From positions 128,876,397 through 128,940,396 of the forward strand of contig CM097887.1 in the NCBI GenBank assembly GCA_044892525.1: a stretch of 64,000 nucleotides of DNA, in the 5' to 3' direction. The position numbers and the translations under genes were made by a program. This document shows, in pieces, positions 1-64,000 of the stretch. The stretch is from Schmidtea polychroa. Taxonomy: Eukaryota. Each line of letters starts with the position of its first letter. Position 1 is the first letter of the stretch. Below the pieces are notes generated by a model. That model searched no databases and was not told the DNA's origin. It worked only from the letters and a program-made list of their open reading frames with translations.

Positions 1-2720
1 AATTATTAACATCTAGGTATGACATTTGTGTTGATTCATCAGCTTCAACATGATGTTTGTTGATAAATGTCATTCCACCACGAATACCAGCTTCAAATAA
101 ACGGTAAAGCTCTGGATCTTGAATAAATTCTACTGGTTCAGGTAACTGTTTAATAGCTGATGCCCAACTTAATCCGGGTATGGAAACAAACGATAGAGCC
201 TCAAGTCCATCTTCGTCAAATGTTTTTTCTCTGAAAGCTTCAAAAACATCGGCCAACAGAAAAACATCCAACTTGAGATATACTAGCATGTAATCTAGCA
301 GTGTCTCACAGTTGTATTGTCGCCAGATTCGATTTGCATGTATATAATCTTCTTGACTAACTCCCTCCCAAATCGGTGGTAATTCTGTTATTGACTGTAA
401 AACATCCATTGATGTAGCCATATCATAAGGAAAAATGGTTTTACAAGTCATCATCTGTGATTCGAAAACATCTGAGGTCAGTGGAAGACGTGGCAAGTTT
501 TTTGATAAATTTGCCAAGCTGCTATTTAAAAATTGTAAAGAATCAATGAATCTAATTCTTCTGCCTTTCGATGTCGCTGTAAGTGTGAGAAACTTTTCTG
601 TTGATTGAGGAATAACAATTAAATTCCAATCTGGGAATTTTCCAATTGCATATTTTAATATATGATGAATGTCATATCCACGAAGATTATGAAATACAAC
701 AGGTAAAGACGGATTGATTCTTCTAGCCAAATTACAATCTTGACACGCTGCTCCGAGATATTGACCAGTAAAATGATCATGATCTCGAACAGGTATATTG
801 ATAATCTTTTTACAAAGGTAGCAATGAGTTTGAGTCGTGAATTCTTCCTGCTGTTCCCAAGAGAGTTCCATCATTTCCTTTGATCCATTAATTTTATACC
901 ACGGATAAACTATGTCTGTAGCTATATCATCCAATGCTTGTATGAACTGAATGATACAGTTTTTCCCAACAAATGTTTCATTTCGAATCGGACAACCTTG
1001 ATGAAGAAGCACAAATTCAGATGCAATCGGCTCATGTTTTTGGAAGTGCTTGTCATCTAGAGGTAATATTGATTCAAAGTCCGCATAGACAACAAACTGC
1101 TGTTTTATAGTTTTACTCCAGTCTTTAAATTCGATATATTTATTCTCTGGCATTGAGTATAGAGTCGTCCGCTCCACATTCTTCCTACAAAGACCTATAT
1201 GTCTTTCAAAAGCAGGACGTTTTTGAAACCCATGAAGACACGTATGACACCAATGTGATTGGATTCTGACTCCTTCTACTCTATCTCTGTAATTGAGCAG
1301 TCGATCGAGATTAGTTACAGCCAAAAAATGATAATTTAATTCTAAAATTTAGTTAATATTTTTAATGATTAAAAGAAATATTACCTTCTTCAATCAATAA
1401 GAGATATATCTGAGATCCCGTCGAAGTACTTCTATATACCAAGTCAACGAACCGATTCTTGAAAATATCATTAGTTTTTTGTTTAATTGGATCTTTATTA
1501 TATTTGAGAACATTGATCGCTAGATTTGGATTCATTGCTTCAAATTGGCAAATGTTAACCAACTTCATCGGAAACCATTCAAATTTCCATTTTAAGTCTT
1601 AAAAACAAAATTCAATGATTTATGACATTTATAAATATATATATTACCACTTAAGTTATATTTTGTTGTTCTTTCTCTATCCCGACGTATGTCATCATAA
1701 CGTAATACGGCCAGTATGCTATATAAAAAGCAGAATTGATCATTATTTTGAACATTAACTAAAGCCTGGCAGTTTTTCAGGTAATTTGGCGTTTTAATGT
1801 AACTTGAACCTAAGTAAATATCTTGATTTATATATATATATAATGTAAATAAACTTACCAGATACATGTATTATGTCTGATAATTTAGTTAAATCATAGT
1901 AACTTCTAGTATTTTATGAATTCTCCACCCACTACTTTGTTGAGTGTATTTCTCCAACTTTTCTTTTAATTTTTCAATTCCATCATTAATAAATGAAGAT
2001 GACATTGTAATTGCTTTATTCGACAAACACCATTTTTTAATTTCACCATCCTCTTTGATAAACTCTGCACAAAGTCCAAATTGGATTTTTACTGTCCCCA
2101 TTCGTTGAATATGATCTTCTATTTCTTTGATGAGACAATCTGGAACAACAATGTCAGGAGAATTAATTGCAGATACATCGCTTATCAATTCAACACGAGA
2201 ACCATTTAAGTCAGACTCCCGACGTGGACACAATTGTATGTTAGAGTCTCCATTTCCGTAAAATATTGACTTTCGTTTTGTGGTGCCAGAGTTTTGTCTA
2301 ACTATATTTATAATTAATATTAAACAACTTAAATAACATAACTTGTAACATATTCTTTAATCTGCTTAGGATCGTATGATGTATTCATTTTCGGTTGTAC
2401 TATAAAAAATTAATAATTGTTAATAGTAGAAAGAGTATTACTTTTAGTGATCATCCTGCTCTTCGTTTCTTCGAATCTTCTAAGATGGTGTCCGTGTTGT
2501 CGTACAAACATTAACCACCTACCTGGTGATATAATGAGACATTCCGGACATATGTAACCCGATAAGGTAGAGTCATTTATCTTGAAATATGATGATGTAA
2601 CTGATTTACAGTTCTCCACATCTTCATGACTTTCGGCAATACAAAATTTATATACACTGCATCCGTTCACTAAAAGAAAATAATCATTAATATTAGATAG
2701 AGAATAAAAAATTATTCACT
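1..2720 (-). CDS. polB: Second pPolB copy (mirror of 6392-9111), running off the left edge of the window
   Basis: Reverse complement of the right-arm gene with the same introns and the same frameshift. One visible non-synonymous difference (2655 vs 6457, V/L). The long exon from 1341 has no stop before the edge, so it is absent from the ORF track. Confidence 0.9.
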
Positions 2721-3456
2721 TATATAAGTTAAATTAAAAGTTTAAATGACAAACATTTGAAAAGTTACTGCTTATATATTACACATGATTAAATTCTGAC
2801 CAATCAAAATCAAGGAAGGGGTAGGAAAAATAAATATATTCTGACCAATCAAAATCAAGGAAGGGGTAGGAAAAATAAATGCATTACGTTACAGTATTTT
2901 AAAAGTTCAATATATTTTAAAACACATTTTGATGCTAAAGTTGACTTATTTAACATTTTCATAATAATTTAATAAAAATAATGTGATGAACCCACAAAGT
3001 AATATCATTTTTCATCAAATTGCAAAACAGTAATAACGTTTTCATAAAATTGTAACAAAATAATAACATATTTCAGATAAATTTTCAACAGTTGTAAAAT
3101 ATTTAAACAAATTGTAACAAGATTAGAAAATATTACAACAAAGTAGTAACATATTTCAGAAAATTTCAACAAAGTTGTAAAATATTTATCAAATTGTAAC
3201 TAAAATAATAAAAATATTGCAACAAAGTAATAAAATAATGATGTTAATTGGGACAAATCAATACATTATTTCGAAGACGGACAACAAATTAAAAAGAATA
3301 TTGTAATAAATTGTGAAGTCTTTCAGTAAATTACAACAAAGTAATAACATATTTCGGAAATATTTCACCAGATGTAAAATATTTAAGCAAAATGTTATAA
3401 GATTATAAAAATATTGCAACAAAGTAATAAAATAATACAACATTTTAAACTCTAGA

Positions 3457-4045
3457 TCAATCCATTTTATAGAAAATTAAATTTTATCTCTATAATATAT
3501 GAATAAATATACAAGGAAATTACGTTAACTGTATGAAAAATACAAATTTATCGTAAAAAACATGTGTGTATTACACACAACATACAAGACATAATTTTTA
3601 ATCAAGCTATTTTATAGAAAATTAAATTTTATCTATATAATATATGAATAAATATTCAAGGAAATTACGTTAACGTATAATAAATACAAATTTATCATAA
3701 AAACATGTGTGTATTACACAAAAAACAAGATACATAATTTCTAATCAATCCATTTTATAGAAAATTAAATTTTATCTATATATTATATGAATAAAATCCT
3801 AAGAAAATTACGTTAACTATATGAAAAATACAAATTTATCTTAAAAACATGTGTGTATTACACACAGAACAAGATACATAATTTCTAATCAATCCATTTT
3901 ATAGAAAATTAAATTTTATCTATATAATATATGAATAAAAATCCAAGAAAATTACGTTAACCGCGCGAAAAATACAAATTTATCGTAAAAACATGTGTGT
4001 ATTACACACAAAGCGACAAACTAAAATTGTAATTGAGCCATTTTG
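3457..4045. repeat. Tandem array of four ~144-bp units (left arm)
   Basis: Reverse complement of right-arm units 1, 5, 6 and 7. Confidence 0.93.
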
Positions 4046-4225
4046 TAGAGAATTAAATTCTGCCTATACATGGTTACACTTAAATCCCAATCGAACAAAG
4101 AGAAAAGAGAGAAAAAGAGAGAAAAAAAAACAGTAGAGTAGGGTATTGTGTGGACCCGGGTGAAACCTTTGCATAGATCTCTTCAAGACCTTACGAATGA
4201 TGTGAATAAAATATAATTAAATTTT

Positions 4226-4418
4226 AAAATACCGCAACGTAATATATTTAATAATTAAAATTTCAAAATACCGCAACGTAATATATTTTTAAAATACCGC
4301 AACGTAATATAAATTTTAAAATACCGCAACGTAATATAAATTTTAAAATACCGCAACGTAATATATTTTTAAAATACCGCAACGTAATATAAATTTAAAA
4401 ATACCGCAACGTAATATA
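4226..4418 (+). repeat. Seven copies of an invariant 21-mer AAAATACCGCAACGTAATATA (iteron-like)
   Basis: Core TACCGC starts at 4230, 4269, 4295, 4322, 4349, 4375 and 4402 (spacing 39, 26, 27, 27, 26, 27). Confidence 0.95.
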
Positions 4419-4449
4419 AATTTAAAAAAAAATTTAAAAAAAAAAAAAA

Positions 4450-4520
4450 TACCCCCCTCCCCCGGGGGTATGACGTCATATGTCTTTGTGACGTCATCGA
4501 TGACGTCATATGTCTTTGTT
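4450..4520. promoter_or_regulatory. GC hairpin plus three CRE/ATF sites (TGACGTCA), including a perfect 20-bp palindrome
   Basis: TACCCCC-N7-GGGGGTA at 4450-4470. TGACGTCA at 4471, 4489 and 4501. TGACGTCATCGATGACGTCA (4489-4508) is self-complementary. Direct repeat TGACGTCATATGTCTTTGT occurs twice. Confidence 0.75.
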
Positions 4521-4635
4521 CCCGGGTCCACGCAATACCCTACTCTACTGTTTTTTCTCTCTCTTTTTCTCTCTTTTCTCTTTGTTCGATTGGGATTTAA
4601 GTGTAACCATGTATAGGCAGAATTTAATTCTCTAC

Positions 4636-5655
4636 AAAATGGCTCAATTACAATTTTAGTTTGTCGCTTTGTGTGTAATACACACATGTTTTTACGATAA
4701 ATTTGTATTTTTCGCGCGGTTAACGTAATTTTCTTGGATTTTTATTCATATATTATATAGATAAAATTTAATTTTCTATAAAATGGCTCAATTACAATTT
4801 TAGTTTGTCGCTTTGTGTGTAATACACACATGTTTTTACGATAAATTTGTATTTTTCATACAGTTAACGTAATTTTCTTAGGATTTTATTCATATAATAT
4901 ATAGATAAAATTTAATTTTCTATAAAATGGATTGATTAGAAATTATGTATCTTGTTCTGTGTGTAATACACACATGTTTTTAAGATAAATTTGTATTTTT
5001 CATATAGTTAACGTAATTTTCTTAGGATTTTATTCATATAATATATAGATAAAATTTAATTTTCTATAAAATGGCTCAATTACAATTTTAGTTTGTCGCT
5101 TTGTGTGTAATACACACATGTTTTTACGATAAATTTGTATTTTTCATACAGTTAACGTAATTTTCTTAGGATTTTATTCATATAATATATAGATAAAATT
5201 TAATTTTCTATAAAATGGATTGATTAGAAATTATGTATCTTGTTCTGTGTGTAATACACACATGTTTTTAAGATAAATTTGTATTTTTCATATAGTTAAC
5301 GTAATTTTCTTAGGATTTTATTCATATAATATATAGATAAAATTTAATTTTCTATAAAATGGATTGATTAGAAATTATGTATCTTGTTTTTTGTGTAATA
5401 CACACATGTTTTTATGATAAATTTGTATTTATTATACGTTAACGTAATTTCCTTGAATATTTATTCATATATTATATAGATAAAATTTAATTTTCTATAA
5501 AATAGCTTGATTAAAAATTATGTCTTGTATGTTGTGTGTAATACACACATGTTTTTTACGATAAATTTGTATTTTTCATACAGTTAACGTAATTTCCTTG
5601 TATATTTATTCATATATTATAGAGATAAAATTTAATTTTCTATAAAATGGATTGA
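4636..5655. repeat. Tandem array of seven ~144-bp units (right arm)
   Basis: Unit starts (AAAATGG/AAAATAG) at 4636, 4780, 4924, 5068, 5212, 5356 and 5499. Units carry a TGTGT(GT)AATACACACA hairpin and a TAACGTAATT motif. Confidence 0.95.
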
Positions 5656-5681
5656 TCTAGAGTTTAAAATGTTGTATTATT

Positions 5682-6075
5682 TTATTACTTTGTTGCAATA
5701 TTTTTATAATCTTATAACATTTTGCTTAAATATTTTACATCTGGTGAAATATTTCCGAAATATGTTATTACTTTGTTGTAATTTACTGAAAGACTTCACA
5801 ATTTATTACAATATTCTTTTTAATTTGTTGTCCGTCTTCGAAATAATGTATTGATTTGTCCCAATTAACATCATTATTTTATTACTTTGTTGCAATATTT
5901 TTATTATTTTAGTTACAATTTGATAAATATTTTACAACTTTGTTGAAATTTTCTGAAATATGTTACTACTTTGTTGTAATATTTTCTAATCTTGTTACAA
6001 TTTGTTTAAATATTTTACAACTGTTGAAAATTTATCTGAAATATGTTATTATTTTGTTACAATTTTATGAAAACG
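5682..6075. repeat. Degenerate 83-84-bp tandem repeat (TTATTACTTTGTTGCAATATTTTT...), mirrored at ~3037-3430
   Basis: Unit starts at 5682, 5765, 5879, 5963 and 6046. Confidence 0.85.
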
Positions 6076-6231
6076 TTATAACTGTTTTGCAATTTGATGA
6101 AAAATGATATTACTTTGTGGGTTCATCACATTATTTTTATTAAATTATTATGAAAATGTTAAATAAGTCAACTTTAGCATCAAAATGTGTTTTAAAATAT
6201 ATTGAACTTTTAAAATACTGTAACGTAATGC

Positions 6232-6340
6232 ATTTATTTTTCCTACCCCTTCCTTGATTTTGATTGGTCAGAATATATTTATTTTTCCTACCCCTTCCTT
6301 GATTTTGATTGGTCAGAATTTAATCATGTGTAATATATAA
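6232..6340 (+). promoter_or_regulatory. Pol II-type promoter of pPolB: two copies of a 43-bp block with a reversed CCAAT box, then a TATA box (mirror copy at ~2772-2880, minus strand)
   Basis: ATTTATTTTTCCTACCCCTTCCTTGATTTTGATTGGTCAGAAT at 6232-6274 and 6277-6319 (ATTGG at 6263 and 6308). TATATAA at 6334-6340, about 50 nt upstream of the predicted split start codon. Confidence 0.6.
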
Positions 6341-6391
6341 GCAGTAACTTTTCAAATGTTTGTCATTTAAACTTTTAATTTAACTTATATA

Positions 6392-9300
6392 AGTGAATAA
6401 TTTTTTATTCTCTATCTAATATTAATGATTATTTTCTTTTAGTGAACGGATGCAGTTTATATAAATTTTGTATTGCCGAAAGTCATGAAGATGTGGAGAA
6501 CTGTAAATCAGTTACATCATCATATTTCAAGATAAATGACTCTACCTTATCGGGTTACATATGTCCGGAATGTCTCATTATATCACCAGGTAGGTGGTTA
6601 ATGTTTGTACGACAACACGGACACCATCTTAGAAGATTCGAAGAAACGAAGAGCAGGATGATCACTAAAAGTAATACTCTTTCTACTATTAACAATTATT
6701 AATTTTTTATAGTACAACCGAAAATGAATACATCATACGATCCTAAGCAGATTAAAGAATATGTTACAAGTTATGTTATTTAAGTTGTTTAATATTAATT
6801 ATAAATATAGTTAGACAAAACTCTGGCACCACAAAACGAAAGTCAATATTTTACGGAAATGGAGACTCTAACATACAATTGTGTCCACGTCGGGAGTCTG
6901 ACTTAAATGGTTCTCGTGTTGAATTGATAAGCGATGTATCTGCAATTAATTCTCCTGACATTGTTGTTCCAGATTGTCTCATCAAAGAAATAGAAGATCA
7001 TATTCAACGAATGGGGACAGTAAAAATCCAATTTGGACTTTGTGCAGAGTTTATCAAAGAGGATGGTGAAATTAAAAAATGGTGTTTGTCGAATAAAGCA
7101 ATTACAATGTCATCTTCATTTATTAATGATGGAATTGAAAAATTAAAAGAAAAGTTGGAGAAATACACTCAACAAAGTAGTGGGTGGAGAATTCATAAAA
7201 TACTAGAAGTTACTATGATTTAACTAAATTATCAGACATAATACATGTATCTGGTAAGTTTATTTACATTATATATATATATAAATCAAGATATTTACTT
7301 AGGTTCAAGTTACATTAAAACGCCAAATTACCTGAAAAACTGCCAGGCTTTAGTTAATGTTCAAAATAATGATCAATTCTGCTTTTTATATAGCATACTG
7401 GCCGTATTACGTTATGATGACATACGTCGGGATAGAGAAAGAACAACAAAATATAACTTAAGTGGTAATATATATATTTATAAATGTCATAAATCATTGA
7501 ATTTTGTTTTTAAGACTTAAAATGGAAATTTGAATGGTTTCCGATGAAGTTGGTTAACATTTGCCAATTTGAAGCAATGAATCCAAATCTAGCGATCAAT
7601 GTTCTCAAATATAATAAAGATCCAATTAAACAAAAAACTAATGATATTTTCAAGAATCGGTTCGTTGACTTGGTATATAGAAGTACTTCGACGGGATCTC
7701 AGATATATCTCTTATTGATTGAAGAAGGTAATATTTCTTTTAATCATTAAAAATATTAACTAAATTTTAGAATTAAATTATCATTTTTTGGCTGTAACTA
7801 ATCTCGATCGACTGCTCAATTACAGAGATAGAGTAGAAGGAGTCAGAATCCAATCACATTGGTGTCATACGTGTCTTCATGGGTTTCAAAAACGTCCTGC
7901 TTTTGAAAGACATATAGGTCTTTGTAGGAAGAATGTGGAGCGGACGACTCTATACTCAATGCCAGAGAATAAATATATCGAATTTAAAGACTGGAGTAAA
8001 ACTATAAAACAGCAGTTTGTTGTCTATGCGGACTTTGAATCAATATTACCTCTAGATGACAAGCACTTCCAAAAACATGAGCCGATTGCATCTGAATTTG
8101 TGCTTCTTCATCAAGGTTGTCCGATTCGAAATGAAACATTTGTTGGGAAAAACTGTATCATTCAGTTCATACAAGCATTGGATGATATAGCTACAGACAT
8201 AGTTTATCCGTGGTATAAAATTAATGGATCAAAGGAAATGATGGAACTCTCTTGGGAACAGCAGGAAGAATTCACGACTCAAACTCATTGCTACCTTTGT
8301 AAAAAGATTATCAATATACCTGTTCGAGATCATGATCATTTTACTGGTCAATATCTCGGAGCAGCGTGTCAAGATTGTAATTTGGCTAGAAGAATCAATC
8401 CGTCTTTACCTGTTGTATTTCATAATCTTCGTGGATATGACATTCATCATATATTAAAATATGCAATTGGAAAATTCCCAGATTGGAATTTAATTGTTAT
8501 TCCTCAATCAACAGAAAAGTTTCTCACACTTACAGCGACATCGAAAGGCAGAAGAATTAGATTCATTGATTCTTTACAATTTTTAAATAGCAGCTTGGCA
8601 AATTTATCAAAAAACTTGCCACGTCTTCCACTGACCTCAGATGTTTTCGAATCACAGATGATGACTTGTAAAACCATTTTTCCTTATGATATGGCTACAT
8701 CAATGGATGTTTTACAGTCAATAACAGAATTACCACCGATTTGGGAGGGAGTTAGTCAAGAAGATTATATACATGCAAATCGAATCTGGCGACAATACAA
8801 CTGTGAGACACTGCTAGATTACATGCTAGTATATCTCAAGTTGGATGTTTTTCTGTTGGCCGATGTTTTTGAAGCTTTCAGAGAAAAAACATTTGACGAA
8901 GATGGACTTGAGGCTCTATCGTTTGTTTCCATACCCGGATTAAGTTGGGCATCAGCTATTAAACAGTTACCTGAACCAGTAGAATTTATTCAAGATCCAG
9001 AGCTTTACCGTTTATTTGAAGCTGGTATTCGTGGTGGAATGACATTTATCAACAAACATCATGTTGAAGCTGATGAATCAACACAAATGTCATACCTAGA
9101 TGTTAATAATTTATATGGATGGGCGCTGTCGCAAAAACTTCCTGTTGGTGAATTTAGATGGCTAAATGATCAGACTGAAATGAATGGTATTGTTGAAAGA
9201 TGTGCAAATGGGGATGAGTTTGATGGAGATCGTGGATATGTTCTAGAGGTTGACATCGTCATTCCTGATAGTATACAAGATAAACTAGATGATTTACCTA

Positions 9301-10382
9301 TAGCTCCTGAGCTTTGTTATCCGCCTGGTAGTAAAGTTGAAAAGCTGTTGTTAACTCATGAGCCTAAGAAAAACTATGTAGTTAATGGTAGAGTTTTGAC
9401 AGAGTGGTTGAGTTACGGCGCAAAAGTCACAAAAGTTAATCGTGCTGTAGAATTCAAGCAAGTGGCTATTTTCAAAGGCTATATTGATTACAATACCAAA
9501 ATGAGAGCAGCTAGTACAGATTCGTTTCAGCGAGATTATTATAAGTTAAAGAACAACAGTTTATACGGTAAAACTGTGGAAAACTTGAAGAAACGTATAA
9601 ATTTGAGATTATGCAGCAAAAACAAAAGATTGATAACTTATTGTAGTAATCCTATGTTTCGTCGTAGCATCAAGATTGCGGATGATCTCATTGCTGTTAT
9701 ACTCAATAAGGAAATTGTGTGTTTAGATAGACCAATGTATATTGGACAAACCGTACTTGATTTATCCAAACTTCGCATGTACCAGTTTCAATATAAAGAA
9801 CTACAGAGTTATAGAGAAGAATTCAATTGTCAAATTAATATCGTAGCCGGTGACACAGATTCCTTCTTTTTAGAGTGTAAAAATGTAGATTTACGCTTAC
9901 AACTATATCCAAAAATGATTGCCGATGGGCTCCTAGATACTTCAAATTATCCAGTGACTGATCCATTGTTCTCAGATAAAATTTGTTCGGTAATCGGGAA
10001 ATTCAAGGATGAGAATAAAGGAAATCAATATAAAGAATGGGTGTTTCTTCGACCCAAGTGCTACTCACTCCAAGGCGATAAAAACACTCTAAAAGCCAAA
10101 GGAATAAGACTTACAAACTCTAATCTTACACATGAAGCCTATAAAAAAGTGTATACTGATGGTGGAACAGTGAGCATCCCACAAAAAAGAATAGGAAGTG
10201 TCAATCATCAGTTGTATACTTTCATGACAGAAAAACGAGCTCTCCAATGTTTGGACGATAAAAGGTATTGGTACAATTGTAATGAAAGCTATGCCTACGG
10301 TCACTATAAGATTCGTCAAATGCATATCGCAACTGCTCCGTCTACAAATGAATGCAATCGAAACAAGCACTTTAACAATTAA
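6392..10382 (+). CDS. polB: Protein-primed family B DNA polymerase (Polinton/Maverick-type pPolB), spliced gene of ~1,240 codons with one frameshift; last exon 7771-10382 intact
   Basis: 864-aa ORF motifs: Exo I VYADFES, HNLRGYD, FIDSLQFL, Exo III YLKLDVFLLADVFE, GIRGG, Pol A YLDVNNLYG, Pol B KLKNNSLYGK, Pol C GDTDS, FLRPKCY, KAKG. It also has an endonuclease VII-like insert (CYLC..VRDHDHFTGQYLGAACQDCN). Upstream ORF pieces carry N-terminal motifs typical of this family (SGW..IL, GSSYIKTP..NVQNNDQFCF, FP....QFE..NP..INV, YHFLAVTNLDRL) and join in frame via GT-AG introns 6393-6442, 6671-6712, 6770-6810, 7254-7302, 7465-7514 and 7728-7770. Confidence 0.9.
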
Positions 10383-11049
10383 ATTTATGTGAATAATAAA
10401 ATATATATTGTGAATTATTTGACTTAGTTAATTAAAATGTGTTTTATCATTTAATTATTTATTTGTCCAATTAATTTAGATAATTAGTTTAAGTAAGAAT
10501 TATTATTTATCATGAAAAACTTTGCTTTGTTTTGAAAAATTAATGCCCATTTTATTTTAAATTAACACAGCTTTACTTTATGATTATTACTAATTAAAAT
10601 TTTATTCAAATTGAAATATTATTGTTATAATTTACCTCTTGTTAGAATATAATGTAAATGTAAAATTAAAAAAAAAAAAATAATAATAATAATAATAATA
10701 AATAAATAAATAAAATAATACTAAAATAAAAACATAATAAAATAATNNNNNNNNNNNNNNNNNNNNNNNNNNNNNNNNNNNNNNNNNNNNNNNNNNNNNN
10801 NNNNNNNNNNNNNNNNNNNNNNNNNNNNNNNNNNNNNNNNNNNNNNNNNNNNNNNNNNNNNNNNNNNNNNNNNNNNNNNNNNNNNNNNNNNNNNNNNNNN
10901 NTTAAAATAAAATATTAATAAATTAATAAATTAATTAAATGTAATAAATTAAAATAAAACATAATAAAATAATTAATTAATAAAAAAAAAAAAAAAAATT
11001 AAAAAGAAGTAATTAAATAAAATGTTACTTTAAAAAATAAATGATTCAA

Positions 11050-11430
11050 TTGGTCTATATTCGATCTTGATATTCCATGACCTTGAAAGTGCGCTGGAGT
11101 CCTTACTATTCACTACTAATATTACACTTGTAAATGTTCTCCTACTAGGTATTAAAAATCTGGATTTAATTTTTCAATAAAAATTTTAAAATTAGCTGAA
11201 TCCATAAACGATAACGGAAGTCCATCTTATAAAATCTGACTATTTAATAGAAATTCAGCAGAAAAATTAATGTCAGCACTTTTGTTCATATCTTCACCAT
11301 GCTCATTTGCCATATGGTAAAGCATACCATTTGTTTGACCATTCATGGAAATAGTATGTTCGCAAAGCTTGCATTTGGTCATATTATTACCAATTTCATC
11401 AAAAAAAAACCCACACTAAACTTCTTTTTT
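11050..11430 (-). pseudogene. hAT transposase N-terminal remnant with BED zinc finger
   Basis: Manual translation: VW.FFDEIGNNMTKCKLCEHTISMNGQTNGMLYHMANEH (W, Cx2C, Hx4H), followed by DGLPLSF; interrupted by stops. Confidence 0.65.
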
Positions 11431-13819
11431 TTCTCTTTTTAGACCCAACTAAAATTTGAAATGAATCTTGCATAGAAACTGGTATATGAGTTATTGATGA
11501 ATCTAAAATAATATCTGTAGTGGTATTTTGAGGTAACAACTAGGAATTATTAGGAAAAAATGCGGTTTTTTCGGGTTGATTTATTGATGTGTCTTTCAAG
11601 AGTCAACACACATCGAGTCAAACACATTGCGAGGTGAATACGGCGTTGATGATGTAGGTATTGTAAACGGTAGTGGTTCTTTGTTAATACCATTTGTAAC
11701 TTTTTACGCGGTTTATCTTTAATTGTAAGGGAATAAATATTTTATTATTAATAAGAAATTATTAATAAAAAATTATTAAATAAATTATTAAATCCCTAGT
11801 TTTTATATTATTATTATTATTTATTTATTGATACTTAACTCTTTCGTGGTTTTTGCTAAAAATTTAAATTTAATTTAAAATAAAATTTATTTGTTTTAAA
11901 ATCAAAAATAATTTTCAAAATATGGGGGCTAAATATTAAAATTAATTTTAATATAATAATTATAAATTAAATTTTTTTAAAATATCCGAATAATATTGTT
12001 AAATAAATTGCTAATTTTAAAACTTTTAATTATTTTCCCCCCAAATTTGTGTATTTTTTAAAATATTTTTCTAATTTTTCCTCCAAATTTGTGTGTAAAC
12101 CCATTTTTAAAATTGAAATAAATATTAATAACTAATAGATAATAATTATTATACTTATAGAATGTTATTCATATAAACTCGTATTATGAGTAATATTTTA
12201 TCATCGAAATTATTATTTTTATTAATANNNNNNNNNNNNNNNNNNNNNNNNNNNNNNNNNNNNNNNNNNNNNNNNNNNNNNNNNNNNNNNNNNNNNNNNN
12301 NNNNNNNNNNNNNNNNNNNNNNNNNNNNNNNNNNNNNNNNNNNNNNNNNNNNNNNNNNNNNNNNNNNNNNNNNNNNNNNNNNNNNNNNNNNNNNNNNNNN
12401 NNNNNNNNNNNNNNNNNNNNNNNNNNNNNNNNNNNNNTATTATTAATATTTAAAATTTCCTACGAACCAATTTAGGAGAAATTTGAGTTGAATGGCAGGA
12501 AGTTTCTAATTTCCGTCTAGAGACTAATTGGAACAAAATTATCTAACGTCTCTAAATGATATAAGTTTAACTATACTGACATAAACTCCTATTTAACTTC
12601 AACAAATAATGATCAAATAAACAAAATAAATATTCATATAAATCCCTTGGTGTTAATATTAAAAAGTTCATTTCATTTTCNNNNNNNNNNNNNNNNNNNN
12701 NNNNNNNNNNNNNNNNNNNNNNNNNNNNNNNNNNNNNNNNNNNNNNNNNNNNNNNNNNNNNNNNNNNNNNNNNNNNNNNNNNNNNNNNNNNNNNNNNNNN
12801 NNNNNNNNNNNNNNNNNNNNNTGAACTTTATAATGACTTTATAAATATTGAAATTTTATTTTAGTTTTCAAACGTTTTCCCTAAGAAATATAATGATGAA
12901 CAAATAATTTGTCATGACTTTTGAATAAGATGTTTTATTTACTTTATAATTCGCAATATTTATTTTTCTGTGTATACGATGAAAAATATATTTGAAAAAT
13001 ATTATTTATTTTTAAATAATAATAATTAAATATTACTAAAATTTTAATAAATGAAAAAATGAAAAAAAAATATAAATAAAGTTTTTATCACATAATAGTT
13101 TTGAAATATTACATATTCTTTACCAATTTACTTTAGAAAAATAGTTGGAATAATTCACAGTTACCTCTGTTCCTTTTTATTATATTAGCTGCCTTTTGAA
13201 AAGATCGGTTCAAATTTCTATTCGTCTGAAATAAATTTACATATTTTCAAAATGAAAAATGCTGGAATTAAATAATTGCCGATTTAATAATAATATTTTA
13301 TTATCACTTTATAGCTGACTCCGTGTATTCAAAACTATTCGTACGAAGACTGTATATAATATACTAATTTATTATTGATATCACAATTTTACAAGATCTG
13401 ATTTTATTAAATTGATAGACCACAAATAGGGCCTATAAGAGCCACATTGAGACCCATTTCAGGTAATATATGTGGCCCCCTATATAGTAATATGAGTTTT
13501 AGAAATTTTAAGTTTTTGTTGATCAATAATTCATTAATACAAAATAAAAAAAAATCCGATTCAAAATATCAAAAAACAAAAACTAAATGTAATAAATAAA
13601 AATGAAAAAAGCCTTTTAGAGTCCTTAGAGGTTTAACTTAAACGAACTTATTTATTCAGAATAATCGAAATCGAAATCAAGTCGAAAGTAAAAATACCCC
13701 AAAGATAGGTGACTCTCAAAGTTGTATTCGATTTTATTATAGGAAATATTTTTTTTGCCCTACATAAAAGTGTAAAATAATATTTTAATCGCTTTGTATA
13801 GTTCTGATCTTATTACTAG

Positions 13820-13975
13820 TAATCAAAAGTCACTTGAAAAAGGCAGTGCCGAAAATTCGTGAATATCAAAAAAAAATTGATATCTTTACTGATTCATAAT
13901 CAAGTTTTTTAATAAATACAATGCCAATGCAAAAGAAATCAGAGGTGAAAATTGTAAAAAGTTCTTATAATACTA
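13820..13975. repeat. Dispersed foldback/MITE-like repeat family (other copies ~42310-42510 and ~58225-58400)
   Basis: Shared GAAAATTCGTGAATATCAAAAA..GATATCTTTACTGATTC..AGAGGTGAAAAT. Internal inverted repeats are visible at 42318-42410 and 58240-58284. Confidence 0.7.
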
Positions 13976-14009
13976 TTTTCAAATATAAGACCCCTCATGA
14001 GCCACACAC

Positions 14010-14480
14010 ATTTTCCAGTGCTCAACAAGTTCCAGGAAACCATCTTTGTAGAATCGGAGCTTAGAAATTTTTATTCAGCTGATTTTTGTTTTGATTTGTG
14101 AGCATAGAGTGCGAGTGGTACTTCACCCTCAGCGATGATACTCTCCAGGAAGTTGTCTCCGTGCTCTTCGAAGATGATTCAAGCAGCATGCCACCTTGAT
14201 TTGACACATCTCCATGATGAGAAAGCAAGAAATAAATATGGATACCAAAGTCACTCGAAATGGTGTTCACACTTCTCATCATCAAACATTGATTCTCCAT
14301 CATGTATAAACTGACTAATCCAATGGTAGATAGTTTTGTAAAGGGCAAGTATTCCCATCAAATAAGTTAAAATTGTCTCACACATATCTCAACGCAAAAT
14401 GAAAAGTTTTATCACACTGCGATATTCCACTGGAAGTAGCATAACTCGTGTAAAATTTTGAAATGACGCTCTGGAAAACA
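14010..14480 (-). pseudogene. Internally deleted mariner transposase remnant
   Basis: One frame reads DNFLESIIAEGEVPLALYAHKSKQKSAE, resembling mariner FL.RIVTGDETW..Y.PE.K.QS. The end resembles FY..GI.KL..RW.KC. Confidence 0.5.
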
Positions 14481-15499
14481 AATAAAAAATAATTCAATAA
14501 AACTAAATATATTCCAATAACCTATCCTTATGTATGCAACTTGATAAAAAATAATTATCAAAACATATTCTATCATAGGTAGTTCGTGTATTATTATAAT
14601 TATTCATAATTATATAATAAATATATTTTGGAATTTGTTCTCTAATTTAAATTCCTCAGAATTTCAATCTGCTCCGATAAATAATTTAAAAATCCTTTTA
14701 AAATTTTTTTAAAAATTTTTTAAAAATTTTTTTTTCAAACCTTCAACACAAATATAATATGTAAAATAGTAAAAAAAATTATCTATTGATTTATTTCTAA
14801 CAGAAACAATTCATATTTCCTTCGACAATAATTTAATTGAGAAACGAAAGAAAATTCTCTCACAAACGCCAATAAATTAAATATTTAGCTTTTAAAAAGT
14901 TGCCTCGGTTTGTTTAAAAATAGCTTCTCATCAATTAGCATAATTTGTACATCGGTAGAAACAAAATGCAAAAATGAAAATGAAAATTACAAAATTTATT
15001 TCAAAATGAAAAATTTATTTTCTCAATTTAAAAAAATTTCTTTCGAATTCAATTTCAATACTAAATTGTGGGAAATTGTCATTTTAACAGGATTTCAAGT
15101 GACTTTTAAATTGAAAATTGCGGGAAATTGTGACCAAAGATTATATCGTAACATTGACATCTAGGATTTTGTAATAATAATTATTGTTTCAATGTAACAA
15201 AATTATATTTGGGAATTTTGACCAGATCTGCGATTGGACAAATCATTCGCAAATACATTATTAATCGCAAGACATCATTTTAATTTTGGTAAAGAATTTT
15301 ACAAATTAAACAAATATCTAGGTTTTTTTTGCCATTGCCATTTCAATAATAATTTATTTCAAGTAAAAATATCGAGTAAATCTGGGATACAAGAAATTCA
15401 AAAAAATTACAAAACTGGTCAACCCTGATTTTAGCTTTTATATAATGTAATTAAATTTTAATTGACAATATTATTAAAATATTTAAAACCTTTACAAAT

Positions 15500-15990
15500 T
15501 GTTGAAATTCATTTCATTTAATAAGCGATTTATAAGCGACCAACGCAAAACTGCTTTCTAAAAAATGTTTAAAACCTTTTTTATAAGGAACCAATAAAAA
15601 ATAAATGTTTGGAATATTTAAAAAAATATTGTCAACATACACACTCATTATAAATAAATTCAATTAGAAATGTCTACTTATTTAAATTTTATTTCTGTGG
15701 CCTTGTTTCGCATTTCAATGGTTAATTTCTTCTGAATTAAAAAACCCCTCTTCTCCCCATTGAAGAGTATAGTTAAAACATGCAATAATTTGATTGATTC
15801 TATTTTCTTCGTCCGCAACCATTATAGACACATCATCTAATGTCTCATCTTCTTTAATATTATTATGACAGTTAATAAAATTAATTTAAATTTTGTTATC
15901 AGTTGTGATGAATCTACACATTAAACAATTATTATCGTCCGGATTTTTAGAGTCGCTTATAATGGGTCGTTTATGAATGAGCTTCACTGT
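15500..15990. mobile_element. Degenerate Tc1/mariner/pogo-like element
   Basis: Right end GTCGTTTATGAATGAGCTTCACTG followed by TA. A degenerate counterpart TTCATTTAATAAGCG..TATAAGCGAC lies at ~15510-15540. Confidence 0.35.
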
Positions 15991-17675
15991 ATTAGTTAAT
16001 TTACATTTTTTGGAAATATTATTTCATAACTGAATCCCTCACAGTGAGAACCCTAATAAAAACCCAAATTTCCATACAAAAAACTGAAACTACAAAGTTT
16101 TATAAACTAATGATTAGCGGAATTTCAATAATCTGTATAATGACAATTTCGTTAGTGTTTTTTCTAGTACTTGTCTAATATTATACAGTTGGAAGGAAAA
16201 TGTTGATTTTACATTTAAAATATTTCTTAATTTTGTTTTAAAAATTCCTTTAATATCTCCGTAATAAATTACAATCTTAATCATTGATGTATGTAATATA
16301 GTTAAAATATAATTCATTCATCATTTATGCTGGAAGTGATTATTTTAATTTTTATAACATCATTCTGAAATTTAATTAATTACATAATTCTATTATTTAA
16401 ACTAGAATTAAAACAAATAAATGTCATTGGATGACTGATTTCATGAAATTATCGAAATTAAAAATACAAATTGAAGACTAAAATTTAAAATTTAGAAATA
16501 CTGAATTCAAAATCTATGCTTCATTGGGATACCTCAATTTTGGTAAAAGGCAAATCCAACAACCGTAAAAAACAAAGCAAATAAATGATTTATTATTCAA
16601 TACTATCTGAATGTATGTGAAACCTATTTTTAATATTTCAAATAATTCTAACAATATATAATTTTTTTCTTTAAAAATATCCAACAAAAACCTTGCGTTT
16701 TCTCTTGCAATAATCTGCAATTGTATTCATATGAATATAATTTCTTTCTGTTTTAATCACGATAATCTCTTAATGATCTTCAGATTGCCTCATTATATTC
16801 TCCCTGTCGCCTAACGTATTAGGTTTCTGTAATTACAATAGGACGGTCTAATTAATTTTTGTAAATAGTGAGATATTTTTATTTTTATATTGAAATTACC
16901 TATTTAAACCAAAAGGCGTTTAACTAAATTTTATAAATGATGAGTAAAACACTAATAAAACACTAGAAAACCGAAATAGCCACTGCGACCAAATTGATAC
17001 ATAATCATCTGCTTTTTTCTGGGTTTTCAATCATTTTCAAATCGGTACCTAAAATTCGAAATTAACGAGCGATTTGATTATGTGATCTAATAATAATACC
17101 AAATCAAGTGACATTTTAACATAAGAAAAGGTTCTCAATCTTTTAAAGGTATTCTTATGCGAGATATGAAGATTTCATGGCTCCTTTCTAGGGATTGTAT
17201 ACCGGTAAATTAAAAATCCTTGTTGGAATTTTTTATGTCTAAAATATCGTATTTATAAATACCTAAAAGGTCTAAAGGGACAAAGTTACAGTAAATATTT
17301 TAAATTTCCAGTTGGAATCTGGTTTTTATTACATGTTTTAGCCTGAAAGAAGAGAAAAAAAATGTTTCACTTCATTTGAAATCTCAGCTTGCGGCTACTT
17401 GAAAGCAAGATAAATACAAAATGGATACCTTTATTTATTACTCTCACCTGTTGCGGACGTGACTAAATGAATAGAATATCGCTAAGTTCCCATAAAATAG
17501 CCTGCCAAATTATCTAAAAATGCAACCAATTGAAAGTTTAGAGTCAGATAATAAAAATATTGACACTTCTACAGTTAATGTAGAAATGCCTATGAAGCAG
17601 AAATTACACAATCTGGTAAAACAAAAAACAGAATGCCAGGAAAGATCAGTTCCACAACAAAAAAAACAAAAATAA

Positions 17676-17939
17676 TTGGCAATATATGTGAAAAAAGAAT
17701 TGAAGTACTTCCGCCAAGAGAAAATACGAGGAAAGTATATTCAAATGGCGGTATATGATTATTTGATGACAATACGTCCAATAAGTGTTGATTCAGAAAG
17801 GGTAATCTCGGGCTCTGGGTTATTTTGTACAAAAATAGGAACAAAATTAGGGGATATCACTTTAAATAATTTAAGTCTTTTGAGGAGCTATTTCTTAAAA
17901 AATGTTAATAAAATAATAATAATAAAAAATGTTAGTTAA
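17676..17939 (+). pseudogene. hAT transposase C-terminal dimerisation domain remnant
   Basis: YLMTIRPISVDSERVISGSGLFCTKIGTKL..LNNLSLLRSYF matches the hATC pattern L.I.PTSV.SER.FS.SG....K.R..L. Confidence 0.7.
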
Positions 17940-18149
17940 TAAAGCTATTTCTGTGTCATTATTATTTTTTTAAATTTATTTTTATTTGTTTCTAAAATAT
18001 TATTATAGTTTGTTTAGATTTATAATAATACATTAATCTTTATATTTTTCATATTTTATATTTTTGAAATAAAAATCGTGAAATGGAAATTTAAACTTGT
18101 TTTTTCTCAACTTTATTTTATCTTTTAGAAAAAAAAATTCCCGGTAATT

Positions 18150-18700
18150 TACAATCCCTACTCCTTTCTATAATAAAACAGTTCCCTCGAACCATGTAGA
18201 TATTCACGAATGTCTAGCAAGTCTTTCCTCGTGTAAGTCTTTTCCTCGAGTATCTTCTTTCATGAGCTAATGTGTCTAGATCCACATGCTATGACTGTTT
18301 CGGTAACATCTTTCTTGAATTGACTTAACATTATCCAATTGGTCCAAAACTGGCAACTGTATCGAGAATAAAAATTCTATTTTCTCTTGGATAATACAGA
18401 ATGGGCGCTTCACATATTATTTTTCTGAGAATCTGAAAAGCATCATCACATCCTTCTGACAAATGAATATTCTTTTTCGCATCCTGTTATTGCTGCATAC
18501 AGAGGAGCTGTGATCTTTGTGATTTCTTTATGAATATTCTATAATAATTTGTCATCTCTAAAACGGACGTTAATTGCTTTGCACATTTTAGCATTTCGGC
18601 ATTTTTAGTACTGCTTATCTTTTTAATATTTTTATGAATTCAATCTTCACTTATTGTATGACCAAGAAAAACCGAGATCTTTCGGTAAAATACGAGGTTC
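18150..18700 (-). pseudogene. Ty3/gypsy pol remnant (RT connection/RNase H)
   Basis: Manual translation FLGHTISE ... CEAPILYYP..RIFILDTVAS..PIG (cf. F.LDTDAS..IGAVL); multiple stops. Confidence 0.7.
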
Positions 18701-19877
18701 TCAGCATTGATATTTAAACATGCTCTATGAATTCTTGTTAGTAAAGTTTTTTAACAGGCTACGATTTGGGTTAGCAACAGCCCGAACTACTTTCCAAAGA
18801 CTGATGCACTCTCTTAGAAGGTATTATTTTTAAAGGACTTATAGTATATTGTCTAAATATAGTAACCGCATCAATATTTCCGGCGTGGGGTCGCTAGTTA
18901 AGATTTTTTCTGCTAAAGAAATTAAATTTCAAACAAAAAAATTTACTTTAATTCAAAAAATGCATTTCAATCAAATTAAAACAAGGATAAAATAAGGATA
19001 TTGAAAGATTTATGCCATAAAATTTTATAGAAAAATAAAAGTTCCAAAAAAATACGTCTCAAATATATTGATAAAAATACAAAATACTCAATTTAAAAAT
19101 GAGAATTGAGAAAGTATCTAAAATCAAAGCCAAATTAATTCTTACAGTAAAAACTTAATAAAAAGTTCTCGTTAAAAATAATATTCCTAAAAATATTCTT
19201 CATAGTAAGAGTCATTACAGAAAAAATGATTATAATGGAAATATTTATATTAAAAAGGATGAATAATCTCAAAATTCGGTAAATTGGGAGCCAAATGTAT
19301 TACCTGCCATGGGTTTCCAAGTGGCTCGTTAACATTTTAATAAATGGCTGTAAAGAAATATTGTTAATCGATTATGTTTTTTAATTTCTTATTTATAAAC
19401 TACTACATAGAAAAAAATGTCTTCAAACCGTTTTGTTTTAATAATATCAGAAAAATAATGTTTTCGAATAAAATTTACCATAACCTTTTCACTATGAATG
19501 TCACTAATAAAAAGAAAACTATTATTGTATAATAACTAAATAAAGGACTATTAATATATTTTTTAAATATACATTTTAATCTGACTATTAAAACAACCAA
19601 TATTATTGGCCAATTCTGACTACTCGCGTCCGTGTGCGCACACCTTCTTGTCTGTGTGCAGACGCGAGTAGTCGAGTTTTTGGGCTTTATTTGAAATTGA
19701 TTTTTTTCGATTTTCGTTTCTAGAATTTATTTGTAATTTATGATTTTTGGTTGTTGTTTAAAAAAGTTTTTTCTGGGATTTTCGGTTTCGATTTGGATTT
19801 CTTTTGCTGAACGTTGTTTTTTGTTTCTGGAATTTTGATATTGAAAAATAAATTTTCCGAGTCTTCTTATTTCAATT

Positions 19878-20006
19878 ATGAACCAAACTGAAGTTAATGA
19901 ACGTGTTAAATGGTTTAACTCAAAGAATGGATACGGATTCATTTGTTTTGACAATAAAATTAATGATATAGAGGTGTTTGTACATTTTAAATCTTTTAAA
20001 CGTTAA
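19878..20006 (+). pseudogene. Cold-shock domain (Y-box/Lin28-type) fragment, 42 codons
   Basis: MNQTEVNERVKWFNSKNGYGFICFDNKINDIEVFVHFKSFKR*: contains VKWFN, RNP1-like NGYGFI and RNP2-like VFVHF; truncated. Confidence 0.75.
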
Positions 20007-20051
20007 TAACTGATTTAGAAGTTCTTTTCGATATTCCCAAAGCTTACAAAT

Positions 20052-20595
20052 TATGTTGGAGGCATTCAAGGAGTTCTTTCTTTGTACGCTTCAGGTCGTA
20101 CATTGGGTGTCGTGATCCTGATCACCTGGGTGGGTGATCACTTTAGTGATCCTGTATTTGTAGAATTAATTTAGCTGGTAGAGACTTAACTGATTATCTA
20201 ATGAAAACATTGAGAGACAGAGGATACAGTTTTACAACTACTGCCGAAAGAGAAATTTTTCGAGATACTAAAGAAAATTTGTATTACATTGTTCTTGATT
20301 TTTAAGAAAGATACAAACTGCTGTTTTTTCATCGTTACTTGAATAGAGTTATGAACTACCAGATGATCAAGTTATTACCATTGGATATGAAAGATTCAGA
20401 TGTCCAGAAGCTTTATTCCAGGAATCATTCTTAAGAAAGGAAACTGTTGGTATTCATGATGAAATGCAACGCAGATATCCGCAAAGATTTATGTAGCAAT
20501 ACTGTCTTATCAAGTAGTTCGACAATGGTTCTTGAACGAATGCAAAAACAAATATCACCTTTGGTTCCATCAGCATCAATGAGAATTAAACAATT
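20052..20595 (+). pseudogene. act: Actin pseudogene fragment (central region) with deletions and stops, no visible introns
   Basis: IQGVLSLYASGRT; [28 protein letters not shown]; [24 protein letters not shown]. Confidence 0.93.
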
Positions 20596-23164
20596 ATCAA
20601 TTATACTACAATAACCTTTTTTCTCAGAATTTCAAATCAAATTATTATTAGAATATAACAAGTTCCTGTTGATAAAGAAACTTAAGTTACCGAAAAAGAT
20701 TTTAAAAATAATTTGTACAGTAATTAAATTAATTAATTAATATTCTCACGTGCAGGGTGAAACATGTCAGTCTCTATTAATTTCCTATTGATGTAAATTG
20801 AAGTTGAAGCTGGGAAATAAGTAAAGCATTAGAAATGACTAATTATTTTACAAAATAGGATATTAAATCTTTCTTAATAAACTTAGACAGATTAAATAAC
20901 TCCTAAAAGTAATAAAATTCATTTTACTGCAAAGTTTTGCGATAGTTTCATTCTCTTCAATAACTTCAGGTTTCCCTATCATTTAATTCGACACTTTGAT
21001 CTAGAATTATCCTTGATATCCTAGCAATAATAATGCCCTGGGGTAATCAGTTTTCACCCAAGTCATGATAGCGATTTCCGTGTTAGAGTCGGGCAATCAG
21101 CTTACTTTTTTAAAGTTAATGGTTTGAAAGAGTTCCACGAGTTGGCAATGAATCGACATGAGATTATTAAAACAAATCCCAAAGGATGAATTAATAAATT
21201 TTACTTTAAAAGAAATTCATTATTACTGGAAATGAACTGGTTGGAATTAGAATTTCATTGAGAAATTATTTTTTATGATTGGGAAATTTATTGTATATAA
21301 CATCATTTTCATTTAAAAATAGTTTCTAAAGATAAAATTTAGCCGCGAAAATGTTGCACTTCCTTCACAGTTTTCTATCTAGTTGCTAGGAATCCACTGT
21401 CAAATTTATAATTACAAATGATAATTATCAGCGAAATACAATATTACCTCACTTTGCGTTGATTCGGTTAGCGTAGCATTATTTTTTGACACTCAATTTT
21501 CAATTTGCGTTGTCTTTTATTTGTAATTTTGTATTATTTTTATTTTTTTTGCATCAATTAAGAATGTAAGTGAATGGAATTACGAATCAGATAATTCAGT
21601 AATTGGCAATGATTGTTTACCGATTAAAACAAACCCCGAGTACATTTCAAATATGAGCAATATTGAGGAATTGATTCAAAATCTTACTTTTCCAAAATAA
21701 GATGAGATGAGCAGATTGATGATGATGAACTGGTTAAATTTAAATTTTCTCTTAGAGAATTTCGAAAAATCATGCTTTCAAATATAGTCCTTTTCAAGAC
21801 CTTCAATTTTGCTGACTACGACATTTGTAAATTTTCATTGGAAGATTATCAAAACTTTGGTAAAGAAGATTTTTTGAGTTATGATTTATCATGATGCAAG
21901 GGTCTGAGAATTTTAAAGATTTTAGCTTGGAATATGATGGAAAATGTCGAAATCAATCTTTTTACTGAAGATGACCTAATATCACATTTGGAAGGCGTTT
22001 AAAATCACATTTGAAATTTCTCAAAATTTGTGAGCTTCCTAACTGACTTTGGAAAAAAATGTTGATACCTTGAAGAAAAGTTTGAATTGATTATAATAAA
22101 AGGAACTGGAGACAGAACAAAATCAATCGACATAGCGATTAATAGCCAATATGGACGAAAGTTATATGGAAGGTGGAATGTCCTAACCATCGAATCAATC
22201 TACTTCTAATGTTAAATTTAAAAGGATAAATTTTAATAACAAAACTCTGATGTCGTTACAAGTTTTGAGCTTGGTCGTGACATTTCCGATTTTAGATACA
22301 TAACACTAAGGTTTTTCCTTGCCGAAGTCCAGTTGGCCGAGCGATCTGAACAAATTAAAATCTTACGAACATAATACAATTTCAACATTTTAGGTTTAAA
22401 TATGAAGCAATTTTAATGCAATAGATCGTGTAAACATGACAGAAGTTCGGCTTATTTATTATCGGTTTAAAGCTTCAAATATTAGTAAAAGATATACAGA
22501 TACTTCACTAATTATAAAAATTATACAATCTTATATCGAGAAACGTGACTGAAGTTCGGCACATCAGTGTCGATCACAAGCTCTGAATAAGAGCCATAGT
22601 AGATAAAAATGAATTTAACAAAAACTAGCACAGTAATCGATAAATAGATAGTTTTAACAACTAAATTGAATAATTGATGATAATCGATATCTGGCAGATA
22701 GCCAAAATAGAGGGATTAGATAACCCAACATACTATCAGATTTCTTACAAGTAGATGAATCACTTTGGGAAAAAAACTTGTGACAGCGTAAATTGCCGAA
22801 TTTATTTTCATATTTTTACCTTATTACAGATTTTGCAGCCGGCAAAGCTTGCAAGATTTGCTTGTAAGTTGTAAAAGCAAGGTGGAAGTAGAAGATATAA
22901 CCAAACCAACGCTATAGTGTATATAGTTTATAATGTAAAGTTATATGAACTGTCAATTAGCATGCCAAAACAAGACATTTTAATTATTAGTTTTTTTTGA
23001 GTTTTATGATCTTCAGTTAAATGAATAAAACTGTAATTATGGATGTGTCAACGCTGTTCTAGAGTAAAAATTTAAGTAATTTAATTTTTTATTTCCCATT
23101 ATTTTAATATATGTAGAAATGCAAATGTTTGCATGAGTCTCGTTCCTAGTCTGCTGTCTTGGAA

Positions 23165-23220
23165 ATGGACCCGCTTATTGTTTGCTGCATTGGGTCCCGC
23201 ATGCTCTAGGGCCGGCCCTG
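23165..23220 (-). mobile_element. Single end of a hAT-type MITE (CAGGGCCGGCCCTAG)
   Basis: TAGGGCCGGCCCTG ends at 23220; no partner end found. Confidence 0.4.
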
Positions 23221-23279
23221 GTCAGATATAATAAAAAACCGATGGCCTGGGAATTTAAAAAAAACTAAAGAAATTTTAA

Positions 23280-23760
23280 ATTATTACACTAATTTACTTT
23301 AATTTAAAAATATTACTTCATTTATTTAAAATCTATTACTTAATTTACTATAATTTTCTTTAATTTTAAATTATTATCTCCATTTCTCAGTGTTACTTAT
23401 TTTTTTAAATATTGGCGTAATTTACTTTAATTTACTAAATTCTAAAATTATTACCTCAAAGTCTCAAAATTTAAATAGTAATTTGCCTTAATTTACTTTA
23501 ATTTACATAATTTTTAATTATTATCTCAGTGTTATTCAAAATATATTACTTATTTTTTCAATATTGCCCTAATTTACTTTAATTTACTTAATTTTAAATT
23601 TATTACCTCAAAGTCTCAATTGTCATCGATTCATCAAAATATCTGACCAAAATTAAAAATCTATTACTAATTTTTTAAATATTGTTCTAATTTACTTTAA
23701 TTTACTTTAATTTTCAATTATTACCATAATTTCACGTGGCCGTCGATTCATCAAAATATC
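23280..23760. repeat. Degenerate AT-rich tandem repeats (AATTTACTTTAATTTAC..TTATTA)
   Basis: The motif recurs several times at irregular intervals. Confidence 0.6.
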
Positions 23761-24780
23761 TCGCCAAAAATTCATATACAAAAAAATCTAGAGACCTTAA
23801 AATACTTTAGCTTTATTATTGAGAGTTGGATTTTGTATTAAAAAAATTATATAGAACTTAAAAATAACTTGGCTTTTTTAACGAGGGTCTGATTTCATAT
23901 AGGAAAAAATATCTAATACCTAAGAGCTCCTCTGGCTATAGTGTGAATTTGAAAAATTATACTATAGCCCTCTTGAGGAGTGGCTTTTTAGTGACAGTCG
24001 AATTTTGTATACAAAACATTTCTTGGACAAAAGATCCAATTAATCCCTGGAACAATGGGAAATTCCATTAACCTCTGGAGCAGTGGCTTTTTAGTGACAG
24101 TTGGATTTTGTGTACAAAAATATTGGGTTTTTTATTGCTGCTTTTGAAATTGAATTTTGACAATTGGTGATAAACTAATTTCATAGCACAATTTCGTTAG
24201 TGATTTTATAAATTGGTTTAACGGTTTCTCGGGGAAATAGGGCAAACATAATTAAAAAATTTTTAAACATGATAATAATTTGTAGTTAAATATAAATCAA
24301 AATAGATCAGAACTTTAATGAAATTGTTATGCCTGTTTAACTGATTAAGTTAGAAAATTTTGTCGATGATGATACGCAGAGTTTTAGTCTGAGATGGCGA
24401 GCAACGGATATCCATTTCCAAGTCGATTGAATTTGTGATAAATAATTTATTTTTGTGTATAATAAAATTTAAATGAATTATGGAGGTCTAATTTCCTAAC
24501 AATTCTTAAATTGTCAGTTGAGTAGTAAACGACAGCAGGAACCATGAAATAAATCGGACACATATCTTCAGAATGTTAACTAATTATAGTTCACCAGAGT
24601 AAACTCCTTTTTTTACTAAACTTCACCCATTCGACATATCAACGTTGTTCATTCAACGGGTGTTGAGTGATAGAAAACATTGTATTCTGGTTACGCTGGA
24701 AATAGCTAAAAAGGGATATAATTTTGTTAACCTGAAACTCAAAAGTATTCATTGAATTAAAATAGTGATATAGTGATAGT

Positions 24781-26093
24781 AGTAGGATGTGTCACATCCA
24801 GCACATGTCACATCCAGCACACAAAGACCATGACTCATTCAAGGTCATTGATGACTCATCAAGGTCATTGAAACAAAGACCATGACTCATTCAAGGTCAT
24901 TGATGACTCATCAAGGTCATTGAAACAAAGACCACGACTCAGTCAAGGTAATTGGATGACTCATCAAGGTCATATTTTAAGGTCAAGGTTATATTTTTAA
25001 AGTCATATTTTTCAAGGTGGCGGCTATATAGTTTAATTAAAGATTGCGTGTGTGTATTTTCTTTAAATTAATATTTTGAGAACGTTTGCTCGGATTGAAT
25101 TGCTCAAGGGGTCATTTTAAATGTCATTCAAAGGGGAATCCGTGCGCGCAAATTTTGTCTTAATTTTNNNNNNNNNNNNNNNNNNNNNNNNNNNNNNNNN
25201 NNNNNNNNNNNNNNNNNNNNNNNNNNNNNNNNNNNNNNNNNNNNNNNNNNNNNNNNNNNNNNNNNNNNNNNNNNNNNNNNNNNNNNNNNNNNNNNNNATT
25301 TTATTTTCGATGTTTCATTATTATTTACTTAAATATTATAAAACTTAATAACTGCATCAATTCACGATTTTCAATATTTTGATGATTATTTTCAGGAACA
25401 TTTTCATAATTTTCAAGGTTTTCATGATATTCAACATTTTCATCATTTTTAATATTTTCATGATTTCCAATATTTTTTTTTTATCATCATTGTTTTCTTC
25501 AAAATTCTTATATTATTATTATCATTTTCAAATTATTTTCAAAGTTCTTCTTCTTATTATTATTATTATTATTATTCTTTTATTNNNNNNNNNNNNNNNN
25601 NNNNNNNNNNNNNNNNNNNNNNNNNNNNNNNNNNNNNNNNNNNNNNNNNNNNNNNNNNNNNNNNNNNNNNNNNNNNNNNNNNNNNNNNNNNNNNNNNNNN
25701 NNNNNNNNNNNNNNNNNNNNNNNNNNNNNNNNNNNNNNNNNNNNNNNNNNNNNNNNNNNNNNNNNNNTTAAAACAAATTAAGACAAAATTTGCGCGCACG
25801 GATTCCCCTTTGAATGACATTTAAAATGACCCCTTGATCAATTCAATCCAAGCAAAGGTACTCTCAAAATATTAATTTTAAAAAAATACACACACGCAAT
25901 CTTTAATTAAACTATATAGCCGCCATCTAGAAAAATATGACCTTAACCTAAAAATATGACCTTGACGAGTCATCCAATGACCTTTAATGAGTCATGGTCT
26001 TTGCTTCAGTGACCTTGATGCGTCATCCAATGACCTTGAATAAGTCATGGTCTTTGTGTGCTGGATGTGAAACTGGAGTTGACACATCCTACT
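24781..26093. mobile_element. Non-autonomous element with ~390-bp TIRs beginning AGTAGG (Polinton/Maverick-like termini)
   Basis: 24781-25167 is the imperfect reverse complement of ~25775-26093. Termini are AGTAGGATGTGTCA and TGACACATCCTACT. Subterminal ~52-bp repeats are rich in TGACTCA and AAGGTCA. The interior is mostly N; no clean TSD. Confidence 0.75.
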
Positions 26094-27551
26094 AGATATA
26101 ATGGTTCTAGAGAAATAATTGAGAAAAGATATGATCAGAAGGTTTGATTCAGATCTACGGGATAAAAATACCAACAGCAAAAATAAAAATAAGAAATGTA
26201 GAATGACTTAAAGAATTGAAAAACGAAGGATGTATTTTAAAATTGGGTGTAAGATGTGTTTAAATATATAATAAAATATTCGGATGTTTGTAGTTTGTTG
26301 AAATTGTATAATCACATTGCTCGTAATATTATTTATATTTAGTTAAATTCTCATATTATATTGGAAAATTATTTTTATTTTAATAATATATTCCTGAAAT
26401 AACATATAAATAAAGTTAAATATTCTTTTAACATGGTGAAGCATCTTTCCAAATGATAACACAATGATCCGGTGATCAATGTACTTGTCCTGCTTATTTA
26501 TACAATAATAATCATAATTTAATGAATATTACTTTCAAAATGTAGGGTTTTAATAAAAAGATGTCGATTCAACAATAGTTTTTTTTCAGTTTATACTTGA
26601 CTTTAAGCTATATTCAAGCTATTCAATTTAAAAGTCACAACAATATATAAATGTATTATCAATATCACAATGTATAAGATCTAATTAATTGCAATTACAG
26701 TCCAGTGTTACTTCATCAGAATAAATAATATTGGATTAAAAGTAAATTGAAATGGCTTATTACTCAGAAAAACGTTAAGGTGTTGATTCTACTATAATAA
26801 TCGTCAATATTTACAATTAATGAGATACACTATTAACGTTAACGATCCTCTCTTAACATAAAAATAAAAATTTTGTTGTTTCTTTATATTGTTTTATCAG
26901 TGTTTTCAATTTTATTCGTAGCAACAACATCGCTTATCACTTGGGAGTCAGAGATAATGTCAATCTGAATAACCATTTGCTCTGTATGGCTACCAACACT
27001 TCATAACTTACCAGAGTTCACAAAACAGTTTTGTTTTCTTAATCTCTAAATCTGAAATTTTTACTATAATTATTAGTGCTAGTCTTCAGCTCTGTTTTTA
27101 ATTATTTGTTTTACTTTTGATTTTTTCCATCTTTCAATTCTTGCTTCAAACTTAACTTTCTATGATCATTAAATATATTTTATTTCCATTGCTTCCTGTT
27201 TCCTCCAATTATTTAAATTAATTTAATTATCGTTTTTATTTCATTCTTTTAAACATTCTTAACAAAATCAATATTACATAATATTTATTATTTTAACTTT
27301 AATCTTTTTATTTTTGTTTTCAACCATTTCCTCTTATACCAGCTTTAGTAAATAATAGTTAATGTTTTTATTTCTAAACATCATAAGTCAGTTACATTTT
27401 ACTTAAATACTCCTAGCGCTACCGGGTAATAATGATAGTATTACGGAATATGTAAAAATGTTCAGTACTGAAGTATGTAAAACTGTGGAACGATGTTACC
27501 GAATTAAAAGTTTTAAAAATTGTACATTAAATTTTATAAATTTATTCCAAT

Positions 27552-30238
27552 CAGGGTTGCCAGATTTTGAAAACATCATGTCGGGAGTAACGAAAAAAAA
27601 TATTTCGACTGGTCTTTTTTTAGTTTATTTTTTTATACAGAAATTAAAAAGATACATAATTCAAATGCTGTTGAACAAAAAAAATTAAATCAATAAAATA
27701 AAACAAACAAATAAAAAATAAAAAAATTAACAAAAAAAAAACAAAAATAACAAAAATAAATAAAAAAATAAAATAAAATAACAAACATAAAAATAAAACT
27801 AAAAATAAATAAATTAGTGATAATACCAAAATATTTTATAATATTTTTCAGATCTGGCAGCGTTTTTTATAATTAGTTGAGCATTTTCTGTTTGGAGAAA
27901 TTCAATAAATTCTTTACAGGACATTTTAAAATTTTCTTTTACCATTAATTCTGCTTCAAGGTTTTGCAACAACAATTTATTTCGTTCCTTGCGCCAAGCG
28001 GTTGTCATCAAGCTGAATATCCTTTCGGAAGTTGCATTGGTATGAGGAATAGAAAAAATTATGCATACTATTTTATATAAATTTGCTGAGTTTTCATGAA
28101 CTTTAAAGAATTTTACTCATTTTTCATCAGGTAATAATGTGTTCAGTTTTTCTCTTTCTGTATTTATAAAATAATTTAATTTATGAATTTCTTCGAATAA
28201 AATATCTTTATCAATATTGCAAATATTAAATTTTTCAATGATTGCTACTATTTTATTATATTGAATTGATTCTTTTAAACTTAGTGGTTTTAAGATTTCG
28301 AATTTATTATTTTCGAAATTAAACCATTTTTGCAAATAAGTTATTGCCACATTAAAAAATGAATTTGCTTCTATTTCAAATCTTTTTATGGCAGAATCAT
28401 TATCACATTTTTGTAATATTGTTCTTGCGATTGAGCCGTAAAATTGTTGCTCTTTTCTGTTGATTAACGATTGTCTGACTTCATCCATTATATCATATAT
28501 ATCTATTATAAGAACGTTGTTGGTTTGTAACTTTTTTAAAGCGGGCTGAAATATTGAAAATGTGTTCATAATAAATCCTAGATAAGCTATAGAAAGCTCA
28601 TCTTCAAAAAATAATCGTATTCCAACAGATATTGAATTTTGAAACAAAAAATATGATTTAATTGGTTCAAAATCTTTCAATAACCTTTCACCAGCAGGTA
28701 AAAGGCTTAGCCATCGACTTGGAACGTGGCGTAAGATTTCCGACCATTCTACTTCGGCCCATTCAAAAAAATCTTTTAATGTAGGGGTTTTTTTGTTGAC
28801 GAGCTAAACTCGTTATAAATTTTTATGACTATTGAATCAATATCAATTTTCAGTTAGGTTGTGGCTTTTTTCGCAGTGTTGTGCAGAATATGACTATTAC
28901 ATCCAATCGGAATAATTTTAGAATTAGCTTTTTTAAATTCCGTAAAAACACTCTGGTTCTTCCGAAATTCACAGCTGCATTATCCGCACAAAGAGATGAT
29001 AAATTTTAAATATTTAAACTTTTGCATTCCAATTTATTCTTTATATAATCTGCTGTCAACTGAACGTTCACTATCTAGTGAATAAAAAGACAGCAGAACA
29101 TTTTGTATACCTTTTTCTTTGGTAAAATATCGCAAGACTATAGGAAATGTTTTAACATTTCCTTTATTCGAAGCATCGGTACTCACAGAAAATGGAATAT
29201 CACCTTTCAACTGTTCTAAAATTCTTCTTTTCGATTCCGGGGTCAAAACATTACAAACAATTTTGGATATTTTGGTTCTTCCACAGCTGTACTTTCTTGC
29301 TATATTTGAATCAGAAAGCAAACCTGAAAATATTGAACCAGCACAATCACTAGATAAAAAGCTGTGTGAATGCATGATGGTATGATAGCAAAAAGCCACT
29401 TCTGCTGATGTACCAAGTCCTTCGTCTTTGCTGCTTTTTTTACAAAATAACGTAGTCAATTTTTTTGAATTTGCTGATGCAGCTATCTTGGATCGATGAC
29501 CAACCGTTTTAAAGTGTCTTTTAATATCATTTCCACCACCATGTGATATAGAAATTTTAAAATTATTACACACTGTACAAGTAATGTGATGATCACCACA
29601 TTGTCGAATCCAGTCATATGACTTCGTCCATTTCGGATTAAATTTTACTGTATACTTCACTTTTTTTTATATATCCTCTGTTTTCGTCAGAATCAATGCA
29701 TTCCAAATTCGAATCAGACATTTTTAGGCTATAATTAGTACGTCTTATTAAAAAACGAAAACCATTACAAATTTCAATATTAATATATTGAGTTTTTATA
29801 GCTTATACTTACTTTATTCTTTATATATTATATTTATATGTGTTAAATATTACGTAGACGCACCGAGATTTATTTTAATTTTATTCAATATAAATTATAT
29901 TTAGCTTCCTATCCTAATTGTATGATTGTATCACTTAATTTATTTAATATTTTGTTCCAAACGACCATTTTAATTAATTGAGATTCTTAGAATACACAAA
30001 TAAACAATAAGTAAATTTAGACATCAGAACAATACTTATAGGCAAAACACAATGCGCAAAATGTCAAAAAAATTCACTATTTTCACCCAATTGGCATTAC
30101 TTCAAAATGTTAAGTGATGACAACTGCTGAAAAAACTTAATTTACAAATCGGGAGTTTTTGGCATGTATATCGGCAGTCGGGAAATATACTTTCATAACG
30201 GGAGACTCCCGACGAAATCGGGAGGTCTGGCAACCCTG
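27552..30238 (-). mobile_element. hAT DNA transposon, 2,687 bp, with TIRs and 8-bp TSD
   Basis: TIRs CAGGGTTGCCAGA (27552-27564) and TCTGGCAACCCTG (30226-30238). TSD ATTCCAAT at 27544-27551 and 30239-30246. Confidence 0.95.
27814..29660 (-). pseudogene. Disrupted hAT transposase
   Basis: Zn finger (CTVC..SHGG..DIKRH..T.GH), first catalytic Asp in FSVSTDASNKG, RWLSLLP motif just before 28680, and SIPHTNATSERIFS near 28040. Split into ORFs 29034..29660, 28117..28680 and 27814..28011. Confidence 0.9.
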
Positions 30239-30368
30239 ATTCCAATATTATTTCACATATATTTTCATATTTTTTCAAAATATCTATTAATATTGATGAA
30301 ACAGGAGTTAATTAATTACTTATTAAAATGAGTAGTTTACATGTAAACAAATTAGATTGGATTAAGAC

Positions 30369-30491
30369 TAGGGTTGCGACATGTTGAGAGGCTCAAAGTA
30401 GGACAAATCAATAACCTATCACAGCAGTACGTAGAACAAATATCCAAATTGTAGGACTGTCCTACCGAAATTAGGACGTGTGGCAACTCTA
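30369..30491. mobile_element. 123-bp hAT MITE
   Basis: Ends TAGGGTTGCGAC and GTGGCAACTCTA; flanks ATTAAGAC and GTTAAGAC (7/8 TSD match). Confidence 0.8.
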
Positions 30492-33203
30492 GTTAAGACT
30501 GACATGTACATACAAAAGTCTGACAATTATATATTATATATTCACCAGACGAAGGATTCATGAAAAAATAGAAGTTGTTTGTAAGAAACTATTTTGGAAA
30601 GTTCTTTGAAAATTTCAAAACTTTCACAAGATATATTGTAAAAGGATAACTGAAACAAACGAATTCGTGACCAAAAAATAAAGGAATTTACTAAACATAA
30701 AATGTAATTTGAAAATTGCTGGGTCTTTTAAATATTTGTTTTCATTTCGTTATCGGGTTAAAAAATAGATTTTACAATAATATGTAAAAAATGTCAATAG
30801 GATTGCAGAAAAATTTTAAAGTGCTTTTCATTTTATATAATTCTTAATCTGATTTGAAATGCTAAATAATAGTTTTTTATATGAATAAAAATACATCTGC
30901 AAAATGCCACCTCTGTCAGGAACAATATTTTTAAATAGAATTATGTAAGACGGGTTTGCCTCAAACTGCGTCACCATCCCCATCATTATTATTATTATCA
31001 AAATCCTCATCAGTATCATCATAATAGGGAAACTAGACATTCTATGTTACATACAATCACATACCTTCAACTGCGTTCCCAACACTGCCATTGATTGAAT
31101 ATTATTATTAATTTATTACCTCTGAATGAATATTAATTTATTATTTATCATTTCATTAATAGTTACTAGTTCTAGATTGATAATTCAATATATTCANNNN
31201 NNNNNNNNNNNNNNNNNNNNNNNNNNNNNNNNNNNNNNNNNNNNNNNNNNNNNNNNNNNNNNNNNNNNNNNNNNNNNNNNNNNNNNNNNNNNNNNNNNNN
31301 NNNNNNNNNNNNNNNNNNNNNNNNNNNNNNNNNNNNNNNNNACAAATAAACCAGTTGAAGATATTCAGTCTCAGAAATCACATAAATTTTGAATATTATT
31401 TTATATCTTTGGAATGCTATGAATTTATAATTATTTAATAAATAAAAGAATTAGTTACTAATATTGAATTATGATATTTTCTTATGATATTTGGCAACAA
31501 ATAAATATTCTGTTCTTTGTTAAGCTTACACAAAAAGTATTTCTTGGCTACTTAAATTTTGTTTTATTTCGCATGTCAAAGGGAAATAATATTTAATTTC
31601 ATGGTCTCACCATTAGAGGAAAAGCACGATTGTTTCGTAAGCTAAAAAGCATAACATGTTGGATTTTGCATTATAAACGCTAGTTTAGTTAATCAGAAAA
31701 CAATGATAGAAATGAATCAAACAGTAATGAATTTATAGAATTCGGAGAAACTGCAATAATTCACCCCCCCCCCTACTTTTAAATATTAATTATAATTAAA
31801 GATAGTGTTTAGAAAATACCAATTATCCGTGGAAGAGATCATTAGAAGCTAACATCAATATGACAAATAAAGCGACCGCATAAAAATCCCAGTTGAAATC
31901 TCAAATCTCCCACATTTTACTATTGGGAAATATTTTCCAGAATTTCAGAATTCTAAATTTACAACTAACATTATTGAAAATTTGAAGAAGATTTCTTTAG
32001 ACTGCTTTCATAATCGAAATCTGAACGACTCAGTCTGTCCATTTTATGGATTTGAATACAAAATTTACTAAATAATTGTCAATTACTGATTTCTGCTCCC
32101 AGACCATTGTTGCCTAGTGACGGTAACATAATTACCCCTAGTGTTAGCGTATCGAGTGCCCCCTCATCGCACCAATCTAGTCTCACTCAACCGTCAAACC
32201 GACAGCAATCGACATTCATCTGAAGTGAGCTCAGATAAAAATTAAATTTCTGCCCAATTTAAGCTAGAATTGGGTCTCATCGGGGAACGCCTGAAGTTTC
32301 CACGACTTGCAAATCATTTGTCGGGCTTAATTTGGCGTTCTGATACAACTGGCCGTTATTTCATTTGCTATTTTACCTATTAATGTTTGTTATTGANNNN
32401 NNNNNNNNNNNNNNNNNNNNNNNNNNNNNNNNNNNNNNNNNNNNNNNNNNNNNNNNNNNNNNNNNNNNNNNNNNNNNNNNNNNNNNNNNNNNNNNNNNNN
32501 NNNNNNNNNNNNNNNNNNNNNNNNNNNNNNNNNNNNNNNNNNNNNNNNNNNNNNNNNNNNNNNNNNNNNNNNNNNNNNNNNNNNNNNNNNNNNNNNNNNN
32601 NNNNNNNNNNNNNNNNNNNNNNNNNNNNNNNNNNNNNNNNNNNNNNNNNNNNNNNNNNNNNNNNNNNNNTAAAAGTCGAAAATATTTTCATTAAATACAT
32701 TATTTGCAGAAAAAGGCTTAAATTATCACTTTATTGTTTTAAATAATAAATGCTGCTACCAAGAAATCATCACTTTATACTTTAATATGAAGTTTGATTG
32801 TTTTGGTTTTTTCTAAAAAAATTAATTAAATTAAAAATTTTAATTTTTTCCAATAGAAAAAATAATAATAATAATAAAGTATTTCTTGTTTTAATTTTGA
32901 TATTTTTTTTCGAGAAAGAATAACTTTCATAGAATAATTTATTTAATTTCAAATACAAATTGCTTATAAATATTAAAATAACAAATATTTTAAAACAACT
33001 AATGAATTTTAAAAATATTTAATAATAAATATTATAATCAGCAATAACGTGTCAAAATTAGCGTCTTATCAAAGAATTTGTGATTTTCTTTGCTTGACAA
33101 TAATTAAAAACAATTTTAAAGTATTATTTCGAGTTTAAACAGAATTCGGTTAAATATCAATAATTGTTTTTCACTTTATATTTGATTCCACGTGTTCAGT
33201 ACT

Positions 33204-33368
33204 CAGTGCCGTGCTGTAACTTTTGGGGCCCTTGTGCAGACACAAAAATTTTTATTTTTAATTTTATTGAATTCATTTTAATTGATTTTAATGAAGTTTT
33301 TCTTATGTATTTAATATTTGGGGGCCCATTGTGATTGCACTTGTTGCACTTGCGATAGTACGCCGCTG
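33204..33368. mobile_element. 165-bp hAT-type MITE
   Basis: Ends CAGTGCCGTGCT and AGTACGCCGCTG; flanks TCAGTACT and ACAGTACT (7/8); internal GGGCCC motifs. Confidence 0.75.
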
Positions 33369-34205
33369 ACAGTACTATACAGATGAAAACCCCCAACAAT
33401 GTATTAGTTCATGTTTAATATCCCATGTTTAATATCCCATGTTTAATATCTGGTTATAGTAAATTATATTTCTACCACAAATTGTTAAACTTGAAATAAT
33501 ATTGAATGCTTGTCACAGCTCATGAGGAAGAACAGCAAAGTAGTTGATCACTAGGCTACTTACTATAGGAAACTTTGATTTAATAAGTTGGTTCTGGTTT
33601 CTTATCCGTGATTTTATTCACATTTTCAGATCCCCGATTGAATTTTTGATAAGGCATTTTTAATCACCACTTGATTGAATTTCTGCATTGTCTCTGTCTA
33701 TGTTACAGTCAATGATTCTCCTTTCAATAACTGATTCAATTGGGTTTAAAAATCTTCGGACGAATCTTTCCACTAATTAATCTACTTGATATTCTAAGTT
33801 TTGTTAAATATTTTTGGTCACCACAATTTGTCGTTTCAGTTCATTTTACTGTCAGTGTTTAGTCATTTTTGTCATTTTTTCGTTCCCTTACAGAAATCTA
33901 AATTTGTTTTACATACTTATTCTTATCTTTAACACTTATGTTATTTTTTGTTATTATGCACTCCAGATCTAGGTACCCCCTACTTTTTTAAAAATTTTTT
34001 GGATACCCCCCTATCGTTTTTTAATTTTAAATTTTGTTTTAATTATTGATTACATAATAATTTTTAATTTTGTTTTAGTAGTGATTATGTAATAGTTTAA
34101 TTTTTTTGTTTAAATCGTTGAATACGTCATCAATTTTCATTTTTTATAAGATATTTTTACGTCAATATATTTGAAATTAAATTCTCTAATAAATGAGACT
34201 ATGAC

Positions 34206-36737
34206 ATAATCAAAATCGTGAAATTTCATTTTTAGTGCACCATTTTTGAATTTACACATCTTTTCAAACAACTATACATCTTTCTCATTCATTCATATTC
34301 CTGTATTGAAATATTTACAAACCAACATGTTTTAGTTACAAAAAGAGTTATCAATAAATTGAGTAAGGGTAGGAAATTATTTAGAATCAATGAATAACAC
34401 ACATACCTTAGTATAATAGATGTTAATACATATTACAATAAACCCACTCACATGCGTATACATAAAACACGCACATATTAACATTATTTCATACGCACGC
34501 ACAAATTAATATTATTCAATACAGAAAATTCATAGAGGTTAAGCACATATCAACCAATCAAAATCATGCATTGATTTTGCATTGTTTTGCATATGAGTAA
34601 TATCAAAAAAATTAAATTCATTATATCATTAAATAATAAATTCTTTTACAGTATTTTAAACTATATTCAATCAAATTATAAAAATATTGCAACACAGTTG
34701 AGAAATGAACAAACTTAAATAATAATATATTTATTAATAATGTTGGGTTATTGAGTTGGTGACAATATTTGTAAATTCAAACTTTTACTATGGCTCCAAA
34801 GCGTGTTTATTAATTCACAATTCAACACTCTCGAACACAATTAAGCTTTATTTATGATCCACACGGAATAGTGCAAACTTCAATTACAACCAATTAACTA
34901 TAAACCAATTTATCACACAGAGCTTATTTCGTCACTACGTGAAGAATAACTCTTTCTGTAACCACAACAAAAATCCCTAGGCGTCAACTACTCAATCGAT
35001 TGTTCTAATTGCTTTGACCACACAATTTATTTACTCCACTTTTACTTTATATTCAATTTTATAAAGGATTTTTGTCGCTTCTCATTTTTACTCTGTTTTG
35101 ATTCTCCTTTTCAACTCTTTCGTCTCTAATTTTACTCTACTTTTTGTCTCTAATATCGTTTTGTTTTGTTCTCAATTTCGTTCTGTTTTCGTTCTACTTT
35201 TCGTTCTAATTTTGTTCTAAATCCGTTCTAAATTTGTTTTAAATTTGTTCTAATTTTGTTCTGATTTCTCGTCCACCAGTTTTCCTTTATATAGTTGTTT
35301 TGTTTATGGCACTGACGGCAGATTTTGTTTTTCTATTTCCATTTTCTTCTGCGTTCCCCTATATCAGCCTTATCTCTGACAGATGTCGAGATATTTTTCC
35401 TTTTTCCCTTTTTTGTTTGACCGCCTTCTTCCAGCAATTACGTTATCACTGGCAGGCTGTCGAGATAATAATATTGTTGTTTTCCTTTTCTCCTTATTTC
35501 AAAATTCCTTTTCCTTTTTGTACTAATTAATTAGTACTGACCTTGGCTTTTATTTTCATGTTTGTTTCCTTTTATTTCCTTTATTTTTCTCATTTTTAAT
35601 TTCTTTTTATTTCCGTTTTCTTTTCTACGTTCCCACAGATCGTCCCGTTTGTCATGACGATCTTCCCCCCAGGTAATTTTATTTATTTATTTATAAATTG
35701 TTTATTTAGGTATCCTCAACAATAAGATATATTATTTTCAATAATAATTTATTTTTAAGTTCATAAAACCGAGAGAAATTTTATTTTATTTAATAATATT
35801 TACTGTGACAAACAGAAATTGGAATTGATATAAAGATTTAATACACTGATATAACTTTTCATATACCTCAAATAAAAACACTATAATAAAAATATTAATA
35901 GTTTTGCAAACAGTGCTAACACATATAGTTAACTAGTCATTGGTACGTTATTACTTTGTTGCAATATTTTTATAATTTGTTACAATTTGATTAAATATTT
36001 TACAACTTTGTTGAAAATTTACCGAAATATGTTACTACATTGTTGCAATATTTTTATAATCTTGTTACAACTTGCTTAAATATTTTATAACTTTGTTGAA
36101 ATTTTCCGAAATATGTTATTACTTTGTTGTAATTTAATGAAAAGTTTCATAATTTTGTGGTAATTTAGTGTAAAATATTTATTCAATTATTGCCATTCAC
36201 CGAAATAATTTTATTAATTTTATAACCATTAACTGAAATAATTTATTATTTTGCAATAATTAATGATTGAATATAGTTTAAAATACTGTAAAAGAATTCA
36301 TTATTTAATGATATAATGAATTTAATTTTTTTGATATTACTCATATGCAATAACAATGCAAAATCAATGCATGATTTTGATTGGTTGATATGTGCTTAAC
36401 CTCTATGAATTTTCTGTATTGAATAATATTAATTTGTGCGTGCGTATGAAATAATGTTAATATGTGCGTGTTTTAATATATGTATACGCATGTGAGTGGG
36501 TTTATTGTAATATGTATTAACATATATTACACTAAGGTATGTGTGTTGCTTATTGATTCTAAATAATTTCCTACCCTTACTCGATTTATTGATAACTATT
36601 TTTGTAACTAAAACATGTTGGTTTGTAAATATTTCAATACAGGAATATGAATGAATGGGAAAGATGTATAGTTGTTTAAAAAGATGTGTAAATTCAAAAA
36701 TGGTGCACTAAAAATGAAATTTCACGGTTTTAATTAT
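34206..36737. mobile_element. Foldback element with ~470-bp inverted arms, related to the non-coding core of the pPolB palindrome
   Basis: 34206-34673 is the imperfect reverse complement of ~36265-36737. It shares GATTTTGATTGGT, TTTCCTACCC, TTAAAATACTGTAA and the 84-bp repeat (35948, 36032, 36116) with 5682-6319. Confidence 0.85.
34741..35670 (-). mobile_element. Probable LTR with adjacent polypurine tract, inside the foldback spacer
   Basis: Minus strand: GGGGGGAAGA (35670-35661), then T(C)GTCATGAC, TATATAAAGG (~35293), an 11-12-bp minisatellite (35160-35265), AATAAA (~34810), ending CCCAACA at 34741. No TSD found. Confidence 0.4.
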
Positions 36738-39380
36738 TTATGATTTTGTCAGCATGTTGTATCAAAAGGTACTTACAATCGAAATGCCTTTTGATTATTT
36801 TATTATTCTGATTGACAACTTAACTGAAATTTCAAAAAATATTTATTTTAACAATACAAAAGGCAACTTTAAAAAGTAAACAAAGTCTTTCCGAACAATT
36901 CAGATTTTGGACACCCAACACAAATTCATTGGTTTTCAAACCATAGTTAAGTATGATCTGAATCATTACTCAAAAAATTATTACATATATATAACTATTT
37001 ATTAGGGGAAAATTTCTTGTTAGGTTTTTCAGTGAAATAATAAATTGACAACTATTGATCTGAGTCTAATCGTAATTTAGTTAACAATACCAATAAATTA
37101 CAAACAATATAATTTTTTAATTAACATAAATACAACCTTGATTCACTCTCCATTAAACTTAGTCAAAAATCAAATACTACTAGGTAAAATATAAGTGAAA
37201 AACAATAAAATGCGATAAAGTCGTTCTTAATTAACAAATACAAATGGAAGAAATAAAAACAAAATCTCAATTAAATTTGGATATCTAGACAGAGGTCTAG
37301 AGATATTAAGAAAATTAGGGATGATATAAGAGAATGTGCTGGAAGTAAAAATAATTATCTGTAAGTGTTATTAGATGACAGAATTTAAAAACAAAACAAA
37401 TTTTTGATTCAAAAATAGATTTAGTTTAGGGAAAAAGAAGACAGAATTTATAAAGAAAAAATGAGACACGATTTTAAAAGGGAAAGACAAACGAGAAAAC
37501 AGAAACTCTAAAGCGAAGACAAGTGAATTATGAAATTATTGAAAAACTTGTCAGATCGGAAGAGAAATTTAAAACAAATTAAAGTTATTAATCACAAGTA
37601 TCAAGTAATTTCAAGTTAATGTCTGGTAAAAAAAATAAATCAAATTTACCATTTATCGAAACCAGAAACAGTTGTTAAGTTGTTGTGAATTCCGATTTGA
37701 TGTCACTGTAAATTGATAATCAATTGTGCTGATCAAAAAAAGTTTATGTTGTTTGGAATTTGTCATTGTTGTTGTTACCAGATAAACACGTTTAGAATTA
37801 GACCAATAATAGTTAATTTCATATTTCATCGACAACTCCAGCAAATTTTACCTTTTTACAATTGTAAAGTTTCAACTTCAAATTTTTTATTTTTTTCACT
37901 CTCCTGTTACTGAGATCTGTTTTTGTTTTTATATTTCTTCCTATCATTGACATTTATGTCATTACCCGTTATCGAGTGTTTTCCATTCGTGTTCCTCATA
38001 CAACACTTGATACGATTATTCAACATTTCCTAAATTCTAACACTAAACGATCATACAACAATTATTGTATATTGAATTCTAATACTTTTCACAATTAGCT
38101 ATAAGTAGTAAGATCAACTAATTCCTTTTAATAATTAGTGAATTCCTTCCCATTTGTTTTCTTTTATTTTCTGCTACACTTGTTTATTAATTTTGACCTT
38201 GTTTTAATTTCCTTTTTCAGAATTCAACAGTAAAATTTTCTTGTTCTTGTGACAATATTTGTGCTACAGGCCACTGTGCATATTTGAAACAATTGGCTAT
38301 GGTCATTGAATTTACTTCACGCCAAGCTAAATGTGTAAATATAATTGAATCTCGTGCTGTTAACTTGTTGTATGTATCAAACACATCACATCCTGCTTCT
38401 ATTTTAACTTTTTATTCCATTTACAACATTATCTATAAAACGGAAGCGCTAATGCAACATACTAATTTTACAATATCCAATTTTTTATAATATCCTACTT
38501 TAGTATAAAAGTTCTTATGCACAAAATAATGAAATAAATAATAAATAAATTATTTAAGAAAACTTTAAAAATCACAGTAAAAAGAATTTATTGGTTTACT
38601 TTCAAATATTTTTAAAGTGTACATATAAAAAAATATTATTTAATAAATTATATAAATTTAAATTATAAATATTATATGAAAAATTTTTATTAAATTTGAT
38701 TGAATACGACTCTTTTGATTTCGGGTTGTTTGAATATTCAATTAGGAATGTGCAGTCTCCATGACCCGAGCGTAATTGCTGATATAAACTTAACCTATCC
38801 ATTAACTGCATGTTCTGTGATCCGATGACGAGGAGTACTAGAAGCAGCTTTACGAGATTTATCGTTTGTGATGCCCATTCGATTTATAGGTGAAGTATTT
38901 CTTTAATTCACAAATTGTTCAAATTACAGTTTAGAGCTCATTTTTTATTGATTAAAAGATGGAAATGTTTGAAAGAAAGTGTATATATATATAAGAATAT
39001 TAAAACAATGTATTTTAATTTAATTAATTTAATAATGTATTTACAATTTAATTATTAAATTAATATATTTATTAATTTGAAAGTCAGGCACTAAAGTTAG
39101 CATTTAATTTTTCCCCATCAAATCTTTTTCAGAAATAAATACAATCAATTTTCCCAAAAATATTTTTTTTCAAATTACATTAAAATTTAATTGCACACGC
39201 TTTTTCAATGTCATCTATGAAAACAAGACCCCGGCAATAGCGATGACAACAGGAACGGAAGTCTGTATTGATATTTTTAGTATGAATTTCTGAATAAACT
39301 GAAAGCTTTACATTGAATATTATGCGAAAATTATTTGATCTGGATTTTGAAAAATGGGATTCACATTTTAAATATAGTTC

Positions 39381-39383
<3 letters not shown>

Positions 39384-39452
<69 letters not shown>
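39384..39452. repeat. (TA)n microsatellite
   Basis: Directly visible. Confidence 0.98.
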
Positions 39453-39454
<2 letters not shown>

Positions 39455-40379
39455 CAACATTATCTTGTTGTGATTCTGGTATGCTCAATTTATTTACTTA
39501 TTGTTATAATTAACTTAAATGAATAAATAAATAATATTAATTAATTTTTATTATATTATGTTATTGCATTCTATATTAATATAAACATTACAAGCTTTGT
39601 CACACCCAGTACAAATCCCAATAGTAGACTAGTTTCAAACTTTTGGCTCTCATCAGTACTATGCAGGAGACGCGAAGATTTATAACAAAACGAGTTAATA
39701 AATTTTTATAAACTTCATAAAATTTAATTTTTAAATGGGACTCTTTTGATTTTTGTGTTTATAAATATTTTGGTATTAATACTGGTATCCGGTTTTAAAT
39801 TTTCAATACCAAAATACCGGTATTGATAAAATGGCCAAATCCCGACATGCTCTAATATATAGGCATTAGTATATTTTTACAAATTCAAAAATACAATCAC
39901 ACATGCTGAACGATGGAAGAAATTCCAGTTAGGTTGTATATATAAACAAAGAGAGAGCTTGTATAATAATATATAATAAACTATATTTTATAAAACTATT
40001 CGCATAGCCCCCTGAACTTTTCGACTCCCATCTTTGAACACAGTCATTACCCAATTTATCACCTCCCCTGATTTTAAAAAAAGCTCAAAACTATCTCGAG
40101 AGATTTCGCCTAAGTTTATCTGCAAACACGGCAATACTACACAGATTTTGTTTTGGTTTTAACGCCTATTGTTCGTGCAATACATGGTGGGTTAGACAAA
40201 ACAAATTTAGACGAACATGCTACTACTGTCGATAGGATATGACAAAAAAGCGCTCCACAACTTGCTATTTACAAAATTCCTGAGAAATCAACGAGATGCT
40301 TAGAAAAGTCTAACGCCCATGACAACGCCATAGCGTCCTAACATCATATTCCGACAACAGATTATAAGGCGTACCGAAC

Positions 40380-40990
40380 ACTTTCAAGGGAGTTACTACT
40401 GGAAACCGTATTTAGAGAACTCGAAAAAGCAGACATCATACGACGTCCCTCAACATTTTCGGTTTGAGCGATATATGTCTATTCTAAAAGCAATGGTTCC
40501 CTAAAACCGTGCGGTTACTATAGATTCCTGAACTCAAATACTTATTGTTATCTCAAGCCACTGATTATTGACATCCTAAAACATATACATGAAAAAACTG
40601 TTTTTTCAAAAATAAATTTAAAAAAGCGTATCACCAGATTCATATCGCCACCCAGATATCCCTAAGACCACCGTAATAACACTTTTCGGTTTATTTGAAT
40701 ATGTGGTGATACCCTTCGGTTTACGAAACGCAGCGCAATCTGTCAAGCGTCATATCGACCATGTTTTCCACGACATTGATTTTTCGAGACCTTACCTTGA
40801 CGACATATTAATACTTTCCTGTTGGAAAAAAGAGTTCATGTTGGAAAATTACTTTCAGTGTTAAACCAAAAAAAACATGATTAACAAGAAGTGTGTTTTT
40901 TTCGATAGTGAAGTACAATGCTTAGGCCATCTCATTTCCAAAGAAGGAAATAAATCAAATACTTTAAAAGAAGTTGTAAATGCCTTATAT
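40380..40990 (+). pseudogene. Ty3/gypsy reverse transcriptase remnant
   Basis: GLFEYVVIPFGLRNAAQS..RHID and PYLDDIL motifs; many frameshifts. Confidence 0.8.
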
Positions 40991-42549
40991 TGAATTGTCT
41001 TTTAGTTTTGGCCAGTTTACTTAAATAATTATTATAATTTGTTTGTATAATGTTAGTTTTATTATGAGGTTTTGTTTAATTGTGCATATTTGTTTCTGTG
41101 ATTCCTTATTCGCAGTTTATGGAACCCATGAATCAATTATTTAATTATTAAAATCAAAGTAATAAATTAATTATGTTTACACCATTCCAGAAAATATTAT
41201 AAATGCAGATGGTCATAGTTAATGGAAATTCTTGTCGTGGGTAATTATAATAAACCAGATGTGTTGTATAAAATATTATTTTTCATTAAGCTGACATTGG
41301 AAATTTTTTTCACTAATTAAAAAACTAATCTTTCAATTACAGCAGAAAGATCCAATTTTATGAAAAAAATACACAAAAATTCTACCATACATTTAAACAA
41401 AATAAGTTTTTATTATTTATAATATACCAATTAAATAATTTTTCCTCATATATTCTGTGTTTTTTTAATTTTGCCAATTCCACCATATGTCGAAATTTTT
41501 TATTTTCTAAATAAATAAAAGAATATTTTCTGTTTTCAATATTTTCAATTGATTTCATAATACTAAACAGAAAAAATTCTTTTTCAATAATGAGTAGTAG
41601 TTAATAAATTTCTATAAAAATTAAATTAGCTTTCGAAAACTTCATTCAAAGTGGTGGGTAAAACGAGTGGGAAACCTTTCATATTTGTACTTGTTTTAAC
41701 CTGTCATAACTCTGTATCTGCATTTCCCTTGCAACGGGGCATAACTATTTATTTAACCACTTAACACCAATCGCAAGCTACGTTGATGATGTAGTCAGCT
41801 AAAGGTAGACTCCATCATAAGGCCTTCTAGTACACTGAAGTGCCTCTAGATTCACGGACTTACAGTAGAAGCTGTATCGCCTTATTTTCTATTGTCCCCT
41901 GATCGTCCCATTATTCATCCTACCTCTTTGTCGTTTCCTTTTGTCTCAGATCTCCGTGTTCGGAATTTTTACTTAATAAGATTTTAAAAAATTCGAAATA
42001 CGAGATTGTACGGCCGGTGGATTCTGTCGAAACGTCTACGATTATGTTGACGAAATATATCAAAGTAATCTATATTACGAAATTCTTTTAAACAGAGTCA
42101 GTCGGATTCTTTACAATTTTAAATTATTTCAATAAAATCAGACTCCCTTCTGGCTTCAATATGATAATAGCAAAATATTCTTTTTGATTCGTATTGTCAC
42201 TTTTCCTCTTATCAACGGAACGGGTAAGTAGTAAATAAATTAAATAAAAATTCTAAAAAAACATTCTTTAAAAACAATAAAAATTTACATTGTATTTATT
42301 AAAAATATTGTTTTTTTTTGATATTCACGAATTTTCGGCACAGTATTTTTCAAGTTAAATCAAATCACTTGAAAAAGACTGCATAAAAATTCGTGAATAT
42401 CAAAAAGTACATCGATATATTTACTGATTCTTAGTCAATATTTTAATAAATACAATGTCAATTGAAAAGAAACCAGAGGTGAAAATTGAAAAAAGTTATA
42501 ATGATAAAAATTTGGTCAATGAAAAAATTGATTTAAATTATTGTAATTT

Positions 42550-43560
42550 AATTCATCTACTGATTCGACCACCGGTGACCTAGAAGAGTGGAGCGTGGAA
42601 AGCTCTTACACCCTAGATAAGTCCTCTTTCAGTGTGCCCTTGTGTCACATTTTCTCGCACCCGACAGGTTAGTCGTGGAACTTTGTGACACCACTAACAA
42701 GAATAACTTTAAATTTTAAGATCCAGTGTCGCGTCTAACTTTTTAGTTTGGTTGTGAAATCTCTAATTTTGAAAATATAACAAGTACTGGCTGAACCATT
42801 GGGTGTACCAAGTTTTATAGTATTATTCGTCTCAAGTCAACTTTAAAAAGCCTAACTTATCTTCCAAAACTGTTAAAGATGATAAAATCTAACAATATTT
42901 ATTAGAGCAACATCACTTTTGTCCAGTTCCACCGAGGAAACCGTAATAAACGGGAAGGTTGTAAAATTACTATTGAAGTGATTTGCTATGTGAGTGATGA
43001 GTTATATGCGTGGGTTCTTTGAGAGTTGATGTCAGATGCATGGAGAGAATGACAAATTACCGTCGTCGCATTTTTCTATTTAGGTCAAAATTATACAGAG
43101 CAGAAAAAGCGACGAGCTACCCCATTCGACTTTTCGGCTTGATTCAGTTCCGCTGTAATATATAAAAACTATTCTCATCGGTTATAGATACAAATAAAGT
43201 TTTTGATTCTGTTTAGTCGATACTACCATGAATCGGCAAAAGTTACAAATCGTGAAAGCGAGATCGCGTCCGTTCTTAGGTCCTGAAGAAAGTCCGGATT
43301 GCAGGCCATGCTCATAAGATAGCTACTACATTCGGCGTCGTTAGACAAGCATATGCTCTTACAAAGCCTTTGACTAAATTGACTCTATTTAGTTTGAATG
43401 TTTAATAAATTTTAATCACTCGTGTGATGTTTTTCACGAATGTCATTCTGTAAAGAAGGACGATTGGGACACCGTTGTAAATCCTACATATATCTTCTAT
43501 CGGTAATTCGTGGACCCGTGCGTTTAAATGAGATATTTCGATCTAAAGTAGTTTCAATTC
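42550..43560 (-). pseudogene. Possible Penelope-like element remnant
   Basis: KIYVGFTT (GIY-YIG-like) near 43490, a frameshifted MGS-like motif near 43120, and LDLKI near 42720. Heavily decayed; motif order was not confirmed. Confidence 0.25.
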
Positions 43561-45754
43561 ACTTCAATATTAATTTAACAAATCTTTCTCTTTCTCTCAA
43601 CTTAAAACTTTCCTTCCGGTTTCTTGTTCTTCACTTGATATGTTTTAATATCAAAAAGCTGTACCAATTCCTATTTAATATTATAGTGCTATACCGTATT
43701 TTTAAACATTTTATTACGACATATTAAACAATTTACAAAGGATTATTTTCTAAATTTTAAGAAAAATTAGCTAATAAAACATCGTTGACGAAATTCAGCA
43801 TGTATATTTCGAATTTAAAACCAGAATAACTGGAATATCTTGGTGAAGTTGATGCAAGAATCATTCGAAACACGTCAATGTAATTTATTGAGCTCACTAC
43901 TGAGAGTAGTTTTTACCCAAGAAAGTCGTGACTATTATTGGAATGGGAATATTCAATTATTCAAGAAATATAAATAAATGCAAATTCAAACAAAATTTTT
44001 AAACTTTGAAATTTCCAGCAACTGATTTCTTTTATCATTTTGAATATATTCAATAATCTTAGATATTTGTTTGCCTTTTTCACAATTAATATCATAGAAA
44101 TGTTAGCTTTAACGCCCAGCCAAACCTTGTCACTCCACAAATACATATTATAATTTCTATCAGAAAATGTATTCCATTAAAAATGAATTAAAATCATTTC
44201 ATATTTTATTACATAAAGTAAAAATTTATTTAATAGAATAAAAATCAGTTAAATCAGAACATTGAAACCGTGTCATTTACCAAACCAATAGTTTTAATTG
44301 TCTGTATTTATTGAAAATTTTAATTAAAAAATTCTCTATTGAACAAGCATCTGTCAATGTTTTGAATACACTCATTCAAACAACAAATGCTAATTTGGGA
44401 ATAAAAACGGGAATTGAAAAATTAATTTTCAATTAATAAAATTGAGATTATCTTTGAAAGTATATCGAATGTCATTGAAATAGCTTGAATAATTAAAAAC
44501 AAACTTCTGTTAAAAAGTGTTGAAATATAAATATTCTTCAAATTTTCAAATAGGCATTAGGTCATTCGATTGGACAAAAATTATCCAATTAAATCCAAGA
44601 TGTTATCGTTAAAGAATCTGTGAAAATTTGACAATAAACTAACAGATTTCTTCATCGAATGGAACCGTTACATGATAAATTGTAAGTGATAATATTTTCG
44701 TTTATTTAAAATCAATAACATATTTTTAATAAAAAATAAAAAAATTTACAAAATTTATATATTATAAAAATTGTTTTCATTTGTATATAGAGAAATCTAT
44801 ATATATTAAAATTTGAGACCCTCCTTTATAATATTTATACTTGCGAATATTTGTATTCTGGTAAAATATTTATATTATTTAATCAAAACAAAATTTTCTT
44901 AAAATTGAAACATTCAACATAACGTAGAATAAACTTTGATTTTGTTAATTAATTAACGAGAATNNNNNNNNNNNNNNNNNNNNNNNNNNNNNNNNNNNNN
45001 NNNNNNNNNNNNNNNNNNNNNNNNNNNNNNNNNNNNNNNNNNNNNNNNNNNNNNNNNNNNNNNNNNNNNNNNNNNNNNNNNNNNNNNNNNNNNNNNNNNN
45101 NNNNNNNNNNNNNNNNNNNNNNNNNNNNNNNNNNNNNNNNNNNNNNNNNNNNNNNNNNNNNNNNNNNNNNNNNNNNNNNNNNNNNNNNNNNNNNNNNNNN
45201 NNNNNNNNNNNNNNNNNNNNNNNNNNNNNNNNNNNNNNNNNNNNNNNNNNNNNNNNNNNNNNNNNNNNNNTCTTGTATCTTTCTTTTTCTAATCTTAGAA
45301 AATTTATGTAAATATCACATCTCGAATTTCTTCGAATTATTTTGCCATTCATTTTCTGAATTTTTTGTCATAATCGCCAAACACTTAATCTTCAAGTTTT
45401 TGAATTACCGTTCGACACTGAATGAATTTGGTACATTCACTCATTGATAATTTATGCTTATTTTTGATGAAGTAATTTTTAATCCAGCAAGTTTGATCTT
45501 TTCTAGTACACTTTCAATATTTTTGTAATGCTCATTTAATTCCTTCAAAAATATTAAAATACCATATAAGTAAACCATTGCAAATTTCTAATTATGCTCT
45601 CCAAGTACTATATTCATTAATATTTGAAAGTCGCTGGCACCGCCACTATTCCAAATGACATACGGTTAAAAGGATATTGTTTAGGCTTAGTTGGAACGAA
45701 GTTTTCAATTTTTATGGCCTTTCTAGTTCAACTTGGTAATATTTCCCAAGTTAA

Positions 45755-47577
45755 CCTTTAACCGGAGAGAAGAGTCTTTTGGACTCTTTCTTTTAACCAT
45801 ACGTAAACCAAAATTAAAATACTAATTCAAATTTAAATTTTTTGCACATTTTTTTAACGAATCATGAATTTTCAACAATATTCGAATTTTTTCAAAGTTT
45901 CTAAAATAACGTATTTTCAAAAAATAAAAAAATATACCAAAACAGACAGATGCTTAAATTTCACAAGAAAAATTTAAAAATTTAAAAAGGGGATTTAATT
46001 TTAAATTTAATTATGAAGATTTTTGGGATTCTCTTTTTGGAAGCCCTATATTTCGCGCTACTATGGGTATAAGGCGTTTCTAGTCAATTTTAAGATTTTA
46101 CCGATTTGATGACAAGGAGAATCGGTCAGTGCGCAGATCCAATGATAAATTGGCTCCAATTGGGGATGTTTGGGAAATCATAAATAAAAATTTCTCAAAA
46201 CATTATATTCCAGGCCAAACTTAACCATTGATGAGCAGTTGGTTCCTTTTCGTGGACGAATAAGTTTCAAGCAATACATACCCAGTAAACCAGATAAATA
46301 TGGAATAAAAATTTGGTGGATTGTTGAAAATGAAACGGCTTATACTTCGAAAGGAATTCCATATTTGGGCAAAGAGGGTAACACGAGAGCATTAAATTTA
46401 GCCCAAAATGTTGTTGAAGAACTATGCATACCGTTTCATCGTTCAAATCAAAACATAACATTCGATAACTATTTCACAAACTATGAACTAGACAACTCTT
46501 TGTTGTCTAAACGCTTAACTACTGTTAGAACACTTCGCAAAAATAAGACATTTATACCTCAATCATTTTTGCCACATCCATCTAGAGAAGTTAAAAGCAC
46601 AAGTTTCGGATTTAGTAACACAATGCCAATAATTTCGTACGTACAACAAAAAATCAGGTACTTCTTATTGTTATCTACGAAACATCACACAATGAATGTT
46701 GATACTGAAAATAAAAGAAAGCCTGATCAAATTTTGTTTTATAACGCTACAAAAGGAGGAGTAGATACAATGGACAAACTATGTAATGCTTTTACTGTCA
46801 GACGAAAAACTAATGGGTGGCCTTCTGAATTTTTTCAGAATTTAATTGATGTTAGCGGCGTAGCTGCGCTTGTAATTTGAAGAAATTTTTACAATGAGAA
46901 AATATGTGATTCTCAAAGAAAAGCGTTTATTAGGGAAATCACATACGATTTAGTAAGGACTCAGATCCTGAAAAAGGTATTAGTGCTGCTCATTTGTCAG
47001 TTATAAATGAAGAATTACAAAACACTAACGAAGAAAACTACGGAGAAACGACGTCGACTTTGGAAGATCAACGAAAGAAGAAACGTTATTACATATGACC
47101 TAATGCAATTGACAATGGGAATCATTTGACTAATTATCCTCCTAACGTTAAAAACAAATATCGACGATGAAATAATTATTTTTCTCTTAATTGTTTCTAA
47201 TTAAACTGATCCAAGCAGTATTGCGTCACTTGTAACAGGAATGTATGCAATGAACATTCACAAAATACAGTTCTTTGCCAAAATTGCTTAAAAAAATAAT
47301 AATTTGTGTTGTATGTATTGTTTGTATTTGATAAGTTCATGTTCTTGTTTTTTATGAATTAATGTTTGGTTTTGTTTCATATGTTTTATTTTTTTTTATT
47401 TCCATGAAATATGTATGGCTTGAATTATTTTTGTTTAAAAAAAAAGATTTGGACAATAAATAATTTTATAATTATAATTTTAAGGGATTTCTTATGTATT
47501 CATTAAATATTTAGCTTAAGAGTCCTTCGGATTCTTCTATCCGTTTATGTTACAAAAACATTATGTCCAGTTAAAGG
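45755..47577 (+). mobile_element. piggyBac transposon with TTAA TSD
   Basis: TTAA (45751-45754)|CCTTTAAC ... GTTAAAGG|TTAA (47578-47581). Subterminal inverted GAAGAGTC..GGACTC / GAGTCC..ATTCTTC. Confidence 0.9.
46020..47290 (+). pseudogene. piggyBac transposase (PGBD4-like), disrupted
   Basis: TIDEQLVPFRGR, PSKPDKYGIK, ITFDNYFT, YNATKGGVDTMD, and a C-terminal Cys-rich YCVTCNRNVCNEH..CQNC; stops flank ORF 46239..46880. Confidence 0.92.
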
Positions 47578-50482
47578 TTAACTGTGCTAAAATGTTTTGC
47601 CCCGTTTAATGTATTAATGTTCTGAATTGGAAATATTGGTCGTTCTGTTATATTATTCAGCCTCCGAAAATCTAGACGTATTCTTAAGTCATTCTTATCT
47701 TTCTTTTTCACACACAGCAACGGTGTATTAAATGGGGAATTATATTCTTTTATTATGCCAAACCTATCGATTTCATTAATTTGTTCATCAATTTTTTCAA
47801 TCAAATGAGCAGGTTGCCGTCGAAGGTAATTAACTATAGGCTTCCCCGAAATCAAAATCTCATGGGATAATAAATTTGTTTTCCCTACATCCAATTTATG
47901 TTTCTAAAAAATGCAATCATATTTATCAAACAATTTTTTTAATATTCTTATCTTTCACTTGATAAATTTAATTTACATCTAAAATGTTTACTAACGAAAT
48001 ATCTGTCAATTTATTTATTCCTATCGTATTATTACCAAGCGTGCTTCCACATTTTCAGATAAAAATTGATTTGATCTTGAATTGCTGGCTTCTCTTCTTC
48101 TTACTGGGTTTATTTGAAAGTTCATCGAATTTTTTTTACCACATCCGCATATTTAATATTAGTCTTCATTGCTGAAACTTGATTGTTATTCTGGTAAATT
48201 TCATTATTTACTTTTTCATGTTTTTTTTCTTTCTTTCATTCCTTCCAAAGTCTTGAATTCGTTCATTTTTAAATCTTTCTTTAAATATTTTTAAATATTT
48301 TTAAATATTTTCTGCTGAATTGAAAATTAGAAATTTCTGTAATTACTCTTCATTTAATCTGTGTCTCGCAATTTGTTGAAAATGTTTTCATGCTGCAATT
48401 GATATTGACGTTAATGAAGATATTCTTACGTTAATGATATTATAATAATGTAATAACAGTTATCTGTTTTTCATTGTAAATATTTATTTTTATGCTATCT
48501 ACAGCCCAGTAGGAGAGTGCAACAAATTTGCAAATTATTGTGATTATTCGGGGATTCTTTTTCCATAATCATTGATGAAATGGTTAAAAATGAAAAGAAA
48601 GATTAACAAGATAATGGAAATGTTTATAATTAATAATTTAGAACTTGATGAAAATGAATTATATTTGAAGCAAAACATAATTATAGAATATTTAAAGGTC
48701 AGTTTAGAATATTTATATTAAAATTGATGGAAGAGCTTAACAAAATGTCCGTTGTTTGTTTATTCACACAAATACCTTTTAAATTTATCAGTCTTTAGCA
48801 ATGGGAATCATTTGACTAATTATCCTCCTAACGTTAAAAACAAATATCGACGATGAAATAATTATTTTTCTCTTAATTGTTTCTAATTAAACTGATTAAA
48901 ACAAAACCATGTGATTAATTCATTTATTAATTTTCATTTAATGAATTATTTTGATCTAGTTAAATTGGTTTATTAAAATAAAATAATTGGTAATTAGAAT
49001 TTTATTTTTTATTGAAAATCAATTTGATAAATTAGAGAAAAAATAACTATAATTCAAAAATTGTAAAAATATATTTCGTCAAACAAATAAACCAGTTTAT
49101 TATTCGCAGTTGGGTCATTTATTTCAGTTTGACATTCTTCATCTGATATTAAATGCCAAAATTGACATGACACTTCTAGATCGTTTTCTAACATTAGAGT
49201 TCAAAATTGTAATTTCGTTCCATTACGTTTATTCTGAGAAACAAATATCGGCTCCAGTTTTATAGTCAAATTAAATATTTAATTAAATTAAATAAAAAAA
49301 ATATCACTCAAATTTCTAAATTATAAAACTGTTAATTAATTTGATCCTTATACTTTCATTCAATCTTGGATGACACATTTCGGCTTCCTTTAATTTATTT
49401 GTTTTTGTTTATAATAAATTCACCTCAAAATTTCGCTCTTTATTTTACCTTATCTTGAATTTATTGACTTCAATTTGAATTCCGAAATAATTTTTTATTG
49501 AAATTCCCTTTGTTCGAATATGAAACCAAAAGAAATATAATTTCCTAATAAAATTTTTTTTAGAAAATTAACATAAAATCTAATATTATTTAACGAAAAA
49601 TTAAAAAACGAAATGAAAAAAAAGAAATTTAAATAAAATATATTTAAAAATTGACAGTTTTTCATTGTCAATTGAAAAGCAGAATTATGTGTGGATTTTT
49701 GAATTTTTAAAATTTAAATTATGAAAAAACATTGTATGAAATATTTTAAAAAAATTCGAATTCGAATTCAAATTTAAAACTGGAAAAATTATTCTTTAAT
49801 TTTTTAGTTTGTCGATATGAAAATTCAGTCTTAAAATGTTTAAATGATAATTGAATTATAAATCACATTATTGTTAAACAAGTAAAGAATATAATACGCT
49901 TTCGCAGTAGAATATAAATTAAATTTTATCCTTTGATTTAATATTTATTTGTTAGCGAATAATTGTTTAACATTTAATTTTTATTAATTCCAAGNNNNNN
50001 NNNNNNNNNNNNNNNNNNNNNNNNNNNNNNNNNNNNNNNNNNNNNNNNNNNNNNNNNNNNNNNNNNNNNNNNNNNNNNNNNNNNNNNNNNNNNNNNNNNN
50101 NNNNNNNNNNNNNNNNNNNNNNNNNNNNNNNNNNNNNNNNNNNNNNNNNNNNNNNNNNNNNNNNNNNNNNNNNNNNNNNNNNNNNNNNNNNNNNNNNNNN
50201 NNNNNNNNNNNNNNNNNNNNNNNNNNNNNNNNNNNNNNNNNNNNNNNNNNNNNNNNNNNNNNNNNNNNNNNNNNNNNNNNNNNNNNNNNNNNNNNNNNNN
50301 NNNNNNNNNNNNNNNNNNNNNNNNNNNNNNNNNNNNNNNNNNNNNNNNNNNNNNNNNNNNNNNNNNNNNNNNNNNNNNNNNNNNNNNNNNNNNNNNNNNN
50401 NNNNNNNNNNNNNNNNNNNNNNNNNNNNNNNNNNNNNNNNNNNNNNNNNNNNNNNNNNNNNNNNNNNNNNNNNNNNNNNNNT

Positions 50483-51567
50483 GAATATTAATTATAGGAT
50501 TTAAAGATCTAATTAACAACGCCTCGCACGTTACTCTTTCCCATTAATTACTCAAACTCTTCAACAAGATCTTAAAAGCAGCAATATCTATTTTTTTTAT
50601 TGGGTTAGGGTGCAGAAATGAAGGGCACACTTTCCAATTTTTTTTTGTATAAAAACAATTTTTAATTTTTAAATTTAAATTTATTTTTTTATTAATTTTA
50701 ATAAAGATTTTTTGTATGAGAATTTTTTTTAAATTAAAATAATTTTTATATGATTAAAAATGTTTTTCAAAATTTTATTAAAATTTCTTTTTTATACAGT
50801 TTGATTACGATTATTAATTGTTAATTTGTTTGAATATTATTATTTTCATTTAGTTGTGATTAATACTATTCTTAGCCTTAAACGGTAGAAATATATAACA
50901 ATGTTATATTTTAATANNNNNNNNNNNNNNNNNNNNNNNNNNNNNNNNNNNNNNNNNNNNNNNNNNNNNNNNNNNNNNNNNNNNNNNNNNNNNNNNNNNN
51001 NNNNNNNNNNNNNNNNNNNNNNNNNNNNNNNNNNNNNNNNNNNNNNNNNNNNNNNNNNNNNNNNNNNNNNNNNNNNNNNNNNNNNNNNNNNNNNNNNNNN
51101 NNNNNNNNNNNNNNNNNNNNNNNNNNNNNNNNNTGAATATTAATTATAGGATTTAAAGATCTAATTAACAACGCCTCGCACGTTACTCTTTCCCATTAAT
51201 TACTCAAACTCTTCAACAAGATCTTAAAAGCAGCAATATCTATTTTTTTTATTGGGTTAGGGTGCAGAAATGAAGGGCACACTTTCCAATTTTTTTTTGT
51301 ATAAAAACAATTTTTAATTTTTAAATTTAAATTTATTTTTTTATTAATTTTAATAAAGATTTTTTGTATGAGAATTTTTTTTAAATTAAAATAATTTTTA
51401 TATGATTAAAATGTTTTTCAAAATTTTATTAAAATTTCTTTTTTATACAGTTTGATTACGATTATTAATTGTTAATTTGTTTGAATATTATTATTTTCAT
51501 TTAGTTGTGATTAATACTATTCTTAGCCTTAAACGGTAGAAATATATAACAATGTTATATTTTAATA
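50483..51567 (+). repeat. Direct duplication of a ~433-bp block (50483-50915 and 51135-51567), each copy flanked by N
   Basis: Both copies start TGAATATTAATTATAGGATTTAAAGATC and end ATGTTATATTTTAATA; near-identical. Confidence 0.9.
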
Positions 51568-52334
51568 NNNNNNNNNNNNNNNNNNNNNNNNNNNNNNNNN
51601 NNNNNNNNNNNNNNNNNNNNNNNNNNNNNNNNNNNNNNNNNNNNNNNNNNNNNNNNNNNNNNNNNNNNNNNNNNNNNNNNNNNNNNNNNNNNNNNNNNNN
51701 NNNNNNNNNNNNNNNNNNNNNNNNNNNNNNNNNNNNNNNNNNNNNNNNNTAAATAAAATATTATTGATTGTTTAAGTTCATGGAATCTGAAAATTAAAAT
51801 ATCATCAAAACTAATAAAGATAAATCGTTTTATATGAGATTAAAATAGATCAATAAATTCTAAATGATAACATCAATTTTCAATTTCCTGCATTTGATTG
51901 TTCCTCCTTATCAAATGGTTTGTCTATTATCTATCTGGTATCACCTCTAATCATAAAAGATCTTCTTCTAAATTTGATAATTTGAAATCATAATCATAAA
52001 AAATATATTAACAAGTTAAAGACTGCATGTCCACAAGATGGCCACTCCGCAACAACATTATCGACCCGCGTGCTCACGGGTGGGCATACGACATGTTTTA
52101 CTTGGTGACCGCATGTACACCAGTGGGAATGATTTAAATACAAAATTAAATACAAATCTAGGGGTAAAATAATGTCTTCCTCAAATTATTGTACACTAAA
52201 AAATATTGAAAAAATAATATACATAAAAAAAATCCGGTCCATATGTGAGAAATACGATTTTGCAATGCGGTTTTCAAAGTGTTAAGGATGGGTTCATAAA
52301 CAAATTCTGCTAAAACAACACATACAGTGCAACG

Positions 52335-52336
<2 letters not shown>

Positions 52337-52394
<58 letters not shown>
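52337..52394. repeat. (TA)n microsatellite
   Basis: Directly visible. Confidence 0.98.
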
Positions 52395-52396
<2 letters not shown>

Positions 52397-53499
52397 AGTA
52401 TGCAGAATTTTATAAATATTATCAAAGACAATTCAAAAGAAAACTGATTTATGTTGCAAAGTCACCTTTGTCTTATATGGTAAATATTTTGAATTTATGA
52501 ATTGCTAAGGTATATTTAGAAGTAAAAGTTTGATTGTTGTCGTGTTCTACAAGAGGTCTTTTCTATTGAATACAAAAGGCATTGGTCCTTCTTAAATTTA
52601 TGCATTTTCTGAAGAGACTAATAATAAAGGTTTGGGCTATTCGTTTGACCAAATGATCTTATACTGAATCCTACAAAATAAGAATCATAACTATTACATA
52701 TAATCGTTTTTATTTTTCCATATATTTAAAGGACTTTTCACAATTCATCCTTTGTGTGTGAGTAAACCAAACCTACTTCTTTTTACATGAAATACAATAG
52801 ATCAAATTAATTTTTAAGAAACACTTTACCAATTCCAACATAGGGATAAATTAATGAGGAACCAAGAGAGAGTTTTGTACTAGTGTTCGGATTTTCCTCT
52901 ACTTCATATTTGATAAATGTTCTTCCCTGAGCATTAAAAGGACGTCTAAATCAACTGTAACTGGTACAGTAAACTAGTTTAATTATATCCCACTTCACGA
53001 ATGTGAAAGGTGAACTTGATACTAAAGTATTTCAGCCACATATGGTCATATATCTGCCCCTACAAATTCCCCTACAAGGCAACACCTTTCCAAATAATAC
53101 AAATAATAATGATTATTATTTATAAAGTTTCCAGTGAGCCTACAATGAATGGAATCCTGGAATAATGAATAGAATTGAAACTGTCAGTTAAATTCTCCTA
53201 AAAATTAAAGTTTCATTGAACTCTCAATTAGGTTCAAATTAATCATTGTCTTTATTCTTTCTCACAGATTCAAATCCGTTATTTATTAATTTTTGATTTA
53301 GTATTGTTTTAGTTATGTTAGATTTTCCGGGACCTCATCAATAATTTAAACAAAATAAGTTTCGTTTATTTTATTCTTAAATTAAGCAAATTTTGAAATT
53401 TATAATTAATACACAGTGTTAATGATTATGAAAGACCTGAGTACATCTAGAGGTCAATCAAAGATACGTACAAAGTACCCTAACCCATGAAACCCGTGA

Positions 53500-55370
53500 T
53501 GAAAATCATGACGATGATGAAATGGCGCTAATCTCAGTCAAACCTGAGATAGTGTATCATGCGGTGGGTGAATACAGAGTCGGTAAGCTCTTAAGCTCTT
53601 ATCTTGGACTGCTTTACGTAAATCCTTCTCACTTTTCTCGACTGCCGACAGAGGAATTTATGTCGTAACCCTATTATCTTTCTACTCTGGATATTGTTTT
53701 TGTTACAACGGCGTAAATTTCTCGCATGGTTTCTAGATCGAATTTCGACTTGATTTTCAAAGTATAAACATCCTTATTCTCTACTGGGTAGTATATCATT
53801 TTATCTTGATAGTTAACCGTAGTATCTCGATGAATTTATTTAGTTTATATATCTGAGAGATTAACCCTTGTGATAACAGTGTCTCGGCCGGTTCTGACCC
53901 CATGTTTCACGTAGAGTGGTAGTTTGGTCGAGAGCGAGACATTCGTTTAGAATGGAGATTTTCCATTTTGATCATTACGGTGATTCATGAATTAGAAGAA
54001 TAATTAAAGTGGTAAATTGATGGAGAGTAGTATTATTTGTGTATTGATCATCGTTGTCTGTTAAATAGATACCGAAGGTAGGTTACTCGTCATCAAATAT
54101 ACATAAGAGACTTTACGTACTATTGTACTCGGGTACTGCAAAGATGTTGGCAGAATAATAATTCTAAAGTATAAATCTTAGGTAAGTCAAAAAAAATGAT
54201 TTTAATTACGTAGTAGTAGTGTCATAATGATTTGAATTTTTCAGTAACTTCATCAACCTTCCTAAAATCCTGATTGATCAGTCTTTCTTACCTACCACGA
54301 CCGTAGGTGAGTTCCATGGGGTTTCGCATTTCCAGATAATGCTCATTTTTAATAATTTCATAATCATATCGTTCACTTTTGATTCCATCTGCATTGCCAT
54401 GTACCTATGATATTGAATTATTGGATTTCCAAAAGTTTATATAATATTTGTAAGAAAACCATTACAAGCTAGATCAAAATCTGATGCCATGAAGATCGTA
54501 CTATACATTGTTACCAATTCCACCAGTTTTGGGTCTGAATTTGGTCATAAAACATCCAGCGCTTTTTTACATCGTTCGGTATCACTCTGGCTAACACCAA
54601 CGTCTCTGAATCTATTAATCCAATTGATGTATCTGGCACAAGTTTTTTTTTAAAAGCTAAAATCAAATTCTTTCCACTAACAAAACTTGGAAATACCCCT
54701 AACCACAATTACCTTTACTTTCTGATACAATTAATTCCAAACAATCGAAGTTGTAAAGTCACTTAAGCATGATATCGGCTTATTACCAAACGCCCTCTGA
54801 ACACCATATCTAACGGTTTTAAAACTGGACTGTCACACCTCATCCATATGGCCTCTGACATTACCATAACCGACGTACCTGTATCCCACAACATCTCAAT
54901 CACTATTCCACAGCATCAAACAAAACTCCACCACCTTCCATCAGTCTTCTTGAACATCATAACATTTCGGTTTTCTGTGTTCTTCACAACTCATTTTGCA
55001 TGTGTTTCAAAGAAACCGTAGGCCTATTGGGTCTCTCATTAACCAATAAACTTTCTGAACTTTGCCTTCTTTCAGTACCATGTTGTCTTTTGTCATAATT
55101 GTCGTAATTTCTTATTTTACTGACATACCGGCTAGTCTCTGGAACTGATGGTCTAATCATTGGTTGAACATTCTGCCTTCCTGAAATTTTATTCCTTGTT
55201 ACCGTTGCATACGACGATTGTTTCCTATCATCTGCCAATGCAAATACCTCTCTGGTGTCTCCTGTATGTAATCTATTTTCAAAATTTACATTCATTTTCT
55301 ATATTTCTGGATTTATTGCAATTGCAACTTTTTCTGCCTGTGCTGTGATCTCGTCAGAGCTGCGATTTCG
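53500..55370 (-). pseudogene. LTR retrotransposon gag-pro(-RT) remnant
   Basis: Aspartic protease motif IEMLWDTGTSVMVMSE at 54900-54853; gag-like ORF 54984..55295; faint RT-like traces at ~54100-54300. Confidence 0.65.
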
Positions 55371-55408
55371 GCTTGGTCACCAGTAACATTTCCATTAATA
55401 ATCATTAA

Positions 55409-55644
55409 CCCTTTCGCTGCTCCGCACGTATATTATCGCAAAAAAAACCGTGCCACATACGCTCCAAACGAGTATATTCGCATATTGTTTCAAAATAGTT
55501 TGCTTTGATTTTGCAATTTTAAATTCATCTATATTATATAATTACCTAAACAAAACGAAACAACCTATAAAAGAATTCCAAATCTGGTCAAACAAATACT
55601 TCAAGAATTTCAATAATTTCAAGAAGCAATGCGCAGCGAAAGGG
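55409..55644. mobile_element. 236-bp piggyBac-type MITE
   Basis: TTAA|CCCTTTCGCTGC ... GCAGCGAAAGGG|TTAA. Confidence 0.92.
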
Positions 55645-55902
55645 TTAAATCTAACACGTTATTTCCAAAAATATATTTAATATAAAATCCGAATATCTAA
55701 ACAAAATAACAGTCTAAATATCGTCACTATTTCAATTAATTAAAGATTGGTTTAAGAGGTACTTGAGTGAATGGAATTTATTATTATTTTTAAAAATCTC
55801 AATACAGCCATCTCATATCGGTTACTACATAGTAAATGATCATTCTAGACGTATAAAGTATATATATATATATATATTTCTAGGTAAACTATTTGGAACG
55901 AA

Positions 55903-56799
55903 ATGAAAATATTCAACACCTCAACTTCAAAGCAGTACGAAAGGAAATATGTTTTCAATTCTTACGACACAATTCATTCAAAATTAAACCCAGATCAGTA
56001 TCGAAATCATTTGGATACCAATTATGTCCTTGGCCGTCCTTTAATTGGGATCATCATTTTAGCTTCTCTTTTTTTGTGTACTCTTATTGGAGCTTTATTG
56101 GTGATTTTGATTTTTTGTAAAAAGAAAAACACAGTTTTTGTACTTCCAAAATCCAGTTTATCTGAAGCCTGGAGGTCAAGTATCGAAATGAACAGCCTTC
56201 ATTCTGGATCGGTTGCAGACCTGAACGGATATGGAGATTGGTTAATGCTATATAATGGTAAAATTCAATCCGTTCCCTCGTGCCATCAGATTAACAATTT
56301 TTCAACTAATAGAAATAAAAATAACAATCAAATGTCTGTCGAATCAGCTTTTTTACTCCATATATTTGGATCTAAACAAAGTTTATCTAACAGCACAAGA
56401 TTTCAAGAATCATCGATGAAATCGAACATTTCCCGAAGTCAAAGTTGTCAGAGTAGCATGTCATTTAAGTTCCCCTCATTCGACGTTCTTAAAAGAGCAG
56501 TTTCTAAAAGAGGTGTAAAACTTTCATCTTCAAAGACCTATGAAAGGCTGAGTGATCCTGAAGATAATGAGTCGATTAGTCGTAATCAAAGCACATCGAC
56601 TGCTCACGTGTCAATTATTTGTAATCAAAGAGCAATTGAAGAGGCTAAAGATGTTTACGGCTGTGCCGTGTCCAGTAGACCATGGTTGAAAGATAATTCG
56701 AGTAAACTTTCCCAAATTCCAACAGACTTTACTAAAGTCAAAGTCAACATAAACAGAAAGGTTTATGGCATCAGAAATGTATACATTACAGACGATTAG
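55903..56799 (+). CDS. Unknown single-pass membrane protein (or its last exon), 298 aa, with Ser-rich cytoplasmic tail
   Basis: Long open frame in very AT-rich DNA. Hydrophobic stretch LIGIIILASLFLCTLIGALLVILIF followed by CKKK (positive-inside). No family recognised. Confidence 0.6.
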   Translation: MKIFNTSTSKQYERKYVFNSYDTIHSKLNPDQYRNHLDTNYVLGRPLIGIIILASLFLCTLIGALLVILIFCKKKNTVFVLPKSSLSEAWRSSIEMNSLHSGSVADLNGYGDWLMLYNGKIQSVPSCHQINNFSTNRNKNNNQMSVESAFLLHIFGSKQSLSNSTRFQESSMKSNISRSQSCQSSMSFKFPSFDVLKRAVSKRGVKLSSSKTYERLSDPEDNESISRNQSTSTAHVSIICNQRAIEEAKDVYGCAVSSRPWLKDNSSKLSQIPTDFTKVKVNINRKVYGIRNVYITDD

Positions 56800-57067
56800 A
56801 TTTGAATTTGATTTTAGATTTAGAAAACTTCAGTTTTGTTTAAGTAAATCGATTCATTTTTAGTTTTGTATTCTTAAAACAAAAATATTTCATTTTCATG
56901 GTTAAATCAGATTTCAGAATCTATTCTAGGAATTTAAAATTAATCTTTTATGCTTTAATTTTACTTTTATTGATTCCTTTACACTTTCAATTTTTACACT
57001 TCGACTGGAAATTATCATTTTATCAAATAATTTTTTGTATAATATTTGTAATTTGTATACTTTAGAT

Positions 57068-58094
57068 CAGCGGTTTCCAACCTTTATGCTACCGTGCCTC
57101 CCCCAAAAAATATTTTCTTGGCGCCTCCACATCTTTTTTGTAATATATATAATAATATAAACACGTTTTAAACAATAATAACTTTATTACAAAAAAAATT
57201 AAAACTACAATTAACAGAATAAATACAAGGTTTTGCTATAACATATGAACATGTATATTTATTTGTATATTAAATTTATAATTAACCCTACGTCGGTAGC
57301 GCCCATTTTTCTTACATCGTCAGTCGCGTGGGGTCTTTAAAGGCTCGGAGCTTAGAAAAACCGACATAAATTTTAATTATTTAAGTTACAGGTTTGTGTC
57401 TTAGTAGCTGCCTAAATAACAAGTACGCACTTTGCAATATATACGCACGACGCCTGAGTAGAGCAGATTTTTGTTCACGCGCGGGCATGTAAAGACCCCA
57501 CTTGACCGATTACGTATTTTTTTTTGCTTGAAAAAATTTATAAAACCTAGAAAAATTATCTCAAAACATTAGATTTTTCTCTTTTTGATGACTACATGAT
57601 ATAGAAGTACTATACAAACCCTTACACTAACACAACGCTGACACATTATGCACTTCATAGTAACAATATTTTACAAGAATAATCTCAACCAGCCATAAAA
57701 AGATTCATACATTAGCCTCGAAATCTTGACAGAAAATATTCGACACTATGTGTTTCATGCGGTAAAATATATGCCCAGGATACGCGGCGTCAATTTGTGT
57801 AAGCTGTTCGGAAGATCAAAATGTAGAGTGATTTTTTATATTTTTTTATATATATAGTTATAAGTATCTTGATGTTTAAAGGTAAAGAATGCCTGGAAAT
57901 TGACTTTTCTTGTTATTGTGTAAGAGTTTAAATTTTATTATTTTTTATTTGGTAATTTTAAACTCGAAGTGCTAAAAATGACGAAATAATAATTATGGTA
58001 TGAAAATTATTTTTTTACCCAAAGGTTTCGGCGCCTCCCTATCCATAGGCCGCGCCTCCCCTGGGAGTCGCACCTTCCGGGTTGGAAACCACTG
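57068..58094. mobile_element. Non-autonomous hAT (Buster/Charlie-like ends) with 8-bp TSD, containing piggyBac-derived sequence
   Basis: CAGCGGTTTCCAACC ... GGTTGGAAACCACTG, with TSD CTTTAGAT on both sides (57060-57067 and 58095-58102). Confidence 0.93.
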
Positions 58095-61000
58095 CTTTAG
58101 ATACTAACTTTTGTATAGATAATTTAATTGTAATTGGATATTATATTACCTTCACTCTTGTGCTATATGATGCAATACTTAATAATTAATTTTTATTAAT
58201 ACAGATCAAAACAATATATAAATTAAAAACATTTATTTTGAATCAGTAAAGATATAAAAAAACCATCGATATCTTTACTGATTCAATGTTAATTTTTTTT
58301 AGTAATTCATTGTCAATTGAAAATAAATCAGAGGTGAAAATAGAAAAAAGTTCTTATAATAATAAATAATTTACACGATATTTCGGCAGTCTTTATCAAG
58401 TATGTAGCTAACTTGTGTATTTCGTCTTAAAAATATTAATATGGAAATTATTGAATTAAAAAAAGATCAAAGATGAAATCAAAACATAATATTTGGATTG
58501 AATTTAAAGTTTGAAAAAATTTGTTTGAAAGCATTATGTTATGAAATTCATATTTTATACTTGAACTCACCTATTTACCAATTCAAATTGAATACAATTC
58601 TATTGCAACTAACATTGAGGAAATCACAAAAAATATATAAACAAAAAATAAATATCTATTTTTGTCTTTCAATACATTGGGTCACGAAGGAAATGTGTTT
58701 CAAAGGTTTCAGTGGTTAAACGTTTGAAAGTCACATATCTAGTTTGTTGATTATTCAAAAGAAACTTAAAAGTTAATTTAAATCCCTGACATATCTGCAA
58801 ATTAATATTTGTTAAGAATGATTTAAACAAATATTTCAATTCAAACAAAACGAATCTTCCATAAACAATTAGAAAGTTTTCCAGTGTTTCATTTGGATTC
58901 ATTAACAAGACAATGAAATGATTTATTGACAGACTGGCCTAATATGTTGTCGCCAATGTTCCTCGTTGTTTTAATCGAAATTTCTAATTTATTACTTTTA
59001 TAAAATTATTGTTAGACTATAAATTAGTTTTTCTAAGTTTCTGCTCAAGGGGATCCAAAAACATCCGTAAATTTATTTAAATTTTAAATTACATAGAAAC
59101 TCCAGTGATACACATAATTGAAGATAAATGTTTAGACAAAATTGTCGGAAGGATGTCATTCAAAGAGGGGAGAAAGACAAAGAACAAGAAAAAAGAATAT
59201 ATGGTATATTACAGGGATGGGGAATAGGTATTTTTTATAACTCCTAACTCCTTTACGCTACTTAGTAGTATAATTGACAAAAATAAAGTAAACAATAACA
59301 AAATTTTGAAAAAATTACAAAACATTATGTATAATATTTAAAAATACAAGATTAACAATTAAAAAGCATGTGTCGGCTTGATTTACACGAGGTAATAGCA
59401 TGATTAATATATCTTGATAATCTTATATAAAAAACATATAAAGATTAAACTTATATATTTTATAATGACCATTTGCTAAAAGACATAAAACAATATTAAT
59501 TTTTAATAACCATTGAGAGAATTTAAAATATTAAAAACATAAAAATTAAATGTTAAGTTTTAAACTTTTTCGATTATTATAAATATAATTTATTTTAAAA
59601 AATTTTACTGAATTTCTAAAGTTTTATTCCTAGCTCTATTTGATAATTTTAAAATTTTACACTTAATTTGATTGAAAGTATAAAGTGATGATTTCTTGGT
59701 AGCAGCATTTATCATTTAAAACAATTAAGAGATTGACAAGAACTATCTTATAGTCGAAAATTTTATCATTAAATACATTATTCGCAGTAAAAGGCTTAAA
59801 TTATCACTTTATTGTTTTAATTTGATTGAATAGTAACAATTTATGATGCTAAAATATTTGTTTATTGAAATTGTAAAGAGTTTAAAAATTCATCTAAAAT
59901 TAAAACTAATTAAAGTTAATTAAATTAATTAAAACAATTATTATTTATAATTTTAATATATTATTATTTATATTTATATTATATCAAAAGTATTTTTGCT
60001 AAGATCTGCATTATTGTCAGAATTAAAAATACCTTAACTGTTTGAATATTAAAAAACAAATTGGGTGGATTTTGTCAATGCAGACATGATAATAAATTAA
60101 TACTGCATAATCACATTAATAAATAGGTAAAATATTTAATGTTGAATGAAATTTAACTAGGAAAAATATCTTCAATTATGTCTATTCGAATTAAATCGCA
60201 AATGGGATTTGACAGAGTTGAAATAAATTCTCAATACTGTGTCATTTTGTACTATTTCATGATATTTTGGTATGGAATTTTCACATAATTTTAAGATATC
60301 TGTTCAATTTTTTCCCACAATTTGAGACGCCTAACTGTTGCACAGTTTTTTGAGTTGTAAAAAAGGAATTATTTCCAATATTCGAATATATAAGGCTATA
60401 TAATAATAAATGTTCATTAAGTAATGTACATTGAATAAGCGCAATTGCGAATTGCGCAATGGATTTATTGCCGCTACTCACTGTGCCCCCCTGAATCTTT
60501 TCAGTAAACAATGTCTTCCTATATTTTCTATTACCATAAATAAAATACTACAAATTTTTTTTATTTAAAAAATAATAATTTAGTTATTCATTAACTTTGT
60601 TTATATTGTTTGGGAATTATTTTTAAACTAATACTGCAGTAAAGATTGCCAGTTCAAAATTTATTTTTGATGATTTCCAATGAGAAAATCGCATGCAATT
60701 AAATACGGAAATTGTGGATATTTCAACAGAAAGTGAGTTTTTTTTCATTAAATAATAAAACAATTTGGTATAATTCTCCCGGATAATTCAATCAAAAACC
60801 GCCATAACGGATAAATGACGAGCATCAATAATTTTTTTCGTTTCGAGGTGACTGCCTAGGATTTGTGAGTGAACTTTATATCAGTTTCCCATTGAATATA
60901 GAAATTTGATAACTTCTTCACAGGCTTAAAATATGTCCGACATATCACGAGAATTAATTATTCAAATATTTTATAAATGAANNNNNNNNNNNNNNNNNNN

Positions 61001-63349
61001 NNNNNNNNNNNNNNNNNNNNNNNNNNNNNNNNNNNNNNNNNNNNNNNNNNNNNNNNNNNNNNNNNNNNNNNNNNNNNNNNNNNNNNNNNNNNNNNNNNNN
61101 NNNNNNNNNNNNNNNNNNNNNNNNNNNNNNNNNNNNNNNNNNNNNNNNNNNNNNNNNNNNNNNNNNNNNNNNNNTAAATGTGGAATAATTTCATTAATTT
61201 TAATTGGAATTAAAAATGTAATTAGAAATCAGGATAATGTTAAAACGTATTAAATGTTGACTTCATTTGATTCTATTTCACTACCTACAGCCATTAGATG
61301 TTATTACAAACTTTAATGGATTTTGCACCTTTTGATGGCACAGGAAAGATATTAGTTGCTCATATATCTATTTTGTGAGATTAAAAATATATTTATATAC
61401 GTTTCATAAGACTTGTGCAAAAAATTGTGGTATTTGATGTAGTCTGGTGTCGGAGTATCCAGATTTTGGGGTCTGTCCTTATCCAAAACGAGATCGAATT
61501 TCTAATATTGTATATATAAAATCCGAAAAAGCTCATAACTAGTTTTCCATTAGAAGTCACATTGAATATCATTTAAAAACATTTCATTTTAGTCATCATT
61601 TGGATGTTCCATTTTATTTTATGAAAATCTCTGAGAGATTAATTTTTACATATCGAAAAACTTCTTGAATATTTTAAATGGGATAATTGAAAAGGTCTTA
61701 TTTAGAAGTATAAATTGTTTTTATTTGAGTTGTAGTGATGAACTATTTGATAAAACAGTTATTGTAGATCCTGCCAGCTGATATAGCTATAGAAAAAAAT
61801 AGAAATTGAATACACAAAAACATTATGTTTTCTGATAAAATAAAGCCTTTTACTCAAATATAAACATTCTTTTAAGTCATATAAAATATTTTTATATTTT
61901 AATTTCAAGATTTTGTATAAATTGTAACAAGTGTCCCTTCACATTTATAGATGACTCTACTGTCATCTTAGATTTTGAATGTCGTTTTCCTTCAAAATTT
62001 CTAGATTACCGTTTACATGGAATATACATGATATTTCTAATAATAAAGAACTTTGAACAATTTAGTGAACTAAATATAAGGTGGGAATATTGTTGTCTTC
62101 ATTTTGTTTGAAACGTAAAATTACTAAATAAATAAATAAAAACATTATCATGCTACCCCAACCTGACAGGCTTATATTATGCTTGGGAAATTCACGATTT
62201 TGTTTTCCAAAAGAAATAAAGAATGTGGACAATAAAATTCTAAGCAATTAATTAATCAGGTTATACATTTGCAATAAATATCTTCTGGATCTTCCGTATT
62301 GAATTGAAATTATTGGATTTGTCTTTTACTTTTCGTATGCTTACATGTTTCTGTTCCTCAAAAAAATTAATTTGATTTAATTTTCTAACTAATTTTGTAT
62401 TTGAATTTTATTTGTGCATTCCTTTTCAAAACTCTAACAATACGAATAAACAAAAGATCTGAATTTAGCAAATGAGCATTGAAAAAGAATAATAAAATAA
62501 ATTGTTTGAATATTCTCATTATGTGTATCAGGCTTATGGATGACAGCAACGCAATATCCAAGATTGAAATTAATAATTAAAACAAAATTTGAAATGAATT
62601 TAAATATTTTTGGCCAATTTCCAATTCCTGAACATTGAGAATCATCCAAATTTCAACGGCCAGATCAAATATTAAAAGAGTAAATGAAAAGAAAATAAGA
62701 TTGATTAATTACGAAGTAAATCTGAAAATTTAATAGTTTTTTATTTGTTTTATTGAAAAAGCTTGAAAAAACAATGAAAATAATTTAAAAGAATAAACGA
62801 TTTTTCCTTTTATTAATTAAACAAAGAATTGTTTGTAAATTTTTCATTTATATTAAATAACTGTCATACCAATACTATATTAAAAATATAGCAATACTAT
62901 ACAAATATTATATAAAAAAATATTATTTTAATAAATTAAGACATTGTTGAAATACAAGTTTTTATTAAAACAAAAAAGACTAAAAACAAATGACAATTGA
63001 AAATTCATTCTTTGTATTGAAAGTCTTAAGATATAGTCGAAATGATTTCCGGTTGACTTGTCTAACTAGTTTATTCGGATTAAAAAAATCTCTCTGATTT
63101 TATTGACCATTAAATGACTTTTAATATTTTTTCAAAAATAAAATATTAGTATCAAAAAGGATTCCTAAAATTAGTTTTGAAAAAACAAATTTCTTTTTAA
63201 TTTATCGAGCTTATACAAAAATTTCCGAAATCAATAAAAAAATGTACTCAAAACACACAAAATTCAATATAATTATTTTGATAGCACAAAAATTTAAAAA
63301 ATAATAATTTTTAAAAATTTGTTTAATTTATTTATAATAAAATCTAGAT

Positions 63350-63480
63350 CAGTGCTTCCCAACAATTTTTTTGTCATTTCCCATGTAAGCCTTTTTAAAA
63401 TTCTAATCACCTCATGTAACATATACATACTTTTTCATATTCAAAAAACTAAATTATTCACTGAATGAAGTCTTTATGAC
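63350..63480 (+). mobile_element. Left end of a hAT element
   Basis: TCTAGAT|CAGTGCTTCCCAAC; partner end not in the window. Confidence 0.45.
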
Positions 63481-63530
63481 AAATTTTTCAGGACACATGA
63501 CTTAGGTTTTAGGGAAAAATAATTAGGATA

Positions 63531-64000
63531 TTGCAAAAATTCAGGCAAAACTTCAATTCAAACGAAACCAGAGTCGTATATAATAGAAACAATTACAACA
63601 CAAACCAACTATCAGATAATCATAACAGACAAAACTACAACCAATCATCAAACGGAAACAACAGGCAGAACTACATCCGCAGACAATCTCCAAGCAATCA
63701 CTACAGAAACCGGTCAAACTCCCCAAACCAGAAAAAGAATCAATAAATGATTTTGTAAACCAAAACTATTGTTACTTTCACAACAAATTTGGTGACAAAT
63801 CATACAATGCACAAAACCCTGTGAATATCACAAAATAGAGCAGGAAAACTAAAACCGTCACTGTTGATAGCACCCACATTCAATGACAAAAACAATATAT
63901 TTTTTGTGCACACAAATAACACTGACTTTCTAATCGACACAGGCTCTATAATATCACTACTCTTCCGCTACATGTACAAAAACGCAAAAAACGCAGAAAA
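63531..64000 (+). pseudogene. Ty3/gypsy gag C-terminus and protease remnant, running off the right edge
   Basis: N/Q/R-rich ORF, then CYFHNKFGDKS..CTKPC (frameshifted gag knuckle) and TDFLIDTGSIISLL. Confidence 0.8.

What the first reader, a model, noticed from the sequence alone, without database searches (positions are those of the whole stretch)
1..10382. Head-to-head palindromic element with two outward-facing protein-primed DNA polymerase genes
Seen: two near-identical arms of at least 4.1 kb point pPolB genes away from a unique 360-bp centre. Established: Polintons/Mavericks carry one pPolB between terminal inverted repeats, not two copies inside a giant inverted repeat. Inference: this may be an integrated replicative dimer or fold-back product of a linear element, or a family whose native form is a palindrome with a central origin. 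The arms differ (substitutions at 2655/6457, 3032/6080, 4149/4532; A9 vs T6; 4 vs 7 array units), which argues against a simple read artefact.
Basis: partly seen in the sequence, partly recalled or inferred. Interest (0 to 1): 0.9.

Follow-up and report, generated by a model that had tools for sequence, protein, structure and literature searches.

The report
Inverted pair of virus-type polymerase genes
Two almost identical, back-to-back copies of a virus-type (protein-primed) DNA polymerase gene lie in an AT-rich animal genome. They are most likely a very young fold-back duplication of a lone endogenous gene, and an assembly error is not excluded.

Summary
Window 1-4160 and 4521-9111 are inverted copies around an asymmetric 360-bp centre (4161-4520). 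[quoted passage not shown]

They differ by 4 substitutions, one single-base indel and one three-unit (432 bp) change in a 144-bp tandem array. That is the kind of difference seen between alleles or repeat variants, so it does not argue against an artefact.

The gene (6451-10382, mirrored at 2661-<1) has the fold of the polymerases of Polintons, adintoviruses and bidnaviruses. It carries an inserted endonuclease VII/HNH domain and keeps 72 of 72 family-invariant residues. Its N-terminal third is split by three frame changes, the same in both arms. These could be introns or frameshifts.

No integrase, capsid, ATPase or protease gene follows the right-hand copy, so this is not a complete Polinton. 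The host is an animal, judged from piggyBac, hAT-like and LTR-retroelement fragments nearby.

My best reading (about 0.5) is a genuine, very recent fold-back duplication of a solo pPolB cassette. Rivals are an assembly or library chimera (about 0.27), two independent insertions (about 0.1) and a natively palindromic replicon (about 0.07).

The parts
1..4160 (.). Left arm of the inverted repeat, cut by the window's left edge
   Evidence: It mirrors 4521-9111 with 4 substitutions, one 1-nt indel and one 432-bp array difference.
1..2661 (-). Left pPolB gene copy. Only its 5' part (about two thirds) lies in the window. It has the same three frame changes in the N-terminal third as the right copy.
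   Evidence: tblastn of full-length relatives. There are no differences from the right copy in the shared part of the long frame.
3451..4059 (.). 144-bp tandem array, 4.2 units (left arm)
4161..4520 (.). Unique, non-palindromic centre (360 bp, 27% GC)
   Evidence: It is bounded on both sides by CCCGGG, the innermost bases of the arms.
4213..4428 (+). 27-bp tandem array inside the centre (about 7 units). One related unit lies in each arm (6193-6229 and 2883-2919, 86%).
4471..4508 (.). Cluster of three TGACGTCA (CRE/ATF-type) octamers, the only three in the 64-kb window
   Evidence: 0.44 expected by chance in the whole window
4521..9111 (.). Right arm, as far as a partner exists inside the window. 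The repeat may continue outward.
4621..5656 (.). 144-bp tandem array, 7.2 units (right arm)
   Evidence: It has three units more than the left array.
5875..6118 (.). 22/30/31/83-bp tandem arrays upstream of the gene (mirror at 2996-3237). A related 84-bp array lies at 35947-36133.
6232..6341 (+). Putative promoter: two exact 45-bp repeats, each with a reversed CCAAT box (6232-6319), and a TATA-like TATATAAG (6334-6341), about 110-220 bp before the gene
   Evidence: Read from the sequence; the function is inferred.
6451..10382 (+). Right pPolB gene, whole. The N-terminal third has three frame changes (introns or frameshifts, undecided) and the rest is one open frame of 864 codons. All family-invariant residues are kept.
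8277..8387 (+). Endonuclease VII / HNH (His-Me finger) domain inserted before the exonuclease domain
   Evidence: 20.9 bits, below Pfam's cut-off of 23.6. Five of the seven relatives scanned pass it (24.4-27 bits) and two do not.
8412..9593 (+). PF03175 DNA_pol_B_2 match (exonuclease and polymerase core)
   Evidence: A modelled relative has the phi29-polymerase fold.
10383..10746 (+). 3' flank: AATAAA within 20 nt of the stop, 13% GC, ending at an N run (10747-10901, not filled)

Best explanation
The locus is a genuine, very young palindromic duplication of a lone endogenous polymerase gene cassette in an animal genome.

Each arm holds about 1.9 kb of tandem-repeat-rich upstream DNA, a TATA/CCAAT-type promoter, a 3.9-kb gene and a poly(A) signal. 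The gene encodes a Polinton/adintovirus-type protein-primed DNA polymerase. It has an N-terminal region of the kind that serves as terminal protein in related polymerases, an inserted endonuclease VII/HNH domain, and an exonuclease-polymerase core.

The cassette is not a complete virus-like element, because no integrase, capsid, packaging ATPase or protease gene accompanies it on the visible side.

I infer that the palindrome arose by a fold-back copy event. A DNA end or stalled 3' end annealed back on its own strand at a short self-complementary site (CCCGGG sits at both inner arm tips) and was extended. One arm was thereby copied in reverse, and the 360 bp between the two annealing sites was left as an asymmetric loop, now the centre.

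Whether this happened in the chromosome or on incoming linear DNA at the time of integration cannot be told.

Shown: the geometry, the near-identity of the arms, the class and intactness of the polymerase part, and the absence of other element genes on the right. Inferred: the fold-back mechanism, the promoter function, and that the locus is real.
For: - Arms of 4160 and 4591 nt differ by 4 substitutions, one 1-nt indel and a three-unit array change.
- The centre is sharp-edged and asymmetric, with CCCGGG at both edges.
- The centre shares its 27-bp unit with a site in each arm, so it looks like the natural continuation of one arm, as a fold-back loop would be.
- The contiguous sequence 1-10746 has no N.
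- The gene is of the Polinton/adintovirus/bidnavirus type: PF03175; the phi29 polymerase fold; best viral structural matches are bidnavirus-like and adintovirus PolB over up to 1139 alignment columns.
- 72 of 72 invariant and 72 of 77 near-invariant family columns are kept.
- No long ORF and no Polinton-type Pfam hit lies in the 18 kb to the right.
- A 97%-identical fragment sits on a separate short contig, which suggests that the family has other copies.
- The host looks like an animal, from TE fragments whose named relatives all come from animals.
Against: - No read-level evidence was available.
- The left arm is cut by the window edge, so the outer limit of the repeat is unknown. It therefore cannot be said whether the duplicated unit is the element or a larger piece of host DNA.
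- The few differences between the arms are exactly what two alleles or two reads of one locus would show.
- The window has 12 N runs, so the assembly is imperfect nearby.
- CCCGGG at both edges follows automatically from its being the tip of an inverted repeat, so it is only weak support for microhomology.
Confidence: 0.5

Rival explanations
1. Assembly or library artefact. Only one copy exists, and an inverted chimeric molecule or read (as made by whole-genome amplification, missed hairpin adapters or graph mis-traversal), or a second haplotype, was laid down as a mirror image next to it.
For: - Outside one tandem array the arms are 99.9% identical.
- The differences are one array-length change, one homopolymer-type indel and 4 substitutions, typical of allelic or read-level variation.
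- The left arm ends at the window edge.
- The region is repeat-rich and the window has 12 N runs.
- It is established (my own knowledge) that inverted chimeras with a short unique loop are the commonest amplification artefact.
Against: - The centre is an asymmetric 360-bp stretch with its own repeat structure, and there is no N between the arms.
- A three-unit array difference is not expected from reading one molecule twice.
- Substitutions outnumber indels.
Confidence: 0.27
2. Two separate insertions of the same young element, 360 bp apart and in opposite orientation. The centre is host DNA, perhaps a preferred target.
For: - Both arms end inward at exactly the same base, as the defined termini of a mobile element would.
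- A 97%-identical copy elsewhere suggests a multi-copy family.
Against: - The centre's 27-bp unit is related to a sequence inside each arm, so the centre does not look like unrelated host DNA.
- No copy of the inner tip is found in inverted orientation beyond the gene's 3' end on the right, although an N run could hide it.
- Near-zero divergence would require two almost simultaneous insertions.
Confidence: 0.1
3. The palindrome is the element's own form: an integrated head-to-head replicative dimer, or a family whose native genome is a palindrome with a central control or origin region. The endonuclease VII-like domain might cut such branched or hairpin junctions.
For: - Protein-primed linear replicons are known to yield hairpin and palindromic derivatives. 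A kalilo plasmid deletion derivative is cited as reference 52 in PMC11161782. Incomplete adenovirus genomes are another example (my own knowledge).
- The family conserves an endonuclease VII-type domain, and T4 endonuclease VII cuts branched DNA (PMC5714182).
- The centre carries an unusual cluster of three TGACGTCA sites.
- Both polymerase genes are intact in their catalytic part.
Against: - No relative could be examined at the DNA level.
- The papers read describe HNH inserts in Polinton polymerases as homing-endonuclease-like insertions (PMC11161782, PMC10748475), and none found describes a palindromic genome.
- A true dimer junction would be expected to be palindromic, not a 360-bp asymmetric stretch.
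- The locus sits among ordinary transposon debris.
Confidence: 0.07

Closest known systems
Polinton/Maverick polymerases with an HNH insert (the 'pPolB2' class of nematodes and oomycetes, PMC10748475; homing-endonuclease inserts in Polinton pPolBs, PMC11161782)
   Same: It is a protein-primed family B polymerase of about 1200 aa with a long N-terminal region and an HNH-type nuclease domain ahead of the exonuclease domain. It is endogenous in a eukaryotic genome.
   Different: Here no integrase, capsid, ATPase or protease gene lies beside it, and two copies sit in a giant inverted repeat. Whether this protein falls in the pPolB2 clade was not tested, because no named pPolB2 sequence came back from any search.
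Adintovirus and bidnavirus-like polymerases
   Same: These are the best structural matches of a modelled close relative (E 5e-65 to 7e-50, up to 1139 aligned columns), so the N-terminal domains superpose as well.
   Different: Sequence identity is only 16-23%. No parvovirus-type or double-jelly-roll capsid gene is seen here, and the locus is chromosomal.
Palindromic segmental duplications with a spacer (sex-chromosome palindromes, my own knowledge; mouse chr12 locus, PMC13688818)
   Same: Inverted arms of more than 99.9% identity flank a unique spacer. Such identity can be kept up by arm-to-arm gene conversion.
   Different: Those palindromes are tens of kb to Mb long and carry host genes. This one is at least 9 kb and carries a virus-derived gene.
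Hairpin or palindromic derivatives of linear protein-primed replicons (kalilo deletion derivative, reference 52 of PMC11161782; incomplete adenovirus genomes, my own knowledge)
   Same: One end of a pPolB-encoding linear DNA is duplicated in inverted orientation.
   Different: Those are free molecules with origins at the outer ends. Here the DNA is embedded in a chromosome-like context and no terminus was identified.
Mu killer-type inverted duplications of transposon genes (my own knowledge)
   Same: A transposon gene fragment is duplicated naturally in inverted orientation.
   Different: Mu killer is read through to give a hairpin RNA. Here each copy has its own outward-facing promoter, so a hairpin transcript is not the expected product.

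Membership tests
[quoted passage not shown] | Pfam DNA_pol_B_2 match above the curated cut-off | tested here: met
   104.5 bits against a cut-off of 25.8
[quoted passage not shown] | Conserved exonuclease and polymerase catalytic residues | tested here: met
   72 of 72 invariant columns of 64 relatives are kept. The motifs are visible in the translation.
[quoted passage not shown] | phi29-polymerase-like fold | tested here: met
   the model of relative P0001 (61% identical; pLDDT 87.5) matches phi29 polymerase at E 1e-18, TM 0.71. The TPR1/TPR2 subdomains were not examined separately.
[quoted passage not shown] | Priming from a terminal protein | not testable with these tools
   This is a biochemical property. 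The N-terminal region is structured, but it was not matched to a named terminal protein or vOTU domain.
Complete Polinton/Maverick | Retroviral-type (RVE) integrase next to pPolB | tested here: not met
   no such ORF or Pfam hit within 18 kb to the right. The left side is outside the window.
Complete Polinton/Maverick | Capsid module (major and minor capsid proteins, packaging ATPase, maturation protease) | tested here: not met
   no ORF over 100 codons in 10.4-28 kb. Only a zf-BED fragment was recognised. Sensitivity is limited for short or decayed pieces.
Complete Polinton/Maverick | Terminal inverted repeats with a target-site duplication | tested here: inconclusive
   no inverted copy of the inner tip lies beyond the gene on the right. 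An N run (10747-10901) and the window edge hide possible ends.
Endonuclease VII / HNH (PF02945) | Pfam match above the cut-off | tested here: inconclusive
   The window protein scores 20.9 bits against a cut-off of 23.6. Five of the seven relatives scanned score 24.4-27 bits, and PHROGs calls the domain endonuclease VII in one.
Palindromic segmental duplication | Inverted arms of high identity around a unique spacer | tested here: met
Palindromic segmental duplication | Physical reality: single molecules spanning both arms, twofold depth | not testable with these tools
Replicative dimer or fold-back form of a linear protein-primed replicon | Replicon termini at the outer ends, and the same form in relatives or as free molecules | not tested
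   The outer ends are not visible. DNA of relatives was deliberately not fetched (see referred steps).

The most novel reading that the evidence does not exclude
This widespread polymerase family belongs to small linear elements that pass through, or exist as, head-to-head palindromes with a central control region. The conserved endonuclease VII-like domain would process the branched or hairpin junction. The window would then hold an integrated example.
Probability: 0.07. Interest if true: 0.85.

Novelty: new member of a known kind. Interest (0 to 1): 0.35.

Why it matters
If the palindrome is real, it is a clean and very young example of an endogenous virus-type polymerase gene copied by fold-back. 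It leaves two apparently intact, separately promoted copies.

That bears on three questions:
- how such genes persist and multiply without the rest of their element;
- whether hosts keep or use them;
- what the conserved nuclease insert does.

If it is an artefact, it is a useful warning. Mirror-image duplications of repeat-rich mobile-element DNA in assemblies can look like exotic biology, and a handful of arm differences confined to tandem arrays is no proof of reality.

Tried and rejected
- **Organellar origin or linear mitochondrial plasmid.** Rejected: no tRNA, rRNA or Rfam hit in 64 kb, and nuclear-type transposon fragments surround the locus.
- **Complete Polinton.** Rejected for the visible side.
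- **'Relatives are single-gene 4-5 kb units'.** I considered this because full-length relatives sit on contigs only slightly longer than the gene. I rejected it as evidence, because short contigs dominate metagenomes, so contigs just long enough to hold a 3.6-kb ORF are expected anyway. Several relatives sit on 10-32 kb contigs.
- **'Shared breaks prove that the duplication came after gene decay'.** Set aside, because the three interruptions may be introns.
- **Sequence searches of PDB.** The protein and the family profile found nothing useful.
- **Cluster look-ups.** They gave no organism names.
- **Host identification.** It got no further than 'animal'. Hydra-like GC content and the Endonuclease_7 enrichment reported for Hydra viridissima (PMC7642931) are a lead only, and no Hydra-named hit appeared.
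- **Not built.** The N runs were not filled.
Full report
**The observation.** Window 1-4071 is the reverse complement of 9111-5041 at 99.6% identity, with 16 mismatches and no gaps. With one gap allowed, the inverted repeat continues inward to 4160 and 4521. It encloses a 360-bp stretch (4161-4520) that is not self-complementary. The left arm is cut by the window edge, so the outer limit of the repeat is unknown. Each arm holds a 144-bp tandem array, with 4.2 units on the left and 7.2 on the right, plus smaller arrays.

**How different are the arms?** 14 of the 16 ungapped mismatches lie in the 144-bp array, and they vanish once the right arm is allowed three extra units (432 bp). What remains is 4 substitutions, one single-base indel in a homopolymer-like tract, and the three-unit array difference. 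The 1324 nt of the long reading frame present in both arms are identical. The arms are thus about 99.9% alike. Their differences are of the kind seen between alleles, between repeat variants or between reads.

**The gene.**
- The right arm carries an open frame of 864 codons ending at 10382. It matches PF03175 (protein-primed, 'organellar and viral' family B polymerase; E 9e-30). It also matches the endonuclease VII/HNH family, weakly.
- Its relatives are mostly 1150-1300 aa long and 45-62% identical. The window's frame covers only their C-terminal part.
- tblastn with full-length relatives places the whole gene at about 6451-10382 (+), mirrored at 2661 to beyond the edge (-).
- The N-terminal third is collinear with the relatives but is spread over further blocks. 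There are three frame changes and no stop inside the matching blocks. Each junction has some tens of surplus nucleotides. The pattern is identical in both arms.
- The DNA between blocks is more AT-rich than the blocks (GC 0.25 against 0.32).
- Many relatives of 790-960 aa begin at or near the start of the long frame.
- Together these points make short introns at least as likely as frameshifts. No tool here predicts introns and the relatives' DNA was not seen, so I built no joined model and leave the question open.
- The catalytic part is intact. All 72 columns invariant in 64 relatives and 72 of 77 near-invariant ones are kept. An 864-codon open frame in 36% GC DNA is itself very improbable without selection or extreme youth.

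**Class of polymerase.**
- AlphaFold2 gave a confident model of the close relative P0001, using an alignment of 64 natural relatives (pLDDT 87.5, pTM 0.80).
- Its best solved-structure match is phi29 DNA polymerase (E 1e-18, TM 0.71).
- Its best viral matches are polymerases labelled densovirus or bidensovirus (bidnavirus-like; E 5e-65, 1139 alignment columns), then adintovirus PolB, 'MELD virus' and adenovirus polymerases.
- The published analysis of these enzymes describes an N-terminal terminal-protein domain, a vOTU-like domain, and homing-endonuclease insertions at various positions (PMC11161782). An HNH insert marks the 'pPolB2' Polinton polymerases of nematodes and oomycetes (PMC10748475).
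- I did not test the terminal-protein and vOTU assignments separately.
- The family is very large: 16,662 cluster representatives at E<=1e-3 and 2,536 at E<=1e-30.

**Surroundings.**
- The window is 11-36% GC (2-kb windows) and has no tRNA, rRNA or Rfam match.
- It holds a piggyBac-type transposase fragment whose named relatives are all from animals, hAT-like ORFs, and reverse-transcriptase fragments.
- Right of the gene come a poly(A) signal, 13% GC DNA, an N run and a zf-BED fragment on the other strand. There is no integrase, capsid, ATPase or protease ORF within 18 kb.
- Upstream of each gene lie two exact 45-bp repeats with reversed CCAAT boxes and a TATA-like element.
- The centre holds a 27-bp array, one related unit of which occurs in each arm. 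It also holds the only three TGACGTCA octamers of the window, all within 38 bp.
- A 97%-identical fragment of the protein is encoded on a separate 1.9-kb contig, which suggests further copies.

**Interpretation.** The cassette is a solitary endogenous gene of a Polinton/adintovirus-type element, not a complete element. Four readings remain:
- **Fold-back duplication (about 0.5).** The near-identity of the arms, the sharp asymmetric centre edged by the self-complementary CCCGGG, and the centre's kinship with arm sequence fit a fold-back copy event. A 3' end anneals back on its own strand, is extended, and leaves the intervening 360 bp as a loop. It could have happened in the chromosome or on incoming linear DNA at integration.
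- **Assembly or library chimera (about 0.27).** The same features, apart from the array difference and the structured centre, are also what an inverted chimeric read or a misplaced haplotype would give.
- **Two independent insertions (about 0.1).** Less likely, because the centre is related to the arms and no matching outer terminus was found.
- **Natively palindromic or dimeric replicon (about 0.07).** In this reading the endonuclease VII-like domain would process the junction. It is the most novel reading not excluded, but nothing here supports it directly.

**Limits.**
- The host is an animal and the element is virus-like. I left out all such fetches (search for related loci and collection scans), and the step is referred.
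Break positions are not listed. The N runs were left as they are.

Noticed in passing
window 46188-46877 (+): Fragment of a piggyBac-type transposase (PF13843, E 7e-36). All named relatives are from animals: sea slugs, beetles, thrips, a butterfly and a rotifer.
   Followed up: partly
window 28117-29666 (-): Two adjacent ORFs (187 and 208-210 aa) that look like pieces of a hAT/zinc-finger transposase-like protein. They have no Pfam hit.
   Followed up: partly
window 40622-40861 (+) and 47574-47903 (-): Retroelement-like fragments. The first has a weak RVT_1 match, below the Pfam cut-off. The second has no Pfam hit and was judged LTR-retroelement-like by eye only.
   Followed up: partly
window 11230-11415 (-): BED zinc-finger fragment (PF02892, E 2e-6) about 850 bp beyond the polymerase stop. 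It marks unrelated DNA close to the right arm.
   Followed up: partly
window 35947-36133: An 84-bp tandem array, 85-89% similar to the 83-bp array upstream of each polymerase gene. Part of the 'arm' repeats may therefore belong to a dispersed repeat family of the host.
   Followed up: partly
window 4471-4508: Three TGACGTCA palindromic octamers within 38 bp, the only ones in the window (0.44 expected). They could be a regulatory or origin-like cluster.
   Followed up: partly
window, 12 N runs of 130-487 nt (nearest: 10747-10901, 12228-12437, 12681-12821): N runs of variable length, mostly in very AT-rich, low-complexity DNA.
   Followed up: no
window 55888-56796 (+): A 303-codon open frame (ATG ORF of 298 aa) with one hydrophobic segment and serine-rich tails. 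It has no family match and may be a host gene.
   Followed up: partly
protein P0107: A 36%-identical relative is annotated in NCBI as an endonuclease-domain protein of a Pseudomonadota MAG, on a 17-kb contig. This is probably a mis-binned eukaryotic or viral contig.
   Followed up: no

Follow-up and report, generated by a model that had tools for sequence, protein, structure and literature searches.

In Schmidtea polychroa, a palindrome that spans at least 9.1 kb has a 360-base spacer (4161..4520) as its loop. What is this spacer, and how did it come to lie between two mirror-image genes? An earlier interpretation, referred to here as the sequence-only reading, had proposed that this segment is the origin, resolution site, or bidirectional enhancer of the element around it. 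The segment lies within a 64,000-nucleotide stretch of DNA, the whole of which we call the window. The explanation that we favor, with about even confidence, is that the spacer is a stranded Polinton-type end, which had come to lie inside the terminal region of another Polinton, folded back at the hexamer CCCGGG, and then amplified.

Palindrome arms and divergent pPolB genes

The spacer proved to be the center of a pPolB palindrome, as the sequence-only reading had claimed. The left arm (1..4160, minus strand) runs past the start of the window, and the right arm can be compared with it over 4521..9111 (plus strand), with the pPolB gene extending to 10382. When aligned, these segments differ by four substitutions, a single-base indel, and an indel of 432 bp that corresponds to three additional 144-bp units on the right arm. 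The arms are 99.9% identical and are composed of high-copy repeats. The window contains 12 N runs, and the outer ends of the palindrome fall outside the visible sequence.

Outward from the center, each arm consists of an inner segment of 29-40 bp, an AG-rich run, an array of 144-bp units, a set of 84-bp repeats, a CCAAT duplication, and pPolB. The 144-bp tandem array on the right (4621..5656, plus strand) holds 7.2 units and its mirror (3451-4059) holds 4.2, a difference pointing to unequal exchange after duplication. The core AACGTAAT is repeated in each of the seven right-hand units. Units 2 and 3 of the right array are also exactly repeated as units 4 and 5, and the left array is three units shorter. 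Of the five small differences between the arms, three cluster no more than 40 bp from the spacer (P about 9e-6); we set this clustering aside because two of the three fall in an A/AG run that varies among public contigs.

Next to pPolB is its upstream region (6193..6319, plus strand; mirror 2793-2919), which contains a 21-mer in degenerate form (6209-6229) and a duplicated 45-bp segment with an inverted CCAAT. DNA resembling this region is present in the related locus L022. Motifs like bZIP sites lie 1.5-1.9 kb from both pPolB starts. The flanks have about 20% GC, and the window is AT-rich and carries other transposon-like open reading frames (ORFs).

The Polinton-type pPolB gene on the right arm (6442..10382, plus strand) encodes a protein-primed PolB (PF03175, E 8.6e-30) with an EndoVII-like insert, whose own match is weak and below the cut-off. 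Both copies of the gene read outward and are broken at the same frame position (near 7221-7223; mirror 1889-1891), where the left arm shows no difference. Intact homologues, which are 1,100-1,300 aa long, align in blocks from 6442 to about 10320. The window protein was aligned with 23 of the 120 homologues listed, and the EndoVII Cys/His/Asp/Asn residues are invariant in all 24 aligned pPolBs; no pPolB relatives were confirmed in viral_contigs. The 5' part of the gene (6393-7770) is also interrupted by short GT-AG intron-like gaps, the first of which may split the start codon.

The alignment led to 37 related loci among 136 pattern matches. In three of them, L008, L009, and L011, pPolB occupies one side and most of the long ORFs beyond its 3' end read on the other strand, which would place the DNA upstream of pPolB on the terminal side. 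In vertebrate Mavericks, both modules mostly point inward (PMC8097293). We infer that the center of the palindrome is the terminal side of the element, and that the palindrome is therefore arranged head-to-head. A Pfam scan of ten ORFs from related loci recovered two rve integrases (L009 and L011), together with a weak A32-type ATPase and a TBP (L009). When 48 ORFs from six related loci were compared with the window, only six matched, all of them pPolB or pPolB fragments; integrase, ATPase, protease, and capsid genes found no match in the part of the window that was visible to this comparison (N runs and left arm unseen). This copy therefore appears to be non-autonomous.

Two of the related loci have further features. 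The Polinton-type metagenome locus L009 carries a short TBP (11336-11779; PF00352, E 4.9e-18) and, between accessory ORFs of the plus strand, two neighboring hairpins of 74 and 90 bp (13242-13405). In L008, an ORF upstream of pPolB (61-735) has a Cys/His-rich start that by eye is like the pPolB N-terminus.

Spacer motifs and their likely sources

Each of the motifs that had been noticed in the spacer was recovered. The 21-mer AAAATACCGCAACGTAATATA occurs in seven identical copies (starts at 4226, 4265, 4291, 4318, 4345, 4371, and 4398), and five of the six gaps between starts are 26-27 bp (39, 26, 27, 27, 26, and 27). With up to three mismatches allowed, the 21-base pattern has nine matches in the window versus a maximum of zero in 100 shuffles. 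The array of seven 21-mers (4207..4420, plus strand) is followed by a segment (4421..4470, plus strand) with an A/T tract (about 4421-4450) and a G/C hairpin (4450-4470; 7-bp stem, 7-nt loop, -5.5 kcal/mol). Beyond these lie three TGACGTCA sites, or CREs (4471, 4489, and 4501), and a perfect 20-bp palindrome (4489-4508). No other TGACGTCA sites exist in the 64 kb; shuffled sequences hold 0.44 on average, and three anywhere in the window was reached by 1 of 100. Two of the three CREs are copies within a 30-bp direct repeat, and the 20-bp palindrome is made of two self-complementary CREs flanking TCGA. Therefore, the CREs and the palindrome are not independent signals.

Public sequencing runs bear on the source of these modules. 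Part of 3900-6500 is present in 20 of the 24 listed runs, which come from seven studies, and no RNA runs with this region were listed. Contigs of four runs were placed on 4040-4760, a stretch that ends short of pPolB: 18,237 from X1, 2,580 from X3, 94 from X8, and 81 from X9. X1, X3, and X9 are DNA-like, and X8 is guessed to be an RNA run.

The 21-mer array begins with what appears to be a copy of the promoter-proximal module of pPolB. The 44-bp module at 4207-4250 is 84% identical over its 44 bp to 6193-6236 and to its mirror at 2876-2919, and the copy at 6193-6236 sits just upstream of the CCAAT duplication. A separate alignment of upstream regions brought nothing further to this match. Public contigs that match the first unit continue before 4207 (34 in X1, 13 in X3, and 1 in X9), and contigs that pass 4207, 4249, or 4370 run into sequence like 6170-6260 (loose ends in X1, X3, and X9). 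Other copies therefore hold a closer version of the module in a promoter setting. From these likenesses, we read the 21-mer array as a tandem amplification of the pPolB promoter module. We take the AACGTAAT core to resemble a bZIP site, and both the CRE and AACGTAAT motifs presumably match host bZIP-type factors. As host bZIP-type sites, they would probably have been inherited from the ends and promoters of Polintons.

A 46-bp piece (4161..4206, plus strand) precedes the array. In X8 it is also found between other flanks, with loose ends before 4164 in one contig and behind 4201 in five.

The CRE block on the other side of the spacer (4470..4520, minus strand) looks like part of an element end that faces into the spacer. 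Followed from 4544 along the minus strand, it consists of AGTAGG, 19 nt, and then ACAAAGAC-ATGACGTCA repeats. The block holds two ACAAAGAC-ATGAC units, and its three TGACGTCA sites lie at nt 37-44, 49-56, and 67-74 from 4544. The pattern ACAAAGAC-N1,2-ATGAC has five sites in the window versus none in 100 shuffles; two are in the spacer, and the other three are at the ends of an inverted-repeat element outside the palindrome (24778..26093, no strand assigned). This sister element has AGTAG(TAG)G ends and ACAAAGAC-ATGAC repeats with AP-1-type sites, with TGACTCA in place of TGACGTCA. The distance from AGTAGG to the start of the ACAAAGAC-ATGAC repeats is 25 nt in the spacer and 40 nt in the sister element, which has a 16-bp duplication there. 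Its arms are about 390 bp long with 52-bp repeats of TGACTCA plus AAGGTCA, and no target-site duplication was found for this element, which has N runs inside.

The candidate end motifs are AGTAGG at 4137/4544, AGTAGAGTAG at 4132/4549, and, in the sister element, AGTAGTAG at 24778. The published Polinton/Maverick end motifs are (AGT)2 and (AG)3 (PMC8097293), to which AGTAGG is near but not identical. None of the 37 related loci, whose upstream flanks are short, has a AACGTAAT array or CRE cluster. Likewise, no full-length element with an AGTAGG plus CRE end was seen, and the related contigs are without such an end.

Several broader searches covered the same region. Observed/expected CpG is 2.4 in 4132-4549 compared to 0.8-1.1 in the arms and the remainder of the window, an excess that comes largely from repeated motifs. 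An Rfam search of 4000-6500 gave no matches at E values up to 0.1, and thus no known structured RNA. A sigma-70 scan gave one site where 1.9 were expected, under a bacterial-type model that is irrelevant for a eukaryote. The exact 21-mer had no matches in viral_contigs or in metagenome_contigs, and the exact 24-bp end described below had none in viral_contigs.

The window also contains a second palindrome with its terminal side at the center. This foldback element (34206-36737) has 480-bp arms (96%) that carry a similar AAAATACTGTAA motif and an outward-pointing inverted CCAAT, and its center holds the same 84-bp repeats as the arms of the giant palindrome.

Spacer junctions and alternative explanations

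The spacer is bordered by a 24-bp inner inverted repeat. The left copy (4137..4160, plus strand), which reads AGTAGG...CCCGGG, would be a fold-back copy of the element end, and the right copy (4521..4544, minus strand) would carry the native Polinton-type end at 4544 or, alternatively, a longer AG-type start at 4549. The self-complementary hexamer CCCGGG closes the left copy (4155..4160) and recurs at 4521-4526; it has only three sites in the window (4155, 4461, and 4521), two of which are at the spacer junctions.

In the public runs, the spacer is a high-copy sequence, and the order of its modules is conserved in variants, among them shortened spacers with joints from 4294 to 4500, 4309 to 4505, and 4260 to 4513. 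The X9 contigs have depths of 20.2 (4131-4261), 46.6 (4521-4698, unbroken), 61.4 (CRE), and 201.9 (one 144-bp unit). Summed contig depth does not equal copy number, and in this one run 20.2, 46.6, and 201.9 fit the 1, 2, and 11.4 copies of the spacer, arm, and 144-bp unit in the window. Depth in the CRE bins exceeds that of the left spacer in X1, X3, and X9 (61 versus 20 in X9), and not clearly so in X8. The bin at 4440-4464, which covers the A tract and most of the hairpin, has zero depth in all four runs. We attribute this to skipped repeats and do not read it as absence; these two features are therefore documented by the window only.

Public contigs break or leave for other flanks at 4544/4137. 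Past 4544, three X8 contigs run into dissimilar flanks (agreement 0.61), and X1 has two joints at 4137 (strand not given). Another X8 contig has a dissimilar flank before 4149, and therefore not every copy sits in a palindrome. A single low-depth X8 contig has other sequence before 4164 but keeps GGGT in register. Among the matches listed (32 of about 21,000), no contig has at least 31 letters on both sides of a junction; the best has 30, which is the number of arm-side letters in the X9 contig across the left junction. The CRE block extends as far as 4544 in other contexts too, which makes the right junction look native, whereas the left junction looks derived. A 6-bp direct target duplication is absent at 4137-4544, where the flanks are inverted copies of each other. 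This junction pattern fits a template switch at CCCGGG.

Under the explanation that we favor, an element end would first have been placed in the terminal, promoter-side non-coding region of a Polinton bearing pPolB. From its tip inward, this end would have comprised AGTAGG, the CRE block, the G/C hairpin, a T tract, and the promoter-derived 21-mer array. A copying strand about 385 nt into the end may then have switched back onto CCCGGG at nt 19-24 of the same end, whereupon the end, 144-bp array, promoter, and pPolB would have been copied again in inverted orientation. The outcome would be the palindrome described above, with divergent pPolB copies that have a frame break in common, and its center would subsequently have been amplified to high copy. 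Mobilization would have been in trans, and both this and the order of events are what we infer. To our knowledge, nearly all that is known about Polinton replication comes from sequence. A head-to-head palindrome at high copy, with a captured end as its loop, would represent a fossil of Polinton template switching, and the spacer region would gather likely cis parts of Polintons (end motif, CRE block, and promoter module) in one short fragment. If the center is only a passenger, the locus is a well-explained repeat rearrangement.

The reverse order of events is possible but unlikely. Here, 4137-4544 would have begun as a free 408-bp non-autonomous copy-back Polinton derivative with 24-bp TIRs, which inserted into a Polinton terminal region and whose TIRs later primed the palindrome at a break. 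The inverted ends that start with AGTAGG, the panhandle fold of 4137-4544 (z -7.0), the unlike flank before 4149 in one X8 contig, and the one arm mismatch contained in the 24 bp agree with this order. In addition, PMC10622511 describes yeast inverted duplications primed by short inverted repeats near a break. However, the X9 left-junction contig starts 30 letters into the arm, and the unbroken contig at 4521-4698 has 2.3 times its depth, as would be expected if most copies are flanked by two arms. A free copy with a target duplication was not seen.

We consider it quite improbable that selection instead maintains the spacer as the working center of a palindromic replicon, in the role of bidirectional enhancer, origin, or resolution site, where the EndoVII-like domain of pPolB might cut. 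High copy number, conserved module order, the bZIP-like motifs 1.5-1.9 kb from both pPolB starts, and the invariant EndoVII residues speak for such a role. Against it, both pPolB copies have the frame break, and the spacer is asymmetric and has deletion variants. Nuclease inserts are common in Polinton pPolBs and are ascribed to homing endonucleases in PMC11071308, and inserts are likewise described as common in bioRxiv 10.1101/2023.08.22.554363. The EndoVII-like insert is therefore no argument for resolution, and this part of the sequence-only reading is not supported.

The idea of an origin held up in part, as parts of origin and promoter type are indeed present, and invariant direct repeats do lie beside an AT-rich tract, which carries little weight in flanks of about 20% GC. 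Iteron origins, however, have a cognate Rep initiator gene and in-phase spacing, and a 26-27 bp period corresponds to about 2.5 helical turns, unlike in-phase iterons. No Rep initiator gene was found among the neighboring ORFs, which are all pPolB parts, and the 21-mer appears to be a promoter module copy. The single visible replication gene encodes a protein-primed polymerase, a type that initiates at DNA ends, and an iteron-type internal origin is therefore unsupported. Polinton ends are expected to be protein-priming origins according to PMC8097293. The embedded end is not a free terminus and therefore, unless excised, would not be expected to prime replication. Most likely, the spacer looks regulatory because Polinton-type ends carry promoter-type motifs, and nothing shows it acting as a central origin. 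The spacer may serve as an enhancer for the divergent pPolB genes.

Slightly more doubtful still is a scheme in which an integrase cuts the two inward AGTAGG ends and releases a 408-bp copy-back mini-replicon. This Polinton clade would propagate head-to-head palindromic derivatives whose center is kept by selection, with the CREs and the 21-mer array driving both arms. Such a mini-replicon would have two priming ends and amplified factor sites, and it would be a DNA counterpart of copy-back defective interfering genomes.

It is very unlikely that the 360 bp inserted, with a 6-bp target duplication of CCCGGG, at the exact center of an older perfect palindrome. The hexamer on both sides of the spacer does read as a direct repeat, a near-perfect palindrome remains once one hexamer and the spacer are taken out, self-complementary hexamers make up only 3% of window hexamers, and Polinton duplications are six bases long (PMC8097293). 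However, the CRE block is continuous with CCCGGG...CCTACT elsewhere (X8 contigs 4470-4544 and 4478-4544) and in the sister layout, and the right junction looks native. The 360 bp also has no terminal inverted repeats of its own, and an empty-center joint is absent among the matches listed.

Least probable is a false palindrome made by misjoining ordinary high-copy repeats during assembly or amplification: the near-identical repetitive arms, the 12 N runs, and the absence of a contig spanning the whole compared stretch among the matches listed would allow it, but the arms differ by three array units and four substitutions, and the independent run X9 has the left junction in a contig of spacer-like depth (20.2 versus 19.4). 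Two other candidates were rejected: a circle or tandem junction of one Polinton, as the sequence next to the end is not the reverse complement of that end, and a solo LTR, as the segment begins with TG and the final CA is absent.

Relation to known systems and other window features

As described in PMC8097293 and bioRxiv 10.1101/2023.08.22.554363, Polinton/Maverick TIRs share with the spacer end an AG start, several hundred subterminal bases, and a linked pPolB. Moreover, relatives carry an rve integrase and an A32-type ATPase. Unlike those TIRs, the end in the window faces inward at a palindrome center, and its flanks are inverted with no 6-bp duplication; unlike an autonomous Polinton, the window contains no integrase, ATPase, or capsid gene. 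Maverick expansion in planarians is reported in bioRxiv 10.64898/2025.12.11.693146. Our literature search, which was made by title and start of abstract and whose coverage leaves out most subscription papers, did not find palindromic or head-to-head Polintons.

The closest parallels to the palindrome come from two other settings. The invertron plasmids pAL2-1 and kalilo in mtDNA are likewise protein-primed elements with inverted ends and multi-kb inverted target copies, which PMC1864894 ascribes to panhandle intermediates. The window case differs in that it is nuclear-type, has a 408-bp center that is high-copy, and has a duplicated target that is itself a Polinton. Foldback inversions via short inverted repeats, as presented in PMC10622511, also produce large palindromes in which a short repeat lies inside and the loop is not palindromic. 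In contrast to the dispersed mobile family here, they are one-off rearrangements or programmed events. Tetrahymena rDNA, named in the references of PMC10622511, may belong here too.

The sequence-only reading had also pointed to the ATF/CRE sites of adenovirus ITRs, which agrees with PMC2794291: TGACGT sites lie within about 100 nt of the end of a protein-primed element, and the CREs in the spacer are at nt 37-74 from 4544. The end sequence in the window is different, however, and is embedded instead of free, and no adenoviral genes were seen there. The Polinton TIR remnants at eri-6/7 of C. elegans (bioRxiv 10.1101/2024.01.15.575659) resemble the present case in their nested TIR pieces and in putative factor sites tied to inversions, but they belong to a single host locus with direct repeats and not to an amplified palindrome.

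Other features of the window lie outside the palindrome center. A short frame at 11227-11415 (minus strand) resembles a BED zinc finger in the spacing of its Cys-x2-Cys and His residues, and broken ORFs at 27814-29666 (minus), 46188-46880 (plus), and 47571-47903 (minus) are like hAT, piggyBac, and gypsy remnants; all four are candidates identified by eye, as is a set of fragments at 20019-20614 (plus) like a decayed actin pseudogene. Finally, 50482-50916 and 51134-51567 form a 435-bp direct duplicate (99.8% identical) between N runs, which is possibly an assembly duplication.

Follow-up and report, generated by a model that had tools for sequence, protein, structure and literature searches.

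An intron-split polymerase gene in a palindromic Polinton derivative of Schmidtea polychroa

The polymerase gene and its predicted product

The stretch of DNA that was analysed, referred to below as the window, comprises 64,000 nt of Schmidtea polychroa (GCA_044892525.1, CM097887.1, positions 128,876,397-128,940,396, forward strand). It carries a gene for a Polinton-type protein-primed DNA polymerase (pPolB; family B, PF03175), the features of which are collected in Table 1. The gene is interrupted by six GT-AG segments with an A+T content of 83-88%, flanked by exons with 30-37% G+C, and all six are located within the N-terminal 30% of the gene. Location, length and AT-rich composition of these segments (50, 42, 41, 49, 50 and 43 nt) were confirmed as given in a first-pass annotation of this DNA, as were their restriction to the N-terminal third and the absence of introns from the catalytic exon 7, which is one open frame. 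The same applies to exons 2, 3, 5 and 6 (228, 57, 162 and 213 nt), described there as multiples of 3; these are open solely via the phase-1 entry frame. Exon 7 matched PF03175 (E = 9e-30) and PF02945 (E = 3e-4) in Pfam.

Table 1. Features of the polymerase gene and of the surrounding element, in window positions
Feature	Position	Strand	Remarks
Two 45-nt direct repeats, each with inverted CCAAT box	6227..6316	+	Likely upstream promoter
TATATAA box and TCATTT initiator-like motif	6334..6368	+	About 30 nt apart; read from the sequence
Exon 1 (predicted)	6365..6392	+	Short 5' UTR and A of the putative split ATG; placed from the promoter layout
Intron 1	6393..6442	+	50 nt, phase 1; would split A/TG; alternative donor 6330
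Exon 2	6443..6670	+	228 nt; Cys/His-rich N-terminal module
Intron 2	6671..6712	+	42 nt, phase 1
Exon 3	6713..6769	+	57 nt; variable linker; open in phase-1 frame only
Intron 3	6770..6810	+	41 nt, phase 1
Exon 4	6811..7253	+	443 nt here; basic linker and predicted terminal-protein domain
Intron 4	7254..7302	+	49 nt, phase 1; in predicted TP-vOTU linker
Exon 5	7303..7464	+	162 nt; first part of predicted vOTU domain, with Cys motif
Intron 5	7465..7514	+	50 nt, phase 1; seen in this family only
Exon 6	7515..7727	+	213 nt; remainder of predicted vOTU core
Intron 6	7728..7770	+	43 nt, phase 1; directly 5' of vOTU His motif
Exon 7	7771..10382	+	Single open frame, no intron; vOTU His strand, exonuclease, endonuclease-VII-like insert, pPolB catalytic domains
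Second gene copy, inverted	1..2772	-	Exon-4 frameshift likewise; extends left of the window
Introns of second copy	2670-2719, 2400-2441, 2302-2342, 1810-1858, 1598-1647, 1342-1384	-	
Palindrome centre	4132..4549	.	418-nt spacer with inward-facing, AGTAG-starting inverted ends
144-nt tandem repeats	4590..5656	.	In the arm, between centre and promoter
Right terminus and target duplication	10902..11123	.	Ends ACTACT at 11117; 6-bp duplication 11118-11123

Exon 4 had been left out of the first-pass annotation. Its length in the window copy is not a multiple of 3, one base being missing near 7219 relative to the other arms. Among the 20 best genomic matches, the exon measures 444 nt in 18 of the 18 arms that lie outside the window's element, and 50 of 51 further copies covering the frameshift site differ there from the window copy. 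The entry frame of exon 4 consequently meets stops at 7221 and 7239. Since both arms of the window's element carry the same frameshift, the window copy cannot make the full-length enzyme. The claim that removal of the introns joins the fragments in frame is therefore valid for the family and fails for this copy. In addition, exon 7 differs from most copies by a 1-nt indel near 10356, which alters the final residues.

In unbroken copies, the product would count approximately 1,240 residues, consisting of a Cys/His module, a linker, a terminal protein (TP), a vOTU domain, an exonuclease and the polymerase. No Pfam match was obtained for the TP and vOTU regions; the domain order was read from predicted secondary structure and motifs, and the domain names follow the available text of 10.1101/2024.03.18.585575. 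For the intronless homologue P0001, the AlphaFold model (mean pLDDT 81) has phi29 polymerase as its best match (E = 5e-18) and contains a TP-like four-strand/two-helix region with a Ser before its last strand, followed by Cys and His motifs. In the window gene, the Ser, Cys and His motifs are found in exons 4, 5 and 7. Mapped onto this model, intron 4 falls in a low-confidence linker after the TP-like domain, intron 5 in a loop of the vOTU-like domain and intron 6 in a turn before the His strand. Judged by the model, exon 4 would be a clean module, and exons 5 and 6 would not.

The palindromic element and its sister families

The gene forms one of the two arms of a 13,124-bp palindrome, of which the second gene copy lies in the same window; both had been missed in the first-pass annotation. 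The palindrome starts 2 kb left of the window, ends at 11117 and carries two outward-facing polymerase genes and no other gene. Its terminal inverted repeats start with AGTAGT, and the 6-bp target duplication at the right end, within the 5-8 bp range of Polintons, has its counterpart at the left end, 2 kb outside the window. Duplications of 6 bp were found in all six copies of this family (family A) of which both ends were inspected, and in two more. An assembly artefact was rejected as the origin of the palindrome on the basis of distinct flanks, target duplications, the asymmetric centre and 0-44 differences between arms.

Hundreds of arms are dispersed in the genome as near-identical copies. 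Of the first 100 arms listed, 56 form divergent pairs within 8 kb, and the intron-6 strings were identical in 27 of 28 such pairs. The arms of the window's element show one difference in approximately 4 kb. In six of eight elements each arm is closest to its own partner, which is compatible with one arm having been copied from its partner, or with conversion between the two. The centre contains 26-27-nt repeats and TGACGTCA motifs, and could be the site of the strand switching that made the palindrome. Its organization is like that of a miniature Polinton of another family, and it was present in 7 of the 11 family-A loci checked.

ORFs for integrase, ATPase, protease or capsid were found neither in the window's element nor in the family-A copies for which ORFs were listed. 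The element is a Polinton derivative and not a complete Polinton, and among the copies whose surroundings were read there was no complete Polinton with a family-A polymerase. Sister families are 53-55% identical, and some of them are complete Polintons: families B and C carry ATPase, rve (integrase) and adenain genes according to Pfam, together with capsid-sized ORFs that have no Pfam match. Such sister Polintons could supply integrase in trans. Genome-wide, PF03175 yielded 8,819 first-look candidates; the genome is very rich in pPolB elements, which belong to at least five families.

Several family-C polymerase elements (L074-L079) are likewise palindromic, with a length of 12.6-16 kb. In one of these, centre and promoter region are 85-90% identical to those of family A, which suggests exchange between the two families. 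Two inverted duplicate pairs were also observed among host MCM genes (L290/L291 and L294/L295).

Evidence for splicing

Five lines of evidence speak for spliceosomal introns in a Polinton-type pPolB gene, all in phase 1 and confined to its N-terminal 30%; introns 2-6 are very probably genuine. A gene finder run without a phase prior recovered introns 2-6 exactly, as well as the acceptor of intron 1 (6442); it also makes false calls, such as a spurious 56-nt intron across the window's frameshift. As its loose calls proved to be noise, only strict calls, defined as 65 nt or less with 80% A+T or more, were counted.

The spliced translation was compared with homologues, as had been proposed in the first-pass annotation. 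Metagenomic relatives encode proteins of 1,100-1,300 residues, 50-62% identical to exon 7, and the intronless ones align to exons 2 and 4-7 in changing frames. Exon 2 gave tblastn matches from residue 1-5 of P0002, P0011, P0015 and P0020. Calculated from exon lengths, 22 residues separate the SGW motif from the Gly at intron 4, and 97 residues separate the Cys motif from the His motif; both spacings equal those in the nearest intronless relatives (22 and 97). Against a profile of 32 relatives, the junctions of introns 2, 3, 5 and 6 scored highest among two to three frame-compatible GT-AG pairs each, with small HMM margins for introns 2 and 3 (2-2.5 bits); for intron 4, no candidate passed with the frame anchor used. 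Intron removal thus restores homology in unbroken copies, the window's exon-4 frameshift being excluded from this statement. Introns 1 and 3 had been singled out as the least secure. This caution was justified for intron 1, of which the donor is ambiguous, and was misplaced for intron 3, which is the best of three frame-compatible pairs and measures 41 nt in 48 of 49 copies.

Selection was assessed in 60 copies, 90-98% identical and chosen by position (one arm for each element, all from chromosome C1 and from among the first 100 places listed). Among variants shared by at least three copies, 39 were at 208 intron-interior sites and 52 at 1,103 sites in exons 2-6, and the 24 GT/AG sites had none. 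For shared variants, pN/pS was 0.16 in exons 2-6 (0.12 in exon 2, on few sites) and 0.13 in exon 7, and for singletons it was 0.71-0.73. The introns contained 17 shared indels, exon 4 had two and the terminal part of exon 7 another two, exons 2, 3, 5 and 6 being devoid of them; exon 3 was free of indels in the copies covering it. Intron lengths among copies fell into every class modulo 3, ranging from 47 to 53 nt for intron 1 (48 copies) and from 19 to 126 nt for intron 5. The GT-AG ends are fixed, the interior drifts and the length changes freely, as in U2-type introns. The shared and singleton variants, together with the indels, indicate that the spliced frame of the exons was in use during the spread of the family, each copy decaying after insertion.

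A search with an exact pattern spanning the intron-6 flanks detected 717 intron-bearing places in the genome, and the corresponding intronless pattern, for which a positive control was run, had 0 genomic matches. Intronless patterns for introns 4 and 1, searched without a positive control, also had 0 genomic matches.

RNA junctions had been named in the first-pass annotation as a further check. Contigs were available from runs X1, X2, X3 and X7 (4 of 17 listed), none of which is on record as RNA. One contig from X1, a run guessed to be RNA, starts at 7769 with 13 letters equal to the end of exon 6. It represents the spliced intron-6 junction and is thin direct support for one intron. Other contigs listed from X1, X2 and X3 run through introns 1-3 without splicing and may derive from DNA or unspliced RNA, and the entries listed in the joint contig table include no intron. 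As contigs cannot show level, strand or absence, missing junctions of introns 1-5 were counted neither way.

Intron positions were compared with those in homologous elements, again following the first-pass annotation. The relatives L115 and L125 have GT-AG introns of 43-48 nt whose codon positions coincide with those of introns 4 and 6 and whose sequences are unrelated to those of the window family, and are intronless at position 5; most relatives lack introns 4-6. In no tree did family A, L115 and L125, which carry introns 4 and 6, come out as a single clade, so repeated losses or parallel gains are needed. Module swapping via introns of the same phase was considered as a cause of this patchy distribution and found unsupported: the three carriers remained ungrouped in TP, vOTU and catalytic trees (three changes each, FastTree only). 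One to four short phase-1 introns were also seen in the N-terminal region of the metagenomic relatives L118, L119, L133, L136, L123, L115 and L125, and in L119 mini-exons occur in tandem repeat.

Start codon, uniform phase and known systems

Removal of intron 1 was claimed in the first-pass annotation to create the ATG (A/TG). The promoter layout makes this likely, and the presence of a stronger donor at 6330 unsettles it. From the TATA box at 6334, a transcription start around 6365 is predicted, by which the ATG at 6326 would be excluded; each base of the TATATAA/TCATTT region is kept in 46-47 of 47 copies. The split ATG, with donor 6393, is thus probably the actual start. Relatives L112, L123/P0028, P0011 and P0015 begin with M-x-x-C, in line with this reading. 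As an intron-like stretch in L123 ends a few bases before its ATG-x-x-Cys start, the sequences suggest that the split ATG arose from a 5'-UTR intron. Introns splitting start codons are known and relatively rare, according to the available text of PMC1626468.

It is possible, though doubtful, that the ATG is unsplit, the donor of intron 1 lying at 6330 behind the ATG at 6326 (113 nt, phase 1) or the intron remaining unspliced. The donor at 6330 was picked by the gene finder in both copies tested and, like the ATG at 6326, is kept in 46-47 of 47 copies; a second TATATAA is present at 6386, and an X1 contig runs across intron 1 unspliced. However, the TATA box and the initiator-like motif would then fall inside a 113-nt intron, whereas the upstream region of L115 has a similar doubled CCAAT followed by a TATA and an ATG downstream of the latter, and the stretch in L123 points the same way. 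Without splicing of intron 1, the first ATGs are out of frame. Conservation cannot tell the two donors apart, both being kept and both giving phase 1.

Phase was tabulated for introns of relatives and host. Strict calls in close relatives of the same pPolB clade were in phase 1 in 31 of 31 cases, a count that includes duplicate copies and shared positions, and in three of six cases in distant relatives. The loose calls in distant relatives were distributed over phases 0/1/2 as 54/82/75 (82 of 211 in phase 1), which indicates that the gene finder is not biased towards phase 1. Host kinesin and MCM loci, called likewise for the comparison with host genes proposed in the first-pass annotation, contained 20 short introns (41-59 nt), 10 in phase 0, three in phase 1 and seven in phase 2. 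Under the host phases (3 of 20, a small sample), six of six in phase 1 would have a probability of about 1e-5 if independent; under a preference for G before the donor in the coding sequence of this gene (46-49% phase 1), this becomes about 0.01. The bias that had been called unlikely by chance is accordingly real, the intron events themselves being non-independent. In the polymerase gene, G falls on codon position 1 in 46% of cases, which favours phase 1 for introns 4-6; these are preceded by G, and introns 1-3 by A. Near-identical 1-1 exons are repeated in L119, and duplication accounts for the linker introns only. Inheritance, exon duplication and codon bias are probably the causes of the uniform phase, and the common phase 1 most likely reflects inheritance of the layout, not a switch.

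The preferred reading, an intron-split polymerase with an inherited phase-1 layout in a palindromic Polinton, is given a probability of roughly 0.78 as a whole. According to this reading, the host spliceosome would very likely excise the six short, host-sized GT-AG introns from each functional transcript, and removal of intron 1 would likely create the start codon. Within the variable N-terminal linker, phase 1 would have spread as symmetric 1-1 exons were duplicated, and introns 4-6 would have been inserted after a G at codon position 1. The element would be copied by its own polymerase, with integrase provided in trans by complete sister Polintons.

A wider reading, which we consider improbable, joins the all-phase-1 layout as a working device to a polymerase-only palindrome that copies itself by fold-back and borrows its integrase. 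If true, splicing would make the start codon and could drop TP or protease exons in frame, so that one gene would yield several replication proteins, a step toward the adenovirus arrangement, and the palindromic offshoot would represent a class of self-replicating but non-self-integrating elements. That selection maintains the uniform phase, alternative splicing giving several in-frame products such as a polymerase without TP (exon 4 skipped) or without protease (exon 5 or 6 skipped), is unlikely in its own right. The 31 phase-1 calls in close relatives, set against the distant strict calls, the loose calls and the host introns, favour it, although they include duplicates. So do the coincidence of exon 4 with the entire predicted TP domain, bounded by intron 4 in the TP-vOTU linker, and the separate TP gene reported for some polintons in the available text of 10.1101/2024.03.18.585575. 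However, introns 4-6 are dispensable, because most relatives lack them; introns 5 and 6 interrupt the vOTU fold; exon 1 joined to any exon except 2 gives no ATG; and retention of intron 4, of which the length is free modulo 3, has no fixed outcome. On the latter ground, retention of intron 4 was rejected as a fixed route to free terminal protein. That every internal exon can be skipped in frame, as claimed earlier, is formally correct for unbroken copies. No skipped form was seen in the contigs, which cannot show absence, and introns 5 and 6 cut the predicted vOTU domain.

Nor is phase 1 a rule for these elements. The putative leader of family B has a possible phase-0 intron, its link to the polymerase being uncertain, and in a complete family-C Polinton (L087, around 3871-3910) the adenain-type protease gene has an apparent short intron right after its start, in phase 2 or phase 0 and thus not in phase 1. 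The leaders of families C and D are in phase 1 by eye. The whole-element intron scan found one of six known introns, so that counts in other Polinton genes are lower bounds. The uniformity of phase is real and probably historical, regulated skipping being a minority reading.

That the segments are young introner-type insertions or the result of decay in a dead element, instead of inherited introns, is very improbable: introners do colonise maverick-polinton-like elements of dinoflagellates (10.1101/2025.03.18.643946, available text) and the window copy itself is broken, but an introner origin was rejected on the pairwise similarity among the six introns, which is at shuffle level (mean score 12.1 versus 11.8, sd 0.6), clear flanking duplications are lacking, intron positions are common to divergent relatives, exons are under purifying selection across the introns, and intronless copies of introns 1, 4 and 6 were not found (positive control for intron 6 only).

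The inherited, intron-split polymerase in a palindromic Polinton derivative is real, and several of its traits are those of Polintons/Mavericks. Shared traits are PF03175, the phi29-like fold and the TP-like region with subsequent Cys and His motifs in the model of homologue P0001 (compared with the TP-vOTU-exonuclease-palm order of Polinton pPolB in 10.1101/2024.03.18.585575, available text), as well as inverted ends starting with AGT and a 6-bp duplication. In contrast, the available texts of PMC8097293 and 10.1101/2022.07.12.499685 describe intact Mavericks of vertebrates and nematode Maverick core genes as lacking introns, whereas six spliceosomal introns are found here. Terminal inverted repeats of Polintons measure 100-1500 bp (10.1101/2023.08.22.554363, available text), against inverted repeats of approximately 6 kb that contain the polymerase. 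Polintons own integrase, ATPase, protease and capsid genes, all four of which are missing from the window's element. The dinoflagellate elements likewise have spliceosomal introns inside an integrated element; as far as the available text of 10.1101/2025.03.18.643946 goes, most of these arose as secondary insertions belonging to repeated introner families. The introns described here, in contrast, are not related to one another in sequence, are fixed within the family, occupy positions also found in distant relatives and have one phase.

In the adenovirus E2B unit, pTP and polymerase are produced from spliced mRNAs with a small start-bearing exon. The related polymerase and the dependence of the start on splicing of a small upstream exon are common to both systems; here, however, TP and polymerase form one frame, and introns of 41-50 nt lie inside the coding region. 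Defective snap-back AAV genomes (10.1101/2020.10.20.346957, available text) resemble the element in the mirror duplication of a genome end and the lack of other genes. Unlike these, the element is dsDNA of 13 kb, integrated at hundreds of places with target duplications, and its retained gene is under purifying selection. A spliced pPolB was not encountered in the available texts of 10.1101/2023.08.22.554363, PMC6431247, PMC12220804 and 10.64898/2026.10.13.758929, and a search by title, with partial coverage, found no literature dealing with pPolB genes that have inherited spliceosomal introns, or with palindromic forms of Polintons.

As intact Polinton elements are defined by intronless ORFs, ORF-based surveys would score spliced ones as decayed, and would also miss the TP and vOTU domains of spliced polymerases. 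A spliced polymerase ties the replication of the element to the host spliceosome. The clade, in which individual intron positions are occupied in some relatives and empty in others and the phase bias is strong, offers a compact test bed for the gain and loss of introns, and palindromic arms that are more alike within than between insertions bear on how Polintons copy themselves.

Rfam gave no match in window positions 1-12000. Elsewhere in the window, ORFs of 210-303 codons at 28117-28803 (-), 29034-29666 (-) and 55888-56799 (+) had no convincing Pfam match, and an ORF at 46188-46880 (+) matched PF13843 (piggyBac-like DDE transposase; E = 4e-39).

Follow-up and report, generated by a model that had tools for sequence, protein, structure and literature searches.

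An old, damaged palindromic repeat sharing a block with the upstream region of a Polinton-type pPolB gene

Introduction

Two palindromes lie within the window, the whole stretch of 64,000 nucleotides of Schmidtea polychroa DNA analysed here. One is that of a pPolB gene; the other, at 34206-36737, has no gene. From the letters of the sequence it had been predicted that the second palindrome is a diverged relative of the first with the same core architecture, that it has lost its genes, and that its symmetry speaks for head-to-head organization as a trait of the family. The locus therefore raises the question of what kind of element this palindrome is, and how much of it goes back to the pPolB element.

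The pPolB gene itself, 25-30 kb from the element at 33959-36737, serves as the comparison point. Its protein has PF03175 and a weak endonuclease VII (HNH) hit, and by its relatives it is Polinton-type. Its best relatives, reaching ~62% over most of the protein length, come from metagenomes, and in one related locus (L010) a pPolB that is 52% identical sits with an rve integrase, a Pox_A32-like ATPase and TBP. Integrase and ATPase partner genes were not found in the 64-kb window by tblastn with 1,294 queries. A pPolB2-like polymerase with an HNH insert has been described (10.1101/2023.08.22.554363). The unique arms of the pPolB palindrome differ at 2 of 3,450 bases, and its right 144-bp array holds an exact duplication of 288 bp. 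Gene-bearing inverted repeats of ~2 kb have been reported in Polintons (10.1101/2025.02.07.637071); with this precedent the pPolB palindrome is plausible, though not proven. No long palindrome occurs in 80 loci of pPolB relatives, where inverted repeats measure at most ~210 bp; these are short-read contigs, in which such structures would collapse. Viral contigs gave no relative by a single protein and 0 matches to the two-motif pattern, and 5 distant relatives by alignment.

Sequences compared

Contigs from four of 16 listed sequencing runs (X1, X2, X5 and X8) were aligned to 32700-38700 at 80% likeness. The assembly may itself have been built from X1 and X2. X5 stems from another study and shows differences in the flanks. 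The X8 contigs are mostly LTR-like pieces, and the RNA nature of X8 is a guess. The window has 12 N gaps. The features discussed below are collected in Table 1.

Table 1. Positions of the features of the palindromic element and of its pPolB counterpart within the window
Feature	Positions	Strand	Remarks
Homologous block upstream of pPolB	5879-6312	+	Mirror copy 2800-3233
Polinton-type pPolB gene, intron-split, endonuclease VII (HNH) insert	6421-10382	+	PF03175, weak PF02945; comparison point
Candidate left target-site duplication TTATG (weak)	33954-33958	+	Direct repeat with 36738-36742
Terminal module, left only	33959-34205	+	Starts CAC; A-tract at positions 32-36 (Transib/RSS-like spacing)
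Left arm	34206-34672	- (outward = minus strand)	CCTACCC motif GGGTAGGAAA 34367; CCAAT block ACCAATCAAAATC 34553; CAGTATTTTAAA 34649
Stub (27 bp) of innermost 84-bp unit	34672-34698	-	96% match to 35953-35979
Left part of the element's own centre	34699-34740		Ends in left ATAA duplication 34737-34740
Putative solo LTR, 981 bp	34741-35721	-	TGTTG...CAACA ends; ATAA 4-bp duplication; TATATAA 35293; AATAAA 35031
Right part of the element's own centre	35722-35947		Right ATAA duplication 35722-35725; multi-copy; unlike pPolB palindrome centre
84-bp array, with two good units and a degenerate one, plus linker	35948-36255	+	Collinear with 5879-6200 upstream of pPolB
Right arm	36262-36737	+	TTTAAAATACTGTAA 36277; TGATTTTGATTGGT 36372; TTTCCTACCC 36567; no terminal module after it
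CCAAT block, right arm	36372-36393	+	22/22 identical to motif upstream of pPolB in metagenomic contig L008
Candidate right TTATG copy	36738-36742	+	Alternative: arm homology to ~36751 with a short duplication

Inverted arms

Pairwise alignment of the two arms yields 455 matches and 12 mismatches (10 of them transitions) over 467 paired bases, with 9 gap columns, as expected from the ~470-bp inverted repeat of the original prediction; in a BLAST comparison of the arms against each other the likeness is 95.9% over 482 columns (E=0). The arms are thus ~97% alike, and the transitions and small indels between them (12 substitutions and 3 indels in all) form a mutational pattern. The palindrome at 34206-36737 is real and old, its arms being 2.6% apart, and it does not echo the pPolB palindrome through an error of assembly. 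The three motifs that had been noticed in these arms and in those of pPolB were found where they had been placed, with the mirror of the CCAAT block near 36373, and within the 64-kb window the CCAAT block, GGGTAGGAAA and CAGTATTTTAAA are confined to this palindrome and the two pPolB arms. Their outward orientation in both palindromes was likewise confirmed, as was the different order of the CCAAT and CCTACCC motifs. At five places (34206/36737, 36362, 36412, 36414 and 36443) the arms agree with each other and disagree with the family, the other letter making up 84-100% of the aligned contig depth in X1, X2 and X5 among the 40 of 558 difference rows listed. Sharing letters that are rare in the family, the two arms behave as one unit, apart from most copies.

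Copy number and outer limits of the unit

The unit at 33959-36737 is clearly a member of a multi-copy repeat family. In the single-copy flanks the depth per bin is 218-401 (X1), 38-69 (X2) and 49-62 (X5), and every 200-bp bin of 33906-36719, including the centre outside the arms, reaches at least ~30 times the flank depth in these three runs, a measure of summed depth and not of copy number. The outer arm and the 84-bp array are several-fold deeper than the inner arm, and outside the LTR few bins are deeper than those of the array. Among the joints (15 of 423) and the difference rows (40 of 558) listed, none speaks for or against a palindromic form of other family copies.

On the left, position 34206 holds as the start of the arm but not as that of the unit, which begins ~250 bp further left, near 33959. 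Single-copy contigs end at 33976-33989, and an X2 contig continues through the CAC boundary. Another copy of the family (X8 record 25) aligns over 33952-34233, from 7 bases left of the CAC, and then diverges. X8 record 25, X5 record 21 and an X1 joint at 34075/36717 represent other copies in which the terminal module is joined to an arm, and further contigs join 34099-34274. A segment of ~40 bp within the terminal module is skipped by many other copies, with joints from 34059-34064 to 34103-34105 in each of the four runs. X2 contigs run across each outer junction without a single difference, record 12 of that run covering 36696-37059; by a rule of 31 letters only X2 does so, X1 falling short and X5 as well (18 and 30 letters). 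The terminal module was also compared with the pPolB palindrome. Against the centre of the latter, which it resembles in TACCCCC and TGACGT-like words, it scores 80, a value that is not significant (shuffle mean 57, maximum 92), and against the 3' flank of pPolB 253 and 212 of 500 shuffles score as high.

Spacer and coding content

The spacer between the arms appears to consist mostly of a solo LTR that was inserted later and fills 981 of its ~1,590 bases. Equal 4-mers such as the ATAA on its two sides have a chance of 0.008. Contig depth steps up and down at the LTR limits, and the LTR bins are the deepest of the element. The contig of another copy starts at 34741, and a joint at this position is present in three runs. 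An 11-bp tandem array occupies 35118-35272 inside the LTR, the minus strand of which is purine-rich, and the signals at 34741-35721 are in what we take to be a U3-R-U5 arrangement. The hallmarks of LTRs given in a published description (PMC2253517) are present at 34741-35721. No Pfam domain scored above the cut-off in the six frames of the LTR, and no second copy of it occurs in the 64-kb window. The two halves of the element's own centre show no significant symmetry, 98 of 500 shuffles scoring as high.

Coding remnants were sought with 1,294 queries, made up of proteins and open frames from the pPolB relatives and the loci that carry them: tblastn placed none in 33-37 kb, and matches fell only in 1-2.7 kb and 6.4-10.3 kb. 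Likewise, no Pfam domain exceeded the cut-off in 24 frames over 32680-35721 and 36752-38700, the right arm being the mirror of the scanned left arm. A sub-threshold hit to PF22678 (E=0.038) was rejected, and an open frame of 45 codons that spans the end of the left arm was set aside, since by our own estimate it is expected by chance at 25% GC. Elsewhere in the window, a host open reading frame at 55888-56796 has no homologue among the longer proteins. Rfam gave 0 matches in the window, and a bacterial promoter scan, whose model is unsuited to a eukaryote, found 27 sites against 23.6 in shuffles.

Block in common with the pPolB upstream region

It had been proposed that the arms be aligned with the region from 5680 to 6340. 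This comparison brought out a stretch of the right side, 35948-36385, that is collinear with 5879-6312 upstream of the pPolB gene; outward of the CCAAT motif nothing aligns. The likeness is strongest in the array (85% over 233 bp, E=7e-65); the linker of the common block is only weakly alike, 13 of 500 shuffles scoring as high. Array units, TTTAAAATACTGTAA and CCAAT follow in the same order in both elements. From the first array unit to TTTAAAATACTG the spacing is 329 bp in this palindrome and 330 bp in the pPolB block, and from TTTAAAATACTG to the CCAAT block it is 95 bp as compared with 91 or 46 bp. Of the three units, the first and the degenerate third are each nearest to their positional partners in the pPolB block, which does not hold for the second. 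Two exact matches of at least 14 bp to 6120-6440 were found, a number given by 0 of 2000 dinucleotide shuffles, and any 10-mer with at least four G/C that matches this region was obtained in 16 of 2000. On the evidence of this collinearity, the common block of ~440 bp is a mark of common descent between the two elements.

Beyond this block the likeness ends. Between the arm beyond CCAAT (36386-36751) and 6314-7000 there is no alignment better than chance (238 of 500 shuffles do as well). The same is true of the centre at 35722-35947 and the inner portions of the pPolB palindrome (472, 51 and 222 of 500 shuffles), and the 144-bp and 27-bp arrays of the pPolB palindrome have no counterpart in the one at 34206-36737. 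Of each arm as it now stands, roughly one quarter is kin to the pPolB arms, not counting a displaced CCTACCC word of 10 bp; the remaining three quarters or so are unrelated, and so is the whole centre. To speak of the same core architecture was thus an overstatement. The inverted repeat would rather consist of an inner domain shared with the pPolB upstream region and of an outer domain and terminus of its own.

Homology to pPolB relatives begins at 6421, right after the block, which marks the block as the upstream region of the pPolB gene. The 14-bp CCAAT word, with at most one mismatch, occurs three times in the 80 loci of pPolB relatives (455 kb), each time upstream of pPolB and no more than 330 bases from the start of the locus, in two close relatives. 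In one of them, L008, the motif that matches 36372-36393 is accompanied by a second, looser copy, and a TATA box follows before pPolB; L022 has near copies of the CCAAT motif upstream of its pPolB. By length the 22-bp match to L008 is modest, since at least 22 is reached in 3 of 300 shuffles and control stretches of the window reach 21; its weight comes from its position upstream of pPolB. The CCAAT box is associated with the label NF-Y, and CCAAT boxes are common in invertebrate repeats. The block of 84-bp array, TTTAAAATACTGTAA and CCAAT probably serves as the control region upstream of a Polinton pPolB gene.

The 84-bp array

According to the original prediction the 84-bp repeat is present in both arms. 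An array was found on the right side only, inside the arm, where it covers 35947-36133 and a degenerate third unit; on the left a stub of 27 bp is left at 34672-34698, with an alignment score reached by 0 of 500 shuffles. A 29-bp word of the array has 6 matches in the window as compared with 0 in 100 shuffles. The stub corresponds to the innermost unit, lies in mirror position and joins the left arm at a 2-bp (CA) microhomology. Its position and the microhomology at the junction suggest that ~283 bp were lost on the left and, since the stub matches the innermost unit, the inverted repeat may once have covered the whole array on both sides.

Termini

The left end reads CACTCCA, 22 bp and TTAAAAATT at 33959-33996. 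According to a published description, Transib termini consist of CACAATG, a spacer and AAAAAAATC, with CAC and two A's invariant, and the elements make 5-bp duplications at GC-rich sites (PMC1131882). The CAC at the contig-defined boundary and the AA at positions 34-35 coincide with the invariant Transib positions, a likeness that concerns the left end only and was noticed after the fact. The chance of CAC with AA at 34-35 is 0.013 in a zone of 14 bases and 0.003 within 3 bases; the fuller AAAAAT end pattern has 4 sites in the window, and the heptamer at the left end shares 3 of 7 bases with that of Transib. A pair of TTATG repeats adjoins both mapped boundaries (chance ~0.036 over a 4x4 grid of positions), and the site is AT-rich. 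No second terminus of the 33959-33996 type exists in the window, where the best candidate has 13 mismatches of 38, and no Transib transposase was found among the open reading frames and regions scanned.

Maverick elements end in (AGT)2, (AG)3 or (AC)3A and are flanked by 6-bp duplications, as stated in a published account (PMC8097293). None of the three motifs is present at the mapped left end (CACTCC) or near the right end. The sole AGTAGT, at 34077, is internal, within the segment absent from many copies. No 6-bp duplication is adjacent to both boundaries; one 6-mer lies 7 bases off the left boundary, and the right end may be lost. Repeats of 7-10 bp are absent from the boundary grid, and with them the 8-10-bp duplication of Tetris or Mutator type. 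By its motifs, the left end looks Transib-like and not Polinton-like.

Discussion

The reading that we tentatively put forward, with a little less than even confidence, sees in 33959-36737 an old and damaged representative of a non-autonomous, multi-copy DNA transposon of the foldback type that shares a cis block with Polintons. The foldback reading is based on the anatomy: inverted repeats that are long and internally repetitive enclose a short middle without coding sequence. An ancestor would have gained or kept the Polinton upstream block, which was then copied into both arms, and the family would have spread by means of a cut-and-paste transposase borrowed in trans. The latter would most likely be Transib-like, as suggested by the CAC/A-tract end and the possible 5-bp duplication. 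Later, a solo LTR may have entered the middle, ~283 bp of the left array may have been lost and the right terminal module may have disappeared; these three events would leave the present copy probably immobile. The idea of a gene-less, diverged relative survives in so far as one common block of ~440 bp and no coding remnant were found. That of a pPolB element that simply lost its genes is unsupported, given that there is no coding remnant, that arm and centre are unrelated, that the spacer is mostly solo LTR and that a Polinton end and a 6-bp duplication are missing. For head-to-head symmetry as a family trait the palindrome is weaker proof than had been proposed, and it cannot vouch for the pPolB palindrome, whose own arms are nearly identical.

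Doubtful, though to be taken seriously, is the view that the element is a gene-less foldback satellite of a pPolB(HNH) Polinton, made by copy-back during protein-primed replication with polymerase and integrase supplied in trans, its ends having been lost or misread. This view does not lean on the adenovirus precedent, in which an inverted repeat guides the duplication of one genome end. The position of the common block immediately upstream of a Polinton-type pPolB, its outward direction in both palindromes, the CCAAT motif before pPolB in the loci L008 and L022, and the published gene-bearing repeats (10.1101/2025.02.07.637071) all fit a satellite. However, the mapped end shows neither a Polinton motif nor a 6-bp duplication, the 1,294 queries remain without a match in 33-37 kb, most of the arm (three quarters) and also the centre do not resemble the pPolB palindrome, and the CCAAT evidence is tempered by the generic nature of such boxes and by the modest length of the 22-bp match. 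Unlikely, in our judgement, is a one-off symmetry, in which a relic made of module, arm and array was inserted once and part of it was copied in reverse by fold-back or template-switch repair. The inequality of the two sides (module on the left only, array on the right only) and the lack of a firm target-site duplication agree with such a local event, and the family-rare letters shared by the arms would also result from local copying. Against it, the centre outside the arms is multi-copy too, the left stub sits in mirror position at the innermost array unit, and a candidate 5-bp duplication brackets the unit.

A widespread, independent MITE inserted into the pPolB element had been named as the case that would undo the relationship, and the array bins, several-fold deeper than those of the inner arm, point in part to such a repeat; the CCAAT motif upstream of pPolB in metagenomic relatives speaks in part against it. 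In the same vein, the symmetry might stem from two independent insertions of the widespread repeat, inverted by chance, with the 84-bp array as an independent mobile unit. This seems improbable to us in spite of the depth of the array, since the arms share five family-rare letters and since in both elements order and spacing are preserved across the array, its degenerate third unit and the two motifs downstream, which would not be expected of an array that moved freely. Least credible of all is an artefact of assembly or amplification: N gaps are present in the window and among the contigs listed none spans the whole stretch, but the arms are separated by 12 substitutions and 3 indels, and both outer junctions are bridged without differences by X2 and approached by X5 from another study. 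A farther-reaching proposal, which we consider quite unlikely, would have the HNH-pPolB Polinton lineage routinely produce inside-out palindromes, with outward promoters on either side of a core rich in repeats, comprising a helper form with the polymerase (1-10.4 kb) and gene-less passengers such as the present element, some of them on Transib-type ends; the cis module of a virus-like element would then be carried by a second system of transposition.

As it stands, the foldback-type element favoured here is nothing out of the ordinary, a decayed repeat in which an LTR is nested, and its main use is to mark a conserved cis block. If the family proves palindromic with CAC ends, it would illustrate the passage of a non-coding module between a self-synthesising, virus-like element and a transposon of the cut-and-paste class; with Polinton ends, it would represent a small gene-less foldback passenger of Polintons.

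Comparison with known systems

Literature on non-autonomous or palindromic Polintons and on combinations of Transib, foldback and Polinton elements, with most subscription journals and Repbase outside the scope, yielded no title or abstract opening that has this arrangement; the sole phrase match was Tlr1. The putative solo LTR resembles those of LTR retrotransposons in its TG...CA ends, 4-bp duplication, TATA and poly(A) signals and high copy number (PMC2253517). With the foldback elements Tetris (PMC4079207) and Galileo, in its 2-TIR form (PMC3573991), the element at 33959-36737 shares long inverted repeats, an internal tandem array and a non-coding middle, as well as arms of unequal array content and deletion derivatives. 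It differs from both in lacking an 8-10-bp duplication and in having a CAC-type end and an inner domain common to the upstream region of a Polinton pPolB. According to these two sources, foldback anatomy arose independently in several transposon lineages. Non-autonomous Transib elements (PMC1131882) are similar in their CAC start, in an A-tract that takes the place of the nonamer and includes AA at 34-35, and in the possible 5-bp duplication. In contrast to Transib, the heptamer agrees at 3 of 7 bases, the target is AT-rich, one end is left, and the inverted repeats extend far beyond the conserved terminus of 38 bp. Unlike Polinton/Maverick elements with a pPolB2-like, HNH-bearing polymerase (10.1101/2023.08.22.554363; PMC8097293), the present element has no genes, no AG/AGT end motif and no 6-bp duplication, and measures 2.8 kb with its LTR; what it has in common with them is the block of repeats and CCAAT motif.

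The pPolB palindrome and its gene

In the palindrome of the Polinton-type pPolB gene near the start of the window (1-9111), comparison of the unique arms over 3,450 bases gives 2 differences. The 144-bp arrays comprise 4.2 versus 7.2 units, the right-hand one including an exact 288-bp duplication made of hybrid units. Judged from its sequence, the palindrome may be very young, homogenised, or misassembled. The 30-bp inverted ends of its central piece begin AGTAGAGTAG and face inward, and the piece harbors seven AAATAC(C/T)G(C/T)AA repeats resembling the promoter motif, three TGACGTCA sites, and a TACCCCC/GGGGGTA hairpin.

Short GT-AG introns appear to interrupt the pPolB gene in its 5′ portion (6421-7771); AT-rich, intron-like gaps similar to those of the window's gene are found in L008, a metagenomic locus with a pPolB relative. 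The pPolB P0006, encoded on a 1.9-kb contig, is 96.7% identical to the product of window 8178-9716 over 513 amino acids; a further copy or allele of the gene is therefore present.

The putative LTR within the proposed foldback-type element

Between the arms of the proposed foldback-type element (33959-36737) lies an inferred 981-bp solo LTR (34741-35721). Among its listed differences from its family are seven substitutions and indels in 35008-35113. In places, the LTR looks more distant from its own family than the foldback arms are from each other. To account for this, the arms would have to have been homogenised, or the LTR would have to belong to a minor subfamily or to have been present already in an earlier copy.

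Other features of the window

Further high-copy repeats occupy the flanks of the foldback element (33200-33400 and 37033-37828). A fragment at about 38220-38430 on the minus strand, picked out by eye, is presumably pogo-like. The 303-codon open frame at 55888-56799 encodes a stretch resembling a membrane span; it gave no Pfam match, and no homologue was found among longer proteins.

Coordinates of features in the window
Feature	Position	Remark
Centre of pPolB palindrome	4132-4549	420-bp piece with 30-bp inverted ends
Putative pPolB introns	about 7255-7302, 7464-7517, 7728-7771	by eye
BED finger	11300-11400	transposon remnant
hAT-type remnant	27800-29670	with dimerisation domain
Short deep repeat	near 33.3 kb (33200-33400)	
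Inverted pair	37033-37118 / 37736-37828	74%
Transposon remnant with reverse transcriptase fragment	40000-41000	
piggyBac-type transposase remnant	46188-46880	
Open frame	55888-56799	303 codons

Metagenomic relatives

The pPolB of L010, a Polinton from a metagenome, shares 52% identity with that of the window; L010 also bears a TBP homologue (10321-10764). Upstream of pPolB, the CCAAT blocks are duplicated in two relatives, L008 (1-110) and L022 (160-335), but their strand with respect to pPolB is opposite in the two. In L022, the word AAGTAGG adjoins CCAAT, the same pairing as in the pPolB arms of the window.
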